Of a stretch of 64,000 bases of DNA, positions 1 to 64,000 are shown piece by piece. A model generated the notes under the pieces. That model had not been told where the DNA came from. It was given only the letters and a program-made list of their open reading frames with translations, and did not search any database. The stretch's first letter is position 1; the number at the start of each line of letters is the position of its first letter. The position numbers and the translations under genes were made by a program. The stretch comes from Candidatus Moranbacteria bacterium UBA4824 (lineage in GTDB: Bacteria > Patescibacteriota > Minisyncoccia > Moranbacterales > UBA2206), in the NCBI GenBank assembly GCA_002400405.1, contig DHFM01000046.1, forward strand, positions 11,722 through 75,721. The letters run 5' to 3'.

Positions 1-31
1 TCATTTTCTGTGGTATAATTTATTTGCAATT

Positions 32-1063
32 ATGAAACTAAAAAACATCAACGCGACTCTACTTATATTAGTGGGCTTATTATGTTTAAGCTTAGCTTTT
101 TTTGTGAACGCCACTGAAAACTCCAATGGTACAAAAAACATTTTTCTTGACTCTGATCAAGATGGACTCACTGACGCGGAAGAAAAAACCTATGGCACTA
201 ATCCACAAAAAGCCGACACAGACGGTGATGGATACACGGATGGAGCCGAAGTTAAAGCTGGTTATGACCCGCTAAAAAAAGCCCCCGGTGATAAACTTTC
301 CACTTCTCAAACAGCTAGCGTTAAAGGTGAAAGTGTTTCTGAAAAACAAGTTGTAAGCGAAGAAAAACCCAATCTAACTCAAGAAACAGCGCAAAAAATA
401 TCCACCCTCACAAATGAATCTGCTATCCAAAATCAAGAAATTGGCACAGAAGAAATTCAAACACTTCTCGATTCTATTATGAACGGCGAAGATTTCAAAA
501 ATGAACTACCAGAAATTTCTCCAGATGAGATAAAAATTTTGAAACAAAATTATAGCAGTCTAAGCAAAGAAAAAGCCCAAGAAAAAATGAAAGAAGACGC
601 CGTTAACTATTCTGTGGCCATTCTCTATATTTTTGCCAGCAATTCTCCAGAACCACTCACATCTTCTACTGATGCGATTTCAATTCTAAATAAAACCGTT
701 CAAAAAATTATAACTTCTTTTGCCTCTGGCAATCCGGATGTTCTTAATGATTTAAGCATAAGTGGCGAAAAAATTTATGAACAATTAAAGGAAGTAAAGG
801 TACCGGAAGATATGGTTGATACCCAAATAAAAGCTTTGCAATATGCCTCTTATGCTCAAGATTTGAAAAATTTAATCAAGCTTGATCCGACTGATCCACT
901 GGCTAATTTGTCCAACTATTCCAAAATTTCAACTTTCGTAGGCAGTCTAAATGAATTTTATGATGAAATAAAAAGTAAGTTGGAAAGTTATGGTGTCGAT
1001 TATGGCGAAGTGCAAGATAAATTGGAAGACAAAGGAATTTCCGGAGATATTTTCGGAAGCTAA
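32..1063 (+). CDS. Secreted Asp-rich protein with thrombospondin-type-3-like calcium-binding repeats
   Basis: Long ORF. N-terminal signal peptide (MKLKNINATLLILVGLLCLSLAFFVNA). DxDxDG-type motifs (DSDQDGLTDAEE, DTDGDGYTDGAEV). Otherwise hydrophilic. Confidence 0.5.
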   Translation: MKLKNINATLLILVGLLCLSLAFFVNATENSNGTKNIFLDSDQDGLTDAEEKTYGTNPQKADTDGDGYTDGAEVKAGYDPLKKAPGDKLSTSQTASVKGESVSEKQVVSEEKPNLTQETAQKISTLTNESAIQNQEIGTEEIQTLLDSIMNGEDFKNELPEISPDEIKILKQNYSSLSKEKAQEKMKEDAVNYSVAILYIFASNSPEPLTSSTDAISILNKTVQKIITSFASGNPDVLNDLSISGEKIYEQLKEVKVPEDMVDTQIKALQYASYAQDLKNLIKLDPTDPLANLSNYSKISTFVGSLNEFYDEIKSKLESYGVDYGEVQDKLEDKGISGDIFGS

Positions 1064-1115
1064 GGTATGGCTACAAAATTACAAATTTTTACAAAAATAC
1101 AAAAGTACAAAAAAT

Positions 1116-2129
1116 ATGTTGTTTCGTTTTAGAAATAAACTCTCAAAAATAATATTCACCTTTCTAATATTGGGATTTTTTTGCTTTTCCGGCGCACCAA
1201 AATCTCAAGCAGCTTTTTGGCCAGCAGTTGACCCCGGAATTACCTCCGGTTTGCAAAAAATATTAGATATGGTTAATGGTCTTATCGTTGGCACCCTAAA
1301 ACAGCAAGCTGTGCGAATGCTCAGTATGCAAGTTGATATGTTAGCGGGGAATGGTTCCGGAGGTGAAGCATCTTTTATTGTCCATTGGGAAACTTATTTA
1401 AAAGATGAACCACAAAATGCCACCAACATCTATATGAATGACTACCTCAGTCAAATGACTCTGGGAAGAAACACCTCTTCACTCTATTCTGCCGAAGGTT
1501 TTTCTGGTGGCGCTGGCGGTAGTTATGCGTCACAACTAGGACAACTTAATCAAGTCCTAGCTAATGCAAAAAATCCCAATTCAGTTCCTAAATTGACCTA
1601 TGAAGGCGAACCCTCACAAATGCTTCAAAGTGGCAATTTCAAAAATATGGAACTCTATCTTTCCGGCGTAAATAATCCTTGGAGCTTCAAAATTGCGGTT
1701 AAAAGTGAACAACAAAAAATATACAAAGAAAAACAAAACGAAGCTATGGTAAAAGCTATGGCCTACCAAGGTTTTCGCGGAACTTTAAGCGATGCCAATG
1801 GCTCCATTTCCAATCCCGGAAGTTTAGTCAAGTCGGCTTTGGAAAATGCTCAAGATATGCCTAACAGAATCCTGCAAAGTGCTTCCACCATTCCCGAAGT
1901 AGCCACCGCTCTCGTCACTCAGATGATCAATCAAACCATCACCCAAGGTTTTGTGAGCGTTCGCAATAAAACCGCCAAATCCACCGCCAATGTCACCAAA
2001 TATACCAATGCTACTAATCAAGCTATGAATCAATACGGTCCGGCTGTGAGATTTGGAGCAAATACTGCTCAAGACATTCAAAATAAACAAGCTCAAAAAG
2101 CCCAAGATGACGCAGTGGCGAATCAATAG
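1116..2129 (+). CDS. Hypothetical secreted/membrane-anchored Gly-rich protein (T4SS-locus associated)
   Basis: ORF track gives 990..2129. The internal ATG at 1116 (MLFRF...FLILGFFCFSGAPKSQA) yields a signal peptide and avoids overlap with the upstream gene. Gly-rich segments present. No recognisable family. Confidence 0.4.
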   Translation: MLFRFRNKLSKIIFTFLILGFFCFSGAPKSQAAFWPAVDPGITSGLQKILDMVNGLIVGTLKQQAVRMLSMQVDMLAGNGSGGEASFIVHWETYLKDEPQNATNIYMNDYLSQMTLGRNTSSLYSAEGFSGGAGGSYASQLGQLNQVLANAKNPNSVPKLTYEGEPSQMLQSGNFKNMELYLSGVNNPWSFKIAVKSEQQKIYKEKQNEAMVKAMAYQGFRGTLSDANGSISNPGSLVKSALENAQDMPNRILQSASTIPEVATALVTQMINQTITQGFVSVRNKTAKSTANVTKYTNATNQAMNQYGPAVRFGANTAQDIQNKQAQKAQDDAVANQ

Positions 2130-2139
2130 AATCAAATAA

Positions 2140-2180
2140 TTTTCAAGTTTCAATTCTCAATTTTCAGTGAATTTTCAAAA
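2140..2180. repeat. Repeat family C half-copy (ttttcaagtttcaattctcaattttcagtgaattttcaa)
   Basis: Left arm of family C only. Immediately 5' of the four-helix-bundle gene. Confidence 0.5.
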
Positions 2181-2197
2181 ATAAAATTTTCAAAAAA

Positions 2198-2572
2198 ATG
2201 CCTGATAATAAAAATAAAACATATGATTTAGAAGAAAGAACGGCACTGTTTTCGGAAGAAGTAATAAAACAAATAAAAACAATTCCAATTACTCCAATTA
2301 ATAAATCCATATTATCCCAAATAGTCAGATCAGCAACATCAGTCGGAGCAAATTATTGTGAAGCCAACAATGCCAGCTCTAAAAGTGATTTTAGAAATAA
2401 AATATATATTTGCAAAAAAGAAATTAATGAAACAAAATATTGGCTAAGAATTCTGTCCAACACTAATCCTGAATTTAAAGAAAAAGCCAGAGAACTCTGG
2501 CAAGAAGCGCAAGAATTAAATTTGATTTTTCAGTCAATAGTAAATACGCTAAATGGGAAGAAGAAGAGCTAG
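2198..2572 (+). CDS. Four-helix-bundle protein (23S rRNA intervening-sequence protein family)
   Basis: 124 aa. Hallmark motifs of the family (RSATSVGANYCEAN..S..DF..K..I..KE..ET.YWLRIL). Flanked on both sides by copies of repeat family C. Confidence 0.7.
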   Translation: MPDNKNKTYDLEERTALFSEEVIKQIKTIPITPINKSILSQIVRSATSVGANYCEANNASSKSDFRNKIYICKKEINETKYWLRILSNTNPEFKEKARELWQEAQELNLIFQSIVNTLNGKKKS

Positions 2573-2573
2573 T

Positions 2574-2673
2574 TTGCAATTTTCAAGTTTCAATTTTCAA
2601 TTACCAATGTTTCTAGTTTGAAAATTTATTTATTGAAAATTCATTGAAAATTGAAACTTGTGAATTGAAAATT
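2574..2673. repeat. Repeat family C copy (inverted repeat arms ttttcaagtttcaattttcaat ... attgaaaattgaaacttgtgaattgaaaatt)
   Basis: Arms reverse-complementary over about 20 bp. Half-copy at 2140..2180 on the other side of the four-helix-bundle gene. Full copy at 13386..13503. Confidence 0.6.
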
Positions 2674-2686
2674 TTTTATAATACAC

Positions 2687-4807
2687 ATGCCCCAACAAAC
2701 ACAAAAAAAAACAAATCCCCGCAAAATTTTCCTAACTATCATTTTCATCTTAGTGATTGGTTTTGGTTTTGGGTTTGGGAAAGGAACTGAAGCACTGGCT
2801 GAAAATCTTGGAAGTCCGATACAAGATATCAACACTCTTAAAGAGGCAACTGGTGATGGTAATGCCGATTCCTGTGATTTTTTGTTTCATCCTATAGATT
2901 GCACTCTACTTGCTCTTTTAGATCTTTTTGTAAAGCTAACAACCTTAGCCAGCACTCTTTTCAAATGGATAATGGGACCTAATAATATTTCTTCTATTCT
3001 TAGTAGTAAAGCCATCTATGAAGGCTGGGCTTTGGTACGCGACGCTCTCAATGTTTCATTTATTATGTTTTTGCTTTTTTCCGCGTTTGCTACTGTTTTT
3101 CAAATTGACAAATATAGCTACAAAAAAACTCTTCTCACTATCGTCATTATGGCCTTGCTGGTCAATTTTAGTTTTCCTATTTCTCGTTTCATTATTGATG
3201 TTTCCAATATGATGATGTATTATTTTGCCGATACTCTAAGTATTGGCTCTGACAAAAAAGACATCATTGTTGGTTTTGCCGATATCGCCGATTTACCAAA
3301 CATACTGCATCCAAAAGTAGGCAATGACACAACCAGTCTTTTGGCAGCGGTCGTTTTTGCTTTTATCTTTATGATAACTATGCTCACTATTTCCGTTCTT
3401 TTTGTGATTCGTACTCTCGCCTTGGCAGTTTTGATTATTTTTTCTTCCTTGGCTTTTGTCGGCACGGCTGTTCCACCCCTAGCCAAACATTCCGGCGATT
3501 GGTGGAAAAAACTTTTCGACTATTCTTTTTTTGGTCCGATTATGCTTTTTATGATGTATATCGCCTCTTCTCTTATGAATGAAATTCAAAAAGATGGACT
3601 TATAAATATGACAGAATTATCTATTCAAAATACCAAATCGGGAGCTTATGTTGCTTCGCTGGCCTTTTTCTTTCTTCCAATTATTATCCTTTGGATCGGT
3701 CTCGGCATTGCTAAAGAAATGAGTGGCTCCGCCGGAAGCGCCATCGTCGGCAAAGCACAAGGGTTTATGAAAGGGGCAGGGAAGTGGACGGCGAGTCCAA
3801 TTACTAGTGCATATAAGGCTGGAAAATTTGGTGCTGGCGCATTGGTTAAAAAAATTGATCGTGATCACATCGGCGTTAGAGGATTTATCAAGGCTTGGAA
3901 AGATAGGTCAAGTGAAATCGATACAGATAAAGTTGCTACTCAAGCAGCTAAATCAAGAGATCGCATTAGTAATTTTCCTTTATTTTTCGATAAAGACAAA
4001 AGAGATCCTAATTATTATCGTGATGTTGATGATGCAAATAAAATCGCAAAATACAAAAAAGAACAAGATCTTTATTCCACAACTGATGTTGATTTGGTTG
4101 AAGGTATAAGAAAATTATCTGGGAAAAAAGATACCGAATCTGGACAAAGAATGCAGGCATTTTTTCAGACTTTGGCTGGAAACAAGGATCTTAATGAATT
4201 TGGAAAACTAAAATATGGTTATTTCGATCCAAATTTAACGAAAAACGATATCGCTAACACACTCAGAGAAAGTTTAAATGAAGAAGATGTTGTATCGGCA
4301 ATGCATGACCTTGAAGATATTAATATTATGAATGGTGTTTATTCTATGTATGGATTAACAACAATCGATAAAGAAACAGGAAAAAGAAGATTGACTAAGA
4401 GTAGCACGGAACAGGAAGAAGCTGTTATGGGAAAACTTAAAAATATTGACTATCAGAAGTTTATGATAAATTTCCACCCAGATTCAGTTATAACTGAAGC
4501 TAAGGATGGCAGTCCAACTGGTATTAGTAATATCGGAAAATCTATTTTAGAATATGTAGAATCAAGAGATGCTGAATTTGTATCTAGACTTCGAGGTGAT
4601 GCTAGAGATAAGATAAAAGAAGCCATCAGAATACACGATGAAAAAGCTGAGCCTGCAGATAAAATATCCACAAAAAATCCTGTGCTTATGTTTGAATTAA
4701 GCGGAGGGAAAAAAGGACAAGAGGCTAGAAAAGCAGCTATTTTAGCTAGAGAAGAAGTAAAACAAAAAGAAACTGAGCCTGTAGTTAAGATCAATAGCAA
4801 AAAATAA
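2687..4807 (+). CDS. Polytopic membrane protein, VirB6/TrbL-like candidate, with long hydrophilic C-terminal domain
   Basis: 706 aa. N-terminal signal/TM followed by at least 6 hydrophobic helices in the first ~350 aa, then a charged C-terminal half. Position is in a locus with VirB3/VirB4/pilin homologs. The family assignment is an inference. Confidence 0.35.
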   Translation: MPQQTQKKTNPRKIFLTIIFILVIGFGFGFGKGTEALAENLGSPIQDINTLKEATGDGNADSCDFLFHPIDCTLLALLDLFVKLTTLASTLFKWIMGPNNISSILSSKAIYEGWALVRDALNVSFIMFLLFSAFATVFQIDKYSYKKTLLTIVIMALLVNFSFPISRFIIDVSNMMMYYFADTLSIGSDKKDIIVGFADIADLPNILHPKVGNDTTSLLAAVVFAFIFMITMLTISVLFVIRTLALAVLIIFSSLAFVGTAVPPLAKHSGDWWKKLFDYSFFGPIMLFMMYIASSLMNEIQKDGLINMTELSIQNTKSGAYVASLAFFFLPIIILWIGLGIAKEMSGSAGSAIVGKAQGFMKGAGKWTASPITSAYKAGKFGAGALVKKIDRDHIGVRGFIKAWKDRSSEIDTDKVATQAAKSRDRISNFPLFFDKDKRDPNYYRDVDDANKIAKYKKEQDLYSTTDVDLVEGIRKLSGKKDTESGQRMQAFFQTLAGNKDLNEFGKLKYGYFDPNLTKNDIANTLRESLNEEDVVSAMHDLEDINIMNGVYSMYGLTTIDKETGKRRLTKSSTEQEEAVMGKLKNIDYQKFMINFHPDSVITEAKDGSPTGISNIGKSILEYVESRDAEFVSRLRGDARDKIKEAIRIHDEKAEPADKISTKNPVLMFELSGGKKGQEARKAAILAREEVKQKETEPVVKINSKK

Positions 4808-4812
4808 AATTT

Positions 4813-6081
4813 ATGATTTCATCTATTCTAGAACAACAAATAAAAAACTTTTCACAACTTTCTAATGAAGAATGTGCTTTGATAATTAAAAATAATTTAT
4901 TAGAAGCGTTAGAAAGTGATTTATATATCGACTGGGAAATCGTTGCTAAATTTATTATGACTCCCTATGCTGATAGAGAAGCACTTTGCAAAATTTTAAA
5001 TTCCTCTATTAGAAAAAACATTCAACTAATCGGTAATTTTACCATAAGCGACTGGATTAGAAAATATCAAGATCAGTATTTAGGAAAAGAGAGAAATCCA
5101 AATACATTTTTTGAATATGTTAATAATAATCCTGAGGTTAAAAAATTATCAAAAAAAGATCAATTAAAACTTGCTAGAATTCTAAGGATCTATGATTATC
5201 TTTTAGTTATTCCTATTGCTGACCTTGATGGTCCAGTATCAAATATTTTAAGATTTTCAATGCAATCAGAATCTACGCCTGAAGAAAAATTAGCACAGAG
5301 TAAATCTGAAAACCTAGACCAATTTATTCCGCAAAAAATAACTCTTGAAAAACTATCAATTTCTGAAGCGCTGAAAAAATTCCCTGAAATCGGCGAACAA
5401 CTTATCACCTCAACACATATCAAACTCAAAAGTTTTCCAGAGCCTGTTCGACCATCAATCAATAATTGGCTTTCTGACTACACTTTCAATCTAGGTTTTG
5501 AATCACATAGCGCCATGGATCGCGGGACATATTTGTTCCGCAATGAAAATGCCAAAGTTTTGAACTCAACTGACCGCGAAAAAATTTCCTATATTTTAAA
5601 AGCCTACGATGAAAATTCGTTGGTAGATGTGAATGTCAACACTAAACAAGTTGTTTTTCCAAAACGCGAGCAAGCTAAAATAATTTCCAATTTCTCCGCC
5701 AAAGGCGGATCCGCCTCGGGCGGACAATATCCAATATCCAATAAAATTTCTAATAATGAAATTTCCAATATCAAAACTCCTACAAAAAGTCAATTCCAAG
5801 AAATATATAATGCAAAAAAACAAACAGAACAACCAAAAGATATCTTCAAAGAAGAAAGAATTGCCACAGAAAACAGAAATGCAGGCAATATAAATTTCAG
5901 CTCTCCACAAAGAATGCCCTATGAAAAACAAACCATCCAGCCAATTCAACCCCAAAAACCAGCCCCAGCCCCCCAACCAATGCGAATTTCCTCGCAAAAC
6001 CTCCGAAATAATAGTGATAAACCCCGAACCAATCCTAATGTGCCAACAGGAAACATAGTTAATTTAAAAGACAAACAATAA
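4813..6081 (+). CDS. Hypothetical protein with Pro/Gln-rich C-terminal tail (T4SS-locus associated)
   Basis: 422-aa ORF 6 nt after the VirB6-like gene stop. No TM segments. C-terminal low-complexity region (QPIQPQKPAPAPQPM). Confidence 0.4.
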   Translation: MISSILEQQIKNFSQLSNEECALIIKNNLLEALESDLYIDWEIVAKFIMTPYADREALCKILNSSIRKNIQLIGNFTISDWIRKYQDQYLGKERNPNTFFEYVNNNPEVKKLSKKDQLKLARILRIYDYLLVIPIADLDGPVSNILRFSMQSESTPEEKLAQSKSENLDQFIPQKITLEKLSISEALKKFPEIGEQLITSTHIKLKSFPEPVRPSINNWLSDYTFNLGFESHSAMDRGTYLFRNENAKVLNSTDREKISYILKAYDENSLVDVNVNTKQVVFPKREQAKIISNFSAKGGSASGGQYPISNKISNNEISNIKTPTKSQFQEIYNAKKQTEQPKDIFKEERIATENRNAGNINFSSPQRMPYEKQTIQPIQPQKPAPAPQPMRISSQNLRNNSDKPRTNPNVPTGNIVNLKDKQ

Positions 6082-6187
6082 TCAGAACCACTGATTATCA
6101 CATGAGCTCACTTGATTTCACTGAACAGAAATTTCATTCATGTGTAATCAGTATAATCAGTGCTAATCAGTGGTTCAGACATTTATG
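6079..6187. repeat. Repeat family D copy 1 (about 105-bp structured intergenic leader 'cagaaccactgattatcac...taatcagtggttcagacatttATG')
   Basis: Near-identical to 6584..6693, with 2 substitutions. Fills the whole intergenic space from the stop codon to the ATG of the next gene. Internal inverted repeats (aaccactgatta / taatcagtggtt). Confidence 0.7.
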
Positions 6188-6583
6188 CTATTTAATGTGC
6201 CACAATTCATCGACATCGAAGACAAGATTGTCGGTCCGCTCACAGCCAAACAACTTGGCTGGCTTGGAATTGCTGGTGTTTTACTCTTGATTTTTTGGAG
6301 CACTCTGGTTTTTTCAACTTTTGTCCCTGTCGCTCTCATCACCTTGGCAATTTTTGGCGCCTTGGCCTTCTACCGACCCTACAACCAACCCCTTTTAAAT
6401 TTTCTAATGTCTGGTGTTAATTTTTTTATGAAGCCCAAGGTCTATGTTTGGAAACGATTTTATGATAATATAAAAACAGTCAACCGAACACCACAAAAAC
6501 CTAAAGAAGAAATTATCGTTAAGAGAAAAGTTTTAGATAATGAAAAAATTAGAGAATTGACGGAAAGACTAAATAGAAAATAA
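6185..6583 (+). CDS. PrgI family / VirB3-like small membrane protein
   Basis: About 132 aa. Motif F.VP..I...DKI.GPLTAKQL followed by two TM helices, typical of PrgI/VirB3-like proteins. The ORF-track GTG start at 6170 lies inside repeat D, so ATG 6185 is preferred. Confidence 0.55.
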   Translation: MLFNVPQFIDIEDKIVGPLTAKQLGWLGIAGVLLLIFWSTLVFSTFVPVALITLAIFGALAFYRPYNQPLLNFLMSGVNFFMKPKVYVWKRFYDNIKTVNRTPQKPKEEIIVKRKVLDNEKIRELTERLNRK

Positions 6584-6693
6584 ATAATCAGAACCACTGA
6601 TTATCACATGAGCTCACTTGATTTCACTGAACGGAAATTTCGTTCATGTGTAATCAGTATAATCAGTGCTAATCAGTGGTTCAGACATTTATG
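6584..6693. repeat. Repeat family D copy 2
   Basis: Direct repeat of 6079..6187, again running from a stop codon to the next ATG. Confidence 0.7.
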
Positions 6694-7377
6694 GAAATAT
6701 TACACTCAAAAAAACTCTCCACCGAACCATCATCTTCGCCAACGCAGAAGTATTTGGATGTGGCGGAGGTTAAAGATGATACGATTATCTTGAAATCAGG
6801 CGCGCTTCGCTCTGTTTTAGCTGTGTCAGCCATCAATTTTGATTTGAAATCCACCGATGAACAAACAGCCATCATCAACCAATACCAAAATTTTCTCAAT
6901 TCTGTGGATTTTCCCATTCAAATACTTGTGAGCTCGCGAAAACTGGATATGCGAACTTATTTCGACTATATAACCAGCAAAGAAAAAACCCAACACAGTG
7001 AATTGCTTCGGATGCAGTTGGCAGAATACAAAAATTTCATTGAACAACTCGTGAGTGGTTCCAATATTATGGAAAAAAATTTCTATATTATCGTGCCTTT
7101 TTCTCCGATTGAGAATAAGGATAAAGGATTTTTTTCTAATATCGGGAGTCTAATGAATCCGCAAAAAAATATTATTGAAAAAAACACCAATTTTGAAACT
7201 TACAAAAACCAGCTTTTTCAAAGAGTTGACCATATCATCGCCGCTCTTTCCGGCATTGGACTACGCATCGCCCCGCTCAAAACCGAAGAACTGATTGAAC
7301 TATTATTCAATTCATATAACCCGGAAATTTTCAACGCATCAGAATTGAAGGATGTGGAGAAATTAGAATTACAATAA
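6691..7377 (+). CDS. virB4: VirB4/TrbE-family protein, N-terminal fragment (split gene, part 1)
   Basis: DDTIILKSGALRSVLAVSAINFDLKSTDEQ matches the conserved N-terminal segment of Gram-positive-type VirB4 (PrgJ/TcpF-like). Ends at a stop 92 nt before the ATPase-part ORF. Confidence 0.55.
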   Translation: MEILHSKKLSTEPSSSPTQKYLDVAEVKDDTIILKSGALRSVLAVSAINFDLKSTDEQTAIINQYQNFLNSVDFPIQILVSSRKLDMRTYFDYITSKEKTQHSELLRMQLAEYKNFIEQLVSGSNIMEKNFYIIVPFSPIENKDKGFFSNIGSLMNPQKNIIEKNTNFETYKNQLFQRVDHIIAALSGIGLRIAPLKTEELIELLFNSYNPEIFNASELKDVEKLELQ

Positions 7378-7379
7378 AA

Positions 7380-7445
7380 TTTACGAAAATACGAATCTAG
7401 CGAAAGTACGAATTCGTAATTTAGTTTAATTCGTATTTTCGTAAA
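7380..7445. repeat. Repeat family A copy (66-bp element with perfect 17-bp terminal inverted repeats tttacgaaaatacgaat/attcgtattttcgtaaa and central palindrome tacgaattcgta) separating the two VirB4 ORFs
   Basis: Terminal inverted repeats confirmed by reverse-complementing. Near-identical copy at 63549..63614. Related TACGAAT arrays at 21939, 37855 and 52368. Confidence 0.65.
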
Positions 7446-7468
7446 TAATAAAACACAAAAAAACATCC

Positions 7469-9286
7469 ATGTTTAATTTTCTTAAAAAAAACCCAACCAC
7501 CCAAGCCAAGACCAATGAAATTCTTGAGGGTGAAAAATACTATCAAGAAGGTGTTTCGCGACTCAATGATCTTTTGGCTCCCTCTGCGATAAAAATAATG
7601 CCGAAATTTATCCGTGTGGGAGAAACACTGGCGCAAACTATTTTTGTGGTGGCTTATCCGAGATTTCTCAATAGCAATTGGTTCTCTCCGATTATAAACA
7701 TTGATTTACCAATTGACATTTCGATGTTTATCCACCCAATTGAAACTTACGACATCTTGAAAGATCTCAAAAAAAATGCCACCAGAGTTGAATCACAAAT
7801 TCATATCGAACAAGAAAAAGGTATGATTCGCGATCCCGCCCTTGAAACTGCCATCCAAGATATTGATGAACTGCGAAGCAACTTACAACAAGGCACCGAA
7901 AAATTCTTTCGTTTTGGACTCTATATCACTGCTTACGGCGAAAATGAAAAAGAACTTTCTGATATTACTCGCTCAATCGAAGCAATTCTAGAAGCCCAAT
8001 TAGTCTATGTAAAACCAGCAATTTTCAAGTCTGAACAAGGCTTTAATTCAACTTTGCCGTTAGCTAACGACGAACTAGACATAGGATCGAGCATGAACAG
8101 CGCTCCGCTTTCCACCACTTTTCCTTTTGTTTCTTCCACTCTATCTTCCAATGAAGGAATTCTTTATGGAATAAATCGTCACAACAACAGTTTGATTATT
8201 TTTGACCGCTTCAAAATGGAAAATGCCAATATGGTGGTTTTTGCCAAATCCGGTGCTGGAAAAAGTTATACTATAAAGCTGGAAGTTTTGCGCTCTTTGA
8301 TGATGGGCACTGATGTGATTATTATCGACCCAGAAAATGAATATAAGCATCTTTGTGAAACAGTGGACGGAACCTTTGTTAAAATTTCTCTTAATTCCAA
8401 CAATCACATCAACCCTTTTGACTTGCCTCACATCAAAGAAGATGAGGATCCGGAAGATGTACTGCGAAACAACATTGCCAATTTACTTGGATTGCTTCAC
8501 ATCATGCTGGGCAACATTACTCCTGAAGAAGATTCCATTTTAGGTCGAGCTATCAAAGAAACCTATGCTGTTCGTGATATCTCCGCTGAAACTAATTTCA
8601 ATTCTCTTAACAAAGAATCCTACCCAACAATGTCTGATCTCTATCAAATCTTGCGCAGTATGGATGGTGGAGAAAACTTGGCTATTCGCATGGAAAAATA
8701 TACCGAGGGAATTTTTTCCGGCTTCTTGAATAATTCTACTAATGTGAGCGTTGACAATCCAATGATGGTTTTCAATATCCGCGATATGGAAGAGGAACTT
8801 CGACCGATTGCTATGTATATGGTAATGCAATTTATCTGGAATGAAATGAGAACTACGCTCAAGCGAAGATTAGTTTTGGCTGATGAAGCTTGGGTAATGA
8901 TGAAATATGATGACGCCGCTTCTTTTCTTTTTGGAATTGCCAAACGATGTCGAAAATATTATACCGGGCTCACTACCGTCACTCAAGATGTGAATGACTT
9001 TTTGAGCTCTCGTTATGGCAAGGCCATTGTCACCAACTCCTCTATTCAATTACTTTTAAAACAATCTCCCGCAGCTGTGGATGTAATTAGCGAAACATTC
9101 TATCTCACCGACCAAGAAAAATTTCTTCTCTTGGAATCAAATGTGGGAGAAGGAATTTTTTTCGCCGGCACCAACCACGTTGCCATCAAAGTTGTAGCTT
9201 CCTATTCCGAAGATCAAATCATCACCACTGATCCAGCCCAGATGCTGGAAATTGAAAAAGCGAAGAAAGAATTTAGTGAAGAATAA
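7469..9286 (+). CDS. virB4: VirB4/TrbE/CagE-family conjugation ATPase, central and C-terminal part (split gene, part 2)
   Basis: 605 aa. Walker A (VVFAKSGAGKSYT), Walker B (RLVLADEAWVMM). The N-terminal region (YPRFLNSNWFSPIINIDLPIDISMFIHP) is typical of VirB4. Confidence 0.8.
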   Translation: MFNFLKKNPTTQAKTNEILEGEKYYQEGVSRLNDLLAPSAIKIMPKFIRVGETLAQTIFVVAYPRFLNSNWFSPIINIDLPIDISMFIHPIETYDILKDLKKNATRVESQIHIEQEKGMIRDPALETAIQDIDELRSNLQQGTEKFFRFGLYITAYGENEKELSDITRSIEAILEAQLVYVKPAIFKSEQGFNSTLPLANDELDIGSSMNSAPLSTTFPFVSSTLSSNEGILYGINRHNNSLIIFDRFKMENANMVVFAKSGAGKSYTIKLEVLRSLMMGTDVIIIDPENEYKHLCETVDGTFVKISLNSNNHINPFDLPHIKEDEDPEDVLRNNIANLLGLLHIMLGNITPEEDSILGRAIKETYAVRDISAETNFNSLNKESYPTMSDLYQILRSMDGGENLAIRMEKYTEGIFSGFLNNSTNVSVDNPMMVFNIRDMEEELRPIAMYMVMQFIWNEMRTTLKRRLVLADEAWVMMKYDDAASFLFGIAKRCRKYYTGLTTVTQDVNDFLSSRYGKAIVTNSSIQLLLKQSPAAVDVISETFYLTDQEKFLLLESNVGEGIFFAGTNHVAIKVVASYSEDQIITTDPAQMLEIEKAKKEFSEE

Positions 9287-9292
9287 TATTCT

Positions 9293-9784
9293 ATGTACGA
9301 TACCCAAAAAAAACAAGAGTTAGAAAATAATCAGCAAGAAGCTCGTGAGCAAAAAGAAGCCCAGAAAAAAGAACAAGCCGAAAAAAATGCCTTGTCTTTT
9401 GAAAATTTAAAAAAACCGAAAAAAAAATCTCGCTTTTCTCAAATTAAAAAATCCGATCCGGTTTTTGCTGTTGCCTTTATGGCCGCAGGACTAAAGGACT
9501 TGCTTGACCTTTTTCAAGCCACAGGAGTGGGGTATGCTATAGTGATTATTATGACTATTTTGATTTTTATCTTTATCGGATTTATGATAATGATCGGGGT
9601 TTCTATGGGCGGAGGTGGGGGGATAAATATACTGCTGATGCTTTTTGGCGGAACCGCCGTGGAAATTCTCCCTGGGATAAGTTTTTTGCCAATGACTATG
9701 GGATTAGTAGCTATGATATATTTATCAGTTTTGAAAAAAAGAAAAAAGAATGCTCAAAAAATTCAAGAACAAAACTACGCCTAA
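9293..9784 (+). CDS. Small membrane protein (charged N-terminus, C-terminal TM helices), T4SS-associated
   Basis: 163-aa ORF 7 nt after virB4. K/E/Q-rich N-terminus, then 2-3 hydrophobic helices with a Gly-rich loop. Confidence 0.4.
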   Translation: MYDTQKKQELENNQQEAREQKEAQKKEQAEKNALSFENLKKPKKKSRFSQIKKSDPVFAVAFMAAGLKDLLDLFQATGVGYAIVIIMTILIFIFIGFMIMIGVSMGGGGGINILLMLFGGTAVEILPGISFLPMTMGLVAMIYLSVLKKRKKNAQKIQEQNYA

Positions 9785-9945
9785 ATAGTGGACTTACACA
9801 TTTTCCTGAAAATCTATTTACATAGCCAGTGCAATGCTAGGATTACAACTAAGTAACCTCTGTCTTTAATCTTAGTTTTATCTTTTGGTAATTTCAGCGA
9901 ATAATAGATTTGAAGGAAGATGCGTAAGTCCTATAACAATAAATA

Positions 9946-10614
9946 ATGCGCTATTATCACAAAAGAAAATTGTCCACTCGCTTAGTCGAGAATAAAGAAA
10001 CTGCCATTACTTTCTTGGTGATTGTTTTTTGCCTGTTTTTGTCTATTTTTTTCCCTGCACAAAACTCTATTCAACTTATTACTAAAAACATTTTCTTTCT
10101 AATTATCGTTCCAATTCTTTATTATAAGCTAATCCTCAAAAAAAATATTTCTGATTTCGGTCTAACTTTGGGCGACAAAAAATCCGGAATTTTTTGGGGA
10201 GTATCGATGTTTTTAGTCACCATTTTGACTTTTTTTCTACTCTATTCCTATACGGATTTCAAAAAAAATTATCTACTTTCATCTTATGTCGTCCATAATT
10301 TCTGGATTTTTTTGCTTTATGAGCTTATTGTCGCCAATTTATTTGTTTTTATTCAAGAATTTTTTTGGCGAGGATTTATTTTGCTTTATTTTTCCAAAAA
10401 AATCAACTCTCTTGCAATTTTTTTGCAATTTATTATTTTCATATTAATTGCAATTCCAATAGAGAATTCCTTTTGGCAGATGGCGCCGACTCTCGTAATT
10501 TCTCTATTTTCTGGTATAATAGTTTATAAGAGTCGCTCTATTTTCTATTCTTGGCTCTCAGCTCTGTTTTCACTGATAATTTTAGACAGTTTTATAATTT
10601 ATCATCTAAAATGA
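9946..10614 (+). CDS. CPBP-family (CAAX-protease-like) intramembrane metalloprotease
   Basis: 222 aa, multi-TM. Motif QEFFWRG (EExxxR-like) and FIIYH (FxxxH). Stop overlaps the ATG of the next gene (ATGA). Confidence 0.45.
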   Translation: MRYYHKRKLSTRLVENKETAITFLVIVFCLFLSIFFPAQNSIQLITKNIFFLIIVPILYYKLILKKNISDFGLTLGDKKSGIFWGVSMFLVTILTFFLLYSYTDFKKNYLLSSYVVHNFWIFLLYELIVANLFVFIQEFFWRGFILLYFSKKINSLAIFLQFIIFILIAIPIENSFWQMAPTLVISLFSGIIVYKSRSIFYSWLSALFSLIILDSFIIYHLK

Positions 10615-13379
10615 AAAATCAAAAGTTCAAAAAAAATCAATTTTTCTTCAATATTATACTTGTTGCTGTTTTCTTTTTTTCTCAAACTGGAATAGTTCAA
10701 GCAATTTCCGTTGACAATGTTATGGGAGTTAAATCTCCTCCTAATTTTTTGGATTCTATACTGGATGGTTATGGGATAGATAAAAATAAAGTCAAACAAC
10801 AAGCTCAAATTCTTAATTATGAAGATCAAAAAAAAGCTGCGCCCCAAGTTTCACTTTTCTTTGTTCCTGCTAATCCGGATGAGGGAGAAAAAATAACCGT
10901 AACCGCTTCGCCAACATATTTCATGAATGATCCCAAAGATCTATATTACACTTGGTTTTTAAAAAGCAAAGATTGCACTGACAAAAAATCAGATGATGAA
11001 AAATATTCCTATAATTCAAATTGCGACCTAAATAACGATGGGGAAGTTGATATAAAAGATTATAAAATAAAAGCCACAAGAATCATTGTTAATGGAGGCT
11101 TTATTATAAGTTCCGATGATATCTATAAATCATCCTCTGATAACGACGGCTATACGGCTTCTTCTGGTGGTAATGATCAAAAAGAAAAAATTCCTCATTG
11201 TTATATTCGCAATATAACCTCAGGCAAGGAATATGAGATTGATTGTACCAACGAAGAAGATAGTCATTTGTTTCCTCGTGCTGAATTTGAAAATTTTGTT
11301 GATTATAAGGGAAACGAAATAGATCTAGATAAACCAACCGGTGATGGAGATTTTGGCAGAGATGAAGAAAAATTTTGGCATACTGATCCTAACAGCAATG
11401 ATACGGCCAATCTGGGTCATCCTGACGAAGCTAATGTAACCGGTTTAGGAGTTACTAGTTTTACTTGGAGTTACCAAAAAGGCGACAAAGTTGGAGTAGC
11501 GGTAGAGGGAGTTTCCACTGAACCACCACCAACAGATGATTCTTCTTATAAAACCACCTGGGCAATGAATGAGGTAGTAGGTGATTTTGATGCTGATTTT
11601 ACTAATGATGATTATCCACAAACAACTGATGAAATTATCTCTACCACAATTGATCCATCTGAACCTACGCAAACGATTTATTTAACCAAAACAACTCTCC
11701 GAGAAATTGATGGCGAGGTTATTGATGGCATAGGCAATATCAAAATTACTGAAACAATGCACAATGTCGTGAGAGTCACTGCTACTCAAGTTTTGGTAAG
11801 TGACACTAATGTAGCTGAAACTGAAGAAACTCCCAATCCAATTATCACTTATTCTACGGCTTCCTTTTCCTCTGACGATTTTGAACTTGATGATGGCAAA
11901 ATAGAAAAACCATCCGATCTTGATGAATTTTTATACGACTCATTGGTTTCTCCCCAAGAAAACAGTGCTGGAAGCAACAAGCTTGATATTAACCTTTCTT
12001 TTTATCCTAACAACCCCATGAATGATCCGGCTGGAATTTCTGGAGATGGGGACATACTTACCATCCATTCTTCCATTTCCAATGCTAAAGACACTAATTA
12101 TCTACAATACGATTGGAAAGTTTTTGCTGGAGCGGATATTAGTTCTGATGTGTGGGGTGAACCCCTTCTAAAAAAAGATCTATTAGAATCAACTCAATCA
12201 GTTGGCTTAGGAATTGATACTTTTAAATTCAAATTAGGCTTTTCTGATCCTGATACAGTCAAGTTTCTCAAGGTTGTTTTAACTGTCACGGAAAACACCG
12301 GAGAAGAGCATCCTCGTAAAAACACTCAGGATGTTATTATACCGATTAATTCCACTACGGAAAAAATTAAAGTGTCTAATGTTTCAATGACAGACTTAAC
12401 CGACCCCGCTGTTGATCCAAATAATTTATCTCGAGTAAAACTTACTCAAGGAGATGAAATTTGCAACTCTAATGATTTGGAAAAAGCTCTTTGCGCTGTG
12501 GCTAAAAATCAAATTATCGCAATTTCTGTTCCAAAAGATAATTTTGAAGACACTGCCGCTAATAATCCCGATTTTCTTTGGACAATTGACGGCAAACCCT
12601 TTTCCTATCCCTATTGTTTTTTTGAAGATTGTAAGGAGGAAAAGCAAACTTACGTGGCGTATTTCCCAATTCTCAAGGAAGTTGGTGAACAATATTCTAT
12701 AAATTTAACCGCTACCAATGAAGATGGAGAGAAAATAAATTTAACCCGAAATTTCAAAGTAGTTGATCCGGAAATTACCATTATTTCCGACGACACAAAA
12801 AATTGCGATCAAGTTATGCTAGGGGAGTATTTTGATGTCAATGGTCAATCATTTCCTGATTTAAGTCAACTTAATTTTTGGGCTTATACTAATTCCCCTA
12901 TAAAATTGCGAGTTGCCCTGACCGGTTTTTCTGTTTTACCGGAAAATTTAAGTTGGCAAGTTGATAATAACTCTATAAATTCATCCAATGCTGGTGTTTA
13001 TAATTTTAATATTGATAATACTGGAATTCTAACTTTACCTCCCAAAGAAAAACAAGGGGAAAGCTATAATATCTCAGTTGGTACGCTTTATACGCAAAAT
13101 AATTTAGCCAAAAAAGCCCTTAACGCTATTTGGGGAGTGACGTACAATCAATTTTATGAAAAAATCGTCTCTGATGATGCTATTATCACCATGCAAGACG
13201 CCCCAACCACCACTGCTAGTAAAAAATCAAAAAAAATATTCGCCACTATCTATTCATCCACTCCCGCCTATCTAGCTTTTCTTCTGCGAATAGTTCTCAC
13301 AATTTCTCTGATTCTGTTTATAACTAAATTGATTTTTTCATTTTCTCCGGAGACTATTTCGAGAGAAGAAGACTACTAA
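10611..13379 (+). CDS. Large secreted Asp-rich surface protein with C-terminal membrane anchor
   Basis: About 922 aa from ATG 10611. Signal peptide (FFFNIILVAVFFFSQTGIVQA). Many D/N/T-rich and Cys-pair segments. C-terminal hydrophobic anchor (AYLAFLLRIVLTISLILFITKLIF). Confidence 0.45.
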   Translation: MKNQKFKKNQFFFNIILVAVFFFSQTGIVQAISVDNVMGVKSPPNFLDSILDGYGIDKNKVKQQAQILNYEDQKKAAPQVSLFFVPANPDEGEKITVTASPTYFMNDPKDLYYTWFLKSKDCTDKKSDDEKYSYNSNCDLNNDGEVDIKDYKIKATRIIVNGGFIISSDDIYKSSSDNDGYTASSGGNDQKEKIPHCYIRNITSGKEYEIDCTNEEDSHLFPRAEFENFVDYKGNEIDLDKPTGDGDFGRDEEKFWHTDPNSNDTANLGHPDEANVTGLGVTSFTWSYQKGDKVGVAVEGVSTEPPPTDDSSYKTTWAMNEVVGDFDADFTNDDYPQTTDEIISTTIDPSEPTQTIYLTKTTLREIDGEVIDGIGNIKITETMHNVVRVTATQVLVSDTNVAETEETPNPIITYSTASFSSDDFELDDGKIEKPSDLDEFLYDSLVSPQENSAGSNKLDINLSFYPNNPMNDPAGISGDGDILTIHSSISNAKDTNYLQYDWKVFAGADISSDVWGEPLLKKDLLESTQSVGLGIDTFKFKLGFSDPDTVKFLKVVLTVTENTGEEHPRKNTQDVIIPINSTTEKIKVSNVSMTDLTDPAVDPNNLSRVKLTQGDEICNSNDLEKALCAVAKNQIIAISVPKDNFEDTAANNPDFLWTIDGKPFSYPYCFFEDCKEEKQTYVAYFPILKEVGEQYSINLTATNEDGEKINLTRNFKVVDPEITIISDDTKNCDQVMLGEYFDVNGQSFPDLSQLNFWAYTNSPIKLRVALTGFSVLPENLSWQVDNNSINSSNAGVYNFNIDNTGILTLPPKEKQGESYNISVGTLYTQNNLAKKALNAIWGVTYNQFYEKIVSDDAIITMQDAPTTTASKKSKKIFATIYSSTPAYLAFLLRIVLTISLILFITKLIFSFSPETISREEDY

Positions 13380-13385
13380 AAAATT

Positions 13386-13503
13386 TCCAAGTTTCAAGTT
13401 TCAATTTTCAATGAATTTTCAATATAAAAATTTTCAAAATTAAAGATATTGTAAATTGAAAATTAATCATTCACTGAAAATTGAGAATTGTAAATTGAAA
13501 ATT
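13386..13503. repeat. Repeat family C copy (inverted-repeat element, arms 'caagtttcaattttcaat' / 'attgaaaattga')
   Basis: Same arms as 2574..2673 and the half-copy at 2140..2180. Intergenic between the surface protein and the pilin gene. Confidence 0.6.
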
Positions 13504-13517
13504 AAAATAAAATTCCC

Positions 13518-14492
13518 ATGAAATTCACAAAAACAAAAATAATATTTCTACTTTTATTATTCATCAATTTGATTCCTGTTTTTTGTTTGGCTCAAACTTA
13601 TAAGCCAATGGAAGGAATTCCGGGGTTTATTACTCCCGGTCAAGATGTTAATTTTCCAGATTATTTAATGGCGATCTATAAATTCGGTCTTTGGGCGATT
13701 GGAATTTCGGCCGTTTTTATGATTATGATCGGTGGCTATATGTATCTCACTTCCGCTGGCAATAACGCCCAAACCGGCAAAGCCAAAGGAATCATCACCG
13801 ACGCTATTGCGGGAGTTATCTTAGCGCTAGTGTCCTATCTTCTTCTCTACACCATCAATCCAGAACTGGTTCAATTCAAACCGCTTAATGGAATAACCTC
13901 ATCTACGTCTTCATCTTCTGGAACAGGTACAGGAGGCAGTGGAGGCAGCACTGACGGCACAGATAAATACTACAAAAAAGCTTGTCCAGATACATCTTCA
14001 ACCTCTCCAATTGTTTTTTCTGGAGCTACTGATATTAACTTAAATCATGATTGTGATAAATATGATTCTCTTTTTAATTCTTATGGACAACAATATCAAA
14101 TTGATCCTAAAATATTAAAAACAATCGCTCAAATAGAGTCGATTTGCGGAAAATTAACAAAAAGCGACGCCGGAGCCTGTGGATTAATGCAACTCATGGA
14201 AGATACCGCACATAAAACTTGCGCTGAATTACTAGCCAGCGACGCTTTATCCGTAGAATCAGCCGCCAAATACATAAGCAATAACAAATCTGCGCACGGA
14301 GGAAATGTTGAAAAAATTCTAGCTGGATATAATAGTGGTTATGCAACAACCGGAACTGGAGGGCTTGCACCAAGCGAAGATTGCAAAAGCACGCCCGGAA
14401 CCCTAAAATATCAATGTTGCGTAAAGCCCGACGAACTCGATGAAACAATTGGATATGTTTGGAAAGGTATGGGAGTAATGAAAAAACAATAA
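13518..14492 (+). CDS. CPR-type T4SS pilin (TrbC/VirB2-like) fused to a C-terminal lytic transglycosylase (SLT/VirB1-like) domain
   Basis: Signal peptide. Pilin core (LWAIGISAVFMIMIGGYMYLTSAGN...AKGIITDAIAGVILALVSYLLLYTINP). Ser/Gly-rich linker. C-terminal segment with family-1 lytic transglycosylase motifs (IAQIES, GLMQL, AGYNSGY). Confidence 0.6.
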   Translation: MKFTKTKIIFLLLLFINLIPVFCLAQTYKPMEGIPGFITPGQDVNFPDYLMAIYKFGLWAIGISAVFMIMIGGYMYLTSAGNNAQTGKAKGIITDAIAGVILALVSYLLLYTINPELVQFKPLNGITSSTSSSSGTGTGGSGGSTDGTDKYYKKACPDTSSTSPIVFSGATDINLNHDCDKYDSLFNSYGQQYQIDPKILKTIAQIESICGKLTKSDAGACGLMQLMEDTAHKTCAELLASDALSVESAAKYISNNKSAHGGNVEKILAGYNSGYATTGTGGLAPSEDCKSTPGTLKYQCCVKPDELDETIGYVWKGMGVMKKQ

Positions 14493-14510
14493 TTTTTTAA
14501 AAAATTTATT

Positions 14511-14987
14511 ATGCTCACTAAATTAAAAATCACAATTTTTTTGTTATTCATCGGAATCTTTTTGCCAATTTTTTCTGCCAATGCCGGCCTTGTTCCTTGC
14601 GGACTAAGCAATGATGATTCATCAACTCCAAATATTAAAGAGGATCAGCCTTGCACGCTTTGTCATTTGATTATTGGGATACAGAATATCGTTTCCTTTG
14701 GCTTGAAATTGCTCATCACTGTGGCCGCGGTGGGAATTTTCATTTCCGGAGTAATGTATATCATTTCTTCCGGTAGTGAAGAAATGATGAAAAATGCTAA
14801 AGCCTTTCTCACTGCCAGCCTCACAGGTTTCACCATCACGCTAATGGCTTGGTTTTTTGTTTATACCGTAATGTGGATTCTTTCCGCCGATCCGGAATCG
14901 ATAACCGATCCTAATGAAAAAGTTCTCATAGAACGCAAAGCTTGGAATAAGTTCGAATGTAGCACAGAAAGTTCCGCCCTAAAATAA
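14511..14987 (+). CDS. CPR-type T4SS pilin (TrbC/VirB2-like)
   Basis: 158 aa. Signal peptide, conserved LVPCG and C..C motifs, two hydrophobic helices (VAAVGIFISGVMYIISSG / ASLTGFTITLMAWFFVYTV). Confidence 0.6.
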   Translation: MLTKLKITIFLLFIGIFLPIFSANAGLVPCGLSNDDSSTPNIKEDQPCTLCHLIIGIQNIVSFGLKLLITVAAVGIFISGVMYIISSGSEEMMKNAKAFLTASLTGFTITLMAWFFVYTVMWILSADPESITDPNEKVLIERKAWNKFECSTESSALK

Positions 14988-15003
14988 TAAACAAATAGAA
15001 AAA

Positions 15004-16161
15004 ATGTCTACTCTCAAGAAAATATTCTTTCTTTCCCTTTTTATCTTTTTTCTTTCCCTGCTTTTTTGGGGAATTTATGTTTTGTCTTTTAAAAAAACCG
15101 AACCGACTAAAAATACTATTCTCCCGCTAAATAATTCCAATAGTAATTTAACTTTACCAGAAAAAATTTCCCCTGCCTCAAGCACACAAAAAATTTCCTT
15201 AGTCTCAAAGGAGCCTGTTATTTCCCCAACAATTTCATCTAATGGAGGAAATATTCGATACTACTCAACTTCCGGAGAACTGAAAGAAACTGATTTTTCC
15301 GGCAGTACTTCAAAAAAAATAACTGATAAAACTATTTTTGGCCTAATAAGCGGAGTTTGGTCACCGGACAAATCAAAAATTCTCCTAAAAACCAAAAAAG
15401 GCGCTAGTCCATATTTTTTGCTTTTTGACACCAAAACCAATCAGCTCACTATGCTCAACAGTAATATCAATGAAATTTCTTGGCAGACCATATCCTCTAA
15501 AATATTCTATAAGTATTTTGATTCAAATGGAAAAAAGAGCTCTCTAAATGTTTCTGATGCCAATGGGGAAAATTGGAAAAAAATAATTGACTTGCCTCAT
15601 GAAAAAATATCCTTTGCTCAAATTCCTCGTTCAGGACTGGTTTCTTTTTGGAATAATGGCGATGCTAATTATCAAACCAATCTTCAAACAGCCTCCCTTA
15701 TCGGAGAAGATATTAAAACTATCTACCAGAGCGGTTTTGGCGCTGATTATCTTTGGGATAATTCCGGCAATCATTGTTTGGTGAGTCAAACGGACACTAA
15801 GGGTGGCACAAAATTACAGCTTGGCATTATAAATTATAACGGCGAAGGCTACAAAATTCTTGGATTGCCTACGATTGTTTCAAAATGTACTTGGTCAAAA
15901 GACAATGCAACCATTTATTGTGCTCTTCCAGGAAACATTCCCGAAAATTCAATCTTGCCCAATGATTATAAGACTGGAAAATTTACCACTGTCGATACTT
16001 TTTGGAAAATTAACACTGATACTGGCGAAAAAACTCGTTTAGTAGAAACCAGCGACATCTCCCAAGACTTTGATGCTTCTGAATTTTTTCTCAATACCGA
16101 CGAAAGCTTGCTATTTTTTGTGAATAAAATAGATAAGAAGTTATATAAAATAATCCTTTAG
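15004..16161 (+). CDS. Membrane-anchored protein with TolB-like beta-propeller-like repeats
   Basis: 385 aa. N-terminal TM. Repeated segments reminiscent of TolB/WD-like blades (SWSPDKSKILL; SDANGENWKKI). Weak assignment. Confidence 0.3.
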   Translation: MSTLKKIFFLSLFIFFLSLLFWGIYVLSFKKTEPTKNTILPLNNSNSNLTLPEKISPASSTQKISLVSKEPVISPTISSNGGNIRYYSTSGELKETDFSGSTSKKITDKTIFGLISGVWSPDKSKILLKTKKGASPYFLLFDTKTNQLTMLNSNINEISWQTISSKIFYKYFDSNGKKSSLNVSDANGENWKKIIDLPHEKISFAQIPRSGLVSFWNNGDANYQTNLQTASLIGEDIKTIYQSGFGADYLWDNSGNHCLVSQTDTKGGTKLQLGIINYNGEGYKILGLPTIVSKCTWSKDNATIYCALPGNIPENSILPNDYKTGKFTTVDTFWKINTDTGEKTRLVETSDISQDFDASEFFLNTDESLLFFVNKIDKKLYKIIL

Positions 16162-16222
16162 CTTAACCTAAAAGAGAGCTTGCGCATTTGGATATATCGA
16201 GAGCTTACGTAGTTGACTCCAG

Positions 16223-16308
16223 CAGGTTCAATCGTCTCGATTGAAACGCATAGTTCTGATAATTTTTATATTCTGCCAGAAAATAAAAGTTCAGGCGAGA
16301 CGCCTGAA
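16223..16308. repeat. Repeat family B copy 1 (two hairpins ttcaatcgTCTCgattgaa and ttcaggcgAGACgcctgaa)
   Basis: Reverse complement of the copy at 21990..22081. Lies downstream of the 3' end of the glycosylation gene cassette. Confidence 0.65.
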
Positions 16309-16331
16309 ATTGCAAAGTACAAGCCCCGAAT

Positions 16332-17555
16332 TTATTTCAAAACCAAGAAATTCAACCAAAAAATAATCGCTAGATCATTCTTAAAATAAGTTGTGTCAAA
16401 AATTCCATGAATTAGAATGATTAGCATTATCCCAAGAGCCACGAATAAAACATCGTTAGGCTCTTTTTTTACCCTATGGAATAAATTTTGCTTTGTAAAA
16501 TTATCCCGCATAGCGGGATATTCCATAGGGTGAACCTCCCTGGAGACATCTCGCAAAAAGAAAAATGCCAAACCTAAAAAACCAACCATACCCATAATTC
16601 CGCCATAAAGCCACCAAGTTAAATATAAATTATTTGGATGTGGTACTGCCCATTCCAGATAGGGCGGATAGAATTTTTGATATTCCAGATATGTCTTTTG
16701 AAAATTCCCCGGTCCAATACCGAAAATAAAATTATCTTCAATTATTTTTACTGAAGCTTTCCAAATCATCATTCGAGAAGCTAATGAAGACCGAGAATTG
16801 GCTGTTAATAGATCAATCATCTTTTTGTTATTTAACTGCGAAAGAAAAAGCGCCAAAATTATTATTCCTATTATGGCTATTTTCTTGGAAATATTTTTAT
16901 TTTTTATTAAAACCAGAATTATAAGCGATGTTAGAATTGAAAACCAAGCCGAATAAGAGTAGGTAAGAAACAATACCATCACTATTGGAACAAAAAACAA
17001 AAAATATCCACTCTTAACTTTATTTTTTTGAAAAATGAAAATAACAATTGCCGGCGCCAAATACATTGCCAGATAATTTGGAGAGTTAAATATTCCAGCT
17101 AATCGATTATCATAAGTAAGAAAATTAGCCAAATAATATCCGCAAGAAATCAGTGCCACAAAAAACGCGGAAAAAAAATACGCCATAAAAATTCGATTTA
17201 TTTTCTCTTTTTCTATCACCTGCCAAGCGAGAAAAAATAGGATTAATGGCACTAAAAACCAACTTTTCACTATTCCCCAAGAAACTAAACTGTTTCCACT
17301 GAGAAAAGTTGAAAGCAATGTTCCAAAAAGCATTAAACTGCCAAAAATTATATAATTTTTATATCTAGAAAAAAATTCTTTGATTTTGATTTTTATTTTT
17401 TCCCTGTCAGTAAAAAACCAAAATAAAAAAATTACTCCGATTATTATTTCCAAAACATTAGTCGGCAAAAACCATAATTTTATCTTCACTAAATACAGCG
17501 GGATAAAAAACACCACCAAATAAATTAAATTTTCTAATATATTATTCTTTTTCAT
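16332..17555 (-). CDS. O-antigen ligase (Wzy_C) family membrane protein
   Basis: Polytopic. Motif PHPNNLYLTWWLYGGIMG matches the Wzy_C H.hN.yL...G signature. The ORF track extends to 17606. Internal ATG at 17555 preferred, giving a 14-nt overlap with the upstream gene. Confidence 0.55.
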   Translation of the reverse strand: MKKNNILENLIYLVVFFIPLYLVKIKLWFLPTNVLEIIIGVIFLFWFFTDREKIKIKIKEFFSRYKNYIIFGSLMLFGTLLSTFLSGNSLVSWGIVKSWFLVPLILFFLAWQVIEKEKINRIFMAYFFSAFFVALISCGYYLANFLTYDNRLAGIFNSPNYLAMYLAPAIVIFIFQKNKVKSGYFLFFVPIVMVLFLTYSYSAWFSILTSLIILVLIKNKNISKKIAIIGIIILALFLSQLNNKKMIDLLTANSRSSLASRMMIWKASVKIIEDNFIFGIGPGNFQKTYLEYQKFYPPYLEWAVPHPNNLYLTWWLYGGIMGMVGFLGLAFFFLRDVSREVHPMEYPAMRDNFTKQNLFHRVKKEPNDVLFVALGIMLIILIHGIFDTTYFKNDLAIIFWLNFLVLK

Positions 17556-18912
17556 AATGAGAAAAACGCGTAAGTCCGAAAAGCATAAGTAAAAGCGAAA
17601 GAACAATCGGAGAATAAAGACCAGTTTCCACCATTGAATGAGCTGAAAAGATAATCACACTTGTAAATATTCCAGCATAGATCATATCCTCCTTAGCCAA
17701 AATCCAAAAATTCCAAAGAGTTACGAGTAAAATAAAAATCCAAACTAAACTAGCTAAGATGCCTTGCTCAACAGCGATATCCAAATAAGTATTATGTGCA
17801 TAAATAGGATTACGATAATCAATCTTACCATCCACCGCCAAAGAAAAATTACCAATCCCTGTGCCAAACAAAGGCTTATGCTTGATTGTTTCTAAAGATT
17901 TTTGCCAAATGCTAATTCGTCCGGCGTTTGATCCTTCTTGCAAATCAAAACTAGAGTCAAATCGCTGTGAGACTGGCCCCGGGATAGTGAGCATTAAAAA
18001 AAGAAATATCACTGCCAAACTCGCCATTATTTTATGTTTTGTTTGTGTTTTATTCCAAAAAACAAGAATAAAAATTGTAATACCCGCTATAATCGCCAAA
18101 TATCCCCCTCGAGCAAAAGTCAATATATTTGCCAAAAAGATAGTCACAAAAGAAAGACCCCCGATAATTTTATTCTTTGAAATAAAAAACAATATCACCG
18201 AAATTGGTAGAATCATTCCCAAAAACAACGAGAAAGAGTGCGGATCAGGAAATGTTCCAATGGCACGAAAATAATTTTGTCCGGAAACGCCCACCAACCA
18301 ACTCGGATAATTCCTTACCATTTGCGTCAAATTTTCTCCCCAAAAAACCGGCCCGATAAAACTTAAATAGACTTTGAAAATTTCTTCATAATTCCAAATA
18401 AATTGCGAAAAAAATTGCACAATTCCGATAATTGCCACTATGGCACCAGCCCAAACCAAACTCGCTAGAGTCTTTATAACTTTTTCTTTGCTATTTAAAA
18501 TATCCTTGGTTATAAAATAAAGCGGGAAAATGGAGAATAAATAGGCTAGTTTTCTTACTGACCAAAAATAATTTTGAGCAAAAAACAAAGAAATGAAACT
18601 TAGAAACAAAAAAAACAAGATCAATTTTGTTTGCACATCAAAAATAAAGATGTTTTTTTTACCCCCACACCAACTAAACCAATTTCTTTCTTTTTTATCA
18701 AATTGTTCTTGCTCATCAATATTACTTAAATCATCGATTTTATTTTTGTTTAGTTGGTGTGGGGGTTTATTTTTAATTCTATCATAAACCCAAACAGAAA
18801 AAAGGATTAGAATAAAAATCCTTAAAGAAGCTAGATCAACCCCCTGCGCCGGATTAAGCGCAATTTGAAAAGGTAGATAAAAACATAACAATAAGAAAAA
18901 ATTAGATATCAT
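17542..18912 (-). CDS. O-antigen ligase (Wzy_C) family membrane protein
   Basis: 456 aa, polytopic. Motif YAHNTYLDIAVEQGILASL matches the Wzy_C signature. Confidence 0.6.
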   Translation of the reverse strand: MISNFFLLLCFYLPFQIALNPAQGVDLASLRIFILILFSVWVYDRIKNKPPHQLNKNKIDDLSNIDEQEQFDKKERNWFSWCGGKKNIFIFDVQTKLILFFLFLSFISLFFAQNYFWSVRKLAYLFSIFPLYFITKDILNSKEKVIKTLASLVWAGAIVAIIGIVQFFSQFIWNYEEIFKVYLSFIGPVFWGENLTQMVRNYPSWLVGVSGQNYFRAIGTFPDPHSFSLFLGMILPISVILFFISKNKIIGGLSFVTIFLANILTFARGGYLAIIAGITIFILVFWNKTQTKHKIMASLAVIFLFLMLTIPGPVSQRFDSSFDLQEGSNAGRISIWQKSLETIKHKPLFGTGIGNFSLAVDGKIDYRNPIYAHNTYLDIAVEQGILASLVWIFILLVTLWNFWILAKEDMIYAGIFTSVIIFSAHSMVETGLYSPIVLSLLLMLFGLTRFSHYEKE

Positions 18913-18916
18913 TATT

Positions 18917-19651
18917 TTATTTTTTAAACTGTCTTTTTATTAGATAATAAAAGGATGATTTAAAAAATTGAATTTTTTGTTTAATTAAGCTCTTTCTGCT
19001 CTTGCCTCCACTATGCAAAATAGTGAGCTCTGGGGAATATAAAATATCATACCCTAGCTCTCTTGCTTGAGCACACAAATCCATATCCTCTCCATACATA
19101 AAAAAATTTTCATCAAATCCTCCTATCTTGTCAAAAATATCCTTTTTGATAAACATCGCTGCTCCACTCACCCAATCAACGAAGATATCTTTTTTGCTTT
19201 CCCAAAAATATCGACTTTCTGTTATCCATAGATTATTTTTTATTATTTGAGTAAAGGTTGTTTCTTTGCCAGTACTCCATTCTTGCGTTTTTCCAGCATC
19301 AGTTACCAGCCTTGGACCTATTATAATAACCTTTTTATATTGTTTTATTTTAATTAGAATTTCTTTTATATAATTATCCATAAATTGAGTATCCGGATTC
19401 AAAAATAGGAAATTCTCTCCTTGAGCTTTTTGTGCCCCAAGATTACAAGCAGAACCAAATCCAATATTTTTTTTATTTTTATATAGTTTAACCCTTGAAT
19501 ATTTATCAACTAAGTCCGTCAAGTCCTCTTTTTGATCATTATTAACAATAATGATTTCAAAATCCTCATCAAAAGAATACTTGCTTATTGAAAACAAACA
19601 CTTATCTAAATATGCCTTACTGCGATAATTAACAATTATAATTGAGACCAT
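18917..19651 (-). CDS. Family-2 glycosyltransferase
   Basis: MVSIIIVNYRSKAYLDKCL...EIIIVNNDQKED...NIGFGSACNLG. GT2 DxD-type fold motifs. Confidence 0.7.
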   Translation of the reverse strand: MVSIIIVNYRSKAYLDKCLFSISKYSFDEDFEIIIVNNDQKEDLTDLVDKYSRVKLYKNKKNIGFGSACNLGAQKAQGENFLFLNPDTQFMDNYIKEILIKIKQYKKVIIIGPRLVTDAGKTQEWSTGKETTFTQIIKNNLWITESRYFWESKKDIFVDWVSGAAMFIKKDIFDKIGGFDENFFMYGEDMDLCAQARELGYDILYSPELTILHSGGKSRKSLIKQKIQFFKSSFYYLIKRQFKK

Positions 19652-19657
19652 TAAAAA

Positions 19658-20515
19658 TTAATTTATCTCTTTAAAATCTCTATATGCTTTTTGCACTGCT
19701 TCATTGATAGAATTTTTTTCTTTTTTTATATCTTTTCTATTTTTTATTTTTCTAAGTAATACATAGAAAAAAATCCAAGGACGAAGATACGCCGGAGAAT
19801 TTTTTTTGAAAAAAATCAGTCCTGACAACACCAACCAATAAATTTTATTAGTCTTTTTTTCTTGGCTTTTTTCAAGATGCCTAATTCGACTGCCCGCGCA
19901 AACTGCTAATTTATATCCAACCCTCTTAACTCTAACACTGAAATCCGCGTCCTCCCAGTATAAAAAATAATCTTCATCTAACAAGCCTACCTTCCTAAAA
20001 ACTTCTTTTCTAATTATCATCGCGCAACCCGTAATATAATCTGAATGAAAATAGTTTTCCTTTAGTTTATCTTTTTTATGCTCAGTTTTCATTTTAAACC
20101 AATTAATCTTTCCGCCCGAAAACCAGACATTCGAACTTTCTCCTTTTAAAATAATAGGACTAGCAATGCCAATTTTTTTGTCGTCCTCCATCATCTTAAC
20201 TAATGGCCAAAGAAAATCTTTTTCGACTATTGTGTCGTAATTTAAAAGTAAAATGTAGTCCGCCGAGCGCTCCAACGCATACTCAATGCCAATATTATTC
20301 CCAGCGGAAAAACCAAGATTCTCACTGTTTTTTATGCAAACTATTTTAGGAAAAACTCTGCGAACTAATTCCAGAGAGCCATCCTTGGAATTGTTATCCA
20401 CTAAAACTATTTCAAAATTAGGATAATCCACCTGAAAAACACTGGCGAGTGTTTTTCTTAAAAATTCTTGCCCGTTATAATTTAGAATTATTATAAAAAC
20501 TTTTGGTGTGCTCAT
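19658..20515 (-). CDS. Family-2 glycosyltransferase
   Basis: IIILNYNGQEFLRKTLASV...EIVLVDNNSKDGS...NLGFSAGNNIG. Canonical GT2 N-terminal domain. Confidence 0.75.
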   Translation of the reverse strand: MSTPKVFIIILNYNGQEFLRKTLASVFQVDYPNFEIVLVDNNSKDGSLELVRRVFPKIVCIKNSENLGFSAGNNIGIEYALERSADYILLLNYDTIVEKDFLWPLVKMMEDDKKIGIASPIILKGESSNVWFSGGKINWFKMKTEHKKDKLKENYFHSDYITGCAMIIRKEVFRKVGLLDEDYFLYWEDADFSVRVKRVGYKLAVCAGSRIRHLEKSQEKKTNKIYWLVLSGLIFFKKNSPAYLRPWIFFYVLLRKIKNRKDIKKEKNSINEAVQKAYRDFKEIN

Positions 20516-20518
20516 TTA

Positions 20519-21934
20519 TTATTTTTTACTGATTATACTGGCAATTTCCTCAATCTTAACTGCTTTAAATAACCAGATAAAAAGAATATAGACGGCTGTT
20601 GCTGAAAAAGCTAATAGAAAAAAATTGATCTTGGAAAAAATGAAAAAATAAATTGCCATAATAATTCCGGAAAAAACAATCGCCCAAAACTTTTCCACTT
20701 TTGGAAAATATTTTAAATCCTTAATTATCACATACAAAGTAGCCAGCGTTACAAAAAGCTCCGTCCCAACAGAAATTAAAGCTGAGGCCATATAGGAAAA
20801 CATTGGGATAAAAATTAGATTAGCGCTCACATTAAAAATCGCCGCTATCGCCATAATAATCATTAATTTTTTTTGCTTATTACCGGAAATTAAAACAATA
20901 TTAAAAAGATTACTAAAAAATATACAGCTCAAGGAAAAAACAAGGATTTGAAGAACCGTACTGGATGCAGAAAACCCCTTCCCACCAATAAGTTCTACAA
21001 TACCATCAGCAAGAAACATCGTTCCTACTATGAGAGGAATAACAAATAACCAAAAAACCTTGAAAGTCTTATTGGAGATATCCCAGAAACGCTTTCTGTC
21101 CGAAAAAATATTTTTTGATATAATTGGAAAAACCAATCCTACAATCATCGCCGGAAAGAAAGTGATATTTTCAATTACCTTGTAGGCTACGTTATATACT
21201 CCCACTTCTGCGCCAGTTTTCAAAACAGACAAAAGGATTGTATCTATTTTAAAGTAAATAAAACTAATGATTGCCGCAATTCCCAATGGATAAGACTCTT
21301 TTATGAATTTTTTCCAATAAGCTGTATCGAATTTCAAAGAAAAAGAAATATATTTTTTAGAAAAAAAGTATATTAAAGAAAAACTAATTATCATATTAAT
21401 AAGAAGCGAAACAATTATCCAAAGAAAGCTTAGGTTAAACTTTATAGCAAAAAAAATAAACAGCACCTGAATAACTTTTCCGGTTAATTCGGAAATTGCC
21501 ACTCGGTCCATAGCTAGATTTTTTTGAAATACCCCATTTAATACTTGATAGGAGGAAGAAAAAAGGAAAGCCAAGGCCACTATCATAATTGCTTGTTTAA
21601 CTTCCGTTGGATATGGAAAGAAAAAAACAATTATCGGCGATAATAACAAAACAATACTTGAAATAATTATACGTAAAGTAAAAATATTACCAATTATTTT
21701 CTTTTCATCAGCTCCTTCGCGAGAAATCTCCCGAGTAACTGTAGAATAAAGCCCAAGATCAGCAATGGCGGTGAAAAAAGATAAAAACGCCAACACTGTG
21801 GCGTAATTTCCAAATCCAACCTGTCCTAAATATCGAGTAATAAGCCCGATTGAAACTAAAGCTAAAATAGTTGAAAGAATTTTAGAAAAACTGCTAACTA
21901 AAACATTGTACGCGATTTTTCTTGCAATAACCAT
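20519..21934 (-). CDS. Wzx-like polysaccharide flippase (MOP superfamily)
   Basis: 471 aa with about 12-14 hydrophobic helices. Position is in the glycosyltransferase/ligase cassette. Confidence 0.6.
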   Translation of the reverse strand: MVIARKIAYNVLVSSFSKILSTILALVSIGLITRYLGQVGFGNYATVLAFLSFFTAIADLGLYSTVTREISREGADEKKIIGNIFTLRIIISSIVLLLSPIIVFFFPYPTEVKQAIMIVALAFLFSSSYQVLNGVFQKNLAMDRVAISELTGKVIQVLFIFFAIKFNLSFLWIIVSLLINMIISFSLIYFFSKKYISFSLKFDTAYWKKFIKESYPLGIAAIISFIYFKIDTILLSVLKTGAEVGVYNVAYKVIENITFFPAMIVGLVFPIISKNIFSDRKRFWDISNKTFKVFWLFVIPLIVGTMFLADGIVELIGGKGFSASSTVLQILVFSLSCIFFSNLFNIVLISGNKQKKLMIIMAIAAIFNVSANLIFIPMFSYMASALISVGTELFVTLATLYVIIKDLKYFPKVEKFWAIVFSGIIMAIYFFIFSKINFFLLAFSATAVYILFIWLFKAVKIEEIASIISKK

Positions 21935-21938
21935 ACAC

Positions 21939-21978
21939 TTACGAATTACGAATTAGTACGAATGTACGAATTACGAAT
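21939..21978. repeat. Repeat family A copy (tandem TACGAAT units: ttacgaattacgaattagtacgaatgtacgaattacgaat) immediately 5' of the wzx start
   Basis: 33 of its bases are identical to 52368..52400. Begins 5 nt from the wzx start codon. Confidence 0.6.
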
Positions 21979-21989
21979 AATACACATTA

Positions 21990-22081
21990 CAGGTTCAGGC
22001 GTCTCGCCTGAATCGCATAGCTCTTACTAATAAAATTATTTTTTCAGAAACATCACGGTTCAATCGAGACGACTGAACCTG
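21990..22081. repeat. Repeat family B copy 2 (inverted orientation relative to 16223..16308)
   Basis: Reverse complement of copy 1 matches hairpin for hairpin. Confidence 0.65.
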
Positions 22082-22128
22082 CATAATAATTCGAGTTAAT
22101 TTCGAAAAAAATAATTCTTTAATCGGCG

Positions 22129-22617
22129 CTAAGCCAAGTTAGCTGGCTTAATTACCACCCGCCTATCTTCTCCTTCGCCGATACTTTCAGTTTGAATTTG
22201 ATCATTTTTAGCCAGTTCCATATGCACAAGCCTTCTTTCATAGGGCGACATTGGTCGCATCACGATTGCACGTCCTTCGCGAAGAGCTGTTTCGGACATA
22301 TTTTTTGCCAGAGCAAAAACAGATTCATTTTTTTCTTGTCGATAAGAATTAACATCTAAGGTAAAATTGGCTTTGTTTTCCGTTTTTCCACGAAAAATTA
22401 TTCTGGCCATATGTTGCAAGGCCTGAAGATTCACTCCATATTGTCCGATTAGATAACTTGATTCTTCTGTTTTAATATTAAAAACTAATTCTTCCTGCTC
22501 TTGATTTTGGGTTTCTATAATCTCAACCTCACAAGAAAATCCCATTTTTAAAACTAATTCTTCAATAGCTTTTTTTATCTCTTCTTTTATTTCTGGCGTT
22601 ATATTCTCGTTTTCCAT
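22129..22617 (-). CDS. jag: Jag/KhpB RNA-binding protein (KH + R3H domains)
   Basis: Conserved Jag N- and C-terminal motifs (LIGQYGVNLQALQHMARII; ERRLVHMELAKNDQIQTES). Position downstream of yidC. Confidence 0.75.
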   Translation of the reverse strand: MENENITPEIKEEIKKAIEELVLKMGFSCEVEIIETQNQEQEELVFNIKTEESSYLIGQYGVNLQALQHMARIIFRGKTENKANFTLDVNSYRQEKNESVFALAKNMSETALREGRAIVMRPMSPYERRLVHMELAKNDQIQTESIGEGEDRRVVIKPANLA

Positions 22618-22631
22618 ATTATTTAAAAATA

Positions 22632-23393
22632 TTAACTATTAGTCTTTTCTTTTTCTAATACTTTCGTCTGCTGAATTATAGCAAAAATCGTTGAAACAAG
22701 CCAATAGAGAGCCAGGCCGGCCGGAAATTTTATCCCAATAAACAAGGTCAGAATCGGCCCAAGATACATCATTTGTTTTGACATTATCTGCGACATATCC
22801 GGCTGAGCATTTTTATTTTGCACAGCCATCTTAGGTATCATCATCTTTATTTGCACATATTGAGCCAGAGCTGCCAAAACAATAAGAATTATTTGAGGAA
22901 CAACTCTAATATTTAACTGACTAAAGTCAATAGTTTTGGAAAGATCAATAATTCCCAAGAAATATTGATTAATTTGTCCTGGGTTTGAAATAAATGAATA
23001 TAATTCTTTTGGATCTACCAGTAATCCTGCCTTAGAAATATTAAATAATACTTGGTAGATAGCAATTAGAAAAATAAGTTGGAAAATTGTGGGCAAGCAA
23101 CCAGAAAAAGGGTTAGTTTTATTTGTTTTATAAAATTCCATCAAGGCTCGGCTTTGCTTTTCCTTATCATTTTTATGTTTTTCTTGAATTTCCTTGATTT
23201 TTGGTTGCATTTCCTGCATTTTTTTCTGCGACTGAATTTGCTTTTTACTCAGTGGGATTAAAAGAAACTTCAAAACCAAAGTCACCACAATGATCGCTAT
23301 GCCGAAATCATGTAGTGGGATAATATTATAAATAAAGATAAGAAAGTTATAAATTGGCCTATAAACAGTTTCCCCAAATAAAAAAGATATCAT
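22632..23393 (-). CDS. yidC: YidC/Oxa1-family membrane protein insertase (short form)
   Basis: KKMQEMQPKIKEIQEKHKNDKEKQSRALMEFYKTNKTNPFSGCLP is the canonical YidC loop. Polytopic. Confidence 0.8.
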   Translation of the reverse strand: MISFLFGETVYRPIYNFLIFIYNIIPLHDFGIAIIVVTLVLKFLLIPLSKKQIQSQKKMQEMQPKIKEIQEKHKNDKEKQSRALMEFYKTNKTNPFSGCLPTIFQLIFLIAIYQVLFNISKAGLLVDPKELYSFISNPGQINQYFLGIIDLSKTIDFSQLNIRVVPQIILIVLAALAQYVQIKMMIPKMAVQNKNAQPDMSQIMSKQMMYLGPILTLFIGIKFPAGLALYWLVSTIFAIIQQTKVLEKEKTNS

Positions 23394-23411
23394 ATATACT
23401 GTGCAAATTAA

Positions 23412-23753
23412 TTATATTAGTTTTGCTTTTTTTAATACTTCCAAAAGACTGTTTTTCAACTCTTGACTGGAAAATTCTTTTTTAGTCTTTTTTTTCACAG
23501 AAATCACCGCGTCATAACCTTTTTTGATATTTTTTATCTCTTTTCTGACTATTTCTCGTAATTGACGCTTTATTCTGTTTCTTACTACAGCCTTAGGGGA
23601 GAATTTAATTCCAATAGAAAAGCCTATTCGGGTTTTTTTAAGATTATTCTCCCTTATTTTCAAAAAAATATCCTCGGAAGAAAAAGAACCGCCAAAGCGA
23701 TAGACTAATTCAAAATCTTTTGCTTCTAAGAGTCTGTTTTCAACAGGAAGCAT
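23412..23753 (-). CDS. rnpA: Ribonuclease P protein component
   Basis: MLPVENRLLEAKDFELVY...RNRIKRQLRE signature. The shorter start at 23753 avoids overlap with rpmH. The ORF-track long form to 23816 was rejected. Confidence 0.75.
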   Translation of the reverse strand: MLPVENRLLEAKDFELVYRFGGSFSSEDIFLKIRENNLKKTRIGFSIGIKFSPKAVVRNRIKRQLREIVRKEIKNIKKGYDAVISVKKKTKKEFSSQELKNSLLEVLKKAKLI

Positions 23754-23757
23754 AAAT

Positions 23758-23892
23758 TTATACTGATAGTTTTTTTCGACCAGCCTGTCTTCTTCTTTTG
23801 AGGACAGCTTTCCCATTTTTAGTGCTGTTTCTTTCGATAAAACCGTGTCTTTTTTTTCTTCGACCTGCTTTTGGTTGGTATGTTACGCTCAT
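23758..23892 (-). CDS. rpmH: 50S ribosomal protein L34
   Basis: [44 protein letters not shown] is near-consensus L34. Internal ATG of ORF 23758..23949. Confidence 0.8.
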
Positions 23893-23949
23893 TTTATTAT
23901 TATTAGTTAATTCAATTAAAATTCTAACAGTTAAAAGACTATAAGTCAA

Positions 23950-24045
23950 TCTATTTATCCCACCCCTATTTACATTTTTTTTGTTTTATATTATATGTTA
24001 ATTATAGTCATCCACAGTTTGTCAACATCTTTATCCACTTTTTCC
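23950..24045. other. DnaA-box cluster upstream of dnaA (oriC left part)
   Basis: ttatcccac (23955), tcatccaca (24009), ttatccact (24031). AT-rich. Confidence 0.5.
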
Positions 24046-24115
24046 CTTAGACTAGCTTTTGTGACTATGTTATACTTTTTTTAGTGAAACTTTCTTTATT
24101 AATTTAATTAAAAAA

Positions 24116-25492
24116 ATGACCAACGAGGAACTTTGGCAAACAGCCCTTGGAGAAATAGAGCTTTCTATTTCTAAGGCTAATTTTATCACTTGGTTTAAAA
24201 ACACCTCTATTCTTTCCCTTAAGGACGGCCATGTAGTTATTGGTGTTCCTAATGGTTTTGCCAAAGAATGGCTAGAAAACAAATACGATCTCTATATTTT
24301 ACGCGCCCTAAAAAATATTCAGGGTGATATCAAGTCTGTTTCTTGTATAATTTCCTCCGAACAAATTCAAAATTTTCCACAAACCACTAAGGAAATCACC
24401 GTGGATGCAGTGCAAGCGCCAAAAAAATCAACTGTTTTTTATGAAAAAAAGCCTCTGATAAGCCAAGAAAATAATTTAAATCAAAAATATACCTTTGAAA
24501 ATTTTGTTATCGGGGGTAGTAATGAACTAGCTCGCGCCGCTTGCTATGCTGTCTCAAAAAGCCTTGGTAATGTCTATAATCCGCTATTTATCTATGGTGG
24601 AGTAGGATTAGGAAAAACTCACCTCATTCAATCTATTGGCAATGAAGCCCTAAAAATAAACCCTCAAACTCGAGTGAAATATATTTCTTCTGAAAGATTT
24701 ACCAGTGATTTGATAAATTCGATAAAAACTCAAAAAATTCAAGAATTTAAAGAATATTATCAAAAAATAGACCTACTTATTATTGATGATATTCAATTTA
24801 TCTCAGGAAAAGAGAAGACTCAAGAGGAGTTTTTCCATATTTTCAATTATCTCTACCAACTTAATAAACAAATAGTCCTTTCTAGTGATCGTGCCCCAAA
24901 AGCCATTCAAATTCTTGAAGAGAGACTACGCTCACGCTTTGAAGGAGGGATGATTGCTGATGTTTCTAAGCCCGATCTTGAAACAAGACTTGCTATTCTT
25001 AAGATAAAAGCCGCCCAAAATAGAGTAGAGATCACTGAAGAAGCCCTGGAATTTATCGCTACTAACATTAAAAATAATATACGCGAGCTTGAAGGAGCCT
25101 TAAATAGAGTATCCGTGAGTGCCCAACTTACTAAAAAATCTCTAGATTCAGCTTATACAAAGCAAATTTTATCCGATATTATCTCAAGTGGCAAGAAAAA
25201 AGGAGTTAATTATAAACATATACTAAAGGCCGTTTCTGATTTTTATGAAATATCTCCCGCTGATTTAGTAGCTAAAAACAGAAAAAGAGAGGTAGTAAAA
25301 CCCCGTCAAATAGCGATGTTTCTTATGAGAACTGAACTTTCTTTCTCTTACCCAGGAATTGGCGATAAATTAGGTGGGCGAGATCATACTACCGCTATTC
25401 ATGCTTATGAGAAAATTTCTGAAGCTCTAAAATTTGATGAAAGGCTCAATGAAGAATTAGTTCAAATTAAAGATATTCTACACACTATATAG
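24116..25492 (+). CDS. dnaA: Chromosomal replication initiator DnaA
   Basis: AAA+ Walker A (GGVGLGKTHL). Box VII. C-terminal DNA-binding domain (RQIAMFLMRTELSFSYPGIGDKLGGRDHTTAIHA). Confidence 0.95.
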   Translation: MTNEELWQTALGEIELSISKANFITWFKNTSILSLKDGHVVIGVPNGFAKEWLENKYDLYILRALKNIQGDIKSVSCIISSEQIQNFPQTTKEITVDAVQAPKKSTVFYEKKPLISQENNLNQKYTFENFVIGGSNELARAACYAVSKSLGNVYNPLFIYGGVGLGKTHLIQSIGNEALKINPQTRVKYISSERFTSDLINSIKTQKIQEFKEYYQKIDLLIIDDIQFISGKEKTQEEFFHIFNYLYQLNKQIVLSSDRAPKAIQILEERLRSRFEGGMIADVSKPDLETRLAILKIKAAQNRVEITEEALEFIATNIKNNIRELEGALNRVSVSAQLTKKSLDSAYTKQILSDIISSGKKKGVNYKHILKAVSDFYEISPADLVAKNRKREVVKPRQIAMFLMRTELSFSYPGIGDKLGGRDHTTAIHAYEKISEALKFDERLNEELVQIKDILHTI

Positions 25493-25779
25493 TTAATTTC
25501 CTGCATAACCTGTGGATAAATATACTATAAACATCCTTATAACTATGTGCCTAGAATATTAAGAATCCTGTTTTTAATCTGAAATATTTCTAAAATATAT
25601 TTTTATTAAATAAATTATACCCCCTATAAAACACTCCATAAAAACACTTATCCAGTTATTATCCACACATATTTAGTTTTATATAAAGCAAAAAACAAGC
25701 TTATCCACTATTATTTTACTCTCTAATAATAGTAATAACATTATATTATTAATAATAAATTAAATACTAAATAAAAAAT
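25493..25779. other. oriC: dnaA-dnaN intergenic DnaA-box cluster plus AT-rich unwinding region
   Basis: tgtggataa (25511, reverse-complement box), ttatccagt (25648), ttatccaca (25658), ttatccact (25701). Then an AT-only stretch at 25741-25779. Gene orientation switches here (minus to the left, plus to the right). Confidence 0.7.
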
Positions 25780-26937
25780 ATGAAATTAATTTGTACAGGA
25801 GAAAATTTAAAGAAAGCAGTTTTTAATTGTGAAAGAGTAGTTTCAAAGAAAAATACTCTTCCTATACTAAATAATATTCTTTTTGAAACAGAAAAAGGAG
25901 GGTTAAAATTATCTGCGACTAATTTAGAAATTGGAGTTTCTTCTAAAATTGGAGCAAAAATAGAAAAAGAAGGGCGAATAACTATTCCCGCAAAACTAAT
26001 TAGTAATTTTTCTAATAATCTTTCGGGTAATGAAAATATCTCCCTTGAACTTGTAGATAATAATTTAAAAATAAAAAGTGGGATAAATAAAGCTATAATA
26101 AAAGGAATTTCTGCAGAAGATTTTCCTCTTTTACCTCTTCGAAAAACCGAATATCTATTAGATATACCTATATTAAATTTAAAAATGGCTATTTTAAAAG
26201 TTATGCCAGCAGTAGCTTTTAATGAATCACGTCAAGAACTTACCGGAATTAATCTTATTTTAAGAGAAAAAGAACTCATTTTTGCTGCTACAGATAGTTT
26301 TCGTCTTTCAGAATGTCAGATTAAGTTAAATGAAATTGATAAAAATATTGAAAATTACAATATTTTTATTGAAAAAAATGAAAATGTTATTATTCCCGCA
26401 AATGTTTTAGTGGAGTTAAATCGGATATTAGCGTCGGATGCAAATAATAAAGTAAAAATAACTATTGAAGAGGGACAAATATTTTTTGAAGTAGATGGTA
26501 TTAAATTAGTCTCACGGCTTATAAATGGGAAATATCCTGAATATAAACATATAATGCCGGCGGAATATAAAACGAGAATAGTGGGAGAAAAACAGATTTT
26601 GCAAAATGCTATTAGGATGGCAAGTGTTTTTTCCTTAAGTGGATCAAATGAGATAACGCTCAAAATTAACCAAGAAGAAGGAAAAATTTTTATACTATCT
26701 TCCAGTGCTGAAGTTGGGGAAAACTCAACTGAACTTAAATTTGACATTACAGGACCATCTCAGGAAGTTGTTTTTAATGCTAAATATCTTTTAGATGGAA
26801 TTAATGCTACTACCACTTCCCAAGTGGCAATTTTGCTAAACAGCGAAGCTACGCCTGTGGCAGTTCGTGAAATAAATGAAAAATCCGGAGAGGTTTTGGA
26901 AGATTTTACCTATATTGTGATGCCGATAAAAAACTAA
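25780..26937 (+). CDS. dnaN: DNA polymerase III beta sliding clamp
   Basis: 385 aa, three-domain beta-clamp pattern. Conserved position after dnaA. Confidence 0.9.
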   Translation: MKLICTGENLKKAVFNCERVVSKKNTLPILNNILFETEKGGLKLSATNLEIGVSSKIGAKIEKEGRITIPAKLISNFSNNLSGNENISLELVDNNLKIKSGINKAIIKGISAEDFPLLPLRKTEYLLDIPILNLKMAILKVMPAVAFNESRQELTGINLILREKELIFAATDSFRLSECQIKLNEIDKNIENYNIFIEKNENVIIPANVLVELNRILASDANNKVKITIEEGQIFFEVDGIKLVSRLINGKYPEYKHIMPAEYKTRIVGEKQILQNAIRMASVFSLSGSNEITLKINQEEGKIFILSSSAEVGENSTELKFDITGPSQEVVFNAKYLLDGINATTTSQVAILLNSEATPVAVREINEKSGEVLEDFTYIVMPIKN

Positions 26938-26940
26938 AAA

Positions 26941-26970
26941 CATGAAACATATAGCATGAAACATGAAACA
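26941..26970. repeat. Repeat family F half-copy (catgaaacatatagcatgaaacatgaaaca) overlapping the trxB start
   Basis: Same catgaaacatgaaaca core as 44197..44275 and 54430..54503. Encodes the MKHETE N-terminus of trxB. Confidence 0.5.
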
Positions 26971-27903
26971 GAAGGTAAAATTCTTGATTTAATAATAATT
27001 GGTGCGGGGCCGGCGGGGCTTAGTGCTTCAATTTATGCTTCGCGTTATGGAGTGCAACATAAAATTGTGGGCGCGCTTTTAGGTGGACAAATTAGTGAGA
27101 CACATAAAATTGACAATTATCCAGGAATGGAAGATATGAGCGGATTTGAATTTAGTCAAAAATGGGGAAATCACGCTAAAAAATATGGGGTGGAAATTTT
27201 GCCAAACATGGTGGAAAAAATAAACAAAGAAGAGGATACTTTTTCTATAACTCTCGCGGATAAAAATATTTTGCGCTCAAAAACAATTCTTTTGGCTACT
27301 GGGACAAAAAAAAGAAAATTAAATATTATTGGCGAAAAAGAATTTATTGGAAAAGGTGTGTCATATTGCGCTACTTGTGATGGATTTTTTTATAAAAATA
27401 AAATCGTGGGCGTAATTGGTGGATCAGATAGCGCGGCGACCGCTACATTATATCTAGCGGATTTAGCGCAGAAAGTTTATTTAATTTATCGAAAAGCTGA
27501 ATTACGTGCTGAACCATTTTGGGTAAATTTAATTTTAAAAAATCCAAAAATAGAAGTGCTTTATGAAATAAATGTGGTGGAAATTTTAGGCCAACAAAAA
27601 TTGGAAAAAGTAAAACTAGACCGAGAATATAAAAACTCAAAAGAGCTAAATTTGGATGGACTTTTTATCGAAGCTGGCTCAGATCCGGCGACGGAATATT
27701 TTAGTGAACTAAGAATTGAATTAGATGAAAGCGGTTATATTAAAATTCAAAAAAATGGTGCGACAAATGTGGCAGGAGTTTTTTCAGCCGGCGACATCAC
27801 AGATGGTTCCGACAAATTCCGCCAAGTCATCACCGCTGCTTCCGAGGGTGCAATCTCCGCGCGCGCTATTTATGATTTTCTTAAGAAAAATAAAATGCAA
27901 TAA
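26956..27903 (+). CDS. trxB: Thioredoxin-disulfide reductase
   Basis: FAD motif IIGAGPAGLSASIYASRYG. Redox-active CATCDG. NADPH-binding GGSDSAATATLYLA. C-terminal GDITDG. Confidence 0.85.
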   Translation: MKHETEGKILDLIIIGAGPAGLSASIYASRYGVQHKIVGALLGGQISETHKIDNYPGMEDMSGFEFSQKWGNHAKKYGVEILPNMVEKINKEEDTFSITLADKNILRSKTILLATGTKKRKLNIIGEKEFIGKGVSYCATCDGFFYKNKIVGVIGGSDSAATATLYLADLAQKVYLIYRKAELRAEPFWVNLILKNPKIEVLYEINVVEILGQQKLEKVKLDREYKNSKELNLDGLFIEAGSDPATEYFSELRIELDESGYIKIQKNGATNVAGVFSAGDITDGSDKFRQVITAASEGAISARAIYDFLKKNKMQ

Positions 27904-28080
27904 AATTTTTATGATGCAATATTATTAACAAAAATGTTAACAATTATGCATCATTAAAATAATTTGCAATAATCAATATTATATACACATAGAAAGTGGT
28001 TATGGGGTTTGAATATTTTTTTGATTTTTTCTTCGTATAGAAGTTATTGGCTTAATTGAGCCTGTTTTGATGAAAAAAGA

Positions 28081-28109
28081 TTGACAAAAAAGTTGGTGTT
28101 TGATATAAT
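28081..28109 (+). promoter_or_regulatory. Sigma70-like promoter (TTGACA-17-TATAAT) upstream of the abiEi-like gene
   Basis: ttgacaaaaaagttggtgtttgatataat. Exact consensus hexamers with 17-nt spacer. Confidence 0.45.
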
Positions 28110-28145
28110 AATGTCATAAATCATAAAAATTTATGAATTACGACA

Positions 28146-28775
28146 ATGAATTATATTGAATTTAGGCAAAAAATGGAGGAATTTCCGCTTTTTAGCACAA
28201 AAGAATTGCGATTAATTTTGGGAGCTGAATTTAAGCGGTCATTTCTGAATAATCTGGAAAATTGGAAGAAAAAAGAGTATCTTTTGCAACTCAGAAAAGG
28301 CTTATATTTACTGGGTTATCTAAAACATGCAGTCGATCCAATGATTTTGGCTTCAAAGATTTATGCGCCTTCCTATGTGAGCCTAGAAACGGCCTTGGGG
28401 TATTATGGAATTATTCCAGAAGCGGTTTTCACCACCACCTGCGTGACCAGTCGAGAAACAAAAGATTTTTTCAATGATTTTGGAAAATTTACTTTTCGCA
28501 AAATTAAAAAAACAGCTTTTGGTGGATATGAAACAATTCAAAAAAGAGAATTCGGAATTTCATTTAATTTGGCTTTGCCGGAAAAGGCCTTGGTGGATTT
28601 TTTTTATCTGAATAAGAATATTTTAGATGGTAGTCAGCTTCAATTTGAGAGTTATCGATTCAGTGATGATTTTAGATATGATAAAAATAAACTGATGAGA
28701 TTTGCCAAAGCTTTTGAGAATAAAAAAGTTTTGGAATTAACTAATAATTTTATTAAATTTTATGTTGCCGGATAA
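28146..28775 (+). CDS. AbiEi-like antitoxin / transcriptional regulator (wHTH)
   Basis: 209 aa. The LRKGLYLL motif resembles the AbiEi R-G-Y signature. Immediately upstream of, and overlapping, an AbiEii-like nucleotidyltransferase. Confidence 0.5.
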   Translation: MNYIEFRQKMEEFPLFSTKELRLILGAEFKRSFLNNLENWKKKEYLLQLRKGLYLLGYLKHAVDPMILASKIYAPSYVSLETALGYYGIIPEAVFTTTCVTSRETKDFFNDFGKFTFRKIKKTAFGGYETIQKREFGISFNLALPEKALVDFFYLNKNILDGSQLQFESYRFSDDFRYDKNKLMRFAKAFENKKVLELTNNFIKFYVAG

Positions 28776-29559
28776 AAAATATTTTAGGGATTATTGTCAA
28801 GAGAAAAACATTCCTTGGCGAGAAAGAGATATTCTGAGAGAATATTTGCAAACGCAAATTCTCAAAGTTCTTTCAATGAGTGAATTTAATGACGCAGTTT
28901 CTTTTCTAGGCGGGACTAGTCTGCGTTTTATTCATAATATCGAAAGATTCTCTGAGGATTTGGATTTTGATTTATTGAAAAAAGAAAATTTTGATATCAA
29001 TCAAATGGGCAAAGAGATTGCTGGAAAGCTGGAGCTTTTAGGATTTAGTTTGGATACAAAAATCAAGACGACAGACAATATTTATATTATTTATTTTAAA
29101 TTTAAGAACGTTTTGCAAGAATTTGGGTTTAATGTTCAGGAGAATGAAAAAATAACTATCAAATTCGAAATTGATTTTGATCCATATAAAAATATCAAAT
29201 TTGAAACAAAATTTGTGGATAGTTTTGGAGAAAGATTTCCAATTTTGATTAATACTTTACCCACGCTTTTTGCGCAAAAAATTATCGCTCTGAAATTTAG
29301 ACCCTATCAAAAAGGGCGGGATTTCTATGATCTAGTTTGGTTTTTGGCGCAAAAAAACATCGAGCCAAATTATGCAATTTTTAAGGAGAAAAATATCGAT
29401 GTAAAAAACAAAAAAGAATTAATTATTGAGCTTGAAAAAATTATTTCCGCTTCTAATTTAGAACAAGCGATTAAAGATGTTTCACCTTTTATTTTCCAAA
29501 GCGAACAAGCTAAATGGATTTTAAGTTTACCAGAATTTATGAAAAATTTTAAAGAGTAA
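28762..29559 (+). CDS. AbiEii/AbiGii-family nucleotidyltransferase toxin (DUF1814)
   Basis: LGGTSLRFIHNIERFSEDLDFDL nucleotidyltransferase motif. C-terminal region (RPYQKGRDFYDLVWFL). Confidence 0.65.
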   Translation: MLPDKKYFRDYCQEKNIPWRERDILREYLQTQILKVLSMSEFNDAVSFLGGTSLRFIHNIERFSEDLDFDLLKKENFDINQMGKEIAGKLELLGFSLDTKIKTTDNIYIIYFKFKNVLQEFGFNVQENEKITIKFEIDFDPYKNIKFETKFVDSFGERFPILINTLPTLFAQKIIALKFRPYQKGRDFYDLVWFLAQKNIEPNYAIFKEKNIDVKNKKELIIELEKIISASNLEQAIKDVSPFIFQSEQAKWILSLPEFMKNFKE

Positions 29560-29564
29560 TTATT

Positions 29565-29846
29565 ATGAAATCCCTAAAAAACCTTTTATACAAAAGAAAA
29601 GAGACTAAAAAAATATCCTTAACGGATAAAGATTTTTTCTATATTTTTAATCGAGTTATAAAGGAAGAATTTGGTAATGTCGGTGCGTCGCGTCTTCAGG
29701 CGGATTATTACAAGAATGGGACTATTTTTATAAAACTCACTAGCTCCGCCTGGGCGAGTGAGCTTTTTATGAATAGAAATACGATCATTAAAAAAATAAA
29801 TAAGGAGTTGGGAGAGGGCGCGATAAAAGAAATAAAAATAAAATAG
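29565..29846 (+). CDS. DUF721 / DciA-like protein (putative helicase-loader family)
   Basis: 93 aa. NGTIFIKLTSSAWASELFMNRNTIIKKINKELG fits the DUF721 C-terminal pattern. DUF721 genes are typically origin-proximal. Confidence 0.4.
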   Translation: MKSLKNLLYKRKETKKISLTDKDFFYIFNRVIKEEFGNVGASRLQADYYKNGTIFIKLTSSAWASELFMNRNTIIKKINKELGEGAIKEIKIK

Positions 29847-29891
29847 GGTTTTTTTTATGGTTCTTTAACGAATAGTGTGTTGAATTTTTAA

Positions 29892-30035
29892 TTGTCATTC
29901 TGAGCGGAATCGAATCCGTTTAGGATGAGATGTAGTCGAAGAATCTGCTTTGTGGCTTAATTACGTTGACTTACTAAGTAGATCCTTCGACTGCGTTCGT
30001 CGCCTAATCGGCGACTCACTTCGCTCAGGATGACA
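29892..30035. repeat. Repeat family G element (144 bp, terminal inverted repeats ttgtcattctgagcg / cgctcaggatgacaa, nested internal stems). MITE-like or structured ncRNA.
   Basis: Ends are reverse complements with 1 mismatch. Internal stems gtcgaagaatctgc/tagatccttcgac and gtcgcc-taat-cggcgac. A related 78-bp element with the same terminal inverted repeats lies at 54755..54832. Confidence 0.5.
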
Positions 30036-30291
30036 AACTTCTGTGTTTTTGTGGAAAATCATAAAGGAACTTTTAATTAAAGCAAAAATTAAACTTATCC
30101 ACCACACTATTTATTGTAGAGCCTTTTTATTTTGCTGATTTTAAAAAATATTGTATAATAAAAAAAGAAAAAAACAACCCCATGGAATACGGATGTGTAA
30201 AATAATGATAAATAAAAATAAATTCAATTTACAAAATCATTTTATATACATTGTAAAATTATTCCACGGGGTAAAAAATAAAAAATTTATT

Positions 30292-30738
30292 ATGAAAAAG
30301 AAAATAAAAACTAAGGATTGGCAAATTGCTCTAATTTATTGGATGCTGGCGGGAATTTTTGCGCCATTTCTATTTAGTGCAATTTTTGGTCATATCGTAA
30401 AAGGTATAGCTAATAATTTTGGAATGATTGTTTGGTTGGCAATCATTGGAGAAACATTGAAATTTTTTCTTGTTTGGATAAGTATAATTTATTCAGCAAG
30501 ATTTATAACCAAAACTTTTATTATAAAAAACAATATAAATATTGTGAGAATTTCCACTTTTATTTTGTGTTTATCTTTGGTTAGTTTTAGAATATTTTTC
30601 TTCGATTCAAGTGATTTAATGGGATATATTTTTTCCCTAATGCATATAATTTCTCTGCTTGTTATAACTCCATTTTTCTATTTTTTTAGCAAAAAACAGA
30701 TTGGCAGTACGGACAAATTGATTGAAAATGAGCCTTAG
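30292..30738 (+). CDS. Hypothetical polytopic membrane protein
   Basis: About 148 aa from ATG 30292 (MKKKIKTKDWQIALIYWMLAGIF...). 4-5 hydrophobic helices. Confidence 0.4.
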   Translation: MKKKIKTKDWQIALIYWMLAGIFAPFLFSAIFGHIVKGIANNFGMIVWLAIIGETLKFFLVWISIIYSARFITKTFIIKNNINIVRISTFILCLSLVSFRIFFFDSSDLMGYIFSLMHIISLLVITPFFYFFSKKQIGSTDKLIENEP

Positions 30739-30754
30739 GATGAAAACTTGAAAA

Positions 30755-30794
30755 CAAAAAACTTCGGAAATCTTCCGAAGTTTTTTGTTTTTTT
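30755..30794. terminator. Bidirectional rho-independent terminator
   Basis: aaaaaa-cttcggaa-atc-ttccgaag-ttttttgttttttt. Sits between convergent genes 30292..30738 (+) and 30815..33370 (-). Confidence 0.65.
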
Positions 30795-30814
30795 AAAACC
30801 TACATGTTTGCTTT

Positions 30815-33370
30815 TTAAGAATTTATTTTCACTGAAACGCTATCGGAATCACTATCTCCATTTTTATCTTTGACGGTGGCTTCGATTGAAAGAGTGGTGT
30901 TTTTCTTGGAATCAGAAACGGAATAAACAAAACTAAAAGAAGATTCGGAAGATGATTTAACCTCCTTTCCATCAACAGACAAAGTTATCTTATCCACCCC
31001 AAATGGCGCGTCTGCCTTTATTTTTATAGTAAAAGAAGAAGCACTAGTGCTAGAAGGGGCGGAGATTTTTATGCTTGGGTCAAAATTATCAAAATCATCT
31101 GAGCGACATTCTTTTTCTGGAGTTGGCCGAGAAGAATAACCTTCTTTTTTGTCCAACCACTTCTCGATAGCTTTTTCCCAATTTTTAAATTGCGGGTCGT
31201 CTTCGGGTTTTTCTGGTTTATCTCCGCGGGGATCATCTTTTTGGACATAATATAAGATAGAATGTGCATCGGCAAATTTCTTTTTCTCTCTTTCAGATTC
31301 TGGGCAATTATCATTAGCTAGGCAATAATCATCCGAGTCGGGAATTTTGCAAACGCGGATTTCTTTTTTATCATCAAGTTTTCCATCCAACACATCCTTG
31401 CCAGTTTCCTCCTCGTCTTTTTTGTATTCTGGAAATTTTTCAATATCATAATTAACTAAAGATTTTTCTATAAATTCACGCCAAATCGGCGCAGCGACAT
31501 AGGAACCATCTGCCCCTTCGGCCATTATAGAATTGTCATTGTTCCCTGCCCAAACACCCGCGACTAAAGATGGAGTATACCCCATTGTCCAACCATCGCG
31601 CCATTCATTGGTGGTGCCAGTTTTAGCCGCTACAGGACGGTTGTCAAATTTAAGTGGATTGTTTTCTCCAAATACGGGAGCACGAAGTTCATTGGTGGAT
31701 AGAACGTAGTCTATCATGGCAATGTGTTTTTCTTCAATTACTCTTTGTCCGTCGCTCGGTTTATATTCTTCTAAGATTTCACCTGATCCACTTTCAACTT
31801 TTAAAACAGAAACAGTAGAGTGATGAATTCCACCTGTGGCAAAAGTAGAAAAAGCATTAACATGATCAAGTAATTTTACTTCGCCTCCACCTAAAACCAA
31901 AGATAATCCATAATCAGCAGTTTTATTGAGGGTTGTGATGCCCATCTTGTGAGCAGTGTCAATTGAATTTTGTACTCCGGCGAGGTAGAGCGTTTTCACT
32001 GCAGGAACATTCAGCGACATTGCCAGTGCATCTTTCATTTTCAAAAGACCCTGGTTCTTTCCGTCATAATTTTTTGGATTATAGTCTTTTCCATCATCAG
32101 TGGAAAAATTAGTGTCCACATCCCAAAGGTTGGTTTCTGGAGTGTAGCCTTTTTCAAAAGCGGTGAGATACACATAAGGTTTAAAAGATGATCCTGGTTG
32201 ACGAAGGGCAGTAGCCACATTGAAGTTGCCTTCAAATGTGCAATTTTTTCCAGACACACAACCAGTAGGAACGGCTTTGCCAAAATAATCCTTTGAACCT
32301 ACCATGGCTAAAATTTGGCCTGTTTTTGGATCCATTGCCACGAGCGCTTGATTATTAGCCTTGTAAGTAGTGGCATTTTTTTCGCTGTGATTTCGAATAG
32401 CTTCCTCGGCAATTTTTTGTTTATCCCAGTCAAGCGTGGTATAAACTTTTAGCCCGCCTTGTTCAACCGCTTCAGCTCCATATTTTTTTTCCAAAGATTC
32501 CTTGATATACATCACAAAATGGGGAGCGCTAATGTTATCGGAAAAGGTTTTTATCTTGGAAAAAATATCTACTGCTTTTGCTGTTTCGGCTTGTTCCTCT
32601 GTAATGTAGCCTAAGCGAGCCATTTGACTCAGGGCATATTCTTGACGAGCCTTGAGATTTTCGGTGTGCGTTCCATAGGGTGAATAGCGAGAAGGGGCTT
32701 GAGGTAGCGAGGCTAAAATAGCGGATTCGTCTAGTGTGAGCTCACTGGCATGTTTGCCAAAAAAAGTTTGGGCGGCCGCTTCAATTCCATAAGCATTGGA
32801 TCCATAGGGAATTTCATTAAGATACATTGCTAAAATTTCATCCTTAGAAAATTTCTGTTCCAATTCGATGGCCAAAATAACCTCCTTTATTTTCCTTGTG
32901 AAAGTTTTTTCTGAGGTCAAAAGTGATTGCTTGATAAGTTGCTGGGTGATAGTTGAGCCACCCTGAGAGGCACCTAATTTGAAAACATCCTTAAGAGCAG
33001 CCCGTAAAATACTTTTTGGCTGAATGCCGATATGATCATAGAAGCTTTGATCTTCCAATGCGATAGTGGCGTAGCGCAAACTTTCTGGCATTTGGGAAAA
33101 GGGGATTTCCGTTCTTTTTTCTTCTCCGTGAACTTCATAAAGGATATGATTTCCGGTGCGGTCATAAATTTTGGTCGATTGAATAACCACGCGATTTTTC
33201 AGATTTCCAGGACTTGGAAGATCCTTGGCAAACCAAGCAAAAACCGCGATAACAAAAAGTAAAATAGCGCCAAAAAAAATCAAAGCTGATTTTTGTAGGA
33301 GCTTCCAATTAATCTTAAAACGTTTTTTGCCAGATGACCCGGTAGAATTTTTAGGGTTGAAAATATACAT
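30815..33370 (-). CDS. Class A penicillin-binding protein 1A (GT51 transglycosylase + transpeptidase) with C-terminal Ser/Asp-rich extension
   Basis: N-terminal TM. GT51 motifs (EDQSFYDHIGI; GGSTITQQLIK; RKIKEVILAIELE). Transpeptidase SxxK (GSSFKP), SLN, KTG (AKTGTT). Confidence 0.85.
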   Translation of the reverse strand: MYIFNPKNSTGSSGKKRFKINWKLLQKSALIFFGAILLFVIAVFAWFAKDLPSPGNLKNRVVIQSTKIYDRTGNHILYEVHGEEKRTEIPFSQMPESLRYATIALEDQSFYDHIGIQPKSILRAALKDVFKLGASQGGSTITQQLIKQSLLTSEKTFTRKIKEVILAIELEQKFSKDEILAMYLNEIPYGSNAYGIEAAAQTFFGKHASELTLDESAILASLPQAPSRYSPYGTHTENLKARQEYALSQMARLGYITEEQAETAKAVDIFSKIKTFSDNISAPHFVMYIKESLEKKYGAEAVEQGGLKVYTTLDWDKQKIAEEAIRNHSEKNATTYKANNQALVAMDPKTGQILAMVGSKDYFGKAVPTGCVSGKNCTFEGNFNVATALRQPGSSFKPYVYLTAFEKGYTPETNLWDVDTNFSTDDGKDYNPKNYDGKNQGLLKMKDALAMSLNVPAVKTLYLAGVQNSIDTAHKMGITTLNKTADYGLSLVLGGGEVKLLDHVNAFSTFATGGIHHSTVSVLKVESGSGEILEEYKPSDGQRVIEEKHIAMIDYVLSTNELRAPVFGENNPLKFDNRPVAAKTGTTNEWRDGWTMGYTPSLVAGVWAGNNDNSIMAEGADGSYVAAPIWREFIEKSLVNYDIEKFPEYKKDEEETGKDVLDGKLDDKKEIRVCKIPDSDDYCLANDNCPESEREKKKFADAHSILYYVQKDDPRGDKPEKPEDDPQFKNWEKAIEKWLDKKEGYSSRPTPEKECRSDDFDNFDPSIKISAPSSTSASSFTIKIKADAPFGVDKITLSVDGKEVKSSSESSFSFVYSVSDSKKNTTLSIEATVKDKNGDSDSDSVSVKINS

Positions 33371-33444
33371 ACAATTTATTTAGCTTATTTATAAAGCATC
33401 TTATATTCTATTATAAAAGAGAAAAGATATCAAGGCAAAAAAAA

Positions 33445-34716
33445 TTATTTCACGAAAGATGCTTTAAAATATTTCTTAATATAACTAATTGTTTTTTTGT
33501 GATCGTCTCCACAAATAATAATAACAGTATCTCCTGGATTAGCAATTTCAGCAGCTTTTTTGATAGCATTTTCTTCTATGATAATCCGAACAGCATTTTT
33601 TTTGCTTTGCTTTGATAAAATTCCTTGTAAAAATAATTTTGAAACATCACCCTTTTCTCTTGTTGGCGTAAGACCAGTAGAGACATATCTCTTTTTAGAA
33701 ATTCCATCAATTTTATCATAAACAATAAAAGAATCAAAACTATCAGCTATAAATTGACCAGTTTCTACTATCATTTTATCTGTTCGATCAGGTGCTAGAC
33801 GTACTACTCCAATAGTTTTACCGTTGCTATTTTTTTTTACTAGGGTAGCTACTTCATTTAGGGAATATTTTTCATGAGCATAGTCAACCATAATCTTTAC
33901 ACCTTGTTTATTTTCCAGAAGAGTTAACCTCCCACCATGTTTTGCAGGTTTATAATTTTTAAGCACAGTAATACATTTCTTGGTCTTAGGTAAATTTCCT
34001 TCATTAAAAGAATAAAGCCCTCCCAAGATTAACATCAAATTATAAATAGAAGGATTGAAATTTCCCTTAAATGTCCAATCTATATCATGAATGTCTAGTA
34101 AATTGATAGTTTTATTTTTTGATTTCAAGATTAAATAGTTATCTTTTTTTGTAATGACAATTCCATTATTATCTAAGTGTTTTTTTGTATTGAAAAAATT
34201 TAGATTATAGCCTACAGGCACAAGGGTTACTTTTCTTTTAGTTGAGATGCAATTTAATTGAGAGCAAACTAGCTTATCGTCTGCATTAAATACAGCATAG
34301 CCATTTTCTCCGCCTATAGCAGAAAAAATAAAATTTTTTGCCTTAGCTATATCTTTTCTTGTTTTTAATCTTTTGGATGCACCTAAGTGATCCTCAAAAA
34401 CATTTGAAAAAATACCTATATTGTGTTTTCGATATCCCAGTCCTCCTTTGCCACTACTACCAATAGCTGTTTCTAGGATTGCTGTGTAATTGGGGCAATA
34501 TTTTTTCATGGCCAGGAGATATTTTCCTGGACACACTGTCGGAACTAGTCCAAAAAGTTGTTTACTTTCTAAAAGAGTGCTTTTTTGTTTTTCATTTACA
34601 TAATGTCCATCAGTATCAACGCGGAGTGTATTTTCTCCATAATTTTTTAATGTATAACTTATAGCTCTGGTTATGGTTGTTTTTCCTTTAGTTCCAGTTA
34701 TCGATATGATTTTCAT
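33445..34716 (-). CDS. Mur-ligase-family amide ligase (cyanophycin-synthetase C-terminal-like / MurE-CapB-like)
   Basis: P-loop ITGTKGKTTIT at the N-terminus, typical of the Mur ligase central domain. 423 aa. Directly downstream (4-nt gap) of an ATP-grasp gene. Confidence 0.6.
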   Translation of the reverse strand: MKIISITGTKGKTTITRAISYTLKNYGENTLRVDTDGHYVNEKQKSTLLESKQLFGLVPTVCPGKYLLAMKKYCPNYTAILETAIGSSGKGGLGYRKHNIGIFSNVFEDHLGASKRLKTRKDIAKAKNFIFSAIGGENGYAVFNADDKLVCSQLNCISTKRKVTLVPVGYNLNFFNTKKHLDNNGIVITKKDNYLILKSKNKTINLLDIHDIDWTFKGNFNPSIYNLMLILGGLYSFNEGNLPKTKKCITVLKNYKPAKHGGRLTLLENKQGVKIMVDYAHEKYSLNEVATLVKKNSNGKTIGVVRLAPDRTDKMIVETGQFIADSFDSFIVYDKIDGISKKRYVSTGLTPTREKGDVSKLFLQGILSKQSKKNAVRIIIEENAIKKAAEIANPGDTVIIICGDDHKKTISYIKKYFKASFVK

Positions 34717-34720
34717 TAGA

Positions 34721-35677
34721 TTAATTTTCTTGATTAAGCTTTAAAATGAATTCAAGAATATCCTTAACTACATTTCTTGTTTTCCCATGAGTTGGATTGT
34801 AATGAATATACAGATCTGGTTTTCCATTTATTTCTAAAATATTAAATTTTTGCTTGGAAGGATCTTTGCTTATATCTTCACAGATAATATCAATTCCAGC
34901 TAGTAATTTACCAGTAGCTTTAGCAGCTCTTTCGCAAACTTTTTTAAGGGTAGGATTTATCAAGTCAGTCACATCTTTTGTTTCTCCTCCTTCAGCTAAG
35001 CAAGAATTTTTCTTTATAAATATTTCTTGATCTTTTTTAAGTATAGTGTTGAGCTTAACATTTTGTTCTTCTAGGATTTTCTTAAGATATTTATTGAATA
35101 TCGTTTTTTGTTTTTTGTTTAATTGTTTTTTTTCTATTAATTTTTTAACAGTGCTTTTCCCATCACCAAAAATTCTAGGAGGAATCATTTCAAGAACGCC
35201 GATAGCTTCTTTTGCTAAAATTAAAACACGATATTCTTTTCCAAATACCATTTCTTGAGCAATAAGAAAAGGGAAATTTTTAATTTCTTGGGTAAGGAGT
35301 TTTTTAGCCTCAGATAATGTTTCTATATTAGTGAAAACGCCTTTGCTATTAGATCCATTAGCATCTTTTAATACAATCGGGTAAGTAAGAGAGGCTAATT
35401 TTTTTGCTGAATCGTTTGTATTCAGGGTTTTTTTGTAAAAACAAACAGTTTTAGGTGTTGGAATATTATTTTCTTTTAGCGCTACGTAAGTAAGATCCTT
35501 ATATGCCGTAAGAGCTTTTCCAGAAAGAAAATCACTAGCGATTTGAAATTTTCTAGAAACAAAAATTTTCTCCCCCTTTAAATTAATAAGAAAGCACCCT
35601 CTTTCTGGGACTATTTTATCAATAGTTCCTCCCATTTCTTCAACAACGCGCTTTATTAGTGGTGGATTTTTTATCAT
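34721..35677 (-). CDS. ATP-grasp family ligase (cyanophycin-synthetase N-terminal-like / D-Ala-D-Ala-ligase-like)
   Basis: 318 aa. Pattern of an ATP-grasp fold (PIVLKDANGSNSKGVF..., EYRVLIL..., C-terminal ILEINGKPDL). The assignment is from motif resemblance only. Confidence 0.5.
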   Translation of the reverse strand: MIKNPPLIKRVVEEMGGTIDKIVPERGCFLINLKGEKIFVSRKFQIASDFLSGKALTAYKDLTYVALKENNIPTPKTVCFYKKTLNTNDSAKKLASLTYPIVLKDANGSNSKGVFTNIETLSEAKKLLTQEIKNFPFLIAQEMVFGKEYRVLILAKEAIGVLEMIPPRIFGDGKSTVKKLIEKKQLNKKQKTIFNKYLKKILEEQNVKLNTILKKDQEIFIKKNSCLAEGGETKDVTDLINPTLKKVCERAAKATGKLLAGIDIICEDISKDPSKQKFNILEINGKPDLYIHYNPTHGKTRNVVKDILEFILKLNQEN

Positions 35678-35681
35678 AATT

Positions 35682-37088
35682 TTATTTATTTACATCAATT
35701 AAAAATTTATTCAAATCTCTTCGCCCTATAAGTAATGGGTAAGACAATCCTTCTCGATTAGCGATGGAAAGTTTAGAAGATATTTGTTGTTCATCGATTA
35801 CGATAGGTAGTTTAATCTCGATTCGATAAGTTGCTCCATGGGAGGAAAAAGTTTTTGCTACGCCAACAATATCAGGATGTTTTTCTAATTCTTTCCATGT
35901 TTCATTTTGGCTCAATATTTTTATTTCTTCTTCAGTTAAAACTTTATCAAGGTGAAAATCTTCCCAAATTTTTACCGCCTCTCCGAAACCTAAATCTTTA
36001 GCAAGATTTTTATCAATTGCTGAGATGCCAGCTCCAGTATCTATGCGAGCTTCCACTTCAATTTCTTTTCCATCCTTTCCGATAAGTTTTACTTTTTCCA
36101 CGGTGCCGATAACTTTACGCCCAGAAATTTCTTCCAGTTCTTCTTCGATTTCCCCACCGAAAAGGTCTTTGCCTACGCGGATACCTTTTTCTACGGTTTT
36201 GATTTTTATCCCAGCAGCTTTTTTGAGTCGTTCTTTGAGACCAGATAGATTAGCTACCTGGATAGAAAGGCCAGGGCGAGCGTTTAGTTCAATGATAGTT
36301 GGGCCGTTGATTTTATCAATGGCAATGTCTGCCCCTAAAAAGCCAAGGCCGGAAATTTCTTGGGCGCGTACAGCTAATTTTAAAACATCATTCCAATAGG
36401 GAAGCTTAATTCCGGAAAGCAGAAGACGAGTACCAGGAATATATTCAATTATTCTATTTTTCCCAAGAACTGCAGTGGTGGTTGTGCCCGTGGCAATGTC
36501 GATGCCTACGCCAATAGCGCCTTGTTGCAAATTGGCTTTGCCTTCTGATGATTTGGTTGGCAGGCGAAGCATGGCCATCAGCGGAACCTTATTGAAAACA
36601 ATGACACGAATATCAGGAATACCTTTATATGAATAGGGTTTGAAAAGTTTCAAAAGTTGCAAACGCTCTTCAAAAAAAGCAATGTCGGGTGTGCCGGAAA
36701 GAGAAAAAGATCCATCTAGTATGTTTCGAATATGTGTTTTTAAATCTTCTGTAGAAATTAGAGATCGGTCAGCTTTTATCCAAATATTATCGAAATTCTT
36801 TTTTTTACCATAAACTACCACAATACCTTCACCACCAAAACCACGATTAGGTTTCAGCGCAAAACCTTCCGGCAAGCTTTGCCAATCAAAATTTTCCAGT
36901 TCTTCCACGGTGCGAATTTTTGCAATCAGTTTTGGAACAGAGATATCATTTTTAGCGAGAATTTTTTTGCTCAGTAGTTTATTGTCAGCTAGTTTTTTAG
37001 CGCGCGATCGATTAAATGGCCGGATATAATCCAGATTCCGCGCATTCATCCCGAGTATTTGCCGGCTTAATTTAAAAAATTCAAACAT
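35682..37088 (-). CDS. Fusion protein: RimK-like ATP-grasp amidoligase (alpha-L-glutamate-ligase-related) + C-terminal retropepsin-like ('ATP-dependent zinc protease') domain
   Basis: N-terminus MNARNLDYIRPFN...KPNRGFGGEGIVVV...ELNARPGLSIQ (ATP-grasp). C-terminus EVEARIDTGAGISAID...YPLLIGRRDLNKFLIDV matches the retropepsin-like domain known as a RimK partner. Confidence 0.6.
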   Translation of the reverse strand: MFEFFKLSRQILGMNARNLDYIRPFNRSRAKKLADNKLLSKKILAKNDISVPKLIAKIRTVEELENFDWQSLPEGFALKPNRGFGGEGIVVVYGKKKNFDNIWIKADRSLISTEDLKTHIRNILDGSFSLSGTPDIAFFEERLQLLKLFKPYSYKGIPDIRVIVFNKVPLMAMLRLPTKSSEGKANLQQGAIGVGIDIATGTTTTAVLGKNRIIEYIPGTRLLLSGIKLPYWNDVLKLAVRAQEISGLGFLGADIAIDKINGPTIIELNARPGLSIQVANLSGLKERLKKAAGIKIKTVEKGIRVGKDLFGGEIEEELEEISGRKVIGTVEKVKLIGKDGKEIEVEARIDTGAGISAIDKNLAKDLGFGEAVKIWEDFHLDKVLTEEEIKILSQNETWKELEKHPDIVGVAKTFSSHGATYRIEIKLPIVIDEQQISSKLSIANREGLSYPLLIGRRDLNKFLIDVNK

Positions 37089-37126
37089 AATGTTTTTTAC
37101 TCATTAATCGTTCGTAAAGCCACGCT

Positions 37127-37168
37127 ACCCGCCTCGCGTCGACAAGTGGTCTCCACGAGTCGAGGCGG
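37127..37168. repeat. Repeat family J: GC-rich hairpin (cccgcctcgcgtcgac...gtcgaggcggg) between the 7TM gene and the ATP-grasp fusion gene
   Basis: Perfect 9-bp outer stem. A related copy at 54668..54712 lies inside the tsaE 3' end. Confidence 0.45.
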
Positions 37169-37197
37169 GCGAATGTGGCACATGCGAATTAATTTAA

Positions 37198-37848
37198 TTA
37201 TAAGTTTTTCATTATCTTGCGAAAACGAAAGTATTCGCTAACGCGTAGCCCTGTCCATTTGCCAAGCATTACATTAATTGGAATGGTAAGAAATACTATC
37301 CAAGGATAAAGAGCTAAAAAGTGAATGAGGGTGCTGGAGCTGGCGATAAAAAAACCTAAAATAGAAATGATTAAAGTTTCAATGGCTAAAATTATTGCAG
37401 CTTTGTCTCCTTTTTCAATTTGCACGGTCACAAATTTTTCCACCAAGGTAATCATAATTAGAATTGGAAAAATTGATACCGATGCCAAGCCCGTTCTTTT
37501 GAATTCTCCACCAATAACTAGGATTCCCAAAATTAACATTGCCACCGCAGTGAGCATGATGGCCACGCGCGGAAGATAGAGCAAGCGAAAAGGTTTAAGA
37601 ACAAAACGCATCAGCATGCCAGAAAAGATAACGGTGACAAAAATTGCAATGCCGTATTTGAGTCCATTAGTGGCAAGAAAAGCAAAAGTCACGATCAGCG
37701 GAGCATAAATTCCAAAAGCTTTGATTCCGACTACTTGGCGCAAAAATGCGATGAAAGTAGCAATTATCGGAAGCATAAGAATCAAAATAACTGTGGCAAA
37801 AGGTACGCCTTGGCCGAGAAAGAAATCAATTATTGGACTAGTGTTCAT
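37198..37848 (-). CDS. 7-TM membrane protein (7TM domain of the '7TM-transglutaminase' family, which partners RimK-like/retropepsin-like systems)
   Basis: 216 aa with about 6-7 hydrophobic helices and no soluble domain. Directly upstream of the ATP-grasp::retropepsin gene. The family call is inferred from gene neighbourhood. Confidence 0.4.
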   Translation of the reverse strand: MNTSPIIDFFLGQGVPFATVILILMLPIIATFIAFLRQVVGIKAFGIYAPLIVTFAFLATNGLKYGIAIFVTVIFSGMLMRFVLKPFRLLYLPRVAIMLTAVAMLILGILVIGGEFKRTGLASVSIFPILIMITLVEKFVTVQIEKGDKAAIILAIETLIISILGFFIASSSTLIHFLALYPWIVFLTIPINVMLGKWTGLRVSEYFRFRKIMKNL

Positions 37849-37854
37849 AATTAT

Positions 37855-37950
37855 ACCGATTCGAATCTTCGAATGTATGCGAATTCTCGAATCTACGAAT
37901 TTTTATTTAGCTTATTCGTAGATTCGAATGCATTTGTAGATTCGAATCGC
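37855..37950. repeat. Repeat family A variant array (multiple ATTCGAAT / TACGAAT units in direct and inverted orientation)
   Basis: attcgaatcttcgaatgtatgcgaattctcgaatctacgaat...ttattcgtagattcgaatgcatttgtagattcgaatcgc. Lies 5' of the 7TM gene ATG and also encodes the C-terminal tail of ruvC. Confidence 0.55.
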
Positions 37951-38467
37951 GGTTAAGGTTATTAATTTTTCTACTATTAATGTGGCAAAGCGCAATTGCA
38001 ATCGCATCGGCTGTGTCATCCGGTTTTGGTAAATTTGCTAAATTCAAAATATTCTTAGTCATCAACTGCACTTGCTTTTTTTCCGCTCGGCCGTAGCCCG
38101 TTAGAGCTTGTTTGACTTGGAGTGGAGTGTAGCTAGCTACTCTAACATTATTTTGGCATAAAGTCAAGAGAATTGCCCCCCTGGCTTGGGCGACGGTGAT
38201 AACCGTTTTTTGATTTTTAAAGAAGAAGATTTCTTCTACGCCTGCTTCTTGGGGTTGATATTTTTCAATTATATCTTTCAAATCACGAGATATTTCAAAA
38301 ATTCTATCCTCGTCAGATTTTTCAGGAGAAGTGGCGATGTGGCCATATGCCAAAGGTTTCATTTCCCCATCTTTTTCTTCTAATATAGCCCAGCCAGTTG
38401 TAGCCGTCCCAGGATCAATTCCAAGTACTCGCAAAGTTTTTTTTGAAGTTTCAGCTTTCTTTTTCAT
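37907..38467 (-). CDS. ruvC: Holliday junction resolvase RuvC
   Basis: LGIDPGTATTGWAIL...PQEAGVEEIFFFKN...DDTADAIAIALCH. C-terminal 20 aa encoded by the repeat A array. Confidence 0.85.
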   Translation of the reverse strand: MKKKAETSKKTLRVLGIDPGTATTGWAILEEKDGEMKPLAYGHIATSPEKSDEDRIFEISRDLKDIIEKYQPQEAGVEEIFFFKNQKTVITVAQARGAILLTLCQNNVRVASYTPLQVKQALTGYGRAEKKQVQLMTKNILNLANLPKPDDTADAIAIALCHINSRKINNLNRDSNLQMHSNLRIS

Positions 38468-38606
38468 ATCTATATTATAGCTTAAAAGGAAATTTTTTTG
38501 AAGGGCTTGGATTTTTTTCGTCTGCTATGGACAAAATTCTACGAATATGATTAGATGTAGTATTCAGTAGTGATAGAATTTTTCACAACCAATAAGGAGG
38601 TGCACA

Positions 38607-39095
38607 TTGAAAAGAGGAATAGTGCCGTTTGCATTTGGAGTTCCATGGATGATTTTGTCGAATCATCGAATCGCCCTTATAGCCTCAAAAAAAGCTCACA
38701 AACTTGGGGCGCCGGTATATACTCAGCTTGATATTCGAATTGAGGCGGGTATCGAAGTTGAGTTTACCGAGGAACAGCCTGGCAATCCGCCACCAACTTT
38801 ACGATTTGCAAGAGGAGCGGTGCAGTGGGCTCTGCGCAAAAACCTCACAGATTTGTGGATTGTCGCCGCAAAACCTCACCTATGGCGTTGTGTTCGAGAC
38901 CTTACTTGCGCTATTCAGGAGGAGAAAGCGCAAATTAAAATTCATGTCTGTGAAGAAATAAATCAATATCCTGAAGATGAGTGGTTTTGTGCCGACTCGA
39001 TGCAGGAGTGGACACAATCGCGGAAGAATTGGCAAAGCAGGGAGCGAATCATAAAGATCATCCCGTTCTTTATTTACAAACTCATTGCAAGCTGA
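38607..39095 (+). CDS. Hypothetical protein encoded by a high-GC (about 50%) foreign-looking gene
   Basis: 162-aa ORF with TTG start, 7 nt after a perfect AAGGAGG Shine-Dalgarno (38594-38600). Composition clearly GC-richer than neighbours. No recognisable family. Confidence 0.5.
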   Translation: MKRGIVPFAFGVPWMILSNHRIALIASKKAHKLGAPVYTQLDIRIEAGIEVEFTEEQPGNPPPTLRFARGAVQWALRKNLTDLWIVAAKPHLWRCVRDLTCAIQEEKAQIKIHVCEEINQYPEDEWFCADSMQEWTQSRKNWQSRERIIKIIPFFIYKLIAS

Positions 39096-39368
39096 ACAGC
39101 AGAAGCCCCTTATGGAAAATTAATTCCATCGGGGGCTTCTTTATTTCCAAGAAATTCTCCATTAATTAAGTATTTTGAATTTATTATGCTGTATATATAA
39201 GTGCAGTAAAAATCAAAATCACAAAACAATCTCATATCTCGTCGCTTTGTCTTAGCTGATTTTTTATATCACATTTTTATCTATGTGAGTATATGGGAAT
39301 ATATGTGAGGAAGAATTAACAAAAAAACCGCCAGATGGCGGAATTTTGTTTATAGAAAGTGTAATAAA

Positions 39369-39551
39369 TTATTTTTTTAGCTTTCTTTTTTTTATGACTT
39401 TATTGATTAAAGAAAGTTGATCTTTATTGGCTAAATGAATGGCTTTTTTAATAACTTTCTTCTTTTCTCTTGCTGGTAAATCAAAAAACACAGTTGGAGT
39501 GGAGACCTTACCGTAATCGCAACCTATTAATTTTAGTAATTTAGTTACCAT
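39369..39551 (-). CDS. Small basic protein downstream of the zeta-like gene (possible antitoxin/partner)
   Basis: 60-aa K-rich ORF. 8-nt gap from the zeta-like gene stop. Confidence 0.25.
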   Translation of the reverse strand: MVTKLLKLIGCDYGKVSTPTVFFDLPAREKKKVIKKAIHLANKDQLSLINKVIKKRKLKK

Positions 39552-39559
39552 ATATTTAA

Positions 39560-40231
39560 TTATAACATTTTTTTAAGCGTTTGTGGAGTGTAGTCAATTC
39601 TTAGCAATTTGTCAATCGAAGGAATGTTTATTCGGAATTTCTCAACATCGTGCTTAAAATCTTTTTCTATTAAAAATAATATAACTTTATCGCCGAAATC
39701 TTTCTTTATAGCATTTACATTCTCTTTGGCTTTAAAGAAAGTATCTACAAAAACGTCTTTAGTTATTCGACGTCCTTCTATTTCTTCTCGTGCTTTTGTA
39801 AATTCCCAAGCGATTTTTGGATCTTGATAGAGATAGAAAATAGCTACAAGTCTATGATGATCAAGTGCGCGCGATATATTTTTTCTAGCAACACCAATAC
39901 TTGATAGAGTTCCATCTATAATGGCGTCATATTTTTTATGTATTATATGATCATATAAAATTTCAACACCCTTACTGCAAGCCGATTGAAATAGGTGCGA
40001 GTTTGATCCTGTGTAATCTGGAAATAATTCTCTGATTTCATCAGCATCAATTCTAACTAGAGGTTTCTTGAGTATTTCTATTAAGTTTTTTGAGAATTCT
40101 GTTTTTCCAGCACCAGGAGATCCAGCCATAAAAATAGTTGCAGGAATTTTTTTCGATTCGTAAATAGCCGGATTGGCAAATTTTTGAATCAAAATCTTTT
40201 TATTAGACTTGATATATTCAACGGGGTTCAT
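39560..40231 (-). CDS. Zeta-toxin-family P-loop kinase-like protein
   Basis: 223 aa. Walker A FMAGSPGAGKTEF. Layout RIDADEIR...DAIIDGTL consistent with zeta/UNAG-kinase-like fold. Confidence 0.5.
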   Translation of the reverse strand: MNPVEYIKSNKKILIQKFANPAIYESKKIPATIFMAGSPGAGKTEFSKNLIEILKKPLVRIDADEIRELFPDYTGSNSHLFQSACSKGVEILYDHIIHKKYDAIIDGTLSSIGVARKNISRALDHHRLVAIFYLYQDPKIAWEFTKAREEIEGRRITKDVFVDTFFKAKENVNAIKKDFGDKVILFLIEKDFKHDVEKFRINIPSIDKLLRIDYTPQTLKKML

Positions 40232-40273
40232 TTTTTAAGTAAAAATTTCTATAAATTATCAAAAATTTTTTAA

Positions 40274-40408
40274 TATCGCCCAGCCAGTCGTGGCCGTACC
40301 AGGATCGATCCCAAGAATTCGCAGAGTTGATTTTGAAGTTTCAGATTTATTTTTCATAACTATATTATAGCTTAAAGGGGAATTTTTTTGAAGGGCTTTG
40401 ATTTTAAA
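40274..40408 (-). pseudogene. Duplicated ruvC promoter + 5' fragment (first ~27 codons), about 88% identical to 38384..38520
   Basis: The two segments match along the same strand. The fragment encodes MKNKSETSKSTLRILGIDPGTATTGWAIL and then ends. It sits directly upstream of the zeta-like gene. Confidence 0.6.
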
Positions 40409-40482
40409 AAATAAAAAATAACCCAAGAGGGTTATTGATGAAAATTATAGCATAGCGCGCGACATTTCAAAAAACGGCTGTA

Positions 40483-40890
40483 TTATTTTTTGTAAATAAA
40501 TTTGTAAATAAAAAACATCAAAATTCCCCAAATGATAGTATCTGCGATTATTCCAAATGTTGAAATTTGGTTTACAACTTCACCATCTATACCATTAACA
40601 CCCCAATAGTAATATGCAAAGGGTGCACCTATTGTGTTGCAATCACCAGGGCAACCCACACAACAACCACCACATTGACAGTGTACCATATTTGATAATG
40701 AAATAGGTGATAAGAAAATAATCACAGCAACAATTACCACTATAAAAATTGAGATAATTAAATTTTTATTATTCATATGATTTTGATGTTTCTTTAAGGG
40801 TGTTAATTTTTTAATGATTTTAAATTTATTTGAATTACAGAGGTCTTTTTCTGAATATAAGATAAATATAGCATAATTTTTGTAAATCAC
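40483..40890 (-). CDS. Small Cys-rich membrane protein
   Basis: 135 aa. Central TM. Cys cluster HCQCGGCCVGCPGDC. C-terminal TM. Confidence 0.35.
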   Translation of the reverse strand: MIYKNYAIFILYSEKDLCNSNKFKIIKKLTPLKKHQNHMNNKNLIISIFIVVIVAVIIFLSPISLSNMVHCQCGGCCVGCPGDCNTIGAPFAYYYWGVNGIDGEVVNQISTFGIIADTIIWGILMFFIYKFIYKK

Positions 40891-40933
40891 AAAGCAACCT
40901 CATATCTCGTCGCTTTGCCTTCACTAATTTTTT

Positions 40934-42019
40934 TTATATTTTTTTATACCTCGTGCTTCTGCCTTGGCCTATTCTTTCTATTTTTTTCAACTTCAACAAC
41001 ACTTCCAGCGCCTGTTTGACTGTTGGTCGAGGAATATTTGTTTCGGTTGCAATTTTGCCTGTTCCGGCGACGTCAACTTGCTCGAAAAATTTCCAAACTG
41101 CAAGTTGTTTTTCTGATAGAATTTTTTCGATATTTTCTTTTGACAATAATTCAATAGCTGATTGGGATTGCTTTAGCAAAATCGTAAAAAAGAAATCAAG
41201 CCACGGTGCAATATTTTCATTTCTTGTGTGAAAAGTTTTTTGACTGCGTCTAAGCGCGAGATAATAATCAGTTTTGTTATCTTCAACTAATTTCTCATGT
41301 GAAACATAAGGCATATACAAATAGCCACTTTGAAGAAGTAGTAAATTTGTCAAAATTCTGGAAATTCTTCCATTTCCATCTTGAAAAGGATGGATGGCTA
41401 AAAATTCAACCAAAAAATTGGCGATTATGAGTAGGGGATGGTATTTTTTTTCAGTTAACAAAAAATTAGTCGATCCAATCAGTTCCATCATTTCTTTTGG
41501 CGTGAGATAGGGGGAAGTCGGATTGAAAATTATCCCAACTTCTTTTCCTTCTTGATCATAGGCAACAACTTTATTTTCACCGAATTTATAATCTCCCAAA
41601 TGTCCCTGATCTTTGTCCGAATATTTCAGAAGTTCTTTGTGAAAATGTTTAACGGAACTTTCATTGAATTTCAAACTTCCCCAAGAATTAAAAATATTTT
41701 CTAATAGTTCATAATATCCTTGGACTTCTTGCTTGTCGCGGTCGGCAAATTTTTGAATATTTATGCCTTGCATTACCTTTTCAATATCCTCGTCAGTTAG
41801 TTTCACGCCTTCAATGCGCGTCGATGCGCCAGTAGAAGTTATCAAAACAGATCGCTTGAGACGACCCAACGCTTGTGGGCTCAACTGGGCGCCAGTCACC
41901 CAATTGCCCTTTAATTCATCAATCTTGGCGATTTTCGAAATTATTCCAGCGGGAATATTACTAAGTCTTCTGGAGAACTTATCTGTAATGGTGCTATTTT
42001 TTTGTATTTTTGTAATCAT
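40934..42019 (-). CDS. Fic/Doc-family protein (AMPylase-type) with C-terminal wHTH
   Basis: Canonical Fic motif HPFQDGNGRISR. Confidence 0.8.
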   Translation of the reverse strand: MITKIQKNSTITDKFSRRLSNIPAGIISKIAKIDELKGNWVTGAQLSPQALGRLKRSVLITSTGASTRIEGVKLTDEDIEKVMQGINIQKFADRDKQEVQGYYELLENIFNSWGSLKFNESSVKHFHKELLKYSDKDQGHLGDYKFGENKVVAYDQEGKEVGIIFNPTSPYLTPKEMMELIGSTNFLLTEKKYHPLLIIANFLVEFLAIHPFQDGNGRISRILTNLLLLQSGYLYMPYVSHEKLVEDNKTDYYLALRRSQKTFHTRNENIAPWLDFFFTILLKQSQSAIELLSKENIEKILSEKQLAVWKFFEQVDVAGTGKIATETNIPRPTVKQALEVLLKLKKIERIGQGRSTRYKKI

Positions 42020-42119
42020 ATTATTTGGATATATTAACTATGTCCAATTATATCCAATTAAATCATTATAGTCAAGTATGCCCATTGACTAAAAACCTTA
42101 AGTTTGCTATACTGTACAT

Positions 42120-42707
42120 ATGAGTACAGTAAAAAATGACGTAAAAATAAATAAAGGCTCAAATAAGCAAAGATTTGCTGACTTGGCTAAAATAGGTATT
42201 TCAGTCTTTCACTGCGATGATTTGGCTAATTTATGGCAGATAAAAAACCCTAATACTTTGCATACTACGCTAAAGCGATATGCTAAAGAAGGGCTGATTA
42301 TACGAATTCAAAGAGGGTTATATTCTTTTCAGCCAGTAGAAAAAATTGATTTGTTTCTTTTGGGGGTGAAAATATTGCATCGGTATGCTTATATTAGCAT
42401 GGAAACTATTCTGGCTAGGAATGGGATAATTTTTCAAGAGATTCCAAAAACTTCCATTATCAGTTCTATTTCCAAGAATTTTTCTGTTGCCGGTCGAGAA
42501 TACCACTGCCGTCGTTTGGCGGATAAATATCTATATAATGACGCCGGAATTGTTTTGGAAAACGGAGTACAGGTCGCGTCAACAGAAAGGGCGGTGGCGG
42601 ATATCCTCTATTTCAATCCGCGCTATTATTTTGACGGCGATCGCTTGATTGATTGGAAAAAAGTCCGCGCTATCCAAAGAGAAATAGGTTATCCACAAAA
42701 TCGATAA
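42120..42707 (+). CDS. AbiEi-like antitoxin / transcriptional regulator
   Basis: 195 aa. IQRGLYSF motif. Upstream of and overlapping the frame of an AbiEii-like gene. Paralog of 28146..28775. Confidence 0.5.
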   Translation: MSTVKNDVKINKGSNKQRFADLAKIGISVFHCDDLANLWQIKNPNTLHTTLKRYAKEGLIIRIQRGLYSFQPVEKIDLFLLGVKILHRYAYISMETILARNGIIFQEIPKTSIISSISKNFSVAGREYHCRRLADKYLYNDAGIVLENGVQVASTERAVADILYFNPRYYFDGDRLIDWKKVRAIQREIGYPQNR

Positions 42708-42733
42708 AAATAATAATTAAAAAAAACAAAAAA

Positions 42734-43483
42734 ATGATTACTCCAACTCCAAAAGATGCTGAGCATAAAGCATGGATGTTTCGTCTACTAGGCGCGCTAT
42801 TTGATGACGCTTTTTTATCTAGCGTTCTATTTTTCAAAGGCGGAACTTGCGCAGCTATGCGCGAACTTCTAGATCGATTTTCAGTGGATCTTGATTTTGA
42901 TTATATTAGCGAAAAAGGAGAAATCAAAAAGGTTCAAGAAAAAATGGAAGAAATTTTTCAAAAACTCGGTTTGGAGATAAAAGACAAAAGTCGAAATGTT
43001 CCGCAATATTTTTTGAAATATCCAACCACTGCAGGTGGAAGAAATACGCTAAAAATAGACATCTGCTTTCCTGTACCGCAATTTAATCAATATGAAAGCG
43101 CACAACTTTCTGAGATTGATCGCATTGTGAATTGTCAAACAGTTGAAACGATGATGGCTAATAAGCTAATAGCGCTCATTAATCGATTTGAAAAAAACGG
43201 CCATATTGCTGGTCGAGATGTGTATGATGTCCATTATTTTTTTTGGAATGGTTTTCGTTATGACGCGAAAATCATAGAGGATATAAGAAAATGTTCGGTG
43301 GAAAAATTCTTCGAGAATTTGGTGGTTTTTGTTGCTGACAAAATAAATCAAGAAGTTATCGATCAAGATCTCAATATGCTTTTGCCCAACGACAAATTTC
43401 AAATGATGCGAAAAATTCTCAAGCAAGAAACTCTAATGATGCTCAAAGACGAGTTGGCAAGGATAAAGAATGGAAAGTTATAA
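42734..43483 (+). CDS. AbiEii-family nucleotidyltransferase toxin (DUF1814)
   Basis: FFKGGTCAAMRELLDRFSVDLDFD nucleotidyltransferase motif. ATG at 42734 preferred over the ORF-track start 42653. Confidence 0.6.
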   Translation: MITPTPKDAEHKAWMFRLLGALFDDAFLSSVLFFKGGTCAAMRELLDRFSVDLDFDYISEKGEIKKVQEKMEEIFQKLGLEIKDKSRNVPQYFLKYPTTAGGRNTLKIDICFPVPQFNQYESAQLSEIDRIVNCQTVETMMANKLIALINRFEKNGHIAGRDVYDVHYFFWNGFRYDAKIIEDIRKCSVEKFFENLVVFVADKINQEVIDQDLNMLLPNDKFQMMRKILKQETLMMLKDELARIKNGKL

Positions 43484-44191
43484 ATTATCAAAAATCTCCT
43501 CCACATCTTCTTGATCATCAAGAGTTTCGAGAAGTTTGTCGTAGCTTTCTTGGGTGGATGAGTCAATTTCGACAGTGGATTTTGGAATGAAAGTTAAGTT
43601 GGATTCGGAAATTTTAATATTTTTTTCTTCTAAATTATTTTGCACTTTTTGCAGGTCTTGCGGAGCAGTAAAAATAATTAAATTATTTTCTTCAATTTTG
43701 GTGTCTTTGGCGCCAGCTTCAATAGCGAGCATTTCCAATTCATCGGCATCTTTACCAGATAGATCAATTGTAATGGCGCCGACTTGCTCAAAATTCCACA
43801 TGGAACTGCCGGATTCGCCGAATTTTCCGCCGGCTTTAGTGAGAATGCTTTTAATTTCACTTACAGTACGATTTTTGTTATCGGTAGAAGTTTTGATGAG
43901 CATCATGATATTTCCAGGGCCTTTAGCTTCATAGATAATTTCAACAATTTCTGCGCCACTCATTTCACCTGTTCCTTTCTTGACTGCTTTGTCGATATTA
44001 TCTTTAGGCATATTAAACTCCTGGGCCTTTTTCATGGCCATTCGAAGTTTGAAATTTGTGTCTGGGTTGCCACCGCCTTCACGTGCGGCGATGACGATCG
44101 GCTTGGCAAGTTTAGTGAAAATCTTGGCGCGTTTAGCGTCATTTACCCCTTTTCTTTGTTTTATTCCCGCCCAATGTGAGTGTCCTGACAT
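43478..44191 (-). CDS. yebC: YebC/PmpR-family transcriptional regulator
   Basis: MSGHSHWAGIKQRKGVNDAKRAKIFTKLAKPIVIAAREGGGNPDTNFKLRMAMKKA is near-consensus YebC. The ORF-track N-terminal extension (to 44254) runs into repeat F and was rejected. Confidence 0.85.
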   Translation of the reverse strand: MSGHSHWAGIKQRKGVNDAKRAKIFTKLAKPIVIAAREGGGNPDTNFKLRMAMKKAQEFNMPKDNIDKAVKKGTGEMSGAEIVEIIYEAKGPGNIMMLIKTSTDNKNRTVSEIKSILTKAGGKFGESGSSMWNFEQVGAITIDLSGKDADELEMLAIEAGAKDTKIEENNLIIFTAPQDLQKVQNNLEEKNIKISESNLTFIPKSTVEIDSSTQESYDKLLETLDDQEDVEEIFDNL

Positions 44192-44196
44192 AAGAT

Positions 44197-44275
44197 CATG
44201 AAGCATGAAGCATAAAACATGAAGCAATCCGTATTTTTTTGTTTTATGTTTCATGTTGTATGTTACATGTTACAT
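44197..44275. repeat. Repeat family F copy (palindromic: catgaagcatgaagcataaaacatgaagca ... gttttatgtttcatgttgtatgttacatgttacat)
   Basis: Arms are reverse-complementary. Same catgaaaca/tgtttcatg core as 26941 and 54430. Confidence 0.55.
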
Positions 44276-44292
44276 AATTTAAGCTTAGCAGT

Positions 44293-46167
44293 TTAGATTG
44301 TAATTTTCAAGAGGATATGATTTAAGGAAGAATTTATTTTTAGCCAAAGCGAATCTGAAAAAACCACTATCCAATGTTTTTGAGTGGTTGGGGTGGTGAA
44401 AAGATAGTGATTGTCTTTAGAGACAGGTTTAAAACCTGTCATTACGCCTAAAACCCTTGAATTTTGAGGGATTAACTTTTCGGGAAAAGTTATAGTGGGG
44501 CTTGAATAAGCCAAATTATGGCGTGTTTGTTGCTTTTTTTGCCAAATAGGCGAGGAAGTATATTTTCCAAGGTTGGCTTGGATTTCGGAGTCGGGGATAA
44601 TGAGAATATCTTCTTCTGTTGTGGCGCTGGTTCCCTCATCCGCCCTACGGGCACCTTCTCCCAAAGGGAGAAGGGGATTTTCAGTATTATTCTGTGTTTC
44701 TATCCAGCTCCAGCCATCGTCATTTTTTCCATAAAGCTCATCTTCATTGATTTTGTTTTTTTTCCGATCATATTTAATTTTTTGCACAACTTTCCCAGAG
44801 GGGTCGCGCAGTTCAATTTTTGTTTTTTCATTTCCTAAAGTGAAAGCGCAAATTTTTTTGGTGAGCTTTTTGGTTTTGCCTTTTTTGATTTTGAAATCTT
44901 CACGGATCGGATGATTAATTAGTTTGTCTTTTCCAGTGGCGATTGACCAGCCCTTGAGATTGACTTTGTCCTTGGATTGATTTTTAATTTCGATCCATTC
45001 ATTTTTTGTGTCACTTCCTTTGGGATTGGGGGAAAGACTTATTATGCGAATTTTTGGCGCATTATATTTTTCCACCTTAACACTAAAGTCATAGGTTTTG
45101 TCTTCGCCATCCCCAGTAATTTTTAGACTGCCTTTGAATTTTCCAGTTTTTTCATATTTGTGTTTTGTGGATTTTAGATAGCTTTTGTGGCCATCGCCAA
45201 AATTCCAAGTGAATTTTTTAGCGTCTTTTTCAGCTTTCACACTGAAATAGGCATAGGTGTTTTTGTAGATTTTTTTTGGTAGAATTAGTTTTCCGGACAG
45301 TATTTTATCGAAATTATTTTCTCCGCCAGGAGTAGGCAAAGATGTCCACCGCCAATCCGTTCCAGAAAAAGAATAGGAATAGGCGCTTTTTCCATTGGAA
45401 TATTTTTGGCTAGCGATTAAGTTATCTTTTTTGTCATAAAGAAAAACTGTGTCGCCCTTAGAGTCATTATTAAACGAAAAAGAGCCATAAAAAACAATAA
45501 AATTTCCAGTTTTTTCTTTCTTAGTAATTTTTCCTTTGGCACTTTTGGAATCTTTGATGACATAATTGGAGAAGTCAATTTCTTCTCCAGTTAAATTAAT
45601 TATCTCGACAAACTCTTCCTCGTCATTTTTAGTGTCTGGCGCCGGATAAATTTCGTTGATTCTAATCCCCGAATAATCTTGTGTTTCTTCTTCTTCTTCT
45701 TCTTCTTCTTCTTCTTCTTCTTCTTCCCAATTCAAACTATCAATAATAACCCCAGAATTTGTGTCGCCAAGTATTATAGCAATGCCATTTCCTTCGGAAA
45801 TAACACTACTTTTACTAGTGTTAGTCCAAAGATAAATTCCTTTAGCGGGGACAATATCTTCATTTCCAAATGATTTGAAGCTTGTGCGTGTTCCTGTAGA
45901 GGTTTTTTTAACAAGCCTATAATCATCCAAATTAATTGTTTCATTGGTGGTATTAGTAATTTCGATAAAGTCTTCCTCTGTTTTGCCAGTTCCGCCACTG
46001 TATTGAATATCGGTAATTTTTAAAATCGGCTCAGCCAAGCAAATTTTTTCCCAAATAAAAAAGCTAGCTAAAATAACCAGCCCGAAAATAAAATAATAAT
46101 ATTTTTTATTTTTATTTTTCACCCTAAATTTATCCCCCACCACTTTTAGTCTGCGCCAAAGGCGCAA
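44293..46167 (-). CDS. Secreted surface protein with three lamin-tail-domain-like modules, a PKD-like module and a poly-Glu linker
   Basis: Signal/TM (YYYFIFGLVILASFFIW). LTD-like segments (INEIYPAPDTKNDEEEFVEIINLTGEEIDFSNY; ISLSPNPKGSDTKNEWIEIKNQSKDKVNLKGW). PKD-like WNFGDGHKS. Run of about 15 Glu. Confidence 0.5.
   Translation of the reverse strand: MRLWRRLKVVGDKFRVKNKNKKYYYFIFGLVILASFFIWEKICLAEPILKITDIQYSGGTGKTEEDFIEITNTTNETINLDDYRLVKKTSTGTRTSFKSFGNEDIVPAKGIYLWTNTSKSSVISEGNGIAIILGDTNSGVIIDSLNWEEEEEEEEEEEEEETQDYSGIRINEIYPAPDTKNDEEEFVEIINLTGEEIDFSNYVIKDSKSAKGKITKKEKTGNFIVFYGSFSFNNDSKGDTVFLYDKKDNLIASQKYSNGKSAYSYSFSGTDWRWTSLPTPGGENNFDKILSGKLILPKKIYKNTYAYFSVKAEKDAKKFTWNFGDGHKSYLKSTKHKYEKTGKFKGSLKITGDGEDKTYDFSVKVEKYNAPKIRIISLSPNPKGSDTKNEWIEIKNQSKDKVNLKGWSIATGKDKLINHPIREDFKIKKGKTKKLTKKICAFTLGNEKTKIELRDPSGKVVQKIKYDRKKNKINEDELYGKNDDGWSWIETQNNTENPLLPLGEGARRADEGTSATTEEDILIIPDSEIQANLGKYTSSPIWQKKQQTRHNLAYSSPTITFPEKLIPQNSRVLGVMTGFKPVSKDNHYLFTTPTTQKHWIVVFSDSLWLKINSSLNHILLKITI
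45685..45727. repeat. (GAA)n/(TTC)n trinucleotide microsatellite, about 14 units, inside the surface-protein CDS (encodes poly-Glu)
   Basis: Direct run ttcttcttc... on the plus strand. In-frame unit length permits length variation without frameshift. Confidence 0.8.
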
Positions 46168-46256
46168 AAAACTTTTATTTAAAAGTAATAAAAACCTTTT
46201 AAATATTGCAATTTATATAAAAAAATAAACTAAAAAAGACTAAAAGTGGTGGGGGA

Positions 46257-46850
46257 TTAAGTCGTTTCATGGTGAATTTTTTCTCGAAGCATTTCGCCGA
46301 ATTCATTTTCTTCTTTGCTTTCTAATTCGTTTTGCAGTTTCATAATAGTATCTTTGATTTTGTAGGGATCGGGAACATTTCGAAAGATAAAGCGTTCTCT
46401 TTCACCGGCAGTTTGAATAAGAAGATTGCCGTAATTAAGAAAGGTTGGGATAACTCCACGCACATCCGTTGTGACATCCTGAATTTTTTCCAGTTCTAAC
46501 TCGCTCACTACGCGAGTAAAAAGCCCTTTTTGTTCAATGTTAATAATTCTTTCACTAGTAACTATCCAAACATCAAAATAGTAGTCAATCCAGATGGCAA
46601 AAAACAACAGCCAAAGAAAAGTAAAAAAAAGACTGCGCATAAAAGCGGTGAGATCAAGCAGAAGTTGTTCGCTAAATTCATCAAAGAAAAAGGCGGTGAG
46701 GAAATAACTGCCGAAAAGAAAAAGTACCATAAAGAAAATTATGGAAAAGTGAGTGAGGATGTTGAACCAGTGGCGATGAATAACCATCAGAATTTCTTCG
46801 CCATTTTTTTGTCCGTCGAAATGATAGTGGGTAAAATTGTGTTGTTGCAT
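46257..46850 (-). CDS. Membrane protein with bacterial PH-like (YdbS/YdbT-type) domain
   Basis: 197 aa. Two N-terminal TM helices followed by a soluble domain (ERIINIEQKGLFTRVVSELELEKIQDVTT...GNLLIQTAG), resembling bPH_2. Confidence 0.4.
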   Translation of the reverse strand: MQQHNFTHYHFDGQKNGEEILMVIHRHWFNILTHFSIIFFMVLFLFGSYFLTAFFFDEFSEQLLLDLTAFMRSLFFTFLWLLFFAIWIDYYFDVWIVTSERIINIEQKGLFTRVVSELELEKIQDVTTDVRGVIPTFLNYGNLLIQTAGERERFIFRNVPDPYKIKDTIMKLQNELESKEENEFGEMLREKIHHETT

Positions 46851-46854
46851 AAAA

Positions 46855-47079
46855 TTAAAAAATAAGAAGTTTTGAAATTAGCGCATCCCAATCAACCGAA
46901 AAAAACAACATAATATTGGAAAGAAAAAGCAAAACGGAAACTACCACAAAAATGGGAAGCATTATTTTGTTAGTTTTAGCATTTATGGAATAACGAGCTA
47001 GATGATAGATGATAAAAAAGAAGAGAAAAAGATAGGTGATAAGGATGATGGCATAAAGAGCGAGGGCAATGTAGAACAT
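46855..47079 (-). CDS. Small two-TM membrane protein
   Basis: 74-aa hydrophobic ORF. 4-nt gap to the downstream bPH gene. Confidence 0.3.
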   Translation of the reverse strand: MFYIALALYAIILITYLFLFFFIIYHLARYSINAKTNKIMLPIFVVVSVLLFLSNIMLFFSVDWDALISKLLIF

Positions 47080-47258
47080 AAATTTTAGTTTATTTTTTAT
47101 TTAGGACTTATACATTTGCTTGCGTCAAGATATGCTTGTCGCGAAAGTGATTATAAAATGTAAGAATTTTCCAGTAATCAAGAATTGTTTATGTGAAATG
47201 TTTTTCTGGCGACTGCGTTAATATCTTTTCCACAATCAAATGCATAAGTCCTATATTT

Positions 47259-48266
47259 TTAAAATAATTTTTTCTCTCCAATATATTTTATTCCCAGATG
47301 ATTGTAGGCGCTTTCGGTGGCAATGCGACCGCGCGGAGTACGAGCTAAAAATCCGATTTGAATGAGATATGGCTCATAGACATCTTCGATGGTTTTTATT
47401 TCTTCCGAAGTAGCTGCGGCAACTGTGCCAAGACCGACGGGACCACCACCAAACTTTTCGATGATGACTCGCAAGATATGCTTGTCCGCCGGTTCAAGTC
47501 CAAGTGGATCAACATCAATCATTTCCAGTGCTTCAATTGCTACCGCTTCGTTTATAATATCATGATTTTTTATTTGAGAAAAATCTCGCACCCGTTTCAA
47601 AAGACGATTAGCTACGCGAGGAGTACAACGAGCACACTCGGAAATTTTGGAAAGTCCTGTTTCGTCAGCGACTACCCCCAAAATTTTGGCACTACGCTCA
47701 AGAATTTTTTTGATTTCTGGGTTGGTATAAAATTCCAAACGATGAATGGCGCCAAAACGATTGCGGAGGGGATTGGAAATTGAACCTAACTTAGTGGTAG
47801 CGCCAATCAGGGTGAATTTTGGTAGATCAAGTTGAATAGTTCTGGCAGATGGTCCTTTGCCGATTATAATGTCTAATTTATAATCTTCCATGGCTGGGTA
47901 GAGAATTTCTTCGATGGATTTGTTAAGCCTGTGAATTTCATCGATGAATAGAATGTCACCATCAGAAAGATTAGTGAGAATTGATCCAAAATCACCCACG
48001 CGCTCAATGGCTGGACCAGAGGTAGTTTTAATGTTGACTCCCATTTCTTTGGCGATGATGTTGGCGAGAGTGGTTTTTCCAAGCCCCGCGGGACCATAAA
48101 GCAAAACATGCTCAATAGATTCTTCGCGATGTTTGGCCGCTTGAATCAAAATGTCTAAATTTTTCTTAACCTTAACTTGCCCCACATAATCATTGAAATT
48201 TTGCGGACGCAAAGTGACATCAAAACTAATTTCGTCTGGTTGTTCTTTTGAGCTAGTAATGGTCAT
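47259..48266 (-). CDS. ruvB: Holliday junction branch-migration helicase RuvB
   Basis: [12 protein letters not shown]...[19 protein letters not shown]...[13 protein letters not shown]. Canonical RuvB. Confidence 0.9.
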
Positions 48267-48269
48267 AAT

Positions 48270-48378
48270 AATTTTTAATTTTGTAATTTTTAATTTTATA
48301 AATAAATCTAAAATCTAAATTTTTAAAAATTAGAAATTAAGAAATTATTTAAAAATTAAAAAATTAAAAATTGGAAAT
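48270..48378. repeat. AT-only ~110-bp direct repeat, copy 1 (family H)
   Basis: aatttttaattttgtaatttttaattttataaataaatctaaaatctaaatttttaaaaatta... recurs with a few changes at 49222..49333. Confidence 0.6.
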
Positions 48379-48403
48379 TCGAGTAAATTTAGTATACACC
48401 CAT

Positions 48404-48432
48404 TTGACAAAATTTCCAACTTATGCTATGCT
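48404..48432 (+). promoter_or_regulatory. Sigma70-like promoter (TTGACA-17-TATGCT) at the head of a ~450-nt structured leader
   Basis: ttgacaaaatttccaacttatgctatgct. Confidence 0.35.
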
Positions 48433-48633
48433 CCAAAGTCATCTTGAAACTTTATGTTTTTGAGATGATTAGCAGTAAATTGCAGGCAATTGGTGACTTC
48501 TATCTTTTGTCATCAATATAGAAACATTTTTCAAGATATGGGTAGCTGGGTTTCGGCTCGACTATGCCTCGATGTTGTTTCTTTTTTTGGGCTCTTAGCC
48601 CGAATTCTTGCCTGCAGATTATTGGAACTTCGC

Positions 48634-48680
48634 CATTTCAGAACCACTGATTATCACTGATTATACTGATTTCACTGAAT
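48634..48680. repeat. Repeat family D partial copy (cagaaccactgattatcactgattatactgatttcactgaat)
   Basis: Shares the 5' arm of the 105-bp element at 6079 and 6584. Confidence 0.5.
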
Positions 48681-48879
48681 AAAAAATTTAAAAATTCAAA
48701 GAAGGTATCCGAAAAGTTGAGCTTTAGGGTGGAGCCTAAACTTTTCAAAAAGCTCAACTTTAGAGGAGTAAAATTCTATCAAAGCTAAATGTTTTGTGGG
48801 AAAGTTTTTAGGAGATATTTAGTTTTAATGGAAGGGGAATAAATAAAACAAAAAATTCTTTAAAAAATAGGGAGGGAGT

Positions 48880-49131
48880 ATGAAAATTTCTAAAATAGTA
48901 CTTCGTTTTTTTGGTTATTTTTCAATTGAAGAGATTGAGGCAAAAATTAAATTTGCCGAATTTCAAATCAAAACAATAAAAGACGAAAGCAATTATTACA
49001 TAAATCTTATCAGAAAGGGGGAAGCAGGCACTGCAATATCTGATGATTTGCGTCATAATCGTGGGTTACTTCCTTATTATCAAAATGAGTTGAAATTGTG
49101 GACTAAAAAACTAAAGAAAATAAAAAAATAA
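48880..49131 (+). CDS. Small hypothetical protein (83 aa) with strong Shine-Dalgarno
   Basis: GGGAGGGAG 4 nt upstream of the ATG. N-terminal hydrophobic stretch. Lies inside the segment bounded by the family-H direct repeats. Confidence 0.3.
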   Translation: MKISKIVLRFFGYFSIEEIEAKIKFAEFQIKTIKDESNYYINLIRKGEAGTAISDDLRHNRGLLPYYQNELKLWTKKLKKIKK

Positions 49132-49221
49132 AACCAGGCGTGGAGGAGTATGGTGGGAAAAAGAAAAAGGGTTAGCTTGTCGATATAAGCGCCCTTTTTT
49201 TGTTGTCTGAACCACAAAACA

Positions 49222-49333
49222 ATTTTTAATTTTTGAATTTTTAATTTTATAAATAAATCTTAAATCTAAATTTTTAAAAATTAAAAATTGAAATTTATTT
49301 AAAAATTACAAAAATTATAAAATTAAAAATTTT
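49222..49333. repeat. AT-only ~110-bp direct repeat, copy 2 (family H), abutting the stop of the double-PilB gene
   Basis: See 48270..48378. Confidence 0.6.
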
Positions 49334-52300
49334 CTAAAGATCAGTGACTCGTTCCACTTCTTCAAGTGATGTCCCACCTTCCAAAACTTTCAAAATTCCA
49401 TCTTGTGTCATTGTGAGCATGCCGAGTTCGACGGCTTTTTCTTCTAGTTCGGCGGTGATGGCGCCACGGGTGACGAGGTCTTGAATTTCACGGGTTAGTT
49501 GGAAAACTTCACTAACAGTCATGCGACCTTTGTAACCTAGACCGTTGCATTTTTCGCAACCTTTTGGATGATAAATCTCTAAAACTTTGGGAATGTCCAC
49601 TCCCGCCTTTGGACTAATAGTGGCTAAAACTTTTTCAATCATTTCTTTTTCTTTTTCATTTGGCTGGACTTTTTCTTTGCAATCACAAAGGCGACGCACG
49701 AGGCGTTGCGCCATAAAGGCATTGACGGCGGTGGCGATGTCGGACGGGGAAACGCCCATATTGATCATTCGCGCCACTGCTCCGGCGGCGTTGTTGGTGT
49801 GAATTGTAGAAAGCACCAGATGTCCTGTGAGTGAAGCTTGCACGGCTACTTGGGCAGTTTCATCGTCACGAATTTCACCAATCATCATGATATCCGGATT
49901 TTGACGAAGCAGAGCGCGCAGAGCGGTGGCGAAAGTATAGCCTTCTTTGTCGTTGACTGGAGTTTGCAAAATTCCTGGGAGTTGATATTCGATTGGATCT
50001 TCTACGGTGATTATTTTTACTTCCGGTTTATTAAGCATACTGAGAACACTATAGAGTGTGGTAGTTTTTCCACTGCCTGTTGGGCCGGTGTTTAAAATTA
50101 CACCATTAGGTTTTTTTATTTCTGAAATTATTTTGTCTAAGTTTTGTTGTCTAATACCAAGCTTAGTAAGATCCAATTCCATCGATGAACCGCGGAGGAG
50201 TCGCATCACAATTGTTTCACCATAACCACCCAGGATGATCGAAACACGCACATCAATATTTTTTTCGGAGATTGTGATGTCGTCATCAAATTTTATACTA
50301 AAGCGACTGTCAATCACTCCTTGGCGCACTTCAGTTTTCACACCGGAAAGAATTTTAATTTCGCCAAGTAAGGCCGGATATTCATTGAGTGGAAGAGTGG
50401 CAACATTTTGCAAAATTCCATCAATGCGAAAACGAATTTTGACATCATCTTTTTCTGGTTCGATATGAATGTCGCCAACATTGAGAATGGTAGCGGCTGA
50501 AAAAACAATTTTGTTAATATCAGTAGTTTTGGCTGAGCGTAAAATTTCTTCCAGTTTTTTGAAATCCGCTATATTTTCTTGAGCCGAGGTATATTGACTA
50601 TTTTCAATAAGAATTTTTTTGCCCAAAGTTTGGGACATTAATTTCTCATAAATACTTTCCAAAAATTCTCCTTGTCCTGTCGCACTTTCCACTTCATCAA
50701 TGGAAGTGACTCCGGCAATAGCTTTCAAAATTCCATCTTGAAGCATAGTGATCATTCCGGATTCCAAAGCGGCCATAGCTAATTCTGTTTCGCCGGCCAT
50801 TTCTAAAATTAATTTTTCGATATCTTCATTAATCGTGAGTACTTCAAAAATTCCTACGCGACCCTTATACCCCAAACCATTGCATTTCGGACAACCTTTT
50901 GGGCGATAGAGTTTTTCAATGTCTTTGGGAATTTCTACTTTAGCTTTAGGCGAAATAATGGAGAGAATTTTTTTGATAGATTCTATTGATTCTTTTGCTG
51001 GAACATAGGCTTCCTTGCAATCACAAAGTTTTCGCACCAGCCTTTGACCGATAACAGCATTCATAGCGGGGGACATCAAAGTTGGTTTTACTCCAAGCTC
51101 AATAAATCTTGGAATAGCCCCGACAGCATTATTAGTGTGGAGTGAAGACAAAACTAAATGCCCCGTAAGTGCAGAATTAACCGCGATATCAGCCGTTTCA
51201 TCATCGCGAATTTCACCCACTAAAATAACATCTGGATCCTGACGGACAATAGCGCGCAGGCCTTGAGCGAAAGTATAACCTCGTCCTTTTTCTATTTGAG
51301 TTTGAGAAATGCCGGATAATTCATATTCAATCGGATCTTCAATAGTAATGATTTTTTTGTCCGGAGTGTTGAGTTTGTTGATGATTGAATATAGGGTAGT
51401 AGTTTTTCCCGAACCGGTTGGTCCGGTGTTTAGAATCATTCCATTAGGTGAGAGCATTTGTTTTTGCACAGTTTCATAGGCTAAACCTTGGAGACCTAAA
51501 TTTTCCACGCTTACTTTGATTGAATCAGGATCTAGAAGGCGCATTACAACTGACTCACCAAAATTACCAGGGATAATACTCACACGCAAAGCAATTTTTT
51601 TCTCTGCTAGATTTATCTCAAAAGTTCCGTCTTGGGCGATATCGCGAAGATTGAGTTTCATCTTGGACATCAATTTTATGCGCGAGATGATTGTGTTGAA
51701 AACATTGAGAGGTAAAAAGGCGACATCTTGCAAATTGCCATCAATTCGATAACGCAGACGAATTTCTTTTTCTTGCGGTTCAATGTGGACATCGCTGGCA
51801 CCAAGCTTGTAGGCTCCGGCTAGCATAATATTTAGAACTTGAGTAGTGGGAAGTTCTTTAATACGTTGTTTTAGGGTGATCAAATCTTTCATTTCTTCCT
51901 CAAACTTATTCAAATCATCTCCACTAAGACTCAAACTCATTTGATCAAGGATATCTACAAAAACAATCTGTTTATATTTTTCCCAAACGCGATTGATATT
52001 TGAGGTGGAAACGACAAAAAGTTTTATCTGCCAACCTTTTTCAGTTTTTAGATTTTCTATAAAATCATGAGTTTCTTGATTTCTTGGATCGCGAGATATG
52101 ATAGTGACGACTTTGCCACTTCTGTGAATTAGGGCAATGCCGAATTTTCGCGCTTCCTCCTCGGTTAGGAGACGAATATCATCTTTGGAAATTGGGATTA
52201 GATTAGTGTCGACATAGGGAAGATTAAGTTCGGCTGCTAAGGCGCTAGCCATTTCCTCCTCCTCTTTTTTTCTAAATGTAGAAAGAATTTTGGCGGTTTT

Positions 52301-52363
52301 ATTTTCCTGTTGAATTTCATCAGGTTTTACATTTTGAACTTTTGGTTTGAGAATTTTGATCAT
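49334..52363 (-). CDS. Tandem-fused double PilB/GspE-family secretion ATPase (two complete ATPase units in one 1009-aa polypeptide)
   Basis: Two Walker A sites (both NTGPTGSGKTTTLYS). Two Asp boxes and His boxes. Two tetracysteine motifs (CDCKE...CPKCNGLGYKGR and CDCKE...CEKCNGLGYKGR). Two C-terminal MLQDGILK/MTQDGILK motifs. N-terminal GspE_N-like region before each. Confidence 0.8.
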   Translation of the reverse strand: MIKILKPKVQNVKPDEIQQENKTAKILSTFRKKEEEEMASALAAELNLPYVDTNLIPISKDDIRLLTEEEARKFGIALIHRSGKVVTIISRDPRNQETHDFIENLKTEKGWQIKLFVVSTSNINRVWEKYKQIVFVDILDQMSLSLSGDDLNKFEEEMKDLITLKQRIKELPTTQVLNIMLAGAYKLGASDVHIEPQEKEIRLRYRIDGNLQDVAFLPLNVFNTIISRIKLMSKMKLNLRDIAQDGTFEINLAEKKIALRVSIIPGNFGESVVMRLLDPDSIKVSVENLGLQGLAYETVQKQMLSPNGMILNTGPTGSGKTTTLYSIINKLNTPDKKIITIEDPIEYELSGISQTQIEKGRGYTFAQGLRAIVRQDPDVILVGEIRDDETADIAVNSALTGHLVLSSLHTNNAVGAIPRFIELGVKPTLMSPAMNAVIGQRLVRKLCDCKEAYVPAKESIESIKKILSIISPKAKVEIPKDIEKLYRPKGCPKCNGLGYKGRVGIFEVLTINEDIEKLILEMAGETELAMAALESGMITMLQDGILKAIAGVTSIDEVESATGQGEFLESIYEKLMSQTLGKKILIENSQYTSAQENIADFKKLEEILRSAKTTDINKIVFSAATILNVGDIHIEPEKDDVKIRFRIDGILQNVATLPLNEYPALLGEIKILSGVKTEVRQGVIDSRFSIKFDDDITISEKNIDVRVSIILGGYGETIVMRLLRGSSMELDLTKLGIRQQNLDKIISEIKKPNGVILNTGPTGSGKTTTLYSVLSMLNKPEVKIITVEDPIEYQLPGILQTPVNDKEGYTFATALRALLRQNPDIMMIGEIRDDETAQVAVQASLTGHLVLSTIHTNNAAGAVARMINMGVSPSDIATAVNAFMAQRLVRRLCDCKEKVQPNEKEKEMIEKVLATISPKAGVDIPKVLEIYHPKGCEKCNGLGYKGRMTVSEVFQLTREIQDLVTRGAITAELEEKAVELGMLTMTQDGILKVLEGGTSLEEVERVTDL

Positions 52364-52367
52364 TTCC

Positions 52368-52400
52368 TTACGAATTACGAATTAGTACGAATGTACGAAT
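52368..52400. repeat. Repeat family A copy (ttacgaattacgaattagtacgaatgtacgaat) 5 nt upstream of the double-PilB start codon
   Basis: 33/33 identical to 21939..21971. Confidence 0.6.
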
Positions 52401-52446
52401 AAGAATTATTTTAAAAATCACATCATTATATTACCATAAAAATGAC

Positions 52447-52474
52447 AAATAAAAAAATCCGCTTTGAAGCGGAT
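52447..52474 (-). terminator. Rho-independent terminator of the DHH gene
   Basis: Hairpin atccgctt-tgaa-gcggat followed on the minus strand by a T7 run. Confidence 0.55.
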
Positions 52475-52494
52475 TCAAATAGGAGAAAATTAAA

Positions 52495-53628
52495 TTATTT
52501 TGTCAGCAGATTTTTTATTTTTTCAGCGATAATTTGGCCAACCTCAATAATATTTGGGTTTTCAATCTTAATCTCTAAAAATCCATAGTTAGATTTTCCG
52601 GGAATTTCTGAAAGTATTTTGGTGGTTGTTTCTGGCGTGGAAACTTTTATAATAGCAACAGAACTTTGGGGAGTATCATTATAGACAGCCATAAAAATTT
52701 TTCCTTCGCTATAATTTTCTTCAAGCTTTGAAATGATAATTGGCAAATCATCACTAGTAGAACGACTTTGGACAAAATCTTCCACACTTAAAGTTGACCA
52801 AACTAATTTACTAGTTTCATCCCAATTTATTTTTGCCATCGCCCTTCCCCAAAGCTTCAAAATATGCAGGGGTTGAGTTTTATACATCCAGCGGATAATT
52901 TCTTGTTGATCAGCTCCCTTATCCATAAGAGAAGCGCTAGCCAGGAGAGCTTTGGGCGTGGTATTTTTTTTCTGAAAACTATCCGTGGCGCCAATAAGAC
53001 CCGCTAGAAGACAAGTGGCAATTTTTTTGTCAATTAATTCTGGGTATATTTCTTTAAACGTTTGAGCTAGGATTTCGCAGGAAGAGGAGGCGGTGATATC
53101 AGTGAGATTAATTTGCCCGAAATTATCATTGTCGCTTTTGTGATCAATGTTTATTACAGGCACTTCAAAAAATAGATCTGTGTTTTCTAGGTAAAGCTGG
53201 CCAAGTTTTTCCAAATCAGAGCAATCAATCACAATCACTAAATCATACTTGAATTTAGCTAGGATAAAAGAAAAATCTCGTGGATCAACCGAGCCTTTTT
53301 CCGGTGTAACTAAGATATTGAAAGTGTCACCTTTTTCTTCGTGGCGAACCTGCATTATTTTGTTTTGGGCGGTATTAAAAGAAAGAACAAAATCACGTGC
53401 GCCGGAAATTTCTGAGAGAATATTCTCGGGTCTCGGCAAAAAATTGAATTTTTCTGATAGATGATTAGAGAAAGCAATAGTTGGCAAAATGTTTAATTTT
53501 TCTAAAAAATAATAAAGACCCCAAGCTGAGCCTACCGCGTCAGCCGAAGGATTTTCCGGAATAAGAATCAAAACTTCTTTGGAATTTTCCAGAATTTTTT
53601 TGAATTGTTCTTGAGGATTTAGGGACAT
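52495..53628 (-). CDS. DHH-family phosphoesterase (NrnA-like, DHH + DHHA1)
   Basis: N-terminal LILIPENPSADAVGSAWGLYYFL. DHH-type motif NIDHKSDNDNFG. C-terminal DHHA1-like region. Confidence 0.5.
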   Translation of the reverse strand: MSLNPQEQFKKILENSKEVLILIPENPSADAVGSAWGLYYFLEKLNILPTIAFSNHLSEKFNFLPRPENILSEISGARDFVLSFNTAQNKIMQVRHEEKGDTFNILVTPEKGSVDPRDFSFILAKFKYDLVIVIDCSDLEKLGQLYLENTDLFFEVPVINIDHKSDNDNFGQINLTDITASSSCEILAQTFKEIYPELIDKKIATCLLAGLIGATDSFQKKNTTPKALLASASLMDKGADQQEIIRWMYKTQPLHILKLWGRAMAKINWDETSKLVWSTLSVEDFVQSRSTSDDLPIIISKLEENYSEGKIFMAVYNDTPQSSVAIIKVSTPETTTKILSEIPGKSNYGFLEIKIENPNIIEVGQIIAEKIKNLLTK

Positions 53629-53676
53629 AGAAAATATATTTTAAGTTAGTTAAATAAGGTAGCACTTAGAAATTAT

Positions 53677-53693
53677 ATTGTCAACATTTGACA
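53677..53693. promoter_or_regulatory. Palindromic operator-like site TTGTCAA-cat-TTGACAA in the divergent promoter region
   Basis: Perfect 7-bp inverted repeat between divergently oriented genes 52495..53628 (-) and 53780..54136 (+). Confidence 0.3.
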
Positions 53694-53779
53694 AAAAAGG
53701 AGTTTTTGGAGTATTTTCTTGATATGTATAGTTCTTTGTTTTCACGTTTTATAACCCTTATTAGAAAAAGGAGAAAAGA

Positions 53780-54136
53780 ATGAAAAAGAACGAAGAAGCA
53801 AAAAAGATAAGAAAATTGATTTATATTCTTGAATGCTTAAGAAAAAATCAATTTTGTTGTCTTGAAGATGGGAAAGACTGTTCCGATGAGGAAATTCACA
53901 AGGAGATTTTTAGGATTGGGATAAAAAATTTCCTCATTTCAAAATCCGGACGCAAAGTTAAGAAAGTCGTTAAGGCATTTAAAACGTTGAATAACGGATT
54001 TGAAAAATTCAAAGGAGATATGATAACCCCGCAAATTTTTAATAAAGTCAATGAATTTATGCAGGGATATTTTCCTCAAGATGAATTTTTCAATATGAAG
54101 TTCACAGAACTTCGTGGACCAGAATCACAAAACTAG
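53780..54136 (+). CDS. Hypothetical protein (118 aa)
   Basis: ORF with AAAGGAG Shine-Dalgarno. Followed by two hairpins plus a T-run (54133..54177). Confidence 0.35.
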   Translation: MKKNEEAKKIRKLIYILECLRKNQFCCLEDGKDCSDEEIHKEIFRIGIKNFLISKSGRKVKKVVKAFKTLNNGFEKFKGDMITPQIFNKVNEFMQGYFPQDEFFNMKFTELRGPESQN

Positions 54137-54177
54137 CCGATAAATTTTCTGGCTAGTCGCGGTCGATGTGTTTTTTT
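54133..54177 (+). terminator. Tandem hairpin terminator
   Basis: ctagcc-N12-ggctag followed by gcggtcgatg-T7-aacattgaccgc. Confidence 0.45.
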
Positions 54178-54224
54178 AACATTGACCGCTTTTAATTTTC
54201 CCAAAATCCAGTTAGAATAAAATT

Positions 54225-54749
54225 ATGCAAAAAGAATTTATTACAATTAACTCTAAACAAACCCAAAAATTAGGCGAGCTTTTGGCGCGGGAATTACGAG
54301 GAGGAGAAATTATATGCTTGGATGGTGAATTGGGTGCTGGAAAAACAACTTTCACCCAAGGACTTTTGAAAGGTTTGAAAATTAAGGGGCCGTATACTAG
54401 TCCGACGTTTCTCATTATGAAGCAATATCATATAGCATGTAACATGAAACATGAAACAAAAGAAAAAAAAATGCTTCATGCTTCATGCTGCATGTTTCAT
54501 GACGTTTATCACTTTGATGCGTATCGTGTGGAGGCGCAGGATATTTTGAATTTAGGTTTCGAAGAAATATTGTCGAATAAGAAAAATATTATTATAATAG
54601 AATGGGCGAGTAGAATAGAAAAAATTATTCCAAAAGATAGTTTACGAATAAATTTTGAGTGGTTAGACCCGCCTTGCGTCGATGAGCGAACATCTTCGCA
54701 AGTCGAGGCAGGTGAAAATAAAAGAAAAATAATTTTTAATTCAAAATAA
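54225..54749 (+). CDS. tsaE: tRNA t6A37 biosynthesis protein TsaE (YjeE), carrying two in-frame repeat insertions
   Basis: LGELLARELRGGEIICLDGELGAGKTTFTQGLLKGL...TSPTFLIM. Repeat F (54430..54503) adds about 20 aa between the TSPTF and HFDAYR motifs. Repeat J (54668..54712) forms the C-terminal tail. Confidence 0.8.
   Translation: MQKEFITINSKQTQKLGELLARELRGGEIICLDGELGAGKTTFTQGLLKGLKIKGPYTSPTFLIMKQYHIACNMKHETKEKKMLHASCCMFHDVYHFDAYRVEAQDILNLGFEEILSNKKNIIIIEWASRIEKIIPKDSLRINFEWLDPPCVDERTSSQVEAGENKRKIIFNSK
54430..54503. repeat. Repeat family F copy inserted in-frame in tsaE
   Basis: catatagcatgtaacatgaaacatgaaaca...atgcttcatgcttcatgctgcatgtttcatgac. Encodes HIACNMKHETKEKKMLHASCCMFH. Confidence 0.55.
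54668..54712. repeat. Repeat family J copy (GC-rich hairpin) inside the tsaE 3' end
   Basis: cccgccttgcgtcga...gtcgaggcagg. Ends shared with 37127..37168. Confidence 0.45.
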
Positions 54750-54754
54750 AATTT

Positions 54755-54832
54755 TTGTCATCCTGAACAAGTTTTCAGGATCTCTAGTGCTGATAATTAA
54801 TTAAGATGCTGAAACAAGTTCAGCATGACAAA
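54755..54832. repeat. Repeat family G short element (78 bp, terminal inverted repeats tttgtcatcctgaac / gttcagcatgacaaa, two hairpins)
   Basis: Terminal inverted repeats match those of the 144-bp element at 29892..30035. Confidence 0.5.
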
Positions 54833-54844
54833 TTGCATAAGTCT

Positions 54845-55558
54845 ATGAAAAAGACAATGAGTATAATTTTTTTAGTAAGTACGGTATTTATATTCAGTGC
54901 TTGCTCGCAGAAAAAGGACACTATTTCAGATCCTATTAGTGATCCGGGTGGCTATGTTTCTGATATGGTGGACATTAATAAAAAAGCAGCCCAAGATATT
55001 CAAAGCGCAGTAGACAAAGAAAACGAAAAATTAACTAACGCCTTAAACGAAAACAATATGAATGAAGAAAAAACACAACTCGTGCTAATTAAAACAAACT
55101 TAGGCGATATTAAGGTAGAATTATTCGACAGCGCGCCTAAAACTGCCAAGAATTTTTCCGATCTTGCGCAAAAAGGATTCTACGATGGCACGAAATTTCA
55201 TCGAGTGATCAAAGGTTTTATGATTCAAGCCGGCGATCCACTTTCTAAGGATGATTCGCAAAAATCCATGTGGGGAACTGGTGGACCGGGATATAAATTT
55301 AATGATGAACTGACTGGTAAAGAAAAATATCTTCAAGGAACACTAGCGATGGCCAATTCCGGCCCAAACACTAATGGTAGTCAATTTTTCATCGTTACTG
55401 CGAGTCCCGGCGCGCAACTTCCGCCAGCTTATACGGTTTTTGGCAAAGTAGTTTCGGGAATGGACATCGCCCTAAAAATCGAAAATGTCCAAACCGCTCC
55501 CAATGATCAGCCGATTGAGGATGTGGTGATTGAAAATGTAACGGTTTTGGAGAAATAG
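54845..55558 (+). CDS. Cyclophilin-type peptidyl-prolyl cis-trans isomerase (lipoprotein)
   Basis: Lipobox FIFSAC. KFHRVIKGFMIQAGDP...LAMANSGPNTNGSQFFI. ATG 54845 preferred because the ORF-track start lies in repeat G. Confidence 0.85.
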   Translation: MKKTMSIIFLVSTVFIFSACSQKKDTISDPISDPGGYVSDMVDINKKAAQDIQSAVDKENEKLTNALNENNMNEEKTQLVLIKTNLGDIKVELFDSAPKTAKNFSDLAQKGFYDGTKFHRVIKGFMIQAGDPLSKDDSQKSMWGTGGPGYKFNDELTGKEKYLQGTLAMANSGPNTNGSQFFIVTASPGAQLPPAYTVFGKVVSGMDIALKIENVQTAPNDQPIEDVVIENVTVLEK

Positions 55559-55659
55559 GAAAGCAAGAAAAGTATGATATAATAGAATAAAGATTTGACA
55601 TTTATCATAAAATTTGATATAAATTCAAGTCCTATTGGTATTAATAGTATAAAAAATAT

Positions 55660-55986
55660 ATGTCGATTACAAAAAAAACTAAGGATTATTTGTTGAAAGC
55701 AATTAGTGGAAAAGATTTCGCGCCACAAGGACTTGTTGATATAAACAGGTATTTTAGGCTTTATGGTCCGATTAATTTTGAATTTAAAAAAGAAGGCGAT
55801 GCTATTGTTGGCATAAGTACAAATTTTAGATTTGGTTCTATTGTCACCTCAGGAAAAGATGCCAAAGAATTGGACAAAAATATTAAAGATGCTATTTTGA
55901 CTTCTTTTGAAATTCCTTCTTCGTACGCCAAAGAAGCTAATATAAAAAATATTAACGAACACAACCAAGAATATGCCCTCGCGTAG
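55660..55986 (+). CDS. hicB: HicB-like (UPF0150, RNase-H-fold) antitoxin candidate
   Basis: FEFKKEGDAIVGISTNFRFGSIVTSGKDAKELDKNIKDAILTSFE resembles HicB/UPF0150. Overlaps the HicA-like gene by 14 nt. Confidence 0.45.
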   Translation: MSITKKTKDYLLKAISGKDFAPQGLVDINRYFRLYGPINFEFKKEGDAIVGISTNFRFGSIVTSGKDAKELDKNIKDAILTSFEIPSSYAKEANIKNINEHNQEYALA

Positions 55987-56218
55987 TCAACTTCCGGGAA
56001 ATATAAAAAGAAAGAAGTTTATAAGGGCATTGATGCGTTGTGGATTTAAAATAGACTTAAGCGGTGGAGACGGAAGTCACTACAAAGCAACTTGGCCAGC
56101 GAATCAAAAATCAATCACTATTCAATCGGATATAAGAAAAGATGTTCTATATTATCTGTTGAAAGAGATTGAAAAATATAGTGGCGTCACTTGGGAAGAA
56201 ATTAGAAAAAAAATGTAG
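55973..56218 (+). CDS. hicA: HicA-family mRNA interferase toxin
   Basis: KFIRALMRCGFKIDLSGGDGSHYKATWP fits the HicA (YcfA-like) G-x-GSH pattern. Confidence 0.55.
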   Translation: MPSRSQLPGNIKRKKFIRALMRCGFKIDLSGGDGSHYKATWPANQKSITIQSDIRKDVLYYLLKEIEKYSGVTWEEIRKKM

Positions 56219-56368
56219 AAAAACTATTTTTGAAACAAAAAAAACAGGCAGGGTCGAAATTCTCGACGCCTGCCTTTTTATATCTCGCTTTTTTTAAGAT
56301 TATAGCGATCATTTGAAATTTATAAAAATTTCAAAGGGTCAAAGAATCAAAGAGTCAGAGTTTCAACT

Positions 56369-56908
56369 CTAAGATTCAGAGAGATTACGGAAGAAGAAAC
56401 GATCGCCAGCCTTCCACGCAAGATAAGGATTAGTCCCGTAAGTTTTCCACCAAAGATTGTCGAGAGAAGCGGCTTCCACGCGCCAACCCTCCCGGTCCCA
56501 CATGCAATACACTGCCCAGAGCACTCTGCTCTTGTCGCGAATATAAAAAATATTATTATGATATTCATCAACAAGGAGAGCGCCTTTCTCGCCATTGGGT
56601 TGTTTCTTTAGAGTTGCCCAAAACTCAGCGAGAGTGGTTTCGGTCTTAACTTCACCATCGAGCTCGGCAATGATTCGCCTGTCAAATGCGTCTTCCTTGA
56701 GGTTCCCATAGTGGAGTGTACTGCCAGTAAACAAGTCTTCTTCTTTGTCAAGAAAATATTTACGAAAGCGATTCATCACATAACTGATTTTTACTTTTGC
56801 GTCATCACTAGTGTTAACAATGAAATTTTCACAAGCAATGAATGGTTTTGTGGTTGCCGGCACAACAAAAGTGCCAATAAAATCAATCCAATCATTTTTC
56901 ATCTTCAT
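56369..56908 (-). CDS. Hypothetical protein encoded by a GC-elevated (about 45%) orphan gene
   Basis: 179-aa ORF with W-rich C-terminal half (WAVYCMWDREGWRVEAASLDNLWWKTYGTNPYLAWKAGDRFFFRNL). Composition differs from neighbours. No family recognised. Confidence 0.4.
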   Translation of the reverse strand: MKMKNDWIDFIGTFVVPATTKPFIACENFIVNTSDDAKVKISYVMNRFRKYFLDKEEDLFTGSTLHYGNLKEDAFDRRIIAELDGEVKTETTLAEFWATLKKQPNGEKGALLVDEYHNNIFYIRDKSRVLWAVYCMWDREGWRVEAASLDNLWWKTYGTNPYLAWKAGDRFFFRNLSES

Positions 56909-57128
56909 TCTCCTTATTTTGAGTTTTGTAGCCCGTTAGTGGGCGCTTTGGAATTGTTAATGTGCATTGTTAAGATTTTTATTTTCTGATTTTTATCCTA
57001 ACAAAGCATTATATATTAAATTTCATAAATTGTCATTAATAAAGACTTGCTTATTGTATAAGCATAAACTATTTGCTTTATTTCAAGCAATATGCTACAA
57101 TAATAATGTTGACATAATTGACGACACT

Positions 57129-57872
57129 ATGAAAAATGAACTACAAAAAGAGCTTTTAGCAACAGGACTAAGCGAAAATGAATCGGCTATATATTTATCT
57201 GCTTTGGAGATGGGCGAGACAACCGTGAGTCGACTGGCGAAAAAGGCTGGAGTTAAGCGAACCACGGCCTATTTAGTGCTTGAATCTTTGAAGGAAAAAG
57301 GCTTAATCAGTTCACTCAAAAAAGAATCGGCCTCAGTTTTCTTTGCCGAAGATCCAAAAAAACTTCACGATATCCTAGAAGAACGCCAAGAAAAAATTGA
57401 CAAAATAATGCCACAACTCTTAGCGTTTACAAATATGATTGATAAGAAACCAGAAATCCGCTATTTTGATGGGGATGAAGGAATCAAAGAGGTGTATCGT
57501 GATTCACTAAAATATCCTGATTCAGAGATACTAACTTGGTATGCCCAAAATTTTTTCACTCATTTTGAGGAAAATTTTTTCTTGGAAGAATATATTCCCA
57601 AAAGATTGAAAAAGAAAATTTGGGTGCGCGCGATTTTGCCAGATAGCAAGCTTATTCGCGAATGGATCAAGAATGATCAAGAGCATCTTCGAAAATCAAA
57701 ATTAATATCAGCAGAAAAATATCCAATTTCAATTGAATTAAACGTTTACGGAAAAAATAAGGTAGGAATTGTATCTTATGAAGAAGAATTTGCCATCATA
57801 ATTGAAAGTCAAAAAATTCACAGCAGTCTAAAGAGTATTTTTGAGGCTATGTGGGATTCATGGCCGGAATAA
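57129..57872 (+). CDS. TrmB-family transcriptional regulator
   Basis: N-terminal wHTH (LSENESAIYLSALEMGETTVSRLAKKAGVKRTTAYLVLESLKEKGLI) plus C-terminal TrmB-like domain. ATG 57129 preferred over ORF-track 56967. Confidence 0.6.
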   Translation: MKNELQKELLATGLSENESAIYLSALEMGETTVSRLAKKAGVKRTTAYLVLESLKEKGLISSLKKESASVFFAEDPKKLHDILEERQEKIDKIMPQLLAFTNMIDKKPEIRYFDGDEGIKEVYRDSLKYPDSEILTWYAQNFFTHFEENFFLEEYIPKRLKKKIWVRAILPDSKLIREWIKNDQEHLRKSKLISAEKYPISIELNVYGKNKVGIVSYEEEFAIIIESQKIHSSLKSIFEAMWDSWPE

Positions 57873-57915
57873 TTCTAATTTTGTAATATTTTATACTTAG
57901 CGATATACTAATACT

Positions 57916-60627
57916 ATGTTAAACAAACCAAAAAAACTCATTCTAATTGACGGCAATGCGATCATTCATCGGTCATATCATGCGCTTCCGCCACTAACGA
58001 CCAAAAGTGGGGAATTGGTCAACGCAGTTTATGGATTTGCGTCCACAATGCTCAGTGTCATTTCCAAATTCCAGCCGGACTATATTCTGGCGACTTTTGA
58101 TTTGGCGGGACCGACTTTTCGTCATGAGGAATATAAGGAATATAAGGCGACACGAACAAAAGCGCCAGATGAACTTTATGCGCAAATTGAGCGAGTAAAA
58201 GAAGTGGTGCGGGCGATGGGCATTCCAATTTATGAAAAGGCGGGGTTTGAGGCGGATGACGTGATTGGGACGATGATTAGAAAATCAGAAAATGAACATG
58301 AAGACATTGAAAATATAATCGTGACGGGGGATCTGGACACAGTGCAACTAGTGAGTCCGAAAACTCAAGTGTACACCATGCGTCGAGGGCTCACGGATTC
58401 GGTGATGTATGATGAGGCGAAAGTTTTTGAAAGATATGGACTGAAACCTAATCAGATTATTGATTATAAAGGTCTGCGCGGAGATCCGTCGGATAATATT
58501 TTAGGTGTCAAAGGGATTGGAGAAAAAACCGCTTCCTCTTTGCTTCAAAAATATGGGACAATTGAGGGAGTGTATGAAAATATTGCTGAAATCAAAGGGT
58601 CAGTCAAAGAAAAATTGGAACGGGACAAAATGCAAGCTATTCAAAGTAAACGCTTAGCAACAATTCGCACGGATGTTCCAGTGGAATTGAACTTGGAAGA
58701 AGCGAAAACGCATGAATTTGATCGAACAAAACTAATTAGGCTTTTTCAAGAATTGACTTTCTACTCGCTAATAAAACGTATCCCAGAGTCGAAAGATTTT
58801 AATACTACAAATTTACAAATCAATTACAAATCTACAAATAATTCCGGAATTAAGGATTTTAAATATGAACTGATTACGGATGATAAGGCGGAAGAATTTT
58901 TCAAGAATTTAAATGCGCAAAAAGAAGTTGCGATTACACTCAGAACCTCACCCCAACCCTCTCCTTATCAAGGAGAGGGGGTTAAAGGCATAGCATTTTC
59001 TTGGAAAACTGGGCGAGCCGGATATATAGAAAAAGTCGAAAGTCAGAAGTCGAAAGTCAAAAGTATTTTAGAAAATAATGGAATCAAAAAAATTGGGTAT
59101 GATTTGAAAAATAGTATAAAAATTTTAAAAGAAAATGATATTGAGCTAAAAGGTGAATTGTACGATGTAATGCTTTCAGCTTATGTGCTAAATCCGGGGG
59201 CAAAAATGGATCTTGCGAGATTAGTTTTAGAGCAATTGGGCGAGGAGGTGCATGAAGAAAAAAAGAAGGGACAGCTGGGATTGGATATGGAAACACAAGA
59301 AGAAATTGCCAACAAGGAATGCAAAGTAGCTGATTATATTTTTAAGTTAAAAGAAATTTTTTCAGAAAAAATTGAAAAAATTTCTGGGGATCAAGGTAAG
59401 GATAATAATTTGGAAAATGTTTTTTCAAAAATTGAAATGCCACTCGTTGAAATTTTAGCAGAAATGGAAATTCATGGAGTAAAACTAAATACAGTTATTT
59501 TTAAAGGTATTGTAGAAAAGATAAATGCGCGGATAATTAATTTGGAAAAAAGTATCTATGCCTTAGCTGGAATTGAATTTAATATCAATTCTCCTAAACA
59601 ATTGGCGGAAATTCTTTTTGTGAAACTTAAAATTTCAACGGATAACATTAAGAAGGGAAAGACTGGATATTCAACTGCATCAGCGGAATTACAAAAAATT
59701 AAGGGGGAATATAAAATTGCGGAAAAAATTGAAGAATACCGAGAAATTTTCAAATTGAAAACTACCTATCTAGATGCGCTACCGCTGTTAGTGGATGAAA
59801 AATCACGCATTCACACCACTTTCAACCAAGCCGTCACCGCTACAGGGCGTTTGTCCTCTTCGGAACCTAATTTGCAAAACATTCCAATTCGTACTGATCT
59901 TGGACAACTTTTGCGCGTCGCTTTTGAAGCCGAACAAGGATATAAATTAGTAGCGGCTGACTATTCACAAATTGATCTTCGCGCCGTGGCCCATGTTTCG
60001 GGGGATAAAAAAATGATTGAACTTTTTCATGTTGGGTCTGATATTCATACTGCTACCGCTTCTGAAATCAACAAGGTTTCAATTTCGCAAGTGACTCAGA
60101 AAATGCGAAGTTCGGCCAAAGCTTTGAATTTTGGTGTGATATATGGGATGAGCGTTTTTGGTTTTTCTGTCTCAGCTGGAATTTCCAGAGATGACGCCAA
60201 AAAATTTATCGACGCATATTTTGAAAAATTTACCGGTGTGGCGCAGTATATGAAATCAACCAAAGAATTTGCGAAAATTAATGGTTATGTCGAAACCGAA
60301 ATGGGTCGCCGTCGTTATATCCCAGAGATAAATTCTTCAAATTTTATGGTGCAAAATTCAGCTGAGCGAATGGCAATTAATATGCCGATTCAAGGCATGT
60401 CAGCTGATATCGTGAAGCTCGCAATGCTCGCGGTTGCCCAAGTTTATAAAAATAATCCAGATGTAAAAATAATTTTACAAGTGCATGATGAAATAATTTT
60501 GGAAGTAAAAGAAAATTTAGCGCAGGAAGTGGCCAAAAAAGTCAAAGAAATTATGGAAGGTGTTTATAAACTTAAAGTCCCGCTAGTGGTGGATGTGAAG
60601 GTGGGGGATAATTGGGGGGAAATTTAA
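57916..60627 (+). CDS. polA: DNA polymerase I
   Basis: 5'-3' exonuclease N-terminus (LILIDGNAIIHRSYHA). Polymerase motifs A/B/C (DYSQIDLRAVAHVS; RSSAKALNFGVIYG; QVHDEIILEV). Confidence 0.95.
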   Translation: MLNKPKKLILIDGNAIIHRSYHALPPLTTKSGELVNAVYGFASTMLSVISKFQPDYILATFDLAGPTFRHEEYKEYKATRTKAPDELYAQIERVKEVVRAMGIPIYEKAGFEADDVIGTMIRKSENEHEDIENIIVTGDLDTVQLVSPKTQVYTMRRGLTDSVMYDEAKVFERYGLKPNQIIDYKGLRGDPSDNILGVKGIGEKTASSLLQKYGTIEGVYENIAEIKGSVKEKLERDKMQAIQSKRLATIRTDVPVELNLEEAKTHEFDRTKLIRLFQELTFYSLIKRIPESKDFNTTNLQINYKSTNNSGIKDFKYELITDDKAEEFFKNLNAQKEVAITLRTSPQPSPYQGEGVKGIAFSWKTGRAGYIEKVESQKSKVKSILENNGIKKIGYDLKNSIKILKENDIELKGELYDVMLSAYVLNPGAKMDLARLVLEQLGEEVHEEKKKGQLGLDMETQEEIANKECKVADYIFKLKEIFSEKIEKISGDQGKDNNLENVFSKIEMPLVEILAEMEIHGVKLNTVIFKGIVEKINARIINLEKSIYALAGIEFNINSPKQLAEILFVKLKISTDNIKKGKTGYSTASAELQKIKGEYKIAEKIEEYREIFKLKTTYLDALPLLVDEKSRIHTTFNQAVTATGRLSSSEPNLQNIPIRTDLGQLLRVAFEAEQGYKLVAADYSQIDLRAVAHVSGDKKMIELFHVGSDIHTATASEINKVSISQVTQKMRSSAKALNFGVIYGMSVFGFSVSAGISRDDAKKFIDAYFEKFTGVAQYMKSTKEFAKINGYVETEMGRRRYIPEINSSNFMVQNSAERMAINMPIQGMSADIVKLAMLAVAQVYKNNPDVKIILQVHDEIILEVKENLAQEVAKKVKEIMEGVYKLKVPLVVDVKVGDNWGEI

Positions 60628-60628
60628 T

Positions 60629-60654
60629 CTTTCCTAAAGCGAAGCTTTAGGAAG
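60629..60654. repeat. REP-like palindrome copy 1 (ctttcctaaagcgaagctttaggaag)
   Basis: Perfect hairpin. Starts 2 nt after the polA stop. Copies at 61896, 62128 and 62602. Confidence 0.65.
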
Positions 60655-60676
60655 GTAAAATAGCAGAAGCATATTT

Positions 60677-61417
60677 TTACGGTTCTATAATCTTACCACT
60701 GTTCCAAATTATTTCAAAAATTTGTTTCTGCACTCTGGCAACTTCTTTATCTTCAATTACCATTCCAAATTCATCTTTGTAATTAACAATATAAACTTTT
60801 TCAGCTCCGATTATCATTTCTATTTCAGAATGAAATGTATCTTTGGGTAATATTCTGGTTTCTCTTAATTCATTTTTATCTTTTTTCTTTATTTCTAGTA
60901 TCTCATTACTCATTTCTCCAATAACCCTCACTTTTTTTCCAATATCCTTTCTTCTTTTGATATAATCATCACTAAGTTTTTTCTCGTCCGCTGAAATAAA
61001 ACGAGGAGTAGTAAAGCCGACCAATTCCGATTCGCTTGTTCTAAGCGTAGCATTATTTATTTCCTCAATCCCTCTTTTGCCTTCATAATAATATACTTTT
61101 GGCTTTTTTTCTTTTAAATTATTTATGGCGTTTAATTCTGGAATAGATTTCTTCAATTCATCAATTTTCTGTTCTTCCATTTTTAAAATTTTTTCAGGTG
61201 CCTCGGCAGAAAAATAAGTCTTCCTTCCTTTTTTTGATTGTTTAATAAAGCCTTTTTGTATGAGGTCTTTAACGATATCATAAAAATATGTTCGGTGCAG
61301 TCCTGTTTTCTCAGTTATTTGACTAGCTGTGGACACGCCTAATTCCAAGGAAGCTAAATATATATCTGCTTCTTTTTGATTTAATCCAATTTTCTCAAAA
61401 ATATTTCGCATGCTCAT
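60677..61417 (-). CDS. TrmB-family transcriptional regulator (paralog of 57129..57872)
   Basis: wHTH (LNQKEADIYLASLELGVSTASQITEKTGLHRTYFYDIVKDLIQKGFI) plus C-terminal domain. Same architecture as the other TrmB gene. Confidence 0.6.
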   Translation of the reverse strand: MSMRNIFEKIGLNQKEADIYLASLELGVSTASQITEKTGLHRTYFYDIVKDLIQKGFIKQSKKGRKTYFSAEAPEKILKMEEQKIDELKKSIPELNAINNLKEKKPKVYYYEGKRGIEEINNATLRTSESELVGFTTPRFISADEKKLSDDYIKRRKDIGKKVRVIGEMSNEILEIKKKDKNELRETRILPKDTFHSEIEMIIGAEKVYIVNYKDEFGMVIEDKEVARVQKQIFEIIWNSGKIIEP

Positions 61418-61521
61418 ATTTGTCGTAAATTATAATACTAAACTTATTTTAACATAGTGGCTTAAATAAGTCAATAAATGCTTAGTTAGTTAATATATCC
61501 TAAAATTTTTGTCTTTAAATA

Positions 61522-61550
61522 TTGACTATGAATATTGATAGTGTTATATT
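61522..61550 (+). promoter_or_regulatory. Sigma70-like promoter (TTGACT-17-TATATT) for the 62-aa mini-gene
   Basis: ttgactatgaatattgatagtgttatatt. Confidence 0.35.
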
Positions 61551-61632
61551 TTTTGAAACTTAGATAGGTTCTATTAACTAAGTTTTCTTGTTCCTTAGAA
61601 AATGACATTAAATCAAAAAAAGGAGAATTAAA

Positions 61633-61821
61633 ATGAAGAAATTCAAGATTAGCATCAGTGTTTACAATTCGGAAGCGGACAAGTTTTTCTCATGCTCCGA
61701 AGTTGTGGAGGCGAATGATCTTAAGGATGCGAGAATGAAGGGGGGTGAGGCGATAGAACGTCTCAAGAAAGAAAATCCCGCTCGCCATTGCACAATAGGT
61801 CAGATAGCGCCTCAAAAATAG
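61633..61821 (+). CDS. Small hypothetical protein (62 aa) in a self-contained promoter-SD-ORF-terminator unit
   Basis: AAGGAG Shine-Dalgarno 8 nt upstream. GC elevated (about 43%). Canonical terminator follows. Confidence 0.35.
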   Translation: MKKFKISISVYNSEADKFFSCSEVVEANDLKDARMKGGEAIERLKKENPARHCTIGQIAPQK

Positions 61822-61846
61822 CTTTATTCCCCGTCTGGTATTTAGT

Positions 61847-61883
61847 GGCCTCTTTGAAAAGTAATATCAAAGAGGCCGTTTTT
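61847..61883 (+). terminator. Rho-independent terminator
   Basis: ggcctctttga-aaagtaatatc-aaagaggcc followed by gttttt. Confidence 0.65.
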
Positions 61884-61895
61884 AAATTTTGTAAT

Positions 61896-61919
61896 CTTTC
61901 CTAAAGCTCGGCTTTAGGG
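61896..61919. repeat. REP-like palindrome copy 2 (divergent: ctttcctaaagctcggctttaggg)
   Basis: Sits 13 nt upstream of the RAYT gene. Confidence 0.55.
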
Positions 61920-61931
61920 TACAATTGCATT

Positions 61932-62600
61932 ATGAGAAAAATAGAATTTGCTAATGAGGAATATTATCATATATTTAATCGCGGAGTAGATAAGCGCGAA
62001 ATATTTTTAAGCTCTCAAGAATACGAGAGATTTATTTTGGCGATGCAATTATTAAATGATAAAGAAGGCGGACTAATGATCAAATGGAGGGATTACAAAA
62101 AAGCCAATCCAACCGCTAAATTAGAGTCTTTCCTAAAGCGAAGCTTTAGGAAGAGGGAACCGCTGGTTGAGATTATTGCATATTGTCTAAATCCAAATCA
62201 TTATCATTTTATTTTGAAACAAATTGAAGATAATGGTATTGAAAGGTTTATGCATAAAATTGGGACAAGTTATACAAAATATTTTAATAAGAAAAATAAG
62301 CGAAGCGGAGTTTTGTTTCAAGGAGTTTTCAAATCAGTTCATATTGATTCCAATGAATACTTATTGTATCTTTCGGCTTATGTGAATAAAAATAATTTTA
62401 TTCACAGATACAATAAAAATGATGACTGGTCATATTCCAGTTTATTGGATTATTTAGGTAAGAAAAAAAGCGGATTTTTAAATATGAATGCAGTTTTAGG
62501 ACAATTTAAAAGTATAAATGAATATGAAGAATATTTGAAAAATAATGCTTTATATATGAAAGAAAAAAAGGAAATGGAGGAATATTTAATTGAAGAATAA
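61932..62600 (+). CDS. IS200/IS605-like Y1 (HuH) transposase of the REP-associated (RAYT) type
   Basis: N-terminal YHIFNRG motif. HuH motif HYHFIL. Downstream Tyr region (YLSAYVNKNN). Flanked by, and internally carrying, the REP-like palindrome. Confidence 0.6.
   Translation: MRKIEFANEEYYHIFNRGVDKREIFLSSQEYERFILAMQLLNDKEGGLMIKWRDYKKANPTAKLESFLKRSFRKREPLVEIIAYCLNPNHYHFILKQIEDNGIERFMHKIGTSYTKYFNKKNKRSGVLFQGVFKSVHIDSNEYLLYLSAYVNKNNFIHRYNKNDDWSYSSLLDYLGKKKSGFLNMNAVLGQFKSINEYEEYLKNNALYMKEKKEMEEYLIEE
62128..62153. repeat. REP-like palindrome copy 3, in-frame inside the RAYT CDS (encodes SFLKRSFRK)
   Basis: Identical 26-mer to copy 1. No stop codon introduced. Confidence 0.65.
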
Positions 62601-62601
62601 C

Positions 62602-62627
62602 TTTCCTAAAGCTTCGCTTTAGGAAGA
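62602..62627. repeat. REP-like palindrome copy 4 (loop inverted, i.e. opposite orientation) between the RAYT stop and the mutM start
   Basis: ctttcctaaagcttcgctttaggaag. Confidence 0.65.
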
Positions 62628-62632
62628 AAAAT

Positions 62633-63529
62633 ATGCCGGAATTACCTGAGGTACAAACAGTCGTAAGTGACTTAAATGAAAAAATAAAGGGCGACACAAT
62701 TATGGGTTTTTGGAGTGAGTGGGGAAAAGCGATTAAGAATAAGAGCTTAGAGAAATTTAAAAAAGAAATTCAAAACAGAAAAATTTTGGGGGCGAGGAGA
62801 ATTGGAAAAAATATTTTTATTGATCTGTCAGGTGGAAAAACTTTGTATATACATTTGAAGATGACAGGGCATCTTCTAATCAAGGAACAAGAAACAAGAG
62901 ACAAGGAACAAAAAAATCACAAATTACAAAATCCAAAATCAAAAATACAAAATTATTTTTCTGATCGAGTTAATCAATATATTCGACATAAGTTTTATCT
63001 TAAATCTGGACGAACACTGGAATTTTCGGATATGAGGAAGTTTGCGAAGATTGTTTTGAATGATACAGAAAAAATAAATAATTTGAAAGAAATAAAAAAC
63101 TTAGGAATTGATGCACTCGATCCGAAATTTACTTTTAAAAAGTTTCAAGAAATTTTAGGAAAAAAACCCAATTCAAAAATAGGAATAATTTTGATGGATC
63201 AGAACATAATTTCCGGTATTGGTAATATCTATCGCAGTGAAATTTTGTTCGATGCGAAAGTTTTACCAGAAAGAATAGTGAAGTCAATCTCAAAAAAAGA
63301 TTTAGAAAAAATATACAAAGCGATGATAAAAATCCTAAAAAAAGCTGTGAAAATGCGAGGAACTTCCGACTCGGATTATCGTGACACTTCTGGCGCTCCG
63401 GGGAATTTCCAAAAAGTTTTAATGGTGTATAATAAAGAAAAGCAGGAATGCAAAGTTTGTGGTACAATAATTAAAAGAGAAACGCTGGGACAGAGAAGTG
63501 TTTTTATTTGCTCAAGTTGTCAGAAGTAA
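62633..63529 (+). CDS. mutM: Formamidopyrimidine-DNA glycosylase (Fpg/MutM) with low-complexity insert
   Basis: MPELPEV N-terminus. H2TH region. C-terminal zinc finger CKVCGTIIKRETLGQRSVFICSSCQ. K/Q-rich insert KEQETRDKEQKNHKLQNPKSKIQ. Confidence 0.85.
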   Translation: MPELPEVQTVVSDLNEKIKGDTIMGFWSEWGKAIKNKSLEKFKKEIQNRKILGARRIGKNIFIDLSGGKTLYIHLKMTGHLLIKEQETRDKEQKNHKLQNPKSKIQNYFSDRVNQYIRHKFYLKSGRTLEFSDMRKFAKIVLNDTEKINNLKEIKNLGIDALDPKFTFKKFQEILGKKPNSKIGIILMDQNIISGIGNIYRSEILFDAKVLPERIVKSISKKDLEKIYKAMIKILKKAVKMRGTSDSDYRDTSGAPGNFQKVLMVYNKEKQECKVCGTIIKRETLGQRSVFICSSCQK

Positions 63530-63548
63530 TTTTTTATAAATAATTTTA

Positions 63549-63614
63549 ATTTACTAAAGTACGAATCGAGCGAAAGTACGAATTCGTAATTTAGTTTAAT
63601 TAGTATTTTCGTAA
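63549..63614. repeat. Repeat family A copy (near-identical to 7380..7445), ending 1 nt before the next ATG
   Basis: agcgaaagtacgaattcgtaatttagtttaatt(a/c)gtattttcgtaaa shared with the copy at 7380. Confidence 0.65.
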
Positions 63615-63615
63615 A

Positions 63616-64000
63616 TATGACTAAAAAACAAAAAATAATTATTGCTGTTCTTGCGATAGCAATCGTGGCGGGGGGATTTTATTTTTTCAAAAAAACAAAT
63701 ACTTCCAATGTTAAACAAATAGATCTAAATAACACAAAGTCAAATTCAGGCCCAACTAATACTGGGCCAGTGAGTCCAATTTCGGGGTTAAATTGTGAAG
63801 ATTGGAATCGCCGTCCCGTAGCGGTGATGCAACCATCAGACGTGCAAGCTCGTCCGGCCGCTGGTTTTTCCGAGGCGGATATGGTGATTGAACTTCCTGC
63901 TTATACATCTTCCAATACGCGTCTTTTAGGTGTTTATATTTGTAATATTCCTAAAGAAGTCGGCGCCATTAGAAGTGCTCGCCATGATCACATTGCTTTA
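63616..64000 (+). CDS. DUF3048 (YerB-like) lipoprotein/membrane-anchored protein, 5' partial (continues beyond window)
   Basis: N-terminal TM (IIIAVLAIAIVAGGFYFF). RRPVAVMQPSDVQARPAAGFSEADMVIELPAYTSSNTRLLGVYICNIPKEVGAIRSARHDHIAL matches the DUF3048 N-terminal domain. No stop before the window end. Confidence 0.5.

Follow-up and report, generated by a model that had tools for sequence, protein, structure and literature searches.

The locus

The window analysed here, a single stretch of 64,000 nt from Candidatus Moranbacteria bacterium UBA4824 (GCA_002400405.1 DHFM01000046.1:11722-75721), carries on its minus strand a five-gene glycosylation operon, and Pfam confirms the gene content read from the sequence in the original prediction (two Wzy_C, two GT2, one Wzx flippase). 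Specifically, a Wzx-type flippase (Polysacc_synt; 20519-21934) is the first gene, followed by GT2 glycosyltransferase a (19658-20515), GT2 glycosyltransferase b (18917-19651), Wzy_C a (O-antigen ligase/polymerase-like; 17542-18912) and, as the final gene, Wzy_C b (16332-17606). Upstream lies jag/KhpB (KH + R3H; 22129-22617, minus strand), the last member of an rnpA-yidC-jag unit that adjoins dnaA. The TACGAAT array noticed earlier on the 5' side of the cassette is present as about five ATTCGTA heptamers on the minus strand (21939-21978, TRF), directly upstream of the flippase ATG. The array is near-identical in two relatives that lack the element described below (L034 and L019), and on this comparison it is ancestral to the locus and separate from the element.

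Both ends of the operon bear a copy of a short non-coding element. Element A (16222-16315, plus strand, 94 nt) lies between the convergent stop codons at 16161 and 16332, and element B (21987-22082, minus strand, 96 nt) between the jag stop (22129) and the flippase start (21934). The repeats first placed at 16223..16308 and 21990..22081 are thus real and inverted, but their true borders, taken from alignment with copies in other genomes, are slightly wider. Element A consists in order of GCAGG, hairpin H1 (16227-16245, TTCAATCG-TCT-CGATTGAA), an AT-rich spacer with a TTCTG/CAGAA stem, hairpin H2 (16290-16308, TTCAGGCG-AGA-CGCCTGAA) and ATTGCAA. Read on the minus strand, element B consists of GCAGG, H1 (22077-22059, TTCAGTCG-TCT-CGATTGAA, with one G.T pair), a spacer, H2 (22012-21994, TTCAGGCG-AGA-CGCCTGAA) and CCTGTAA. 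Each element contains two perfect 8-bp hairpins, TTCAnnCG-TCT-CGnnTGAA and TTCAGGCG-AGA-CGCCTGAA. Exact TTCANNCGTCTCGNNTGAA hairpins occur at 16227-16245 (+), 16290-16308 (-), 21994-22012 (+) and 22059-22077 (-) and nowhere else within the 64 kb; with up to three mismatches, there are 10 matches against 1.24 expected, a number reached in none of 100 shuffles.

A covariance model scores element A best on the plus strand (94.1 bits versus 64.7 on the other strand) and element B best on the minus strand (91.4 versus 60.5), which indicates that the two copies are mutually inverted. The earlier description of "the same element" at both ends holds in that both copies belong to one family and lie inverted, but they are only about 75% identical and represent two subtypes: element A is a mosaic copy with a type-A 3' linker, whereas the linkers of element B are type-B. 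Across the family, elements are 92-97 nt long with sharp borders, GCAGG...C(C/T)TGCAA, and their terminal GCAGGTTCAnnCGTCTCG and CGAGACGCCTGAAC(C/T)TGC are complementary. H1 and H2, hairpins of 8-10 bp, are inverted relative to each other and the TTCTG/CAGAA stem is kept in the spacer. The entire element folds into one long hairpin. Both copies fold far better as RNA than shuffled sequences (z-scores of -7.0 for B and -3.8 for A). At gathering score, Rfam matched nothing in the window, and there is no tRNA; at a permissive threshold, the only matches were miRNA-precursor-type hairpins, far under their cut-offs.

Adjoining element B is a remnant of a second, unrelated palindromic family (family 2): a 34-nt left arm (22090-22123, minus strand) identical at 34/34 positions to 10495-10528 of L032, where a complete family 2 element, about 175 nt long, occupies the corresponding jag-flippase spacer. 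Family 2 also fills this spacer in L014.

The operon in relatives

In five relatives (Jag identity 94-70%), the operon has the same five genes in unchanged order, with jag on one side and the same convergent neighbour on the other, and no element lies at either end. The orthologous convergent junction, where element A sits in the window, measures only 1-36 nt and is element-free in all five. Identity to the closest relative continues without a break across B (jag 94%, flippase 87%) and across A (Wzy_C 64%, neighbour 69%). Among the orthologues in L014, identity is 87% for the flippase, 82% for GT2 a, 68% for Wzy_C a and 64% for Wzy_C b. GT2 b has 44% identity to its positional counterpart in L014, L018 and L019; judged by these alignments, it is the sole operon gene replaced relative to the relatives, and it is internal and not delimited by the repeats.

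These data contradict the initial suggestion of a recombination-prone, swappable cassette, and they describe an operon that belongs to the core of the clade and has descended vertically, rather than a mobile or swappable island. Copies of the element furthermore occur at unrelated intergenic sites (Pth|MgsA, aaRS|NIF3, aminotransferase|Mur ligase), which is largely the finding that had been named in advance as one that would speak against this suggestion. That the elements could be recombination sites (invertase, integron-like or Xer-like) for inverting or exchanging the 5.7-kb module is barely credible, even though they are arranged in inverted orientation around a surface-polysaccharide module in which one gene has been replaced. 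Besides the syntenic, element-free operons and the unbroken identity, the two copies differ in subtype and are only some 75% alike; the Pfam-annotated genes of the 79.6-kb contig include no recombinase or integrase apart from a Y1 transposase, which lies 40 kb off with other cognate hairpins; all three or four independent assemblies of the strain have the same orientation; and copies in other genomes are solitary and unpaired. Sites of the attC, pdif or invertase kind are likewise imperfect palindromes at module edges, and pdif modules have their sites in inverted orientation. Unlike them, the element has no integrase or invertase nearby and lacks an attC-type R/L core (GTTRRRY), relatives conserve the module without such sites, and the copies elsewhere stand alone.

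The family in other genomes

Copies were found in at least four other MAGs (L004/L007/L011, L005, L009=L013 and L012), with a divergent one in L006. Those elsewhere occupy unrelated intergenic sites whose flanks have no homology, and all nine copies are located between ORFs. Element B matches the Moranbacteria CG23 copy (L009/L013) at 92% identity, again with flanks that have no homology, and element A is 83.5% identical to that in L005; identity between genomes thereby exceeds that between A and B within this genome. The source contig (79.6 kb) holds two copies and about 300 kb of relatives' DNA holds none, and a search for the exact two-hairpin pattern gave only 1-3 per representative genome.

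One orthologous site, the aminotransferase|Mur-ligase spacer, exists in three states with flanking DNA about 95% identical: empty, with a 4-nt spacer, in L027; filled by the element and flanked by a 15/15 direct target duplication, ATGAAATTTTTTTGC (p ~0 in shuffles), in L012; and filled by a different palindromic element, family 2, in L028. The L012 insertion carries about 22 nt beyond the conserved element, and the closely related genomes behind L012 and L027/L005 have their copies at different loci. None of the other seven of eight copies has a target duplication above chance, and 15 bp is unusual. Among the loci examined, neither an autonomous element nor a transposase shares the ends of the family. 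The one Y1_Tnp gene observed, which is RAYT-like (61932-62600), is single-copy and conserved in position; another hairpin, CCTAAAGC-nnn-GCTTTAGG, lies at its flanks and also within it, and TTCAnnCG hairpins flank it neither here nor in Moranbacteria CG23.

As a separate observation, copies adjoin envelope-glycan genes more often than expected and keep one orientation whenever they lie upstream of a gene. Six of eight canonical copies are within or beside envelope glycan or peptidoglycan gene clusters, and all six copies between co-directional genes share the same strand orientation relative to transcription.

Comparison with known repeat families

REPINs consist of two inverted short palindromes around a spacer whose sequence varies while the hairpin is kept (PMC3337134). 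The element resembles REPINs and BIMEs, whose REP pairs are moved by RAYT Y1 transposases, in its length of about 90-100 nt, inverted palindromes, hairpin-keeping spacer, single long hairpin and extragenic, non-coding position, and the genome, as in REP-RAYT systems, has a single-copy RAYT-like gene at a conserved position. However, REPINs number tens to hundreds of copies, compared with 1-3 exact-pattern matches per genome for the element, and the RAYT-like gene here is associated with the other hairpin. REPINs are also described as vertically inherited (10.1101/2022.05.22.493013), whereas the element is more alike between genomes than within this one. The 15-bp target duplication in L012 is a further difference; single-strand transposition of the IS200/RAYT type is not known to produce one.

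Bacterial MITEs, such as Correia elements in Neisseria, ERIC/IRU, RUP and BOX, are non-coding sequences, roughly 100-150 nt long, whose ends are inverted repeats around an AT-rich core; they insert between genes, vary in presence among strains, can nest and can carry terminator- or promoter-like signals. The element similarly stays below the MITE limit of about 300 bp and is non-coding, with complementary ends, variable presence at orthologous sites and nesting in another repeat. Unlike Correia elements, which have a constant short TA duplication, it shows no short constant duplication among the eight copies compared, and it differs from MITEs in general in that no parent insertion sequence with its ends is known, its terminal repeats each form a perfect hairpin on their own and copy number is very low.

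Origin and possible functions

Taken together, A and B are probably copies of a REPIN/MITE-like, non-autonomous, non-coding insertion element of nested palindromes and low copy number. Its membership of a family, sharp borders, variable presence at orthologous sites, one target duplication and an operon conserved without it are all matters of direct observation. Built of two inverted short palindromes, a variable hairpin-forming spacer and fixed ends, it has probably entered intergenic spacers of Moranbacteria-type (CPR) genomes sporadically, moving perhaps as single-stranded or cruciform DNA with the aid of a transposase encoded elsewhere. Because A and B belong to different subtypes, they point to two independent insertions, one at either end of a Wzx-GT2-GT2-Wzy_C-Wzy_C operon that is old and was inherited vertically; copy B would have landed within a palindromic element already present there, now seen as the family 2 remnant. 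The inserted hairpins may act in a terminator-like or insulating way on the transcript at the operon boundaries, which may explain why both insertions were retained. The low copy number, the single duplication in eight copies with its unusual length, the extra 22 nt or so in L012, the lack of an autonomous element or transposase sharing the ends, and the different hairpins of the RAYT-like gene count against this reading. If placement among about 80 spacers were random, two independent insertions flanking one operon would be unlikely. Insertion at both ends, the bias towards envelope genes and the uniform orientation together hint at selection or targeting beyond pure selfish mobility.

Three further explanations concern function. 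One, which we consider rather unlikely, is that the elements are kept mainly as paired terminators or insulators at operon boundaries and that their spread is secondary; element B would then block read-through from rnpA-yidC-jag, and element A would end both the glycan operon and its convergent neighbour. In favour of this, one hairpin of each element (22079-22057, 10 bp; 16308-16290, 8 bp, then CTTTTATTTT) accounts for the two highest-ranking terminator-like matches on the transcribed minus strand of the 13-kb region. Like intrinsic bidirectional terminators, the hairpins have GC-rich stems of 8-10 bp and 3-nt loops, and element A, with its T-tract, sits between convergent stops, as does the L005 copy between convergent genes. 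On the minus strand, CTTTTATTTT after H2 of element A is a proper T-tract facing the operon, and the GTGATGTTTC of element B is a weak one. In L018 the gap between jag and the flippase is 16 nt, so that the two are probably co-transcribed there, while in the window element B separates them. In the sense direction, however, neither the individual hairpins nor the whole long hairpin are directly followed by a T-tract in any copy, and in four of four contexts that are co-directional type-A or type-A-like, the single canonical hairpin with a T-tract points against transcription. The L012 copy, moreover, entered a formerly tight 4-nt operon junction where a terminator would be polar, and the five relatives do without elements, also at the same junction. 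Conservation of sequence across unrelated loci and genomes, paired hairpins and fixed outer ends are likewise unlike an intrinsic terminator. Terminator or insulator structures were the second possibility raised in the original prediction, and such a side-effect of the inserted elements is nonetheless plausible.

It is decidedly improbable that the element is instead a cis-acting leader, mobile promoter or processing signal, transcribed in sense upstream of envelope-glycan operons, as it might be by loose analogy with JUMPstart/ops or EAR leaders. In several genomes it does lie shortly before the start of polysaccharide-related genes: its co-directional downstream genes are the Wzx operon, RmlC-RmlB, a Mur ligase, Wzy_C-GT4, DUF4012 (after GT4) and NIF3, five of six envelope-related and all six in the same orientation, and in L013 it ends about 8 nt ahead of the rmlC ATG. 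In 8/8 copies, G.U pairs make the sense strand fold more stably than the antisense by 2-8 kcal/mol, but this asymmetry stems from the same H1/H2 difference in every copy and is not independent evidence. Five of eight copies have a -35-like TTGAAC in the H1 3' arm and, 17-18 nt further on, a -10-like hexamer; this pairing, read by eye from the alignment, has low specificity in AT-rich DNA, and promoter-like matches are no commoner than in shuffles. Five relatives have no element ahead of the orthologous flippase operon, and L027 has none ahead of the orthologous Mur ligase; two copies lie between convergent genes with no downstream gene, L006 scores best in the opposite orientation, and the covariation counts fit RNA structure and a plain DNA palindrome equally. 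In contrast to JUMPstart/ops and EAR, it contains no ops-like motif recognisable by eye and is a palindromic insertion of varying presence, not conserved upstream of orthologous operons. Least compatible with the data among these three, and highly improbable, is a role for the hairpins as operators in double-stranded DNA, bound by a dimeric regulator, with a spacing of the paired sites that would permit looping. Every site is a perfect palindrome, site centres are 63 bp apart in A and 65 bp in B (about six helical turns, and similar in other copies), and several TrmB-family regulators are encoded in the window. Yet the two variable stem positions co-vary on both half-sites (AT/AT, AG/CT, AC/GT, GG/CC), as expected of a hairpin or of palindrome self-correction and not of operator bases that are uncontacted; the complementary outer ends GCAGG/CCTGC and the hairpin-forming spacer would have no role, and orthologous promoters lack the element.

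Implications

CPR/Patescibacteria have reduced genomes that are usually considered repeat-poor, and to our knowledge small mobile repeats have hardly been described in them; a literature search found no description of the element sequence, nor of MITEs or REPINs in CPR/Patescibacteria. The element is as such previously undescribed in the Moranbacteria lineage, although the REPIN/MITE kind is already known. For annotation, inverted repeats around an operon are tempting, yet this operon is core and not a mobile island. If the link to envelope glycans is true, the elements could be one way in which episymbiont-type bacteria tune their surface structures. A bolder possibility, which we regard as unlikely, is that the element is not just selfish DNA but a REPIN-like module that spreads horizontally and is preferentially kept, in a single orientation, at CPR envelope-glycan and cell-wall operon boundaries, where it would serve as a portable insulator, promoter or RNA-processing signal. 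Surface-glycan expression would then be re-wired strain by strain, and the 15-bp duplication would point to an unusual integration mechanism that is not of the IS200/RAYT type. At this locus, at least two palindromic insertion families appear to compete for the same intergenic hot spots, beside a RAYT-like gene with hairpins of its own.

A probable two-hairpin insertion family at both ends of a glycan operon

The repeats at either end of the Wzx-GT2-GT2-Wzy_C-Wzy_C operon are best interpreted as low-copy palindromic insertions of REPIN/MITE-like type, members of a family in Moranbacteria-type genomes that had not been described before. The organism is placed in Candidatus Moranbacteria (CPR/Patescibacteria) by its Jag homologues, and the operon region adjoins the replication-origin gene set, with rnpA (23412-23816), yidC (22632-23393) and jag/KhpB (22129-22617) on the minus strand and dnaA (24116-25492) and dnaN (25780-26937) on the plus strand. 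Directly downstream of jag, Pfam identifies five minus-strand genes that match the cassette content of the original prediction, namely a Wzx-type flippase (20519-21934), two GT2 glycosyltransferases, GT2a (19658-20515) and GT2b (18917-19651), and two Wzy_C proteins (17542-18912 and 16332-17606). A convergent hypothetical gene (15004-16161, plus strand) abuts the operon's 3' end. Repeated CTTATCCAC-containing motifs that resemble DnaA boxes (25676-25712, 30070-30106 and 30965-31001) surround dnaA-dnaN and recur further downstream, as expected close to an origin. Neither the window nor the element-bearing loci contain a tRNA or tmRNA.

The exact sequence TTCANNCGTCTCGNNTGAA occurs four times in the 64 kb (16227, 16290, 21994 and 22059) and nowhere else; with three mismatches permitted, 1.2 hits are expected by chance. 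Alignment with copies from other genomes reveals that each hairpin pair is part of a 94-96-nt unit with sharp ends, which places element A at 16222-16315 (sense strand plus) and element B at 21987-22082 (sense strand minus). A covariance model scores each of them about 30 bits better on its own sense strand than on the opposite one, thereby confirming the inverted arrangement that had been proposed. On the sense strand, the unit reads GCAGG; hairpin H1 (TTCA-nn-CG TCT CG-nn-TGAA); a linker, an AT-rich spacer with a TTCTG(G)/(C)CAGAA stem and a second linker; hairpin H2 (TTCAGGCG AGA CGCCTGAA); and C(C/T)TGCAA, its ends including the arms being GCAGGTTCANNCGTCTCG (5') and CGAGACGNNTGAAC[CT]TGC (3'). 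H2 and the outer ends are invariant among copies, and the inner two stem positions of H1 differ from those of H2 in every copy. A and B are only about 75% alike and represent two subtypes distinguished by their linkers; B shares 92% identity with a Moranbacteria CG23 copy, and A 83.5% with one from MAG JAURXY01.

Rfam gave no family at gathering score for the window as a whole, nor at E<=10 for the two spacers, the hairpin sequences do not occur in a full-text literature search, and the 60 nt left of A (16162-16221) match nothing among the compared loci. A role as a restriction site was also considered and rejected: CGTCTC lies in both hairpins, yet it is not avoided across the window (10 sites versus a median of 14 for hexamers of the same composition).

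Copies in other genomes and evidence for insertion

That further copies might exist beyond this locus had been raised in the original prediction, and they do. Searching one representative genome for each species with the core of both hairpins identified six true loci, besides two matches in high-GC DNA that are due to chance. The true loci lie on three contigs of MAG CAYLWX01, in JAURXY01, in Moranbacteria CG23 and, in divergent form, on a contig assigned to a Cloacimonadota bin. JGI metagenomes added only two loci, and searches of viral contigs (two patterns), plasmids and phages matched nothing. Similarity between these loci and the window at the DNA level is confined to the element. All copies are intergenic, and their neighbours are varied: GT4/unknown|DUF4012, unknown|Wzy_C-GT4, aaRS|NIF3, the convergent pair Pth|MgsA, Ddl-aminotransferase|Mur ligase, and a site upstream of rmlC-rmlB. 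The repeats are a family and not private to the glycan operon. MAG CAYLWX01 is labelled Bdellovibrionales, but it carries the same AATTTTC heptamer arrays as the window.

Three versions of the aminotransferase|Mur-ligase spacer were observed, their flanks being about 95% identical in nucleotide sequence. The spacer is empty in L027, a contig of the same MAG as the JAURXY01 locus L005 (...TTTATAA-AAAT-ATGAAATTTTTTTGCAAAAC...); it holds the two-hairpin element in L012, a locus from another genome (...TTTATAA-AAACC-ATGAAATTTTTTTGC-GTC-[96-nt element]-AGGAATGACAAATAACACT-ATGAAATTTTTTTGC-AAAAC...); and in L028-L031 it is filled by a different palindromic element of about 150 nt, which starts TCACTGAAGAAC... 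and ends ...GTTCTTCAGTAG. Shuffled sequences never match the 15-nt direct duplication of L012; such a target duplication is seen in one of eight copies. The L012 and L027/L005 genomes are close relatives that carry the two-hairpin element at different loci.

A second, unrelated family of palindromic elements (family 2), about 150-190 nt long, with ends (G)TCACTGAAGAA.TTAAATTTTTTTC... and ...TTCTTCAGT, folds as a long hairpin (RNA fold z -7.7) and fills the same two intergenic sites as the two-hairpin element in other genomes. It has copies in L014 (10523-10695), L032 (10495-10670) and L028 (3003-3160), and in L014 and L032, both from relatives of the window, it occupies the jag-flippase spacer. 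Between the jag stop codon and B, the window retains a remnant (22090-22123) that is identical at 34 of 34 positions to the left arm of the L032 copy, which indicates that B sits in the remains of an earlier family 2 insertion. The jag-flippase and aminotransferase|Mur-ligase spacers are hot spots, repeatedly hit by different palindromic insertions.

In L012 (11820-11968), the duplication puts a second Mur-ligase start codon upstream of the element, and this duplicated start opens a 15-codon ORF (MKFFCVAGSIVSIEP*) that runs into H1. L011 (1857-1869, TTCAGGCGAGAC) and the CG23 locus L013 (63-74, AATCGAGACGCC) carry single-hairpin fragments that are separated from full copies by between a few and about 100 nt and may be decayed earlier insertions. 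In L005 (5262-5395), another long inverted repeat (CCACCCCATAAAATAAAGAA...TTCTTTATTTTATTTGGGTGG) directly adjoins the two-hairpin element within a 680-nt non-coding spacer.

Cassette exchange, boundary function or mobility

The original prediction offered two readings of the flanking repeats, a swappable surface-glycan cassette or paired terminators or insulators. Exchange between the repeats is contradicted by comparison with five relatives (Jag identity 94% for L014/L015, 81% for L018, 74% for L019, and 70% for L032/L033 and L034/L035). All five share the order jag-Wzx-GT2-GT2-Wzy_C-Wzy_C; beyond it come the convergent hypothetical gene seen in the window, pilin-like genes and an SLT gene. 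None has the element at either operon boundary; the convergent junction in these genomes measures 1-36 nt, and 16-271 nt of other sequence make up the jag-flippase spacer. Furthermore, amino-acid identity between the window and L014 shows no step at A or B (jag 94%, flippase 87%, GT2a 82%, GT2b 44%, Wzy_C 68% and 64%, neighbouring hypothetical gene 69%, pilin 68%). The core operon therefore predates the elements, which the window's lineage acquired around it, and its only replaced gene is the internal GT2b. The TACGAAT array noted on the cassette's 5' side is present upstream of the flippase (21939-21978); it is nearly identical in L034 and L019, both without the element, and is ancestral. GT2b (minus strand) is 44% identical to its positional counterpart in three relatives versus 82-87% for its neighbours, and shorter (244 aa versus 260-272 aa), which looks like a single-gene replacement within a conserved glycan operon.

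Terminator or insulator action, the second reading, is possible but not proven. When terminator-like sites are ranked on the transcribed minus strand of the 13-kb region, the top two fall within the elements: H1 of B immediately follows jag, and A's H2, in reverse complement, immediately follows the last Wzy_C and precedes CTTTTATTTT. A predicted boundary or terminator effect is accordingly reasonable for this locus. Such an effect is not general to the family: no copy has a T-tract after a hairpin in the sense direction, and in co-directional contexts the sole canonical hairpin with a T-tract points against transcription. Promoter hexamers within the element are suggestive, but indistinguishable from AT-rich background.

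Both elements fold far better than shuffled sequence (z -7.0 for B, -3.8 for A). The usual minimum-energy fold is one long hairpin formed by H1-H2 pairing, each arm also being a perfect local hairpin. By pair counting, this long hairpin and a cloverleaf, in which a closing stem encloses three local hairpins (H1, the central stem and H2), both reach 97% pairing. Compensation is seen once, as U:A to G:C at columns 11/19, in three copies that all come from one MAG. Pairing and covariation cannot separate the two folds, nor prove RNA to be the selected form, the copies being too few and too conserved to distinguish the models. In each of the eight copies, folding of the sense strand is favoured over that of the antisense strand by 2-8 kcal/mol, owing to G.U pairs that arise from the inner-stem difference between H1 and H2; this counts as a single shared feature and not as eight separate lines of evidence.

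Selfish mobility does not account for two regularities: gene clusters for envelope glycans or the cell wall contain or adjoin six of the eight canonical copies, and all six copies between co-directional genes have the same orientation relative to transcription. Candidate explanations are that polar orientation is counter-selected, that the elements are retained as portable promoters or insulators, or that they would survive preferentially in fast-evolving surface loci. Random insertion among the contig's roughly 80 spacers is also unlikely to have put a different subtype at each end of one operon, a post-hoc observation.

Relation to known elements

REPINs consist of two inverted short palindromes around a sequence-variable spacer kept as a hairpin, about 90 nt in all (PMC3337134). 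The two-hairpin element shares the palindromes, the hairpin-keeping variable spacer and the size, but differs in its low copy number and in one insertion with a 15-bp duplication, for which a generic MITE description fits better than strict REPIN membership. No parent element was found in the loci compared.

The window does encode a RAYT-like Y1 (IS200-type, HUH) transposase (61932-62600, plus strand; Pfam Y1_Tnp E 1.5e-7, HUH motif), syntenic in the CG23 locus L024 (TrmB...Y1_Tnp-Fpg-DUF3048-holA). A different hairpin, TTTCCTAAAGC-nnn-GCTTTAGGAA, occurs on both sides of this gene and also within it; associated hairpins (TCTTTCCTAAAGC-nnn-GCTTTAGGAAG) lie at 60628-60654, 61895-61921, 62127-62153 and 62600-62626, and L024 keeps all three, the internal one included, with compensatory stem changes. 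Since this hairpin and that of the CG23 orthologue differ from the element's and co-vary with the gene, the transposase was rejected as the evident mobiliser. One of its hairpins is in frame within the gene, a further copy lies away from it in L028/L029 (at ~5387), and the transposase has more than 3,600 homologues, mostly in CPR.

Other repeats in the window

Many intergenic spacers carry short heptamer arrays, often as an inverted pair, the heptamer differing between spacers: AATTTTC/TGAAAAT (2138-2166, 2571-2673, 13382-13508), TACGAAT/ATTCGTA (also 7382-7446, 52368-52400, 63548-63636), CATGAAA/TTTCATG (26938-26970, 44197-44275, 54436-54501) and TAATCAGTGA (6145-6172, 6651-6678, 48645-48678). 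Where an ATTCGTA-type array precedes the flippase operon, a VirB4/TraC-like ATPase gene (7469), a PilB-like ATPase gene (52363, minus strand) or a DUF3048 gene, it stops right at the start codon. Arrays are conserved in relatives and present in other element-bearing MAGs (L011, L013), and may represent operator/promoter architecture or AT-rich terminators.

Other direct and inverted repeats of 50-140 nt (6066-6187/6572-6693, 95%; 38378-38515/40268-40405, 87%; 39216-39269/40884-40937, 87%; 48250-48379/49221-49350) lie near T4SS-like genes (PrgI, TraC-like) and a toxin-antitoxin-rich stretch with Zeta toxin (39560-40231), Fic (40934-42019) and AbiEii (28762-29559 and 43478-44254) genes.

Follow-up and report, generated by a model that had tools for sequence, protein, structure and literature searches.

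The closest described counterparts of the locus analysed here belong to several classes. 6S RNA (ssrS; RF00013 and 6S-Flavo) is a single-copy, abundant-type bacterial RNA shorter than 250 nt. It is expressed from a strong housekeeping promoter, and its distant 5′ and 3′ parts pair into a long closing helix, with a long irregular terminal arm in addition. 6S RNAs keep their shape more than their sequence, and divergent lineages have needed models of their own (e.g. 6S-Flavo in Rfam). Orphan structured RNAs such as raiA, OLE and the ROOL/GOLLD-type Rfam motifs are defined by covariation and conserved nucleotides over many genomes, each in one clade only and in a conserved gene neighbourhood, with a function that is not readable from sequence. 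Riboswitches and other structured 5′ leaders stand at the 5′ end of a transcript and are built on multi-helix junctions with invariant junction nucleotides. Among DNA elements, REP/BIME sequences, the Correia elements of Neisseria and MITEs are dispersed units of about 100–110 nt with inverted-repeat ends, which are polymorphic in presence between close relatives and lie beside start and stop codons in short intergenic gaps, and phage morons and integron cassettes are unrelated small ORFs that swap between conserved flanks behind one strong promoter.

Traits of each of these classes recur in the spacer between pilB and ruvB (48270–49333) of a Moranbacteria genome, those of the RNAs in a structured RNA encoded beside ruvB, those of the repeats in two kinds of palindromic element, and those of the cassettes in a slot for small genes. 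The CPR/Patescibacteria, to which this genome belongs, account for much of bacterial diversity, yet to our knowledge their non-coding RNAs are almost unstudied. Positions refer to the window, i.e. the whole stretch of 64,000 nt that was analysed. Our main reading, to which we give a probability of roughly 0.78, is that the spacer holds three separate things: an sRNA gene, a filled slot with an 83-aa gene, and two independent insertions of an AT-only repeat (Table 1). Every sequence feature listed for this segment in the initial annotation was found to be present on re-checking.

A structured RNA gene beside ruvB

The segment 48404–48628 encodes a structured RNA and occurs in one copy, with ruvB (ATG at 48266, minus strand) divergent from it and pilB (stop at 49334) convergent. 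The TTGACA-17-TATGCT promoter of the initial annotation is accompanied by an upstream TG, and the same arrangement, TTGACA-N13–15-TGnTAnnnT, precedes the core in 155 of 156 loci, the −35 box being TTGACA in all 155. Transcription is predicted to start near 48437–48439. The promoter site on the minus strand spans 48419 to 48391; here the AT element stands between its candidate −10 box and the ruvB ATG, and in relatives the homologous TGnTAnnnT of the ruvB side lies 4–6 nt from the sRNA −35 box. In locus L083 the ruvB side reads TGCTAGAAT, followed by 6 nt and the ATG, and a −10 box only 6 nt from the start codon implies that ruvB would be leaderless in that genome.

Table 1. Features of the pilB–ruvB spacer and their positions in the window
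Feature	Position	Strand	Remarks
Left AT-only palindromic repeat, ~110 nt	48267..48378	.	between ruvB ATG (48266) and ancestral ruvB/sRNA promoter region
Candidate ruvB promoter −10 box (TATACT)	48391..48396	-	back-to-back with sRNA −35 box
sRNA promoter	48404..48432	+	−35 TTGACA 48404–48409; 17-nt spacer ending TGC (extended −10); −10 TATGCT 48427–48432
5′ hairpin P0	48438..48470	+	sequence lineage-variable, hairpin kept; conserved AGUC before hairpin
Conserved structured RNA core, four-way junction, 160 nt	48469..48628	+	covariance-model match and covariation
P1	48473–48489 with 48608–48624	+	covariation-supported helix of core
P2	48490–48497 with 48509–48516	+	invariant loop UUCUAUCUUUU
P3	48521–48552 with 48555–48581	+	helix of core
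P4	about 48585–48605	+	helix of core
Half copy of ~100-nt palindromic repeat D	48638..48680	+	TIR TCAGAACCACTGATTATCAC; filler
Long AU-rich hairpin	48710..48760	+	13-bp stem AAAGUUGAGCUUU / AAAGCUCAACUUU; lineage-specific filler, also in L087 and L091
ORF slot 5′ flank	48825..48879	+	conserved; SD GGGAGGGAG at 48870–48878
83-aa protein gene	48880..49131	+	protein predicted as a helical hairpin; many small genes alternate in this slot
3′ module	49132..49201	+	AACCAGGCGTGGAGGAGTATGGTGGGAAAAAGAAAAAGG, then intrinsic terminator: A5, hairpin 49169–49194, T7; bidirectional in form
Right AT-only palindromic repeat	49217..49333	.	touches pilB stop codon (49334)

The plus strand of 48425–48880 folds much more stably than its shuffled versions (z = −5.8); the minus strand does not (z = −2.6). 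This region had been described as a ~450-nt structured leader made of repeat fragments, a description that does not hold, as the structured part is the first ~190–230 nt and is not of repeat origin, and the repeat-derived filler is confined to 48630–48830. The long-range pairing reported for the same region is real, with ~48480–48489 and 48608–48618 forming part of helix P1 (18–21 bp) in a covariation-supported structure that also includes a long, irregular P3. RNAalifold predicted 42 pairs, 27 of them with compensatory changes. When a 56-pair structure was evaluated on 40 MAFFT-aligned sequences, 91.2% of cells were paired, compared with 39–46% when the partners were slid, and 34 pairs changed on both sides. 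The covariation score of the same 40 sequences was 0.416 compared with about 0.11, and none of 500 shuffles reached 0.416, a significance that is inflated because the sequences share kinship, so that the slid-partner controls are the fairer comparison. With 84 distinct independent sequences the corresponding values were 94.0% and 37–47%, and across both alignments slid controls pair in about 43% of cells and compensatory changes occur in 34–35 helix pairs. A number of G-U pairs are kept without, or almost without, exception (39/40, 40/40 and 84/84), and the reverse strand scores ≤27 bits with the covariance model. The covariation support equals in strength that seen in accepted Rfam families.

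Among homologues, indels include whole inserted hairpins, and a P0-type hairpin of ≥5 bp is found in 104 of 122 distinct leaders. In Staskawiczbacteria the core is reduced to ~135 nt, the 5′ side of the junction measures ~6 nt, and P2 is absent. The UCU of the P2 loop and an AGA in P3 are lost together in this group, which may reflect a loop-to-internal-loop contact. Seed pairing by the P2 loop was also considered; its complement, AAAAGATAG, has 4 further copies in the window where ~2 are expected, an uninformative difference.

Among species-representative genomes, 48404–48626 matched the opposite-strand region upstream of ruvB in ~40 (blastn) or ~54 (nhmmer), and the covariance model gave 57 full-length matches of 41–166 bits, one per locus, with Staskawiczbacteria included. 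The window core scores 148 bits (E 1e-37) as the sole match in the window, and ruvB loci from outside the CPR gave none. A motif scan of metagenomes added at least 120 loci, and all 100 loci tested match the model at 79–161 bits. Among the matches listed, ruvB lies divergent within 80–767 nt in 97 of 120; 22 of the other 23 have ≤461 nt of sequence on the ruvB side, and the last (L165) has a transposase-like ORF there. Altogether, at least 170 members were found, the RNA stands beside ruvB in >150 Moranbacteria-type genomes, and its position is the same across a class-level clade (Moranbacteria and relatives). The RNA gene is vertically inherited and single-copy; its tight linkage to ruvB may come from the overlapping divergent promoters.

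No match to the RNA was obtained from the 4227 families of Rfam 15, including the models for 5S rRNA, Y RNA, RNase P RNA, tmRNA and SRP RNA, when the whole window was scanned at the gathering threshold and the E cut-off was relaxed to 10 for the RNA region and to 5 for five divergent homologue loci; these scans gave only chance or terminator-like matches. ARAGORN found no tRNA or tmRNA in the 64-kb window, and the earlier statement that RNase P RNA, tmRNA and SRP RNA are not matched is thereby borne out. SRP genes were not detected in Parcubacteria (PMC4508563). We found no description of the RNA in the open-access literature searched on CPR/Patescibacteria ncRNA, 6S and RNA motifs; an earlier description may nevertheless exist. 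A clade-wide, single-copy RNA with a consensus promoter that falls into none of the 4227 families is a concrete and testable candidate for a new functional RNA.

Possible functions of the RNA

In most species P1 is followed within 5–25 nt by a canonical A-run, GC hairpin and U-run, beyond which lies the pilB stop. In Staskawiczbacteria and L015/L018, P1 lies 2–9 nt from the pilB stop codon, and the bases in between are U-rich in Staskawiczbacteria and L018. The distance from P1 to pilB is ≤200 nt, with no ORF, in 34 of 86 distinct loci. As the RNA is predicted to end at a terminator common with pilB in these ~40% of lineages, it would be a stand-alone RNA there, and the ancestral form would have ended at this bidirectional intrinsic terminator as a discrete RNA of roughly 230–250 nt. 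The window itself has no terminator after P1, and the mature RNA may here be a processed product, or merely the 5′ part of a ~770-nt mRNA.

Our best guess for its role is a trans-acting, protein-binding RNA, which would act as a folded RNP component or protein sequestrator. We infer this from general features only, i.e. the invariant loops, the invariant G-U pairs, the conserved internal loops, the strong constitutive-type promoter and the persistence of the RNA where no ORF follows. As a further possibility, which we hold to be less likely than not, we propose an undescribed class of abundant structured RNA confined to Moranbacteria, Staskawiczbacteria and related Parcubacteria, with a biochemical role of its own that is not that of 6S, SRP, RNase P or a riboswitch. 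Such an RNA would have stayed next to ruvB and the gene for the type IV pilus ATPase throughout the history of the clade. Its strongly transcribed locus would also have come to serve as an expression slot in which genes for small surface-exposed proteins are exchanged by recombination, in hosts that otherwise use leaderless, SD-free translation. Unlike raiA, OLE and ROOL/GOLLD, to which it has no sequence or structure match, this RNA occurs in CPR bacteria and its locus doubles as a variable small-ORF slot; OLE, ROOL and GOLLD are also larger.

A 6S-like binder of RNA polymerase would be the single most plausible known analogue, and in a stricter version the RNA would be the 6S RNA of this lineage, with P1 as the closing stem, P3 as the terminal stem and the P2/P4 junction as a decorated central bubble. 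It would then mimic an open promoter to bind sigma-70 RNA polymerase, and synthesis of a product RNA would release it. The total size of about 190–250 nt, the length of P1, an irregular P3 that could stack on P1 as a rod, the very strong and invariant promoter, and the single gene copy all fit this identity, and sequence divergence too great for cross-phylum homology search is itself a trait of 6S RNAs. A 6S gene was found neither in the 64-kb window nor in five further loci, and no paper reporting 6S in Patescibacteria was found in the open-access literature searched. However, the Rfam 6S models did not match even at E up to 5–10 (window and five divergent homologues; whole genomes lay outside the scan), and the centre of the molecule appears to be not an open bubble but a closed four-way (or three-way) junction carrying two covariation-supported hairpins, P2 and P4; in Staskawiczbacteria P2 is missing and the core and the 5′ side of the junction are short. 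Invariant loop and internal-loop nucleotides are likewise unlike typical 6S RNA, and the 5′ hairpin lies outside the closing stem. We regard an identity with 6S as unlikely; if the RNA is 6S-like, it would be the missing RNA-polymerase regulator of the reduced CPR genomes.

We regard as less probable still that the RNA is a cis-acting 5′ leader, i.e. a riboswitch or protein-binding attenuator, for the small ORFs that follow it, which in ORF-less lineages would control antisense read-through into pilB. Such a leader would account for the long-spacer loci: in 45 of 52 an SD-led ORF follows on the RNA strand, often 26–50 nt past P1, with neither terminator nor promoter between. An ORF is directly downstream in about half of the lineages, where the RNA would stand, like known leaders, at the 5′ end of a transcript that runs on into the ORF. 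The multi-helix junction, the invariant junction and loop nucleotides and the possible P2 loop/P3 contact resemble riboswitch aptamers, and a terminator closely follows P1 in ORF-less lineages. Against this, the full RNA is kept with no downstream gene in the 34 of 86 loci mentioned above, the most distant lineages among them, and elsewhere the ORFs encode tiny membrane proteins and lipoproteins of several unrelated families, which leaves no common ligand logic. Nor is there an expression platform where ORFs follow, as no terminator stands between RNA and SD, and the terminators 5–25 nt past P1 do not overlap P1. No riboswitch family was matched by the RNA region or the five homologue loci in Rfam. 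The earlier proposal of a structured regulatory RNA with a downstream peptide gene survives in part: both the structured RNA and the ORF gene are real, but the RNA, kept terminator-ended where no ORF follows, is probably not primarily a leader.

The small-gene slot

In this lineage the gap from RNA core to terminator is occupied by repeat fragments and one SD-led 83-aa gene, a member of a set of alternative small genes found in the slot in different lineages. The 5′ flank of the slot has 85% identity with its counterpart in L083, where another ORF follows, and a related flank, ...TTTGACAAAGGAGG..., precedes many unrelated ORFs. The 3′ module is kept after different ORFs in L083, L089, L091, L124, L215 and L216, and in these six loci and the window, different ORFs stand between the same 5′ and 3′ flanks. 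In contrast to phage morons and integron cassettes, the slot has no integrase, attC-like sites or phage context; replacement of its ORFs probably proceeds by homologous recombination in the flanks. When slot ORFs were clustered over 1500 nt, the two largest clusters proved to be antisense frames of pilB and were left out.

The 83-aa ORF of the initial annotation, with its SD GGGAGGGAG, is a real gene. A word-index protein search returned the ORF alone, as if it were an orphan, a view that was rejected when an exhaustive HMMER search found two homologues in the same slot (P0122 and P0123; 83 aa, 59–61% identity), and dN/dS is 0.3–0.4. The AF2 model of the protein has a mean pLDDT of 86, and a Foldseek comparison with the PDB gave generic helical hairpins only, none at E ≤ 0.001. 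Neither this ORF nor any of four alternative slot ORFs had a significant match in Pfam, PHROGs or PADLOC. The gene is probably co-transcribed with the RNA and would be translated from read-through of the strong RNA promoter, which would explain the need for an SD in a genome that hardly uses it (1 of 48 long ORFs of the window). The SD-led genes for small membrane proteins and lipoproteins behind the RNA, the rare use of SD elsewhere, and AT-only elements flush against start and stop codons together bear on how CPR genomes express and gain genes.

Repeats at the spacer edges

The two AT-only copies, which had been reported as ~90% identical direct repeats between the ruvB start and the pilB stop, do fill the two edges of the spacer, the left copy touching the ruvB ATG as the right one touches the pilB stop. 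Blastn gives 89–89.6% identity over 115–118 nt (48267/48270–48378 and 49217/49221–49333), or 86% when non-homologous flanks are counted. An exact 25-mer is common to both and found nowhere else in the window (0 matches expected by chance), and the copies are the sole long runs of ≥93% AT in the 64 kb, except for an unrelated stretch at 25722–25795. Each copy is an imperfect palindrome (e.g. arms 48270–48293 and 48349–48372, 96% complementary) with the ends AATTTTTAATTTT...AAAATTAAAAATT, and its flanks are too AT-rich to define a target-site duplication. With terminal inverted repeats, dispersed copies and insertion polymorphism, the element resembles MITEs and REP sequences, from which it differs in being composed almost wholly of A + T and in having 2 copies in 64 kb. 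Copies occupy three kinds of site in a total of at least 11 loci, and the closest relatives lack them. The left repeat alone, in orthologous position, accompanies the same interior in L091/92, L180, L106, L150, L190/L108 and L005, and the right repeat alone is found in L124, at the same junction as in the window. The right copy is absent from L083, L089, L091 and L216; both are absent, with the interior kept, from L083, L087 and L088–L090; and copies stand at unrelated sites in L135 and L207. The AT-only copies are a dispersed palindromic repeat family inserted independently, and are not the ends of a mobile unit.

The segment had also been read as a small integrated element of ~1 kb bounded by the 110-bp repeats, which would then be att sites or a target duplication around an insert with its own promoter, RNA and peptide gene. 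Two direct-orientation repeats that exactly fill the spacer edges invite this view, as does the lack of both in the closest relatives by RuvB (L083, L088–L090), but these same relatives retain the interior, with its RNA gene, its terminator and the flanks of the ORF slot. The left-only and right-only states contradict it, as do the copies at other loci, and the comparison of relatives that had been suggested as a check shows the interior to be ancestral syntenic DNA, retained while the repeats come and go. The RNA gene holds its place across the class-level clade, no integrase or transposase ORF lies in 48270–49333, and no RNA copy was found on viral contigs or, by BLAST, in phage and plasmid records. 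An integrated element is thus very improbable, and a false lead is removed. The repeat 25-mer had one match on viral contigs, which was due to chance and lay in a giant-virus contig of 27% GC.

The least credible alternative, to which we give almost no weight, is that the conservation reflects a small protein (56-aa ORF, 48490–48660) or DNA constraint on the ruvB regulatory region in place of an RNA, for although 79 of 135 distinct homologues have a stop-free frame through the entire core and the ruvB promoter overlaps the sequence that precedes the RNA, codon periodicity is lacking (entropy 0.79, 0.88 and 0.76 by codon position, with no third-position excess), core lengths are evenly split over the three residues mod 3 with indels that include entire hairpins, conservation runs ~230 nt from ruvB, far beyond any promoter, and neither version fits the compensatory double changes in helix pairs or the strand-specific G-U pairs.

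The remaining repeats lie inside the filler. The partial copy of repeat D was confirmed, with intact elements at 6082–6179 and 6588–6685, and a repeat D element stands next to the RNA in L003, L005, L011, L012 and L014. The palindrome noted earlier is present at 48713–48757 and is unique in the window. RuvA is relocated from this locus, being present in L175 and L207, and RuvC is nearby; a role of the RNA as a RuvA replacement was accordingly rejected.

A structured RNA family beside ruvB

Little of the spacer between ruvB and the double PilB/T2SSE ATPase gene is conserved other than 48404–48626, which lies on the strand opposite ruvB and upstream of it. When ruvB loci were compared, with one genome per species, this stretch was matched in ∼40 genomes by blastn and in ∼54 by nhmmer. 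In the alignments the promoter does not vary, the sequence of the 5′ hairpin does, and compensatory changes are evident in the core, e.g. GCAGGC/GCCUGC to GUAGAC/GUCUAC in a helix already spotted as long-range complementary segments in the initial annotation. Of the 42 pairs predicted by RNAalifold, 27 show compensatory changes. In a 56-pair structure, 91.2% of cells are paired versus 39–46% when partners are slid by 1–3 columns, 34 pairs change on both sides, and the covariation score is 0.416 versus ∼0.11 for the control. A covariance model based on 40 sequences returns exactly one match per locus, at 41–166 bits, and the window copy (48469–48628, 148 bits) is the sole one in 64 kb. Matches reach Staskawiczbacteria and other Parcubacteria, which lack hairpin P2 and have a three-way junction, and non-CPR ruvB loci give none. 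A motif scan of JGI metagenomes yielded at least 120 loci; the full model matched in all 100 tested, and 94.0% of cells pair in the independent metagenome sequences versus 37–47% in slid controls. A scan of the window and five divergent homologues against Rfam 15 found no family; the initial annotation reported no match to RNase P RNA, tmRNA or SRP RNA motifs. An RNA family of CPR bacteria that is absent from Rfam is well supported.

The RNA is encoded on the + strand of the window, so that it diverges from ruvB and converges with pilB. This follows from several G-U pairs that vary little or not at all (39/40, 40/40 and 84/84) and would be C-A mismatches in the complementary strand, from the covariance model, which gives the reverse strand no more than 27 bits, and from the conserved promoter, since 155 of 156 loci have TTGACA-N13–15-TGnTAnnnT upstream of the core. 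The fold of 48425–48880 has z = −5.8 on the + strand versus −2.6 on the − strand. Many cores are spanned by a stop-free frame; a protein gene was rejected, as core variability has no codon periodicity, core lengths are evenly spread modulo 3, and some lineages have insertions of entire hairpins.

Some loops (that of P2, UUCUAUCUUUU, among them) and G-U pairs are invariant, internal loops are conserved, the P2 loop may contact the long arm P3 (a contact lost together with P2), the promoter is a constitutive consensus one, and the RNA is retained where no gene lies downstream. Together these features suggest, indirectly, a folded, protein-binding RNA that would act in trans. The nearest known analogue in size and overall shape is 6S RNA, but it is unlikely that the two are the same, as no 6S model matched and the junction here is closed. 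The RNA was absent from the viral contigs, phage records and plasmid records searched, and the searched literature holds no description of it.

Linkage to ruvB and overlapping promoters

The window has a G+C content of 34.5%, and its RuvB is 92–97% identical to proteins named Candidatus Moranbacteria or Moraniibacteriota (Parcubacteria, CPR). The pilB–ruvB order is kept across relatives. The spacer usually measures just 320–450 nt versus 1067 nt in the window. Among the metagenome loci matched by the motif scan, ruvB stands beside the RNA in 97 of 120, and among those listed a single locus (L165) lacks an adjacent ruvB despite enough upstream sequence, a transposase-like ORF occupying its place. 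The RNA–ruvB linkage is near-absolute, and that to pilB is looser. In many loci the promoters of ruvB and the RNA are back-to-back and overlapping, which alone could preserve the linkage; the two may also compete. In the close relative L083, ruvB looks leaderless (TGCTAGAAT, then 6 nt, then ATG), and in the window the left AT-only element stands between ruvB and the counterpart of this apparently leaderless promoter of relatives. The RNA as a replacement for RuvA was rejected because RuvA is not missing. In non-CPR outgroups (L060–L082) ruvA lies directly upstream of ruvB; in Moranbacteria ruvA is relocated, pilB and the RNA gene precede ruvB instead, and ruvC is 2.5–10 kb distant.

Coordinates of features in the window and in compared loci (L numbers: ruvB loci, one genome per species, and metagenome contigs)
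Feature	Position	Strand	Remark
ruvB start	ATG at 48266	−	one edge of segment
Double PilB/T2SSE ATPase gene end	stop at 49334	−	other edge of segment
RNA promoter	48404–48432	+	TTGACA-17-TATGCT, extended −10 TG
ruvB promoter	window 48391–48409; L083 4981–5001; many loci	opposite RNA	extended −10 TGnTAnnnT, 4–6 nt from RNA −35 box
Transposase-like ORF	L165 37–1245		402 aa, beside RNA
ruvA/ruvC arrangement	window 38045–38428; L175 13822–14184; L207 612–1007		
Slot ORFs	window		83 aa
Slot ORFs	L083/L088		84 + 111 aa
Slot ORFs	L089/L090		115 + 33 aa
Slot ORFs	L091/L092		67 aa
Slot ORFs	L124		94 + 88 aa
AT-only element	window 48267–48378, 49217–49333; L124 1444–1549; L135 9955–10066		∼110 nt
AT-only element, further copies	L106 7210–7312; L091 3895–4003		
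Repeat D, intact	6082–6179, 6588–6685		palindromic, ∼100 nt
Repeat D, half copies	48638–48680, ∼49207–49216		

A variable ORF slot behind the RNA

In most species a typical bidirectional terminator (an A-run, then a GC hairpin and a U-run) follows the closing stem P1 within 5–25 nt and precedes the pilB stop codon. In Staskawiczbacteria and loci L015 and L018, P1 is just 2–9 nt from that codon, and the intervening bases are U-rich in Staskawiczbacteria and L018. Among 86 distinct loci holding both RNA and pilB, 34 have a P1–pilB distance of ≤200 nt and no ORF; the other 52 have a longer spacer, which in 45 contains, on the RNA strand, one or more ORFs of ≥30 aa with an SD, as counted with a loose SD pattern. 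As the most distant lineages are ORF-less, the ancestral state was probably a discrete RNA of roughly 230–250 nt, and the slot behind it was colonised repeatedly. The slot ORFs often begin 26–50 nt after P1 with no terminator between. That the RNA serves as a cis-acting leader is even more doubtful than its identity with 6S RNA. The features listed in the initial annotation are all there, and its reading of a structured RNA with a peptide gene is partly right: covariation and dN/dS support RNA and ORF, respectively, and the RNA is not primarily a leader, as it persists where no gene follows.

The slot ORFs fall into a number of unrelated families, all of small membrane proteins or lipoproteins; such a variable-ORF slot attached to the RNA family is unusual. 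Different ORFs have common flanks in the window and its close relatives L083/L088, L089/L090, L091/L092 and L124, namely an SD-bearing 5′ flank and a 3′ module (AACCAGRCGYGGAGG...terminator), and homology breaks at the start and stop codons. Across L003–L212, alternative small genes (30–170 aa, for transmembrane proteins and lipoproteins) are concentrated in the interval from RNA core to pilB, again with a common 5′ flank (...TTTTTTGACAAAGGAGG...) and a common 3′ terminator module. Such flanks suggest cassette-like replacement of slot genes by recombination. The 33-aa ORF of L089 (3009–3110, − strand; MLYILAVIAVILGVIAIILMEISKDIKKIANKK), a hydrophobic helix with a charged tail, resembles type I toxin peptides.

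The 83-aa ORF of the window, present as first described and with the SD GGGAGGGAG, matched itself alone in a word-index protein search; an exhaustive HMMER search revealed two 83-aa homologues (59–61% identity), both in the same slot between RNA and convergent pilB (L215, L216/L217). The arrangement is clean in L216, where RNA and ORF are 80 nt apart and the AT repeat is absent. Pairwise dN/dS of 0.3–0.4 shows that the ORF is a genuine gene. The AF2 prediction is a hairpin of two helices (mean pLDDT 86), with no informative fold or family match. An SD-like motif precedes 1 of 48 long ORFs (≥150 aa) of the window, and a −10-like box at leaderless spacing is found for 13 of 47 window ORFs versus a 9.6% background (∼3-fold enrichment). 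Initiation in the window appears mostly leaderless or independent of an SD, the small ORFs behind the RNA being the exception; all slot ORFs carry a strong SD, which would be consistent with internal initiation on a long transcript begun at the RNA promoter. From 48432 to the ORF the + strand has no further promoter-like site, and we infer read-through from the RNA promoter.

AT-only repeats and other repeated elements

The two AT-only blocks, each an imperfect palindrome, are 89–89.6% identical over 115–118 nt, and one 25-mer is exact in both and has no further occurrence in the window (0 expected by chance). The window holds one other such AT run, unrelated, near 25.7 kb. Homologous elements end in AATTTTTAATTTT...AAAATTAAAAATT and occur at the left site only (L091/92, L180, L106, L150, L190/L108, L005), at the right site only (L124, with a junction to the pilB stop identical to that of the window), at unrelated sites (L207, and L135, in which it fills a narrow gap with an ATG 7 nt further on), or at neither site (closest relatives L083, L087 and L088–L090); in L216 the right copy is missing and the contig ends before the left flank. 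These states refute the proposal of an integrated element bounded by direct repeats: the repeats are separate members of a small dispersed family and mark no unit. In Moranbacteria the insertions are flush (0–7 nt) against start or stop codons, and the element may supply promoter or 5′-UTR sequence to leaderless genes.

The partial copy of repeat D noted initially is half of a palindromic element. Repeat D is REP/MITE-like, with the TIR TCAGAACCACTGATTATCAC, and its intact copies sit between genes of the same direction; fragments are also found directly behind the RNA gene in several other species, namely L003, L005, L011, L012, L014, L125, L129 and L146. Further two-copy direct repeats of 62–138 nt (87% identity) occur in the window at 38378–38515/40268–40405, 7378–7466/63548–63636 and 2134–2195/13378–13439. 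An LTD/PKD-domain protein of 624 aa (44293–46167, − strand), ranging from 510 to 646 aa among relatives, contains a run of 16 consecutive glutamates.

What the first reader, a model, noticed from the sequence alone, without database searches (positions are those of the whole stretch)
49334..52363. Tandem-fused double PilB/GspE secretion ATPase (two complete ATPase units in one 1009-aa ORF)
The protein contains every hallmark of a PilB/GspE ATPase twice. Each half has a Walker A (NTGPTGSGKTTTLYS), Asp/His boxes, the tetracysteine Zn motif (CDCKE...C(P/E)KCNGLGYKGR) and the C-terminal M(L/T)QDGILK helix. Each half is preceded by its own N-terminal GspE_N-like region. The two halves are clearly paralogous but diverged, so this is not an assembly duplication of identical sequence.

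These ATPases normally act as homohexamers of ~500-570-aa subunits. A covalent head-to-tail dimer would form a pseudo-hexamer from three chains with two non-equivalent sites per chain. A TACGAAT repeat sits 5 nt upstream of its start.
Basis: seen in the sequence. Interest (0 to 1): 0.7.

Follow-up and report, generated by a model that had tools for sequence, protein, structure and literature searches.

The report
Tandem double PilB motor ATPase gene
One gene in this Moranbacteria (CPR) genome encodes two complete pilus-motor ATPase units joined head to tail, a conserved lineage-wide fusion with two fixed, non-equivalent active sites that could serve as a natural tool for studying how these six-part ring motors work.

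Summary
ORF 49334-52363 (-) encodes 1009 aa with two full PilB/GspE-type units (N2D + CTD, 49% identical over 414 aa). Each unit has Walker A, Asp box, Walker B/catalytic Glu, His box and a tetracysteine Zn site. Only unit 1 has an N1 (MshEN/GspE_N) domain; unit 2 follows a conserved ~32-aa helical linker.

It is not a misassembly.

The gene sits in a conserved block (PolA-TsaE | DHH-PilB-RuvB-bPH). Other CPR lineages have a single-unit PilB in that slot, so the fusion is an in-place tandem duplication. A triple-unit ortholog, two independent CPR fusions and a non-CPR 2xT2SSF+2xT2SSE protein also exist.

All catalytic residues are invariant in both units, but each unit carries fixed, reciprocal changes (unit 1 R->T at the QDGR arginine; unit 2 D->N in RQDPD, among others).

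The most likely assembly is a trimer of tandems forming one pseudo-hexameric ring. This stoichiometry and the pilus partners are untested: no pilus genes lie nearby. No prior description was found. Verdict: a new variant of a known kind.

The parts
49334..52363 (-). Complete ORF, 1009 aa: N1-[N2D-CTD]-linker-[N2D-CTD] tandem PilB/GspE-type ATPase
   Evidence: ORF; two PF00437 matches; 100%-coverage homologues at 68-95% identity
51971..52228 (-). N1 domain (MshEN/T2SSE_N fold), residues 46-131; the only N1 in the protein; lacks the c-di-GMP-binding motif
   Evidence: Pfam PF05157 E=2.8e-7; RLGxx...Q motif absent in 0/119 family members (motif from PMC5013675)
50678..51901 (-). ATPase unit 1 (N2D + CTD), residues 155-562; the ancestral-like copy. 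All catalytic residues are intact, but the QDGR arginine is replaced by T247
   Evidence: (closer to single-unit orthologues in 16/18 fused proteins)
51401..51424 (-). Walker A of unit 1 (GPTGSGKT, residues 314-321)
   Evidence: invariant in 119 sequences
50882..51025 (-). Tetracysteine Zn motif of unit 1 (C447, C449, C491, C494)
   Evidence: invariant
50582..50677 (-). Inter-unit linker, residues 563-594, with conserved motif GxGxFLxxIYxKLM predicted as a helix (565-579)
   Evidence: conservation; AlphaFold secondary structure; length 28-32 aa in the main family
49343..50581 (-). ATPase unit 2 (N2D + CTD, no N1), residues 595-1007; the derived copy. Catalytic residues are intact, with fixed substitutions at otherwise universal positions (G630, S686, L711, P802, A814, N822, N868, D875, T949)
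50063..50086 (-). Walker A of unit 2 (GPTGSGKT, residues 760-767)
   Evidence: invariant
49547..49687 (-). Tetracysteine Zn motif of unit 2 (C893, C895, C936, C939)
   Evidence: invariant
52369..52400 (-). 5' leader with four ATTCGTA heptamers next to the AGGA ribosome-binding site; a member of a dispersed genome-specific repeat, not conserved in orthologues
52425..52475 (-). Terminator-like hairpin after the DHH gene (arms 52456-52475, then a T-run) followed by a TATAAT box (52425-52430); suggests the fused gene has its own promoter
   Evidence: sequence read; inverted repeat I1; a hairpin is also present in orthologous loci. Function inferred, not tested
52495..53628 (-). DHH-family phosphoesterase gene, conserved immediate upstream neighbour (context only, no functional link shown)
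   Evidence: Pfam; same position in L001-L005, L011, L029, L030, L043, L084-L086
47259..48266 (-). ruvB, conserved downstream neighbour that marks the syntenic slot (context only)
   Evidence: Pfam; synteny across CPR loci

Best explanation
The ORF is a genuine, vertically inherited gene of a Moranbacteria (Patescibacteria/CPR) chromosome. It arose when a positionally conserved, RuvB-linked CPR pilB gene was duplicated in tandem in its own slot, and the two copies fused into one reading frame. The product is N1-[N2D-CTD]-helical linker-[N2D-CTD].

Shown:
- Both units keep every residue known to bind and hydrolyse ATP in PilB.
- Both units are under similar purifying selection.
- Each unit carries its own fixed departures from the ancestral sequence, so the chain has two non-equivalent sites.

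Inferred:
- Three chains assemble into one six-unit ring in which unit 1 and unit 2 alternate, with only three N1 anchoring domains per ring.
- The ring works like a PilB/GspE extension motor. N2D-CTD closure on ATP is passed to the two alternating cytoplasmic domains of a trimeric PilC-type platform, which would let the unit 1 and unit 2 N2Ds each specialise for one PilC domain.
- In such a ring, opposite positions are always one unit 1 and one unit 2. The published two-opposite-sites (C2) firing scheme would therefore need both units to be active, which fits their intact motifs.
- The most likely cellular role is to power a type IV pilus-like filament (adhesion or DNA uptake) whose other genes lie elsewhere in the genome.

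The confidence of 0.6 is for the whole statement. The gene being real and arising by in-place duplication is about 0.95. The single 3x2 ring and the pilus role are each about 0.55-0.6.
For: Real and conserved:
- About 13 fused clusters exist at the 50% identity level in an exhaustive search.
- Named sources are all Moranbacteria/Parcubacteria/Patescibacteria.

In-place duplication:
- The fused gene always lies in PolA-TsaE | DHH-PilB-RuvB-bPH-LTD.
- The same block in about 15 other CPR loci holds a single-unit PilB.
- All fused units and the syntenic singles form one clade with 99/100 bootstrap support.

Both sites competent: R260/R706, R275/R721, K320/K766, E346/E792, E384/E830, E389/E835, the His-box T/H/H and R444/R890 are invariant in 119 sequences (residue roles from PMC5424180).

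Asymmetry:
- Unit 1 is closer to the singles in 16/18 fused proteins.
- 32 positions are fixed but different between the units.
- T247 versus R687, and D376 versus N822.

Single ring of 3x2:
- The family forms hexamers built from N2D(n)-CTD(n+1) packing units (PMC5424180).
- A PulF/PilC trimer offers six alternating Cyto1/Cyto2 domains, one per ATPase N2D (PMC10790770; PMC11656802).
- A x3 ortholog sits at the same locus.
- P0138 joins 2 T2SSF cytoplasmic domains to 2 T2SSE units in one chain.

Fold: each unit superposes on PilB/PilF/GspE with TM 0.85-0.91.
Against: - No pilC, pilM/N/O, pilT, prepilin or prepilin peptidase gene is present in the 64-kb window or within 10 kb of any ortholog. 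The pilus role rests on homology only.
- Whether Moranbacteria genomes carry a PilC could not be established.
- Both units score below the NCBIfam equivalog cut-offs for PilB and GspE.
- AlphaFold gave no confident inter-unit arrangement (pTM 0.43 and 0.62).
- Linker length is not conserved between the independent fusions (5-32 aa), so geometry does not single out one assembly.
- The triple-unit form does not fit a strict unit1/unit2 alternation against PilC, and it is known from one contig only.
- Bootstrap support for unit 2 monophyly is only 49%.
Confidence: 0.6

Rival explanations
1. Six chains assemble into two stacked hexameric rings (12 sites), one made of unit 1 and one of unit 2, as in KaiC, p97/NSF or ClpB, rather than three chains forming one ring.
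For: Tandem P-loop ATPase domains in one chain commonly form stacked rings (established knowledge of KaiC, p97 and ClpB; not tested here). The linker plus pre-N2D helices (about 60 residues) are long enough. AlphaFold did not define an in-ring contact.
Against: PilB-type rings are built from interdigitated N2D(n)-CTD(n+1) packing units and engage PilC through the N2D face (PMC5424180; PMC10790770). A second ring stacked on the first would bury or strand one N2D face. Unit 2 lacks the N1 anchoring domain. Fusions of x2 and x3, both divisors of 6, exist, and P0138 pairs two units with two PilC cytoplasmic domains.
Confidence: 0.15
2. One unit, most likely unit 2, is catalytically silent or strongly attenuated. 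It would serve as a structural or regulatory partner, giving a ring with three working sites like F1 alpha3beta3.
For: Unit 2 evolves faster. It has fixed changes at universally conserved positions, including D->N next to Walker B. In divergent lineages unit 2 loses the Zn site (P0127) or N2D arginines (P0128, P0132-P0134). In the independent tandem P0138, one unit has lost the P-loop lysine.
Against: In the query and 118 close homologues every residue with an assigned catalytic or sensing role is invariant in unit 2. Unit 1, not unit 2, lacks the R257-equivalent arginine. Conservation of the two units is similar (0.80-0.83 versus 0.81-0.87).
Confidence: 0.15
3. The protein is not a pilus motor. 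The RuvB-linked CPR PilB lineage, single or tandem, drives another process such as DNA uptake or translocation, or secretion, independent of a canonical pilus cluster.
For: It is never next to pilus genes, and it is always embedded among DNA repair and recombination genes: PolA, RuvB, RuvC, YebC, Fpg. It forms a clade separate from the pilM-N-O-B-T-C cluster PilBs of CPR. It scores below the PilB and GspE equivalog cut-offs.
Against: Sequence, Zn motif, N1 domain and fold are those of PilB/GspE extension ATPases. No alternative partner is evident. The synteny with housekeeping genes may have no functional meaning.
Confidence: 0.2
4. The long ORF is an artefact: a misassembly, or a sequencing frameshift that joins two adjacent pilB genes.
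For: None beyond the a priori possibility in metagenome assemblies.
Against: The same junction and a conserved linker motif occur in 216 proteins from many samples and assemblers and in loci L001-L004 and L084-L086 read here. The units are only 49% identical, so repeat collapse cannot create the junction.
Confidence: 0.01

Closest known systems
Type IVa pilus extension ATPase PilB (Geobacter metallireducens 5TSH/5TSG/6OLJ, Myxococcus xanthus 3JC8)
   Same: Each unit has the N2D + CTD fold (TM 0.85-0.91) at 40-44% identity, the tetracysteine Zn site, and all nucleotide-binding and sensing residues except one. An N1 domain sits at the N-terminus.
   Different: There are two such units in one chain and only one N1 per two units. 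Unit 1 lacks the R257-equivalent. Unit 2 has D->N in RQDPD and other fixed changes. The gene is not in a pilus gene cluster. Both units score below the TIGR02538 cut-off.
Type II secretion ATPase GspE/EpsE (4PHT, 1P9R, 4KSR/4KSS)
   Same: Equal or slightly higher HMM score than PilB (TIGR02533, 487 and 432 bits). Same motifs and Zn site.
   Different: Below the cut-off (630). CPR are reported to lack the outer-membrane secretin (PMC6744442), so a classical T2SS is unlikely. Tandem architecture.
Thermus thermophilus PilF (6F8L, 5IT5, 5OIU)
   Same: A long (~890 aa) PilB-type ATPase in which a domain was multiplied within one chain.
   Different: In PilF the N-terminal MshEN/GSPII domains are repeated and there is one ATPase unit (a single aligned stretch). 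Here the ATPase unit itself is repeated and N1 is single.
Single-unit 'RuvB-linked' PilB of other CPR lineages (loci L005, L006, L011, L016, L019, L025, L029, L030, L043, L049)
   Same: Same syntenic slot (TsaE | DHH-PilB-RuvB) and same clade (99% bootstrap). These are the positional orthologues and the ancestral state.
   Different: One unit of 431-570 aa. They keep the ancestral residues that unit 2 has replaced.
PilC/GspF platform protein (internal tandem duplication, proposed trimer) and TadB/TadC
   Same: A 3 x 2 arrangement giving six pseudo-equivalent domains around one axis (PMC10790770). P0138 physically joins 2 T2SSF domains with 2 T2SSE units.
   Different: A different protein family (membrane platform, not an ATPase). 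The analogy concerns symmetry only.
Tandem-domain ring ATPases KaiC, p97/NSF, ClpB
   Same: Two P-loop ATPase domains in one polypeptide, derived by duplication, with divergent roles for the two sites.
   Different: Those form stacked double rings of six chains. Here a single ring of three chains is considered more likely, but this is untested. The comparison rests on general knowledge and not on a test made here.

Membership tests
PilT-like / T2SSE secretion ATPase superfamily (Pfam PF00437) | HMM match above the gathering threshold | tested here: met
   753 bits against a cut-off of 24.9, with two stretches
PilT-like / T2SSE secretion ATPase superfamily (Pfam PF00437) | Walker A, Asp box, atypical Walker B with catalytic Glu, and His box | tested here: met
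   All are present and invariant in both units across 119 homologues
PilT-like / T2SSE secretion ATPase superfamily (Pfam PF00437) | N2D + CTD two-domain fold | tested here: met
   The AlphaFold model (pLDDT 78) matches 5OIU, 5IT5 and 5TSG with target-normalised TM 0.85-0.91
PilT-like / T2SSE secretion ATPase superfamily (Pfam PF00437) | Hexameric ring assembly | not testable with these tools
   No multimer prediction is available, and the monomer pTM of 0.43 is uninformative
PilB/GspE-type extension ATPases (as opposed to PilT retraction ATPases) | Tetracysteine Zn-binding motif in the CTD | tested here: met
   C447/449/491/494 and C893/895/936/939 are invariant; essentiality as stated in PMC11656802
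PilB/GspE-type extension ATPases (as opposed to PilT retraction ATPases) | N-terminal N1 (T2SSE_N/MshEN) domain on each ATPase unit | tested here: not met
   Present once (residues 46-131) for two units; unit 2 has none
PilB/GspE-type extension ATPases (as opposed to PilT retraction ATPases) | Score above the NCBIfam equivalog cut-off (TIGR02538 PilB 675.65; TIGR02533 GspE 630.25) | tested here: not met
   Unit 1 scores 480 and 487 bits; unit 2 scores 421 and 432 bits. Both are far above PilT (186 and 155), so the units are extension-type in character but not equivalogs
PilB/GspE-type extension ATPases (as opposed to PilT retraction ATPases) | Encoded with pilC/pilM/pilins or gsp genes | tested here: not met
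   None are found in the 64-kb window or in the +-10 kb flanks of 7 orthologous loci. Presence elsewhere in the genome is unknown
MshE-type c-di-GMP-binding ATPases | Two RLGxx(L/V/I)(L/V/I)xxG(L/V/I)(L/V/I)xxxxLxxxLxxQ motifs in N1 | tested here: not met
   The motif is absent in 0/119 family members; motif definition from PMC5013675
Stacked double-ring tandem ATPases (KaiC/p97 type), considered as an architectural analogue | Two ATPase domains per chain forming two coaxial hexameric rings | not testable with these tools
   Two domains per chain are shown; the ring arrangement is unknown

The most novel reading that the evidence does not exclude
Covalent multimerisation of the PilB motor is a recurrent, selected solution in CPR bacteria, arising as x2 at least three times and as x3 once, and elsewhere as 2xPilC-cyto+2xPilB. 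It would hard-wire a symmetry match between the ATPase ring and the internally duplicated PilC platform. Unit 1 and unit 2 would each be dedicated to one PilC cytoplasmic domain and would fire as obligate unit1/unit2 opposite pairs. If so, this family is a natural 'linked-subunit' motor that reveals the true stoichiometry and firing order of type IV filament machines.
Probability: 0.3. Interest if true: 0.8.

Novelty: new variant of a known kind. Interest (0 to 1): 0.62.

Why it matters
How the homohexameric PilB/GspE ring couples ATP turnover to the PilC/GspF platform is unsettled. Open points include C2 versus C3/C6 symmetry, a 6:2 versus 6:3 stoichiometry, and which sites fire together (PMC5424180; PMC10790770).

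In a homohexamer, individual positions cannot be mutated separately. Workers on other ring ATPases had to engineer covalently linked subunits to do this (my own knowledge of the ClpX work; not checked here). This family offers a natural, evolutionarily optimised linked dimer, plus a linked trimer, with two distinguishable sites that already show reciprocal fixed changes. It makes site-specific mutagenesis, symmetry analysis by cryo-EM and PilC-pairing tests directly feasible.

It also identifies a distinct, widely conserved 'RuvB-linked' PilB lineage in CPR bacteria that lies outside the canonical pilus cluster. Its role is unknown, and pili are thought to be central to the episymbiotic lifestyle and DNA acquisition of CPR bacteria (PMC6744442; PMC9894109).

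Tried and rejected
1. Misassembly or frameshift: rejected because the junction is conserved in many independent assemblies.
2. A second N1 domain before unit 2: rejected.
3. c-di-GMP control through MshEN: the motif is absent.
4. The upstream ATTCGTA repeat as a gene-specific regulatory element: it is not conserved in the orthologous loci L001-L004, and the same heptamer arrays occur at four other places in the window.
5. Genome-wide census in species-representative genomes: the scan was saturated by the generic Walker A pattern. Only one further fused locus (L004) appeared among the 80 loci kept. The loci did reveal the synteny with single-unit orthologues.
6. Linking the fused gene to a PilC in the same genomes through a PilC profile search and contig-length fingerprints: no Moranbacteria PilC appeared in the top 120 hits. 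The one matching contig length (7161 bp) was a coincidence.
7. AlphaFold of the full chain and of the CTD(u1)-linker-N2D(u2) construct to fix the inter-unit geometry: pTM 0.43 and 0.62, inconclusive.
8. AFDB fold search for other full-length tandems: the library was unavailable.
9. Linker length as a geometric constraint: it varies from 5 to 32 aa between independent fusions.
10. Literature: eight full-text searches and five papers searched for specific terms gave no description of a fused or tandem PilB/GspE. The library does not cover subscription journals.
11. dN/dS per unit: not attempted, because the available orthologous DNA is too diverged (72% amino-acid identity or less).
Full report
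**1. The observation**

The minus strand carries one uninterrupted ORF at 49334-52363 encoding 1009 aa. Pfam finds PF00437 (T2SSE) twice and PF05157 (MshEN, the N1 or GspE_N domain) once, at residues 46-131. Residues 155-562 align with 595-1007 at 49% identity over 414 positions (E=4e-145). Walker A (GPTGSGKT) is at 314 and 760, and the CxC...CxxC Zn motif is at 447-494 and 893-939.

Unit 2 is preceded by about 32 residues (563-594) carrying a conserved GxGxFLxxIYxKLM motif, predicted to be helical, and then by its own N2D. The architecture is N1-[N2D-CTD]-linker-[N2D-CTD].

**2. Not an artefact; which organism**

A search of 5.8 billion proteins returned more than 120 clusters of 1005-1024 aa covering 98-100% of the query at 68-95% identity. 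The named ones are from Candidatus Moranbacteria/Moraniibacteriota, the Parcubacteria group or Pacebacteria, and the best hit is 95% identical. A second profile search added about 80 more clusters, including genomes public since 2012-2015 (ACD_11C, ACD_15C, GW2011), where the protein is simply called PilB or GspE/PulE family protein.

An exhaustive HMMER scan of 1.84 billion representatives at 50% identity lists about 13 full-length fused representatives at 39-52% identity, followed by ordinary proteins of about 550 aa. The window also contains rnpA-yidC and dnaA-dnaN, so it is chromosomal. Moraniibacteriota belongs to the Parcubacteria group of Patescibacteria.

**3. Origin: an in-place tandem duplication**

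In the window and in seven orthologous loci, the gene lies in the block PolA-TsaE | DHH-[PilB]-RuvB-small ORF-bPH-LTD protein, with YebC and RuvC nearby. The same block exists in about 15 loci from other CPR lineages: Paceibacterota, Giovannonibacteria, Doudnabacteria, Nealsonbacteria, Wildermuthbacteria, Staskawiczbacteria, Minisyncoccia and several 'Saccharibacteria'-labelled MAGs. In those loci it holds a single-unit PilB of 431-570 aa.

A neighbour-joining tree of individual units with 100 bootstraps shows the following:
- All fused units plus these syntenic singles form one clade (99%). This clade is separate from the PilBs of canonical CPR pilM-N-O-B-T-C-pilin-pilD clusters and from non-CPR PilB/GspE.
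- Unit 2 sequences are monophyletic (49% support) on long branches.
- Unit 1 sequences intermix with the singles.

Unit 1 is closer to the singles than unit 2 in 16 of 18 fused proteins (mean identity 0.472 versus 0.429).

Two other fused proteins, P0130 and P0131, pair with their own second unit with 100% support (55% and 73% identity). They nest among single-unit lineages, so they are independent, younger fusions.

P0012 (1460 aa) has three units and lies at the orthologous locus directly after DHH. Its units 2 and 3 are sisters within the unit 2 clade (75% support).

P0138 (1047 aa, non-CPR-like composition) carries two T2SSF (PilC/GspF cytoplasmic) domains followed by two T2SSE units. The first unit has lost the P-loop lysine.

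**4. Are both sites functional?**

I mapped the residues with assigned roles in G. metallireducens PilB (PMC5424180) through residue-level alignments to the solved chain:

| Role in G. metallireducens PilB | Unit 1 | Unit 2 |
|---|---|---|
| R271 | R260 | R706 |
| R286 | R275 | R721 |
| T327 | T316 | T762 |
| P-loop Lys | K320 | K766 |
| E357 (Asp box, Mg) | E346 | E792 |
| Catalytic Glu | E384 | E830 |
| E400 (pore loop) | E389 | E835 |
| T411 / H413 / H420 | T400 / H402 / H409 | T846 / H848 / H855 |
| R455 | R444 | R890 |

All of these are invariant or nearly so in 119 family members, in both units. Mean column conservation is similar: 0.81-0.87 for unit 1 and 0.80-0.83 for unit 2.

Two exceptions run in opposite directions:
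- R257, the Arg of QDGR that bridges to E357 in the open ATP-bound interface, is T247 in unit 1 (T in 107/119, never R) but R687 in unit 2 (119/119).
- The Asp of RQDPD is D in 31/31 single-unit proteins and in every unit 1, but N822 in unit 2 (118/119).

Altogether, 32 positions are fixed but different between the units. At the universally conserved ones (S190, G246, P265, Q356, G368, D376, G504), unit 1 keeps the ancestral residue and unit 2 does not. In a few divergent lineages unit 2 has lost the Zn cysteines or N2D arginines.

Conclusion: the chain has two competent but non-equivalent sites, with unit 2 the more derived.

**5. Structure**

AlphaFold with 68 homologues gives well-folded domains (mean pLDDT 78) but a pTM of 0.43. 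A CTD(u1)-linker-N2D(u2) construct gives pLDDT 86 and pTM 0.62, about what the larger domain alone would yield. The relative placement of the units is therefore not determined.

Foldseek against the PDB matches one unit at a time to PilB (5TSH, 5TSG, 6OLJ), PilF (5OIU, 5IT5) and GspE (4PHT, 1P9W), with target-normalised TM 0.85-0.91. No solved chain spans both units (query-normalised TM 0.36 or less).

**6. Mechanism**

- Shown: the anatomy, origin, conservation and site asymmetry described above.
- Established for the family: hexamers are built of N2D(n)-CTD(n+1) packing units. Two opposite sites turn over together in a C2 ring (PMC5424180). A modelled PulF/PilC trimer presents alternating Cyto1 and Cyto2 domains, each contacting one ATPase N2D (PMC10790770; restated in PMC11656802).
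- Inferred: three tandem chains form one ring of alternating unit 1 and unit 2 with three N1 domains. Positions i and i+3 are then always of different type, so C2 firing uses one unit 1 and one unit 2 per step. The alternating N2Ds can each specialise for one PilC cytoplasmic domain. The x3 ortholog (2 x 3 = 6) and the 2xT2SSF+2xT2SSE protein fit ring-based stoichiometric matching.
- Rivals: a stacked double ring, a pseudo-enzyme unit, and a non-pilus function.

**7. Function and context**

NCBIfam places both units between GspE and PilB, below both equivalog cut-offs and far above PilT. The N1 domain lacks the c-di-GMP motif.

No pilus genes occur in the window or near any ortholog. An attempt to show that Moranbacteria genomes with the fusion also encode PilC failed to reach that lineage. 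One paper reports type IV pilus genes in patescibacterial bins, two of them Moranbacteria, without detail (PMC9530719). The pilus-motor role is therefore inferred from homology.

The gene seems to have its own promoter. A terminator-like hairpin follows the DHH gene and a TATAAT box precedes the leader.

**8. Novelty**

Eight full-text searches and five papers searched for specific terms gave no description of a fused or tandem PilB/GspE. The sequences are public but carry generic names. I rate this a new variant of a known kind. The library searched excludes most subscription journals.

Noticed in passing
window 52369-52400; 21940-21978; 7379-7446; 37859-37930; 63549-63616: A dispersed, genome-specific short repeat built on TACGAAT/ATTCGTA. 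An identical 24-nt block (TACGAATTACGAATTAGTACGAAT) lies immediately upstream of two unrelated minus-strand genes, the fused pilB and the flippase-like gene ending at 21934. Related ~68-nt palindromes occur at 7379-7446 (upstream of the VirB4-like gene) and 63549-63616. The two-heptamer pattern is found 5 times against 0 expected by chance. It is absent upstream of the orthologous pilB genes.
   Followed up: partly
P0138 (protein; no locus available): A 1047-aa protein with two soluble T2SSF (PilC/GspF cytoplasmic) domains fused to two T2SSE ATPase units. Unit 1 has lost the P-loop lysine (GPTGSGTT) and unit 2 is intact. It is an independent tandem and a 'Rosetta-stone' link between two ATPase units and the two PilC cytoplasmic domains.
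   Followed up: partly
L001 10001-14383 (protein P0012): A triple-unit (1460 aa) ortholog at the same DHH-linked locus. Its units 2 and 3 are a further duplication of unit 2 (59% identical). It is known from a single 77-kb metagenome contig.
   Followed up: partly
loci L005, L006, L008, L009, L011, L016, L017, L019, L022, L024, L025, L029, L030, L043, L049: A 'RuvB-linked' single-unit PilB is conserved across many CPR lineages in the block PolA-TsaE-(DHH)-PilB-RuvB-(bPH)-YebC. It is phylogenetically separate from the PilB of the canonical CPR pilus cluster. Some members (431-445 aa) lack the N1 domain altogether.
   Followed up: partly
window 52495-53628 (-): A DHH-family phosphoesterase gene is the immediate upstream neighbour of the PilB gene in the window and in many orthologous loci, even where other neighbours are rearranged (L001). 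A terminator-like hairpin separates the two genes, so no functional link is shown.
   Followed up: partly
window 2687-16161 (+): A type IV secretion-like cluster: a VirB4/TraC-type ATPase (7469-9286), a lytic transglycosylase with a weak T4SS-pilin match (13518-14492), and large ORFs with no Pfam match (2687-4807, 4813-6081, 10551-13379).
   Followed up: no
window 22129-26937: A replication-origin region: jag(KH/R3H)-yidC-rnpA on the minus strand faces dnaA-dnaN on the plus strand. Cumulative GC skew has its minimum at about 24-26 kb.
   Followed up: no
window 28146-29559; 39560-40231; 40934-42019; 42120-43483: Several toxin-antitoxin or defence-type genes lie close together: two AbiEii nucleotidyltransferase toxins (one with an AbiEi-like partner), a zeta toxin and a Fic protein.
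   Followed up: no
window 33445-37848 (-): A cluster of a Mur-ligase-like protein, two or three ATP-grasp proteins (one ATPgrasp_ST fused to a Zn-protease-like domain) and a 7TM_transglut membrane protein. The same cluster lies near the fused gene in L002 and L003.
   Followed up: no
window 48267-49333: A gap of about 1.07 kb between the fused gene and ruvB contains only an 83-aa plus-strand ORF with no Pfam match. Orthologous loci carry small unannotated ORFs in the same interval.
   Followed up: no
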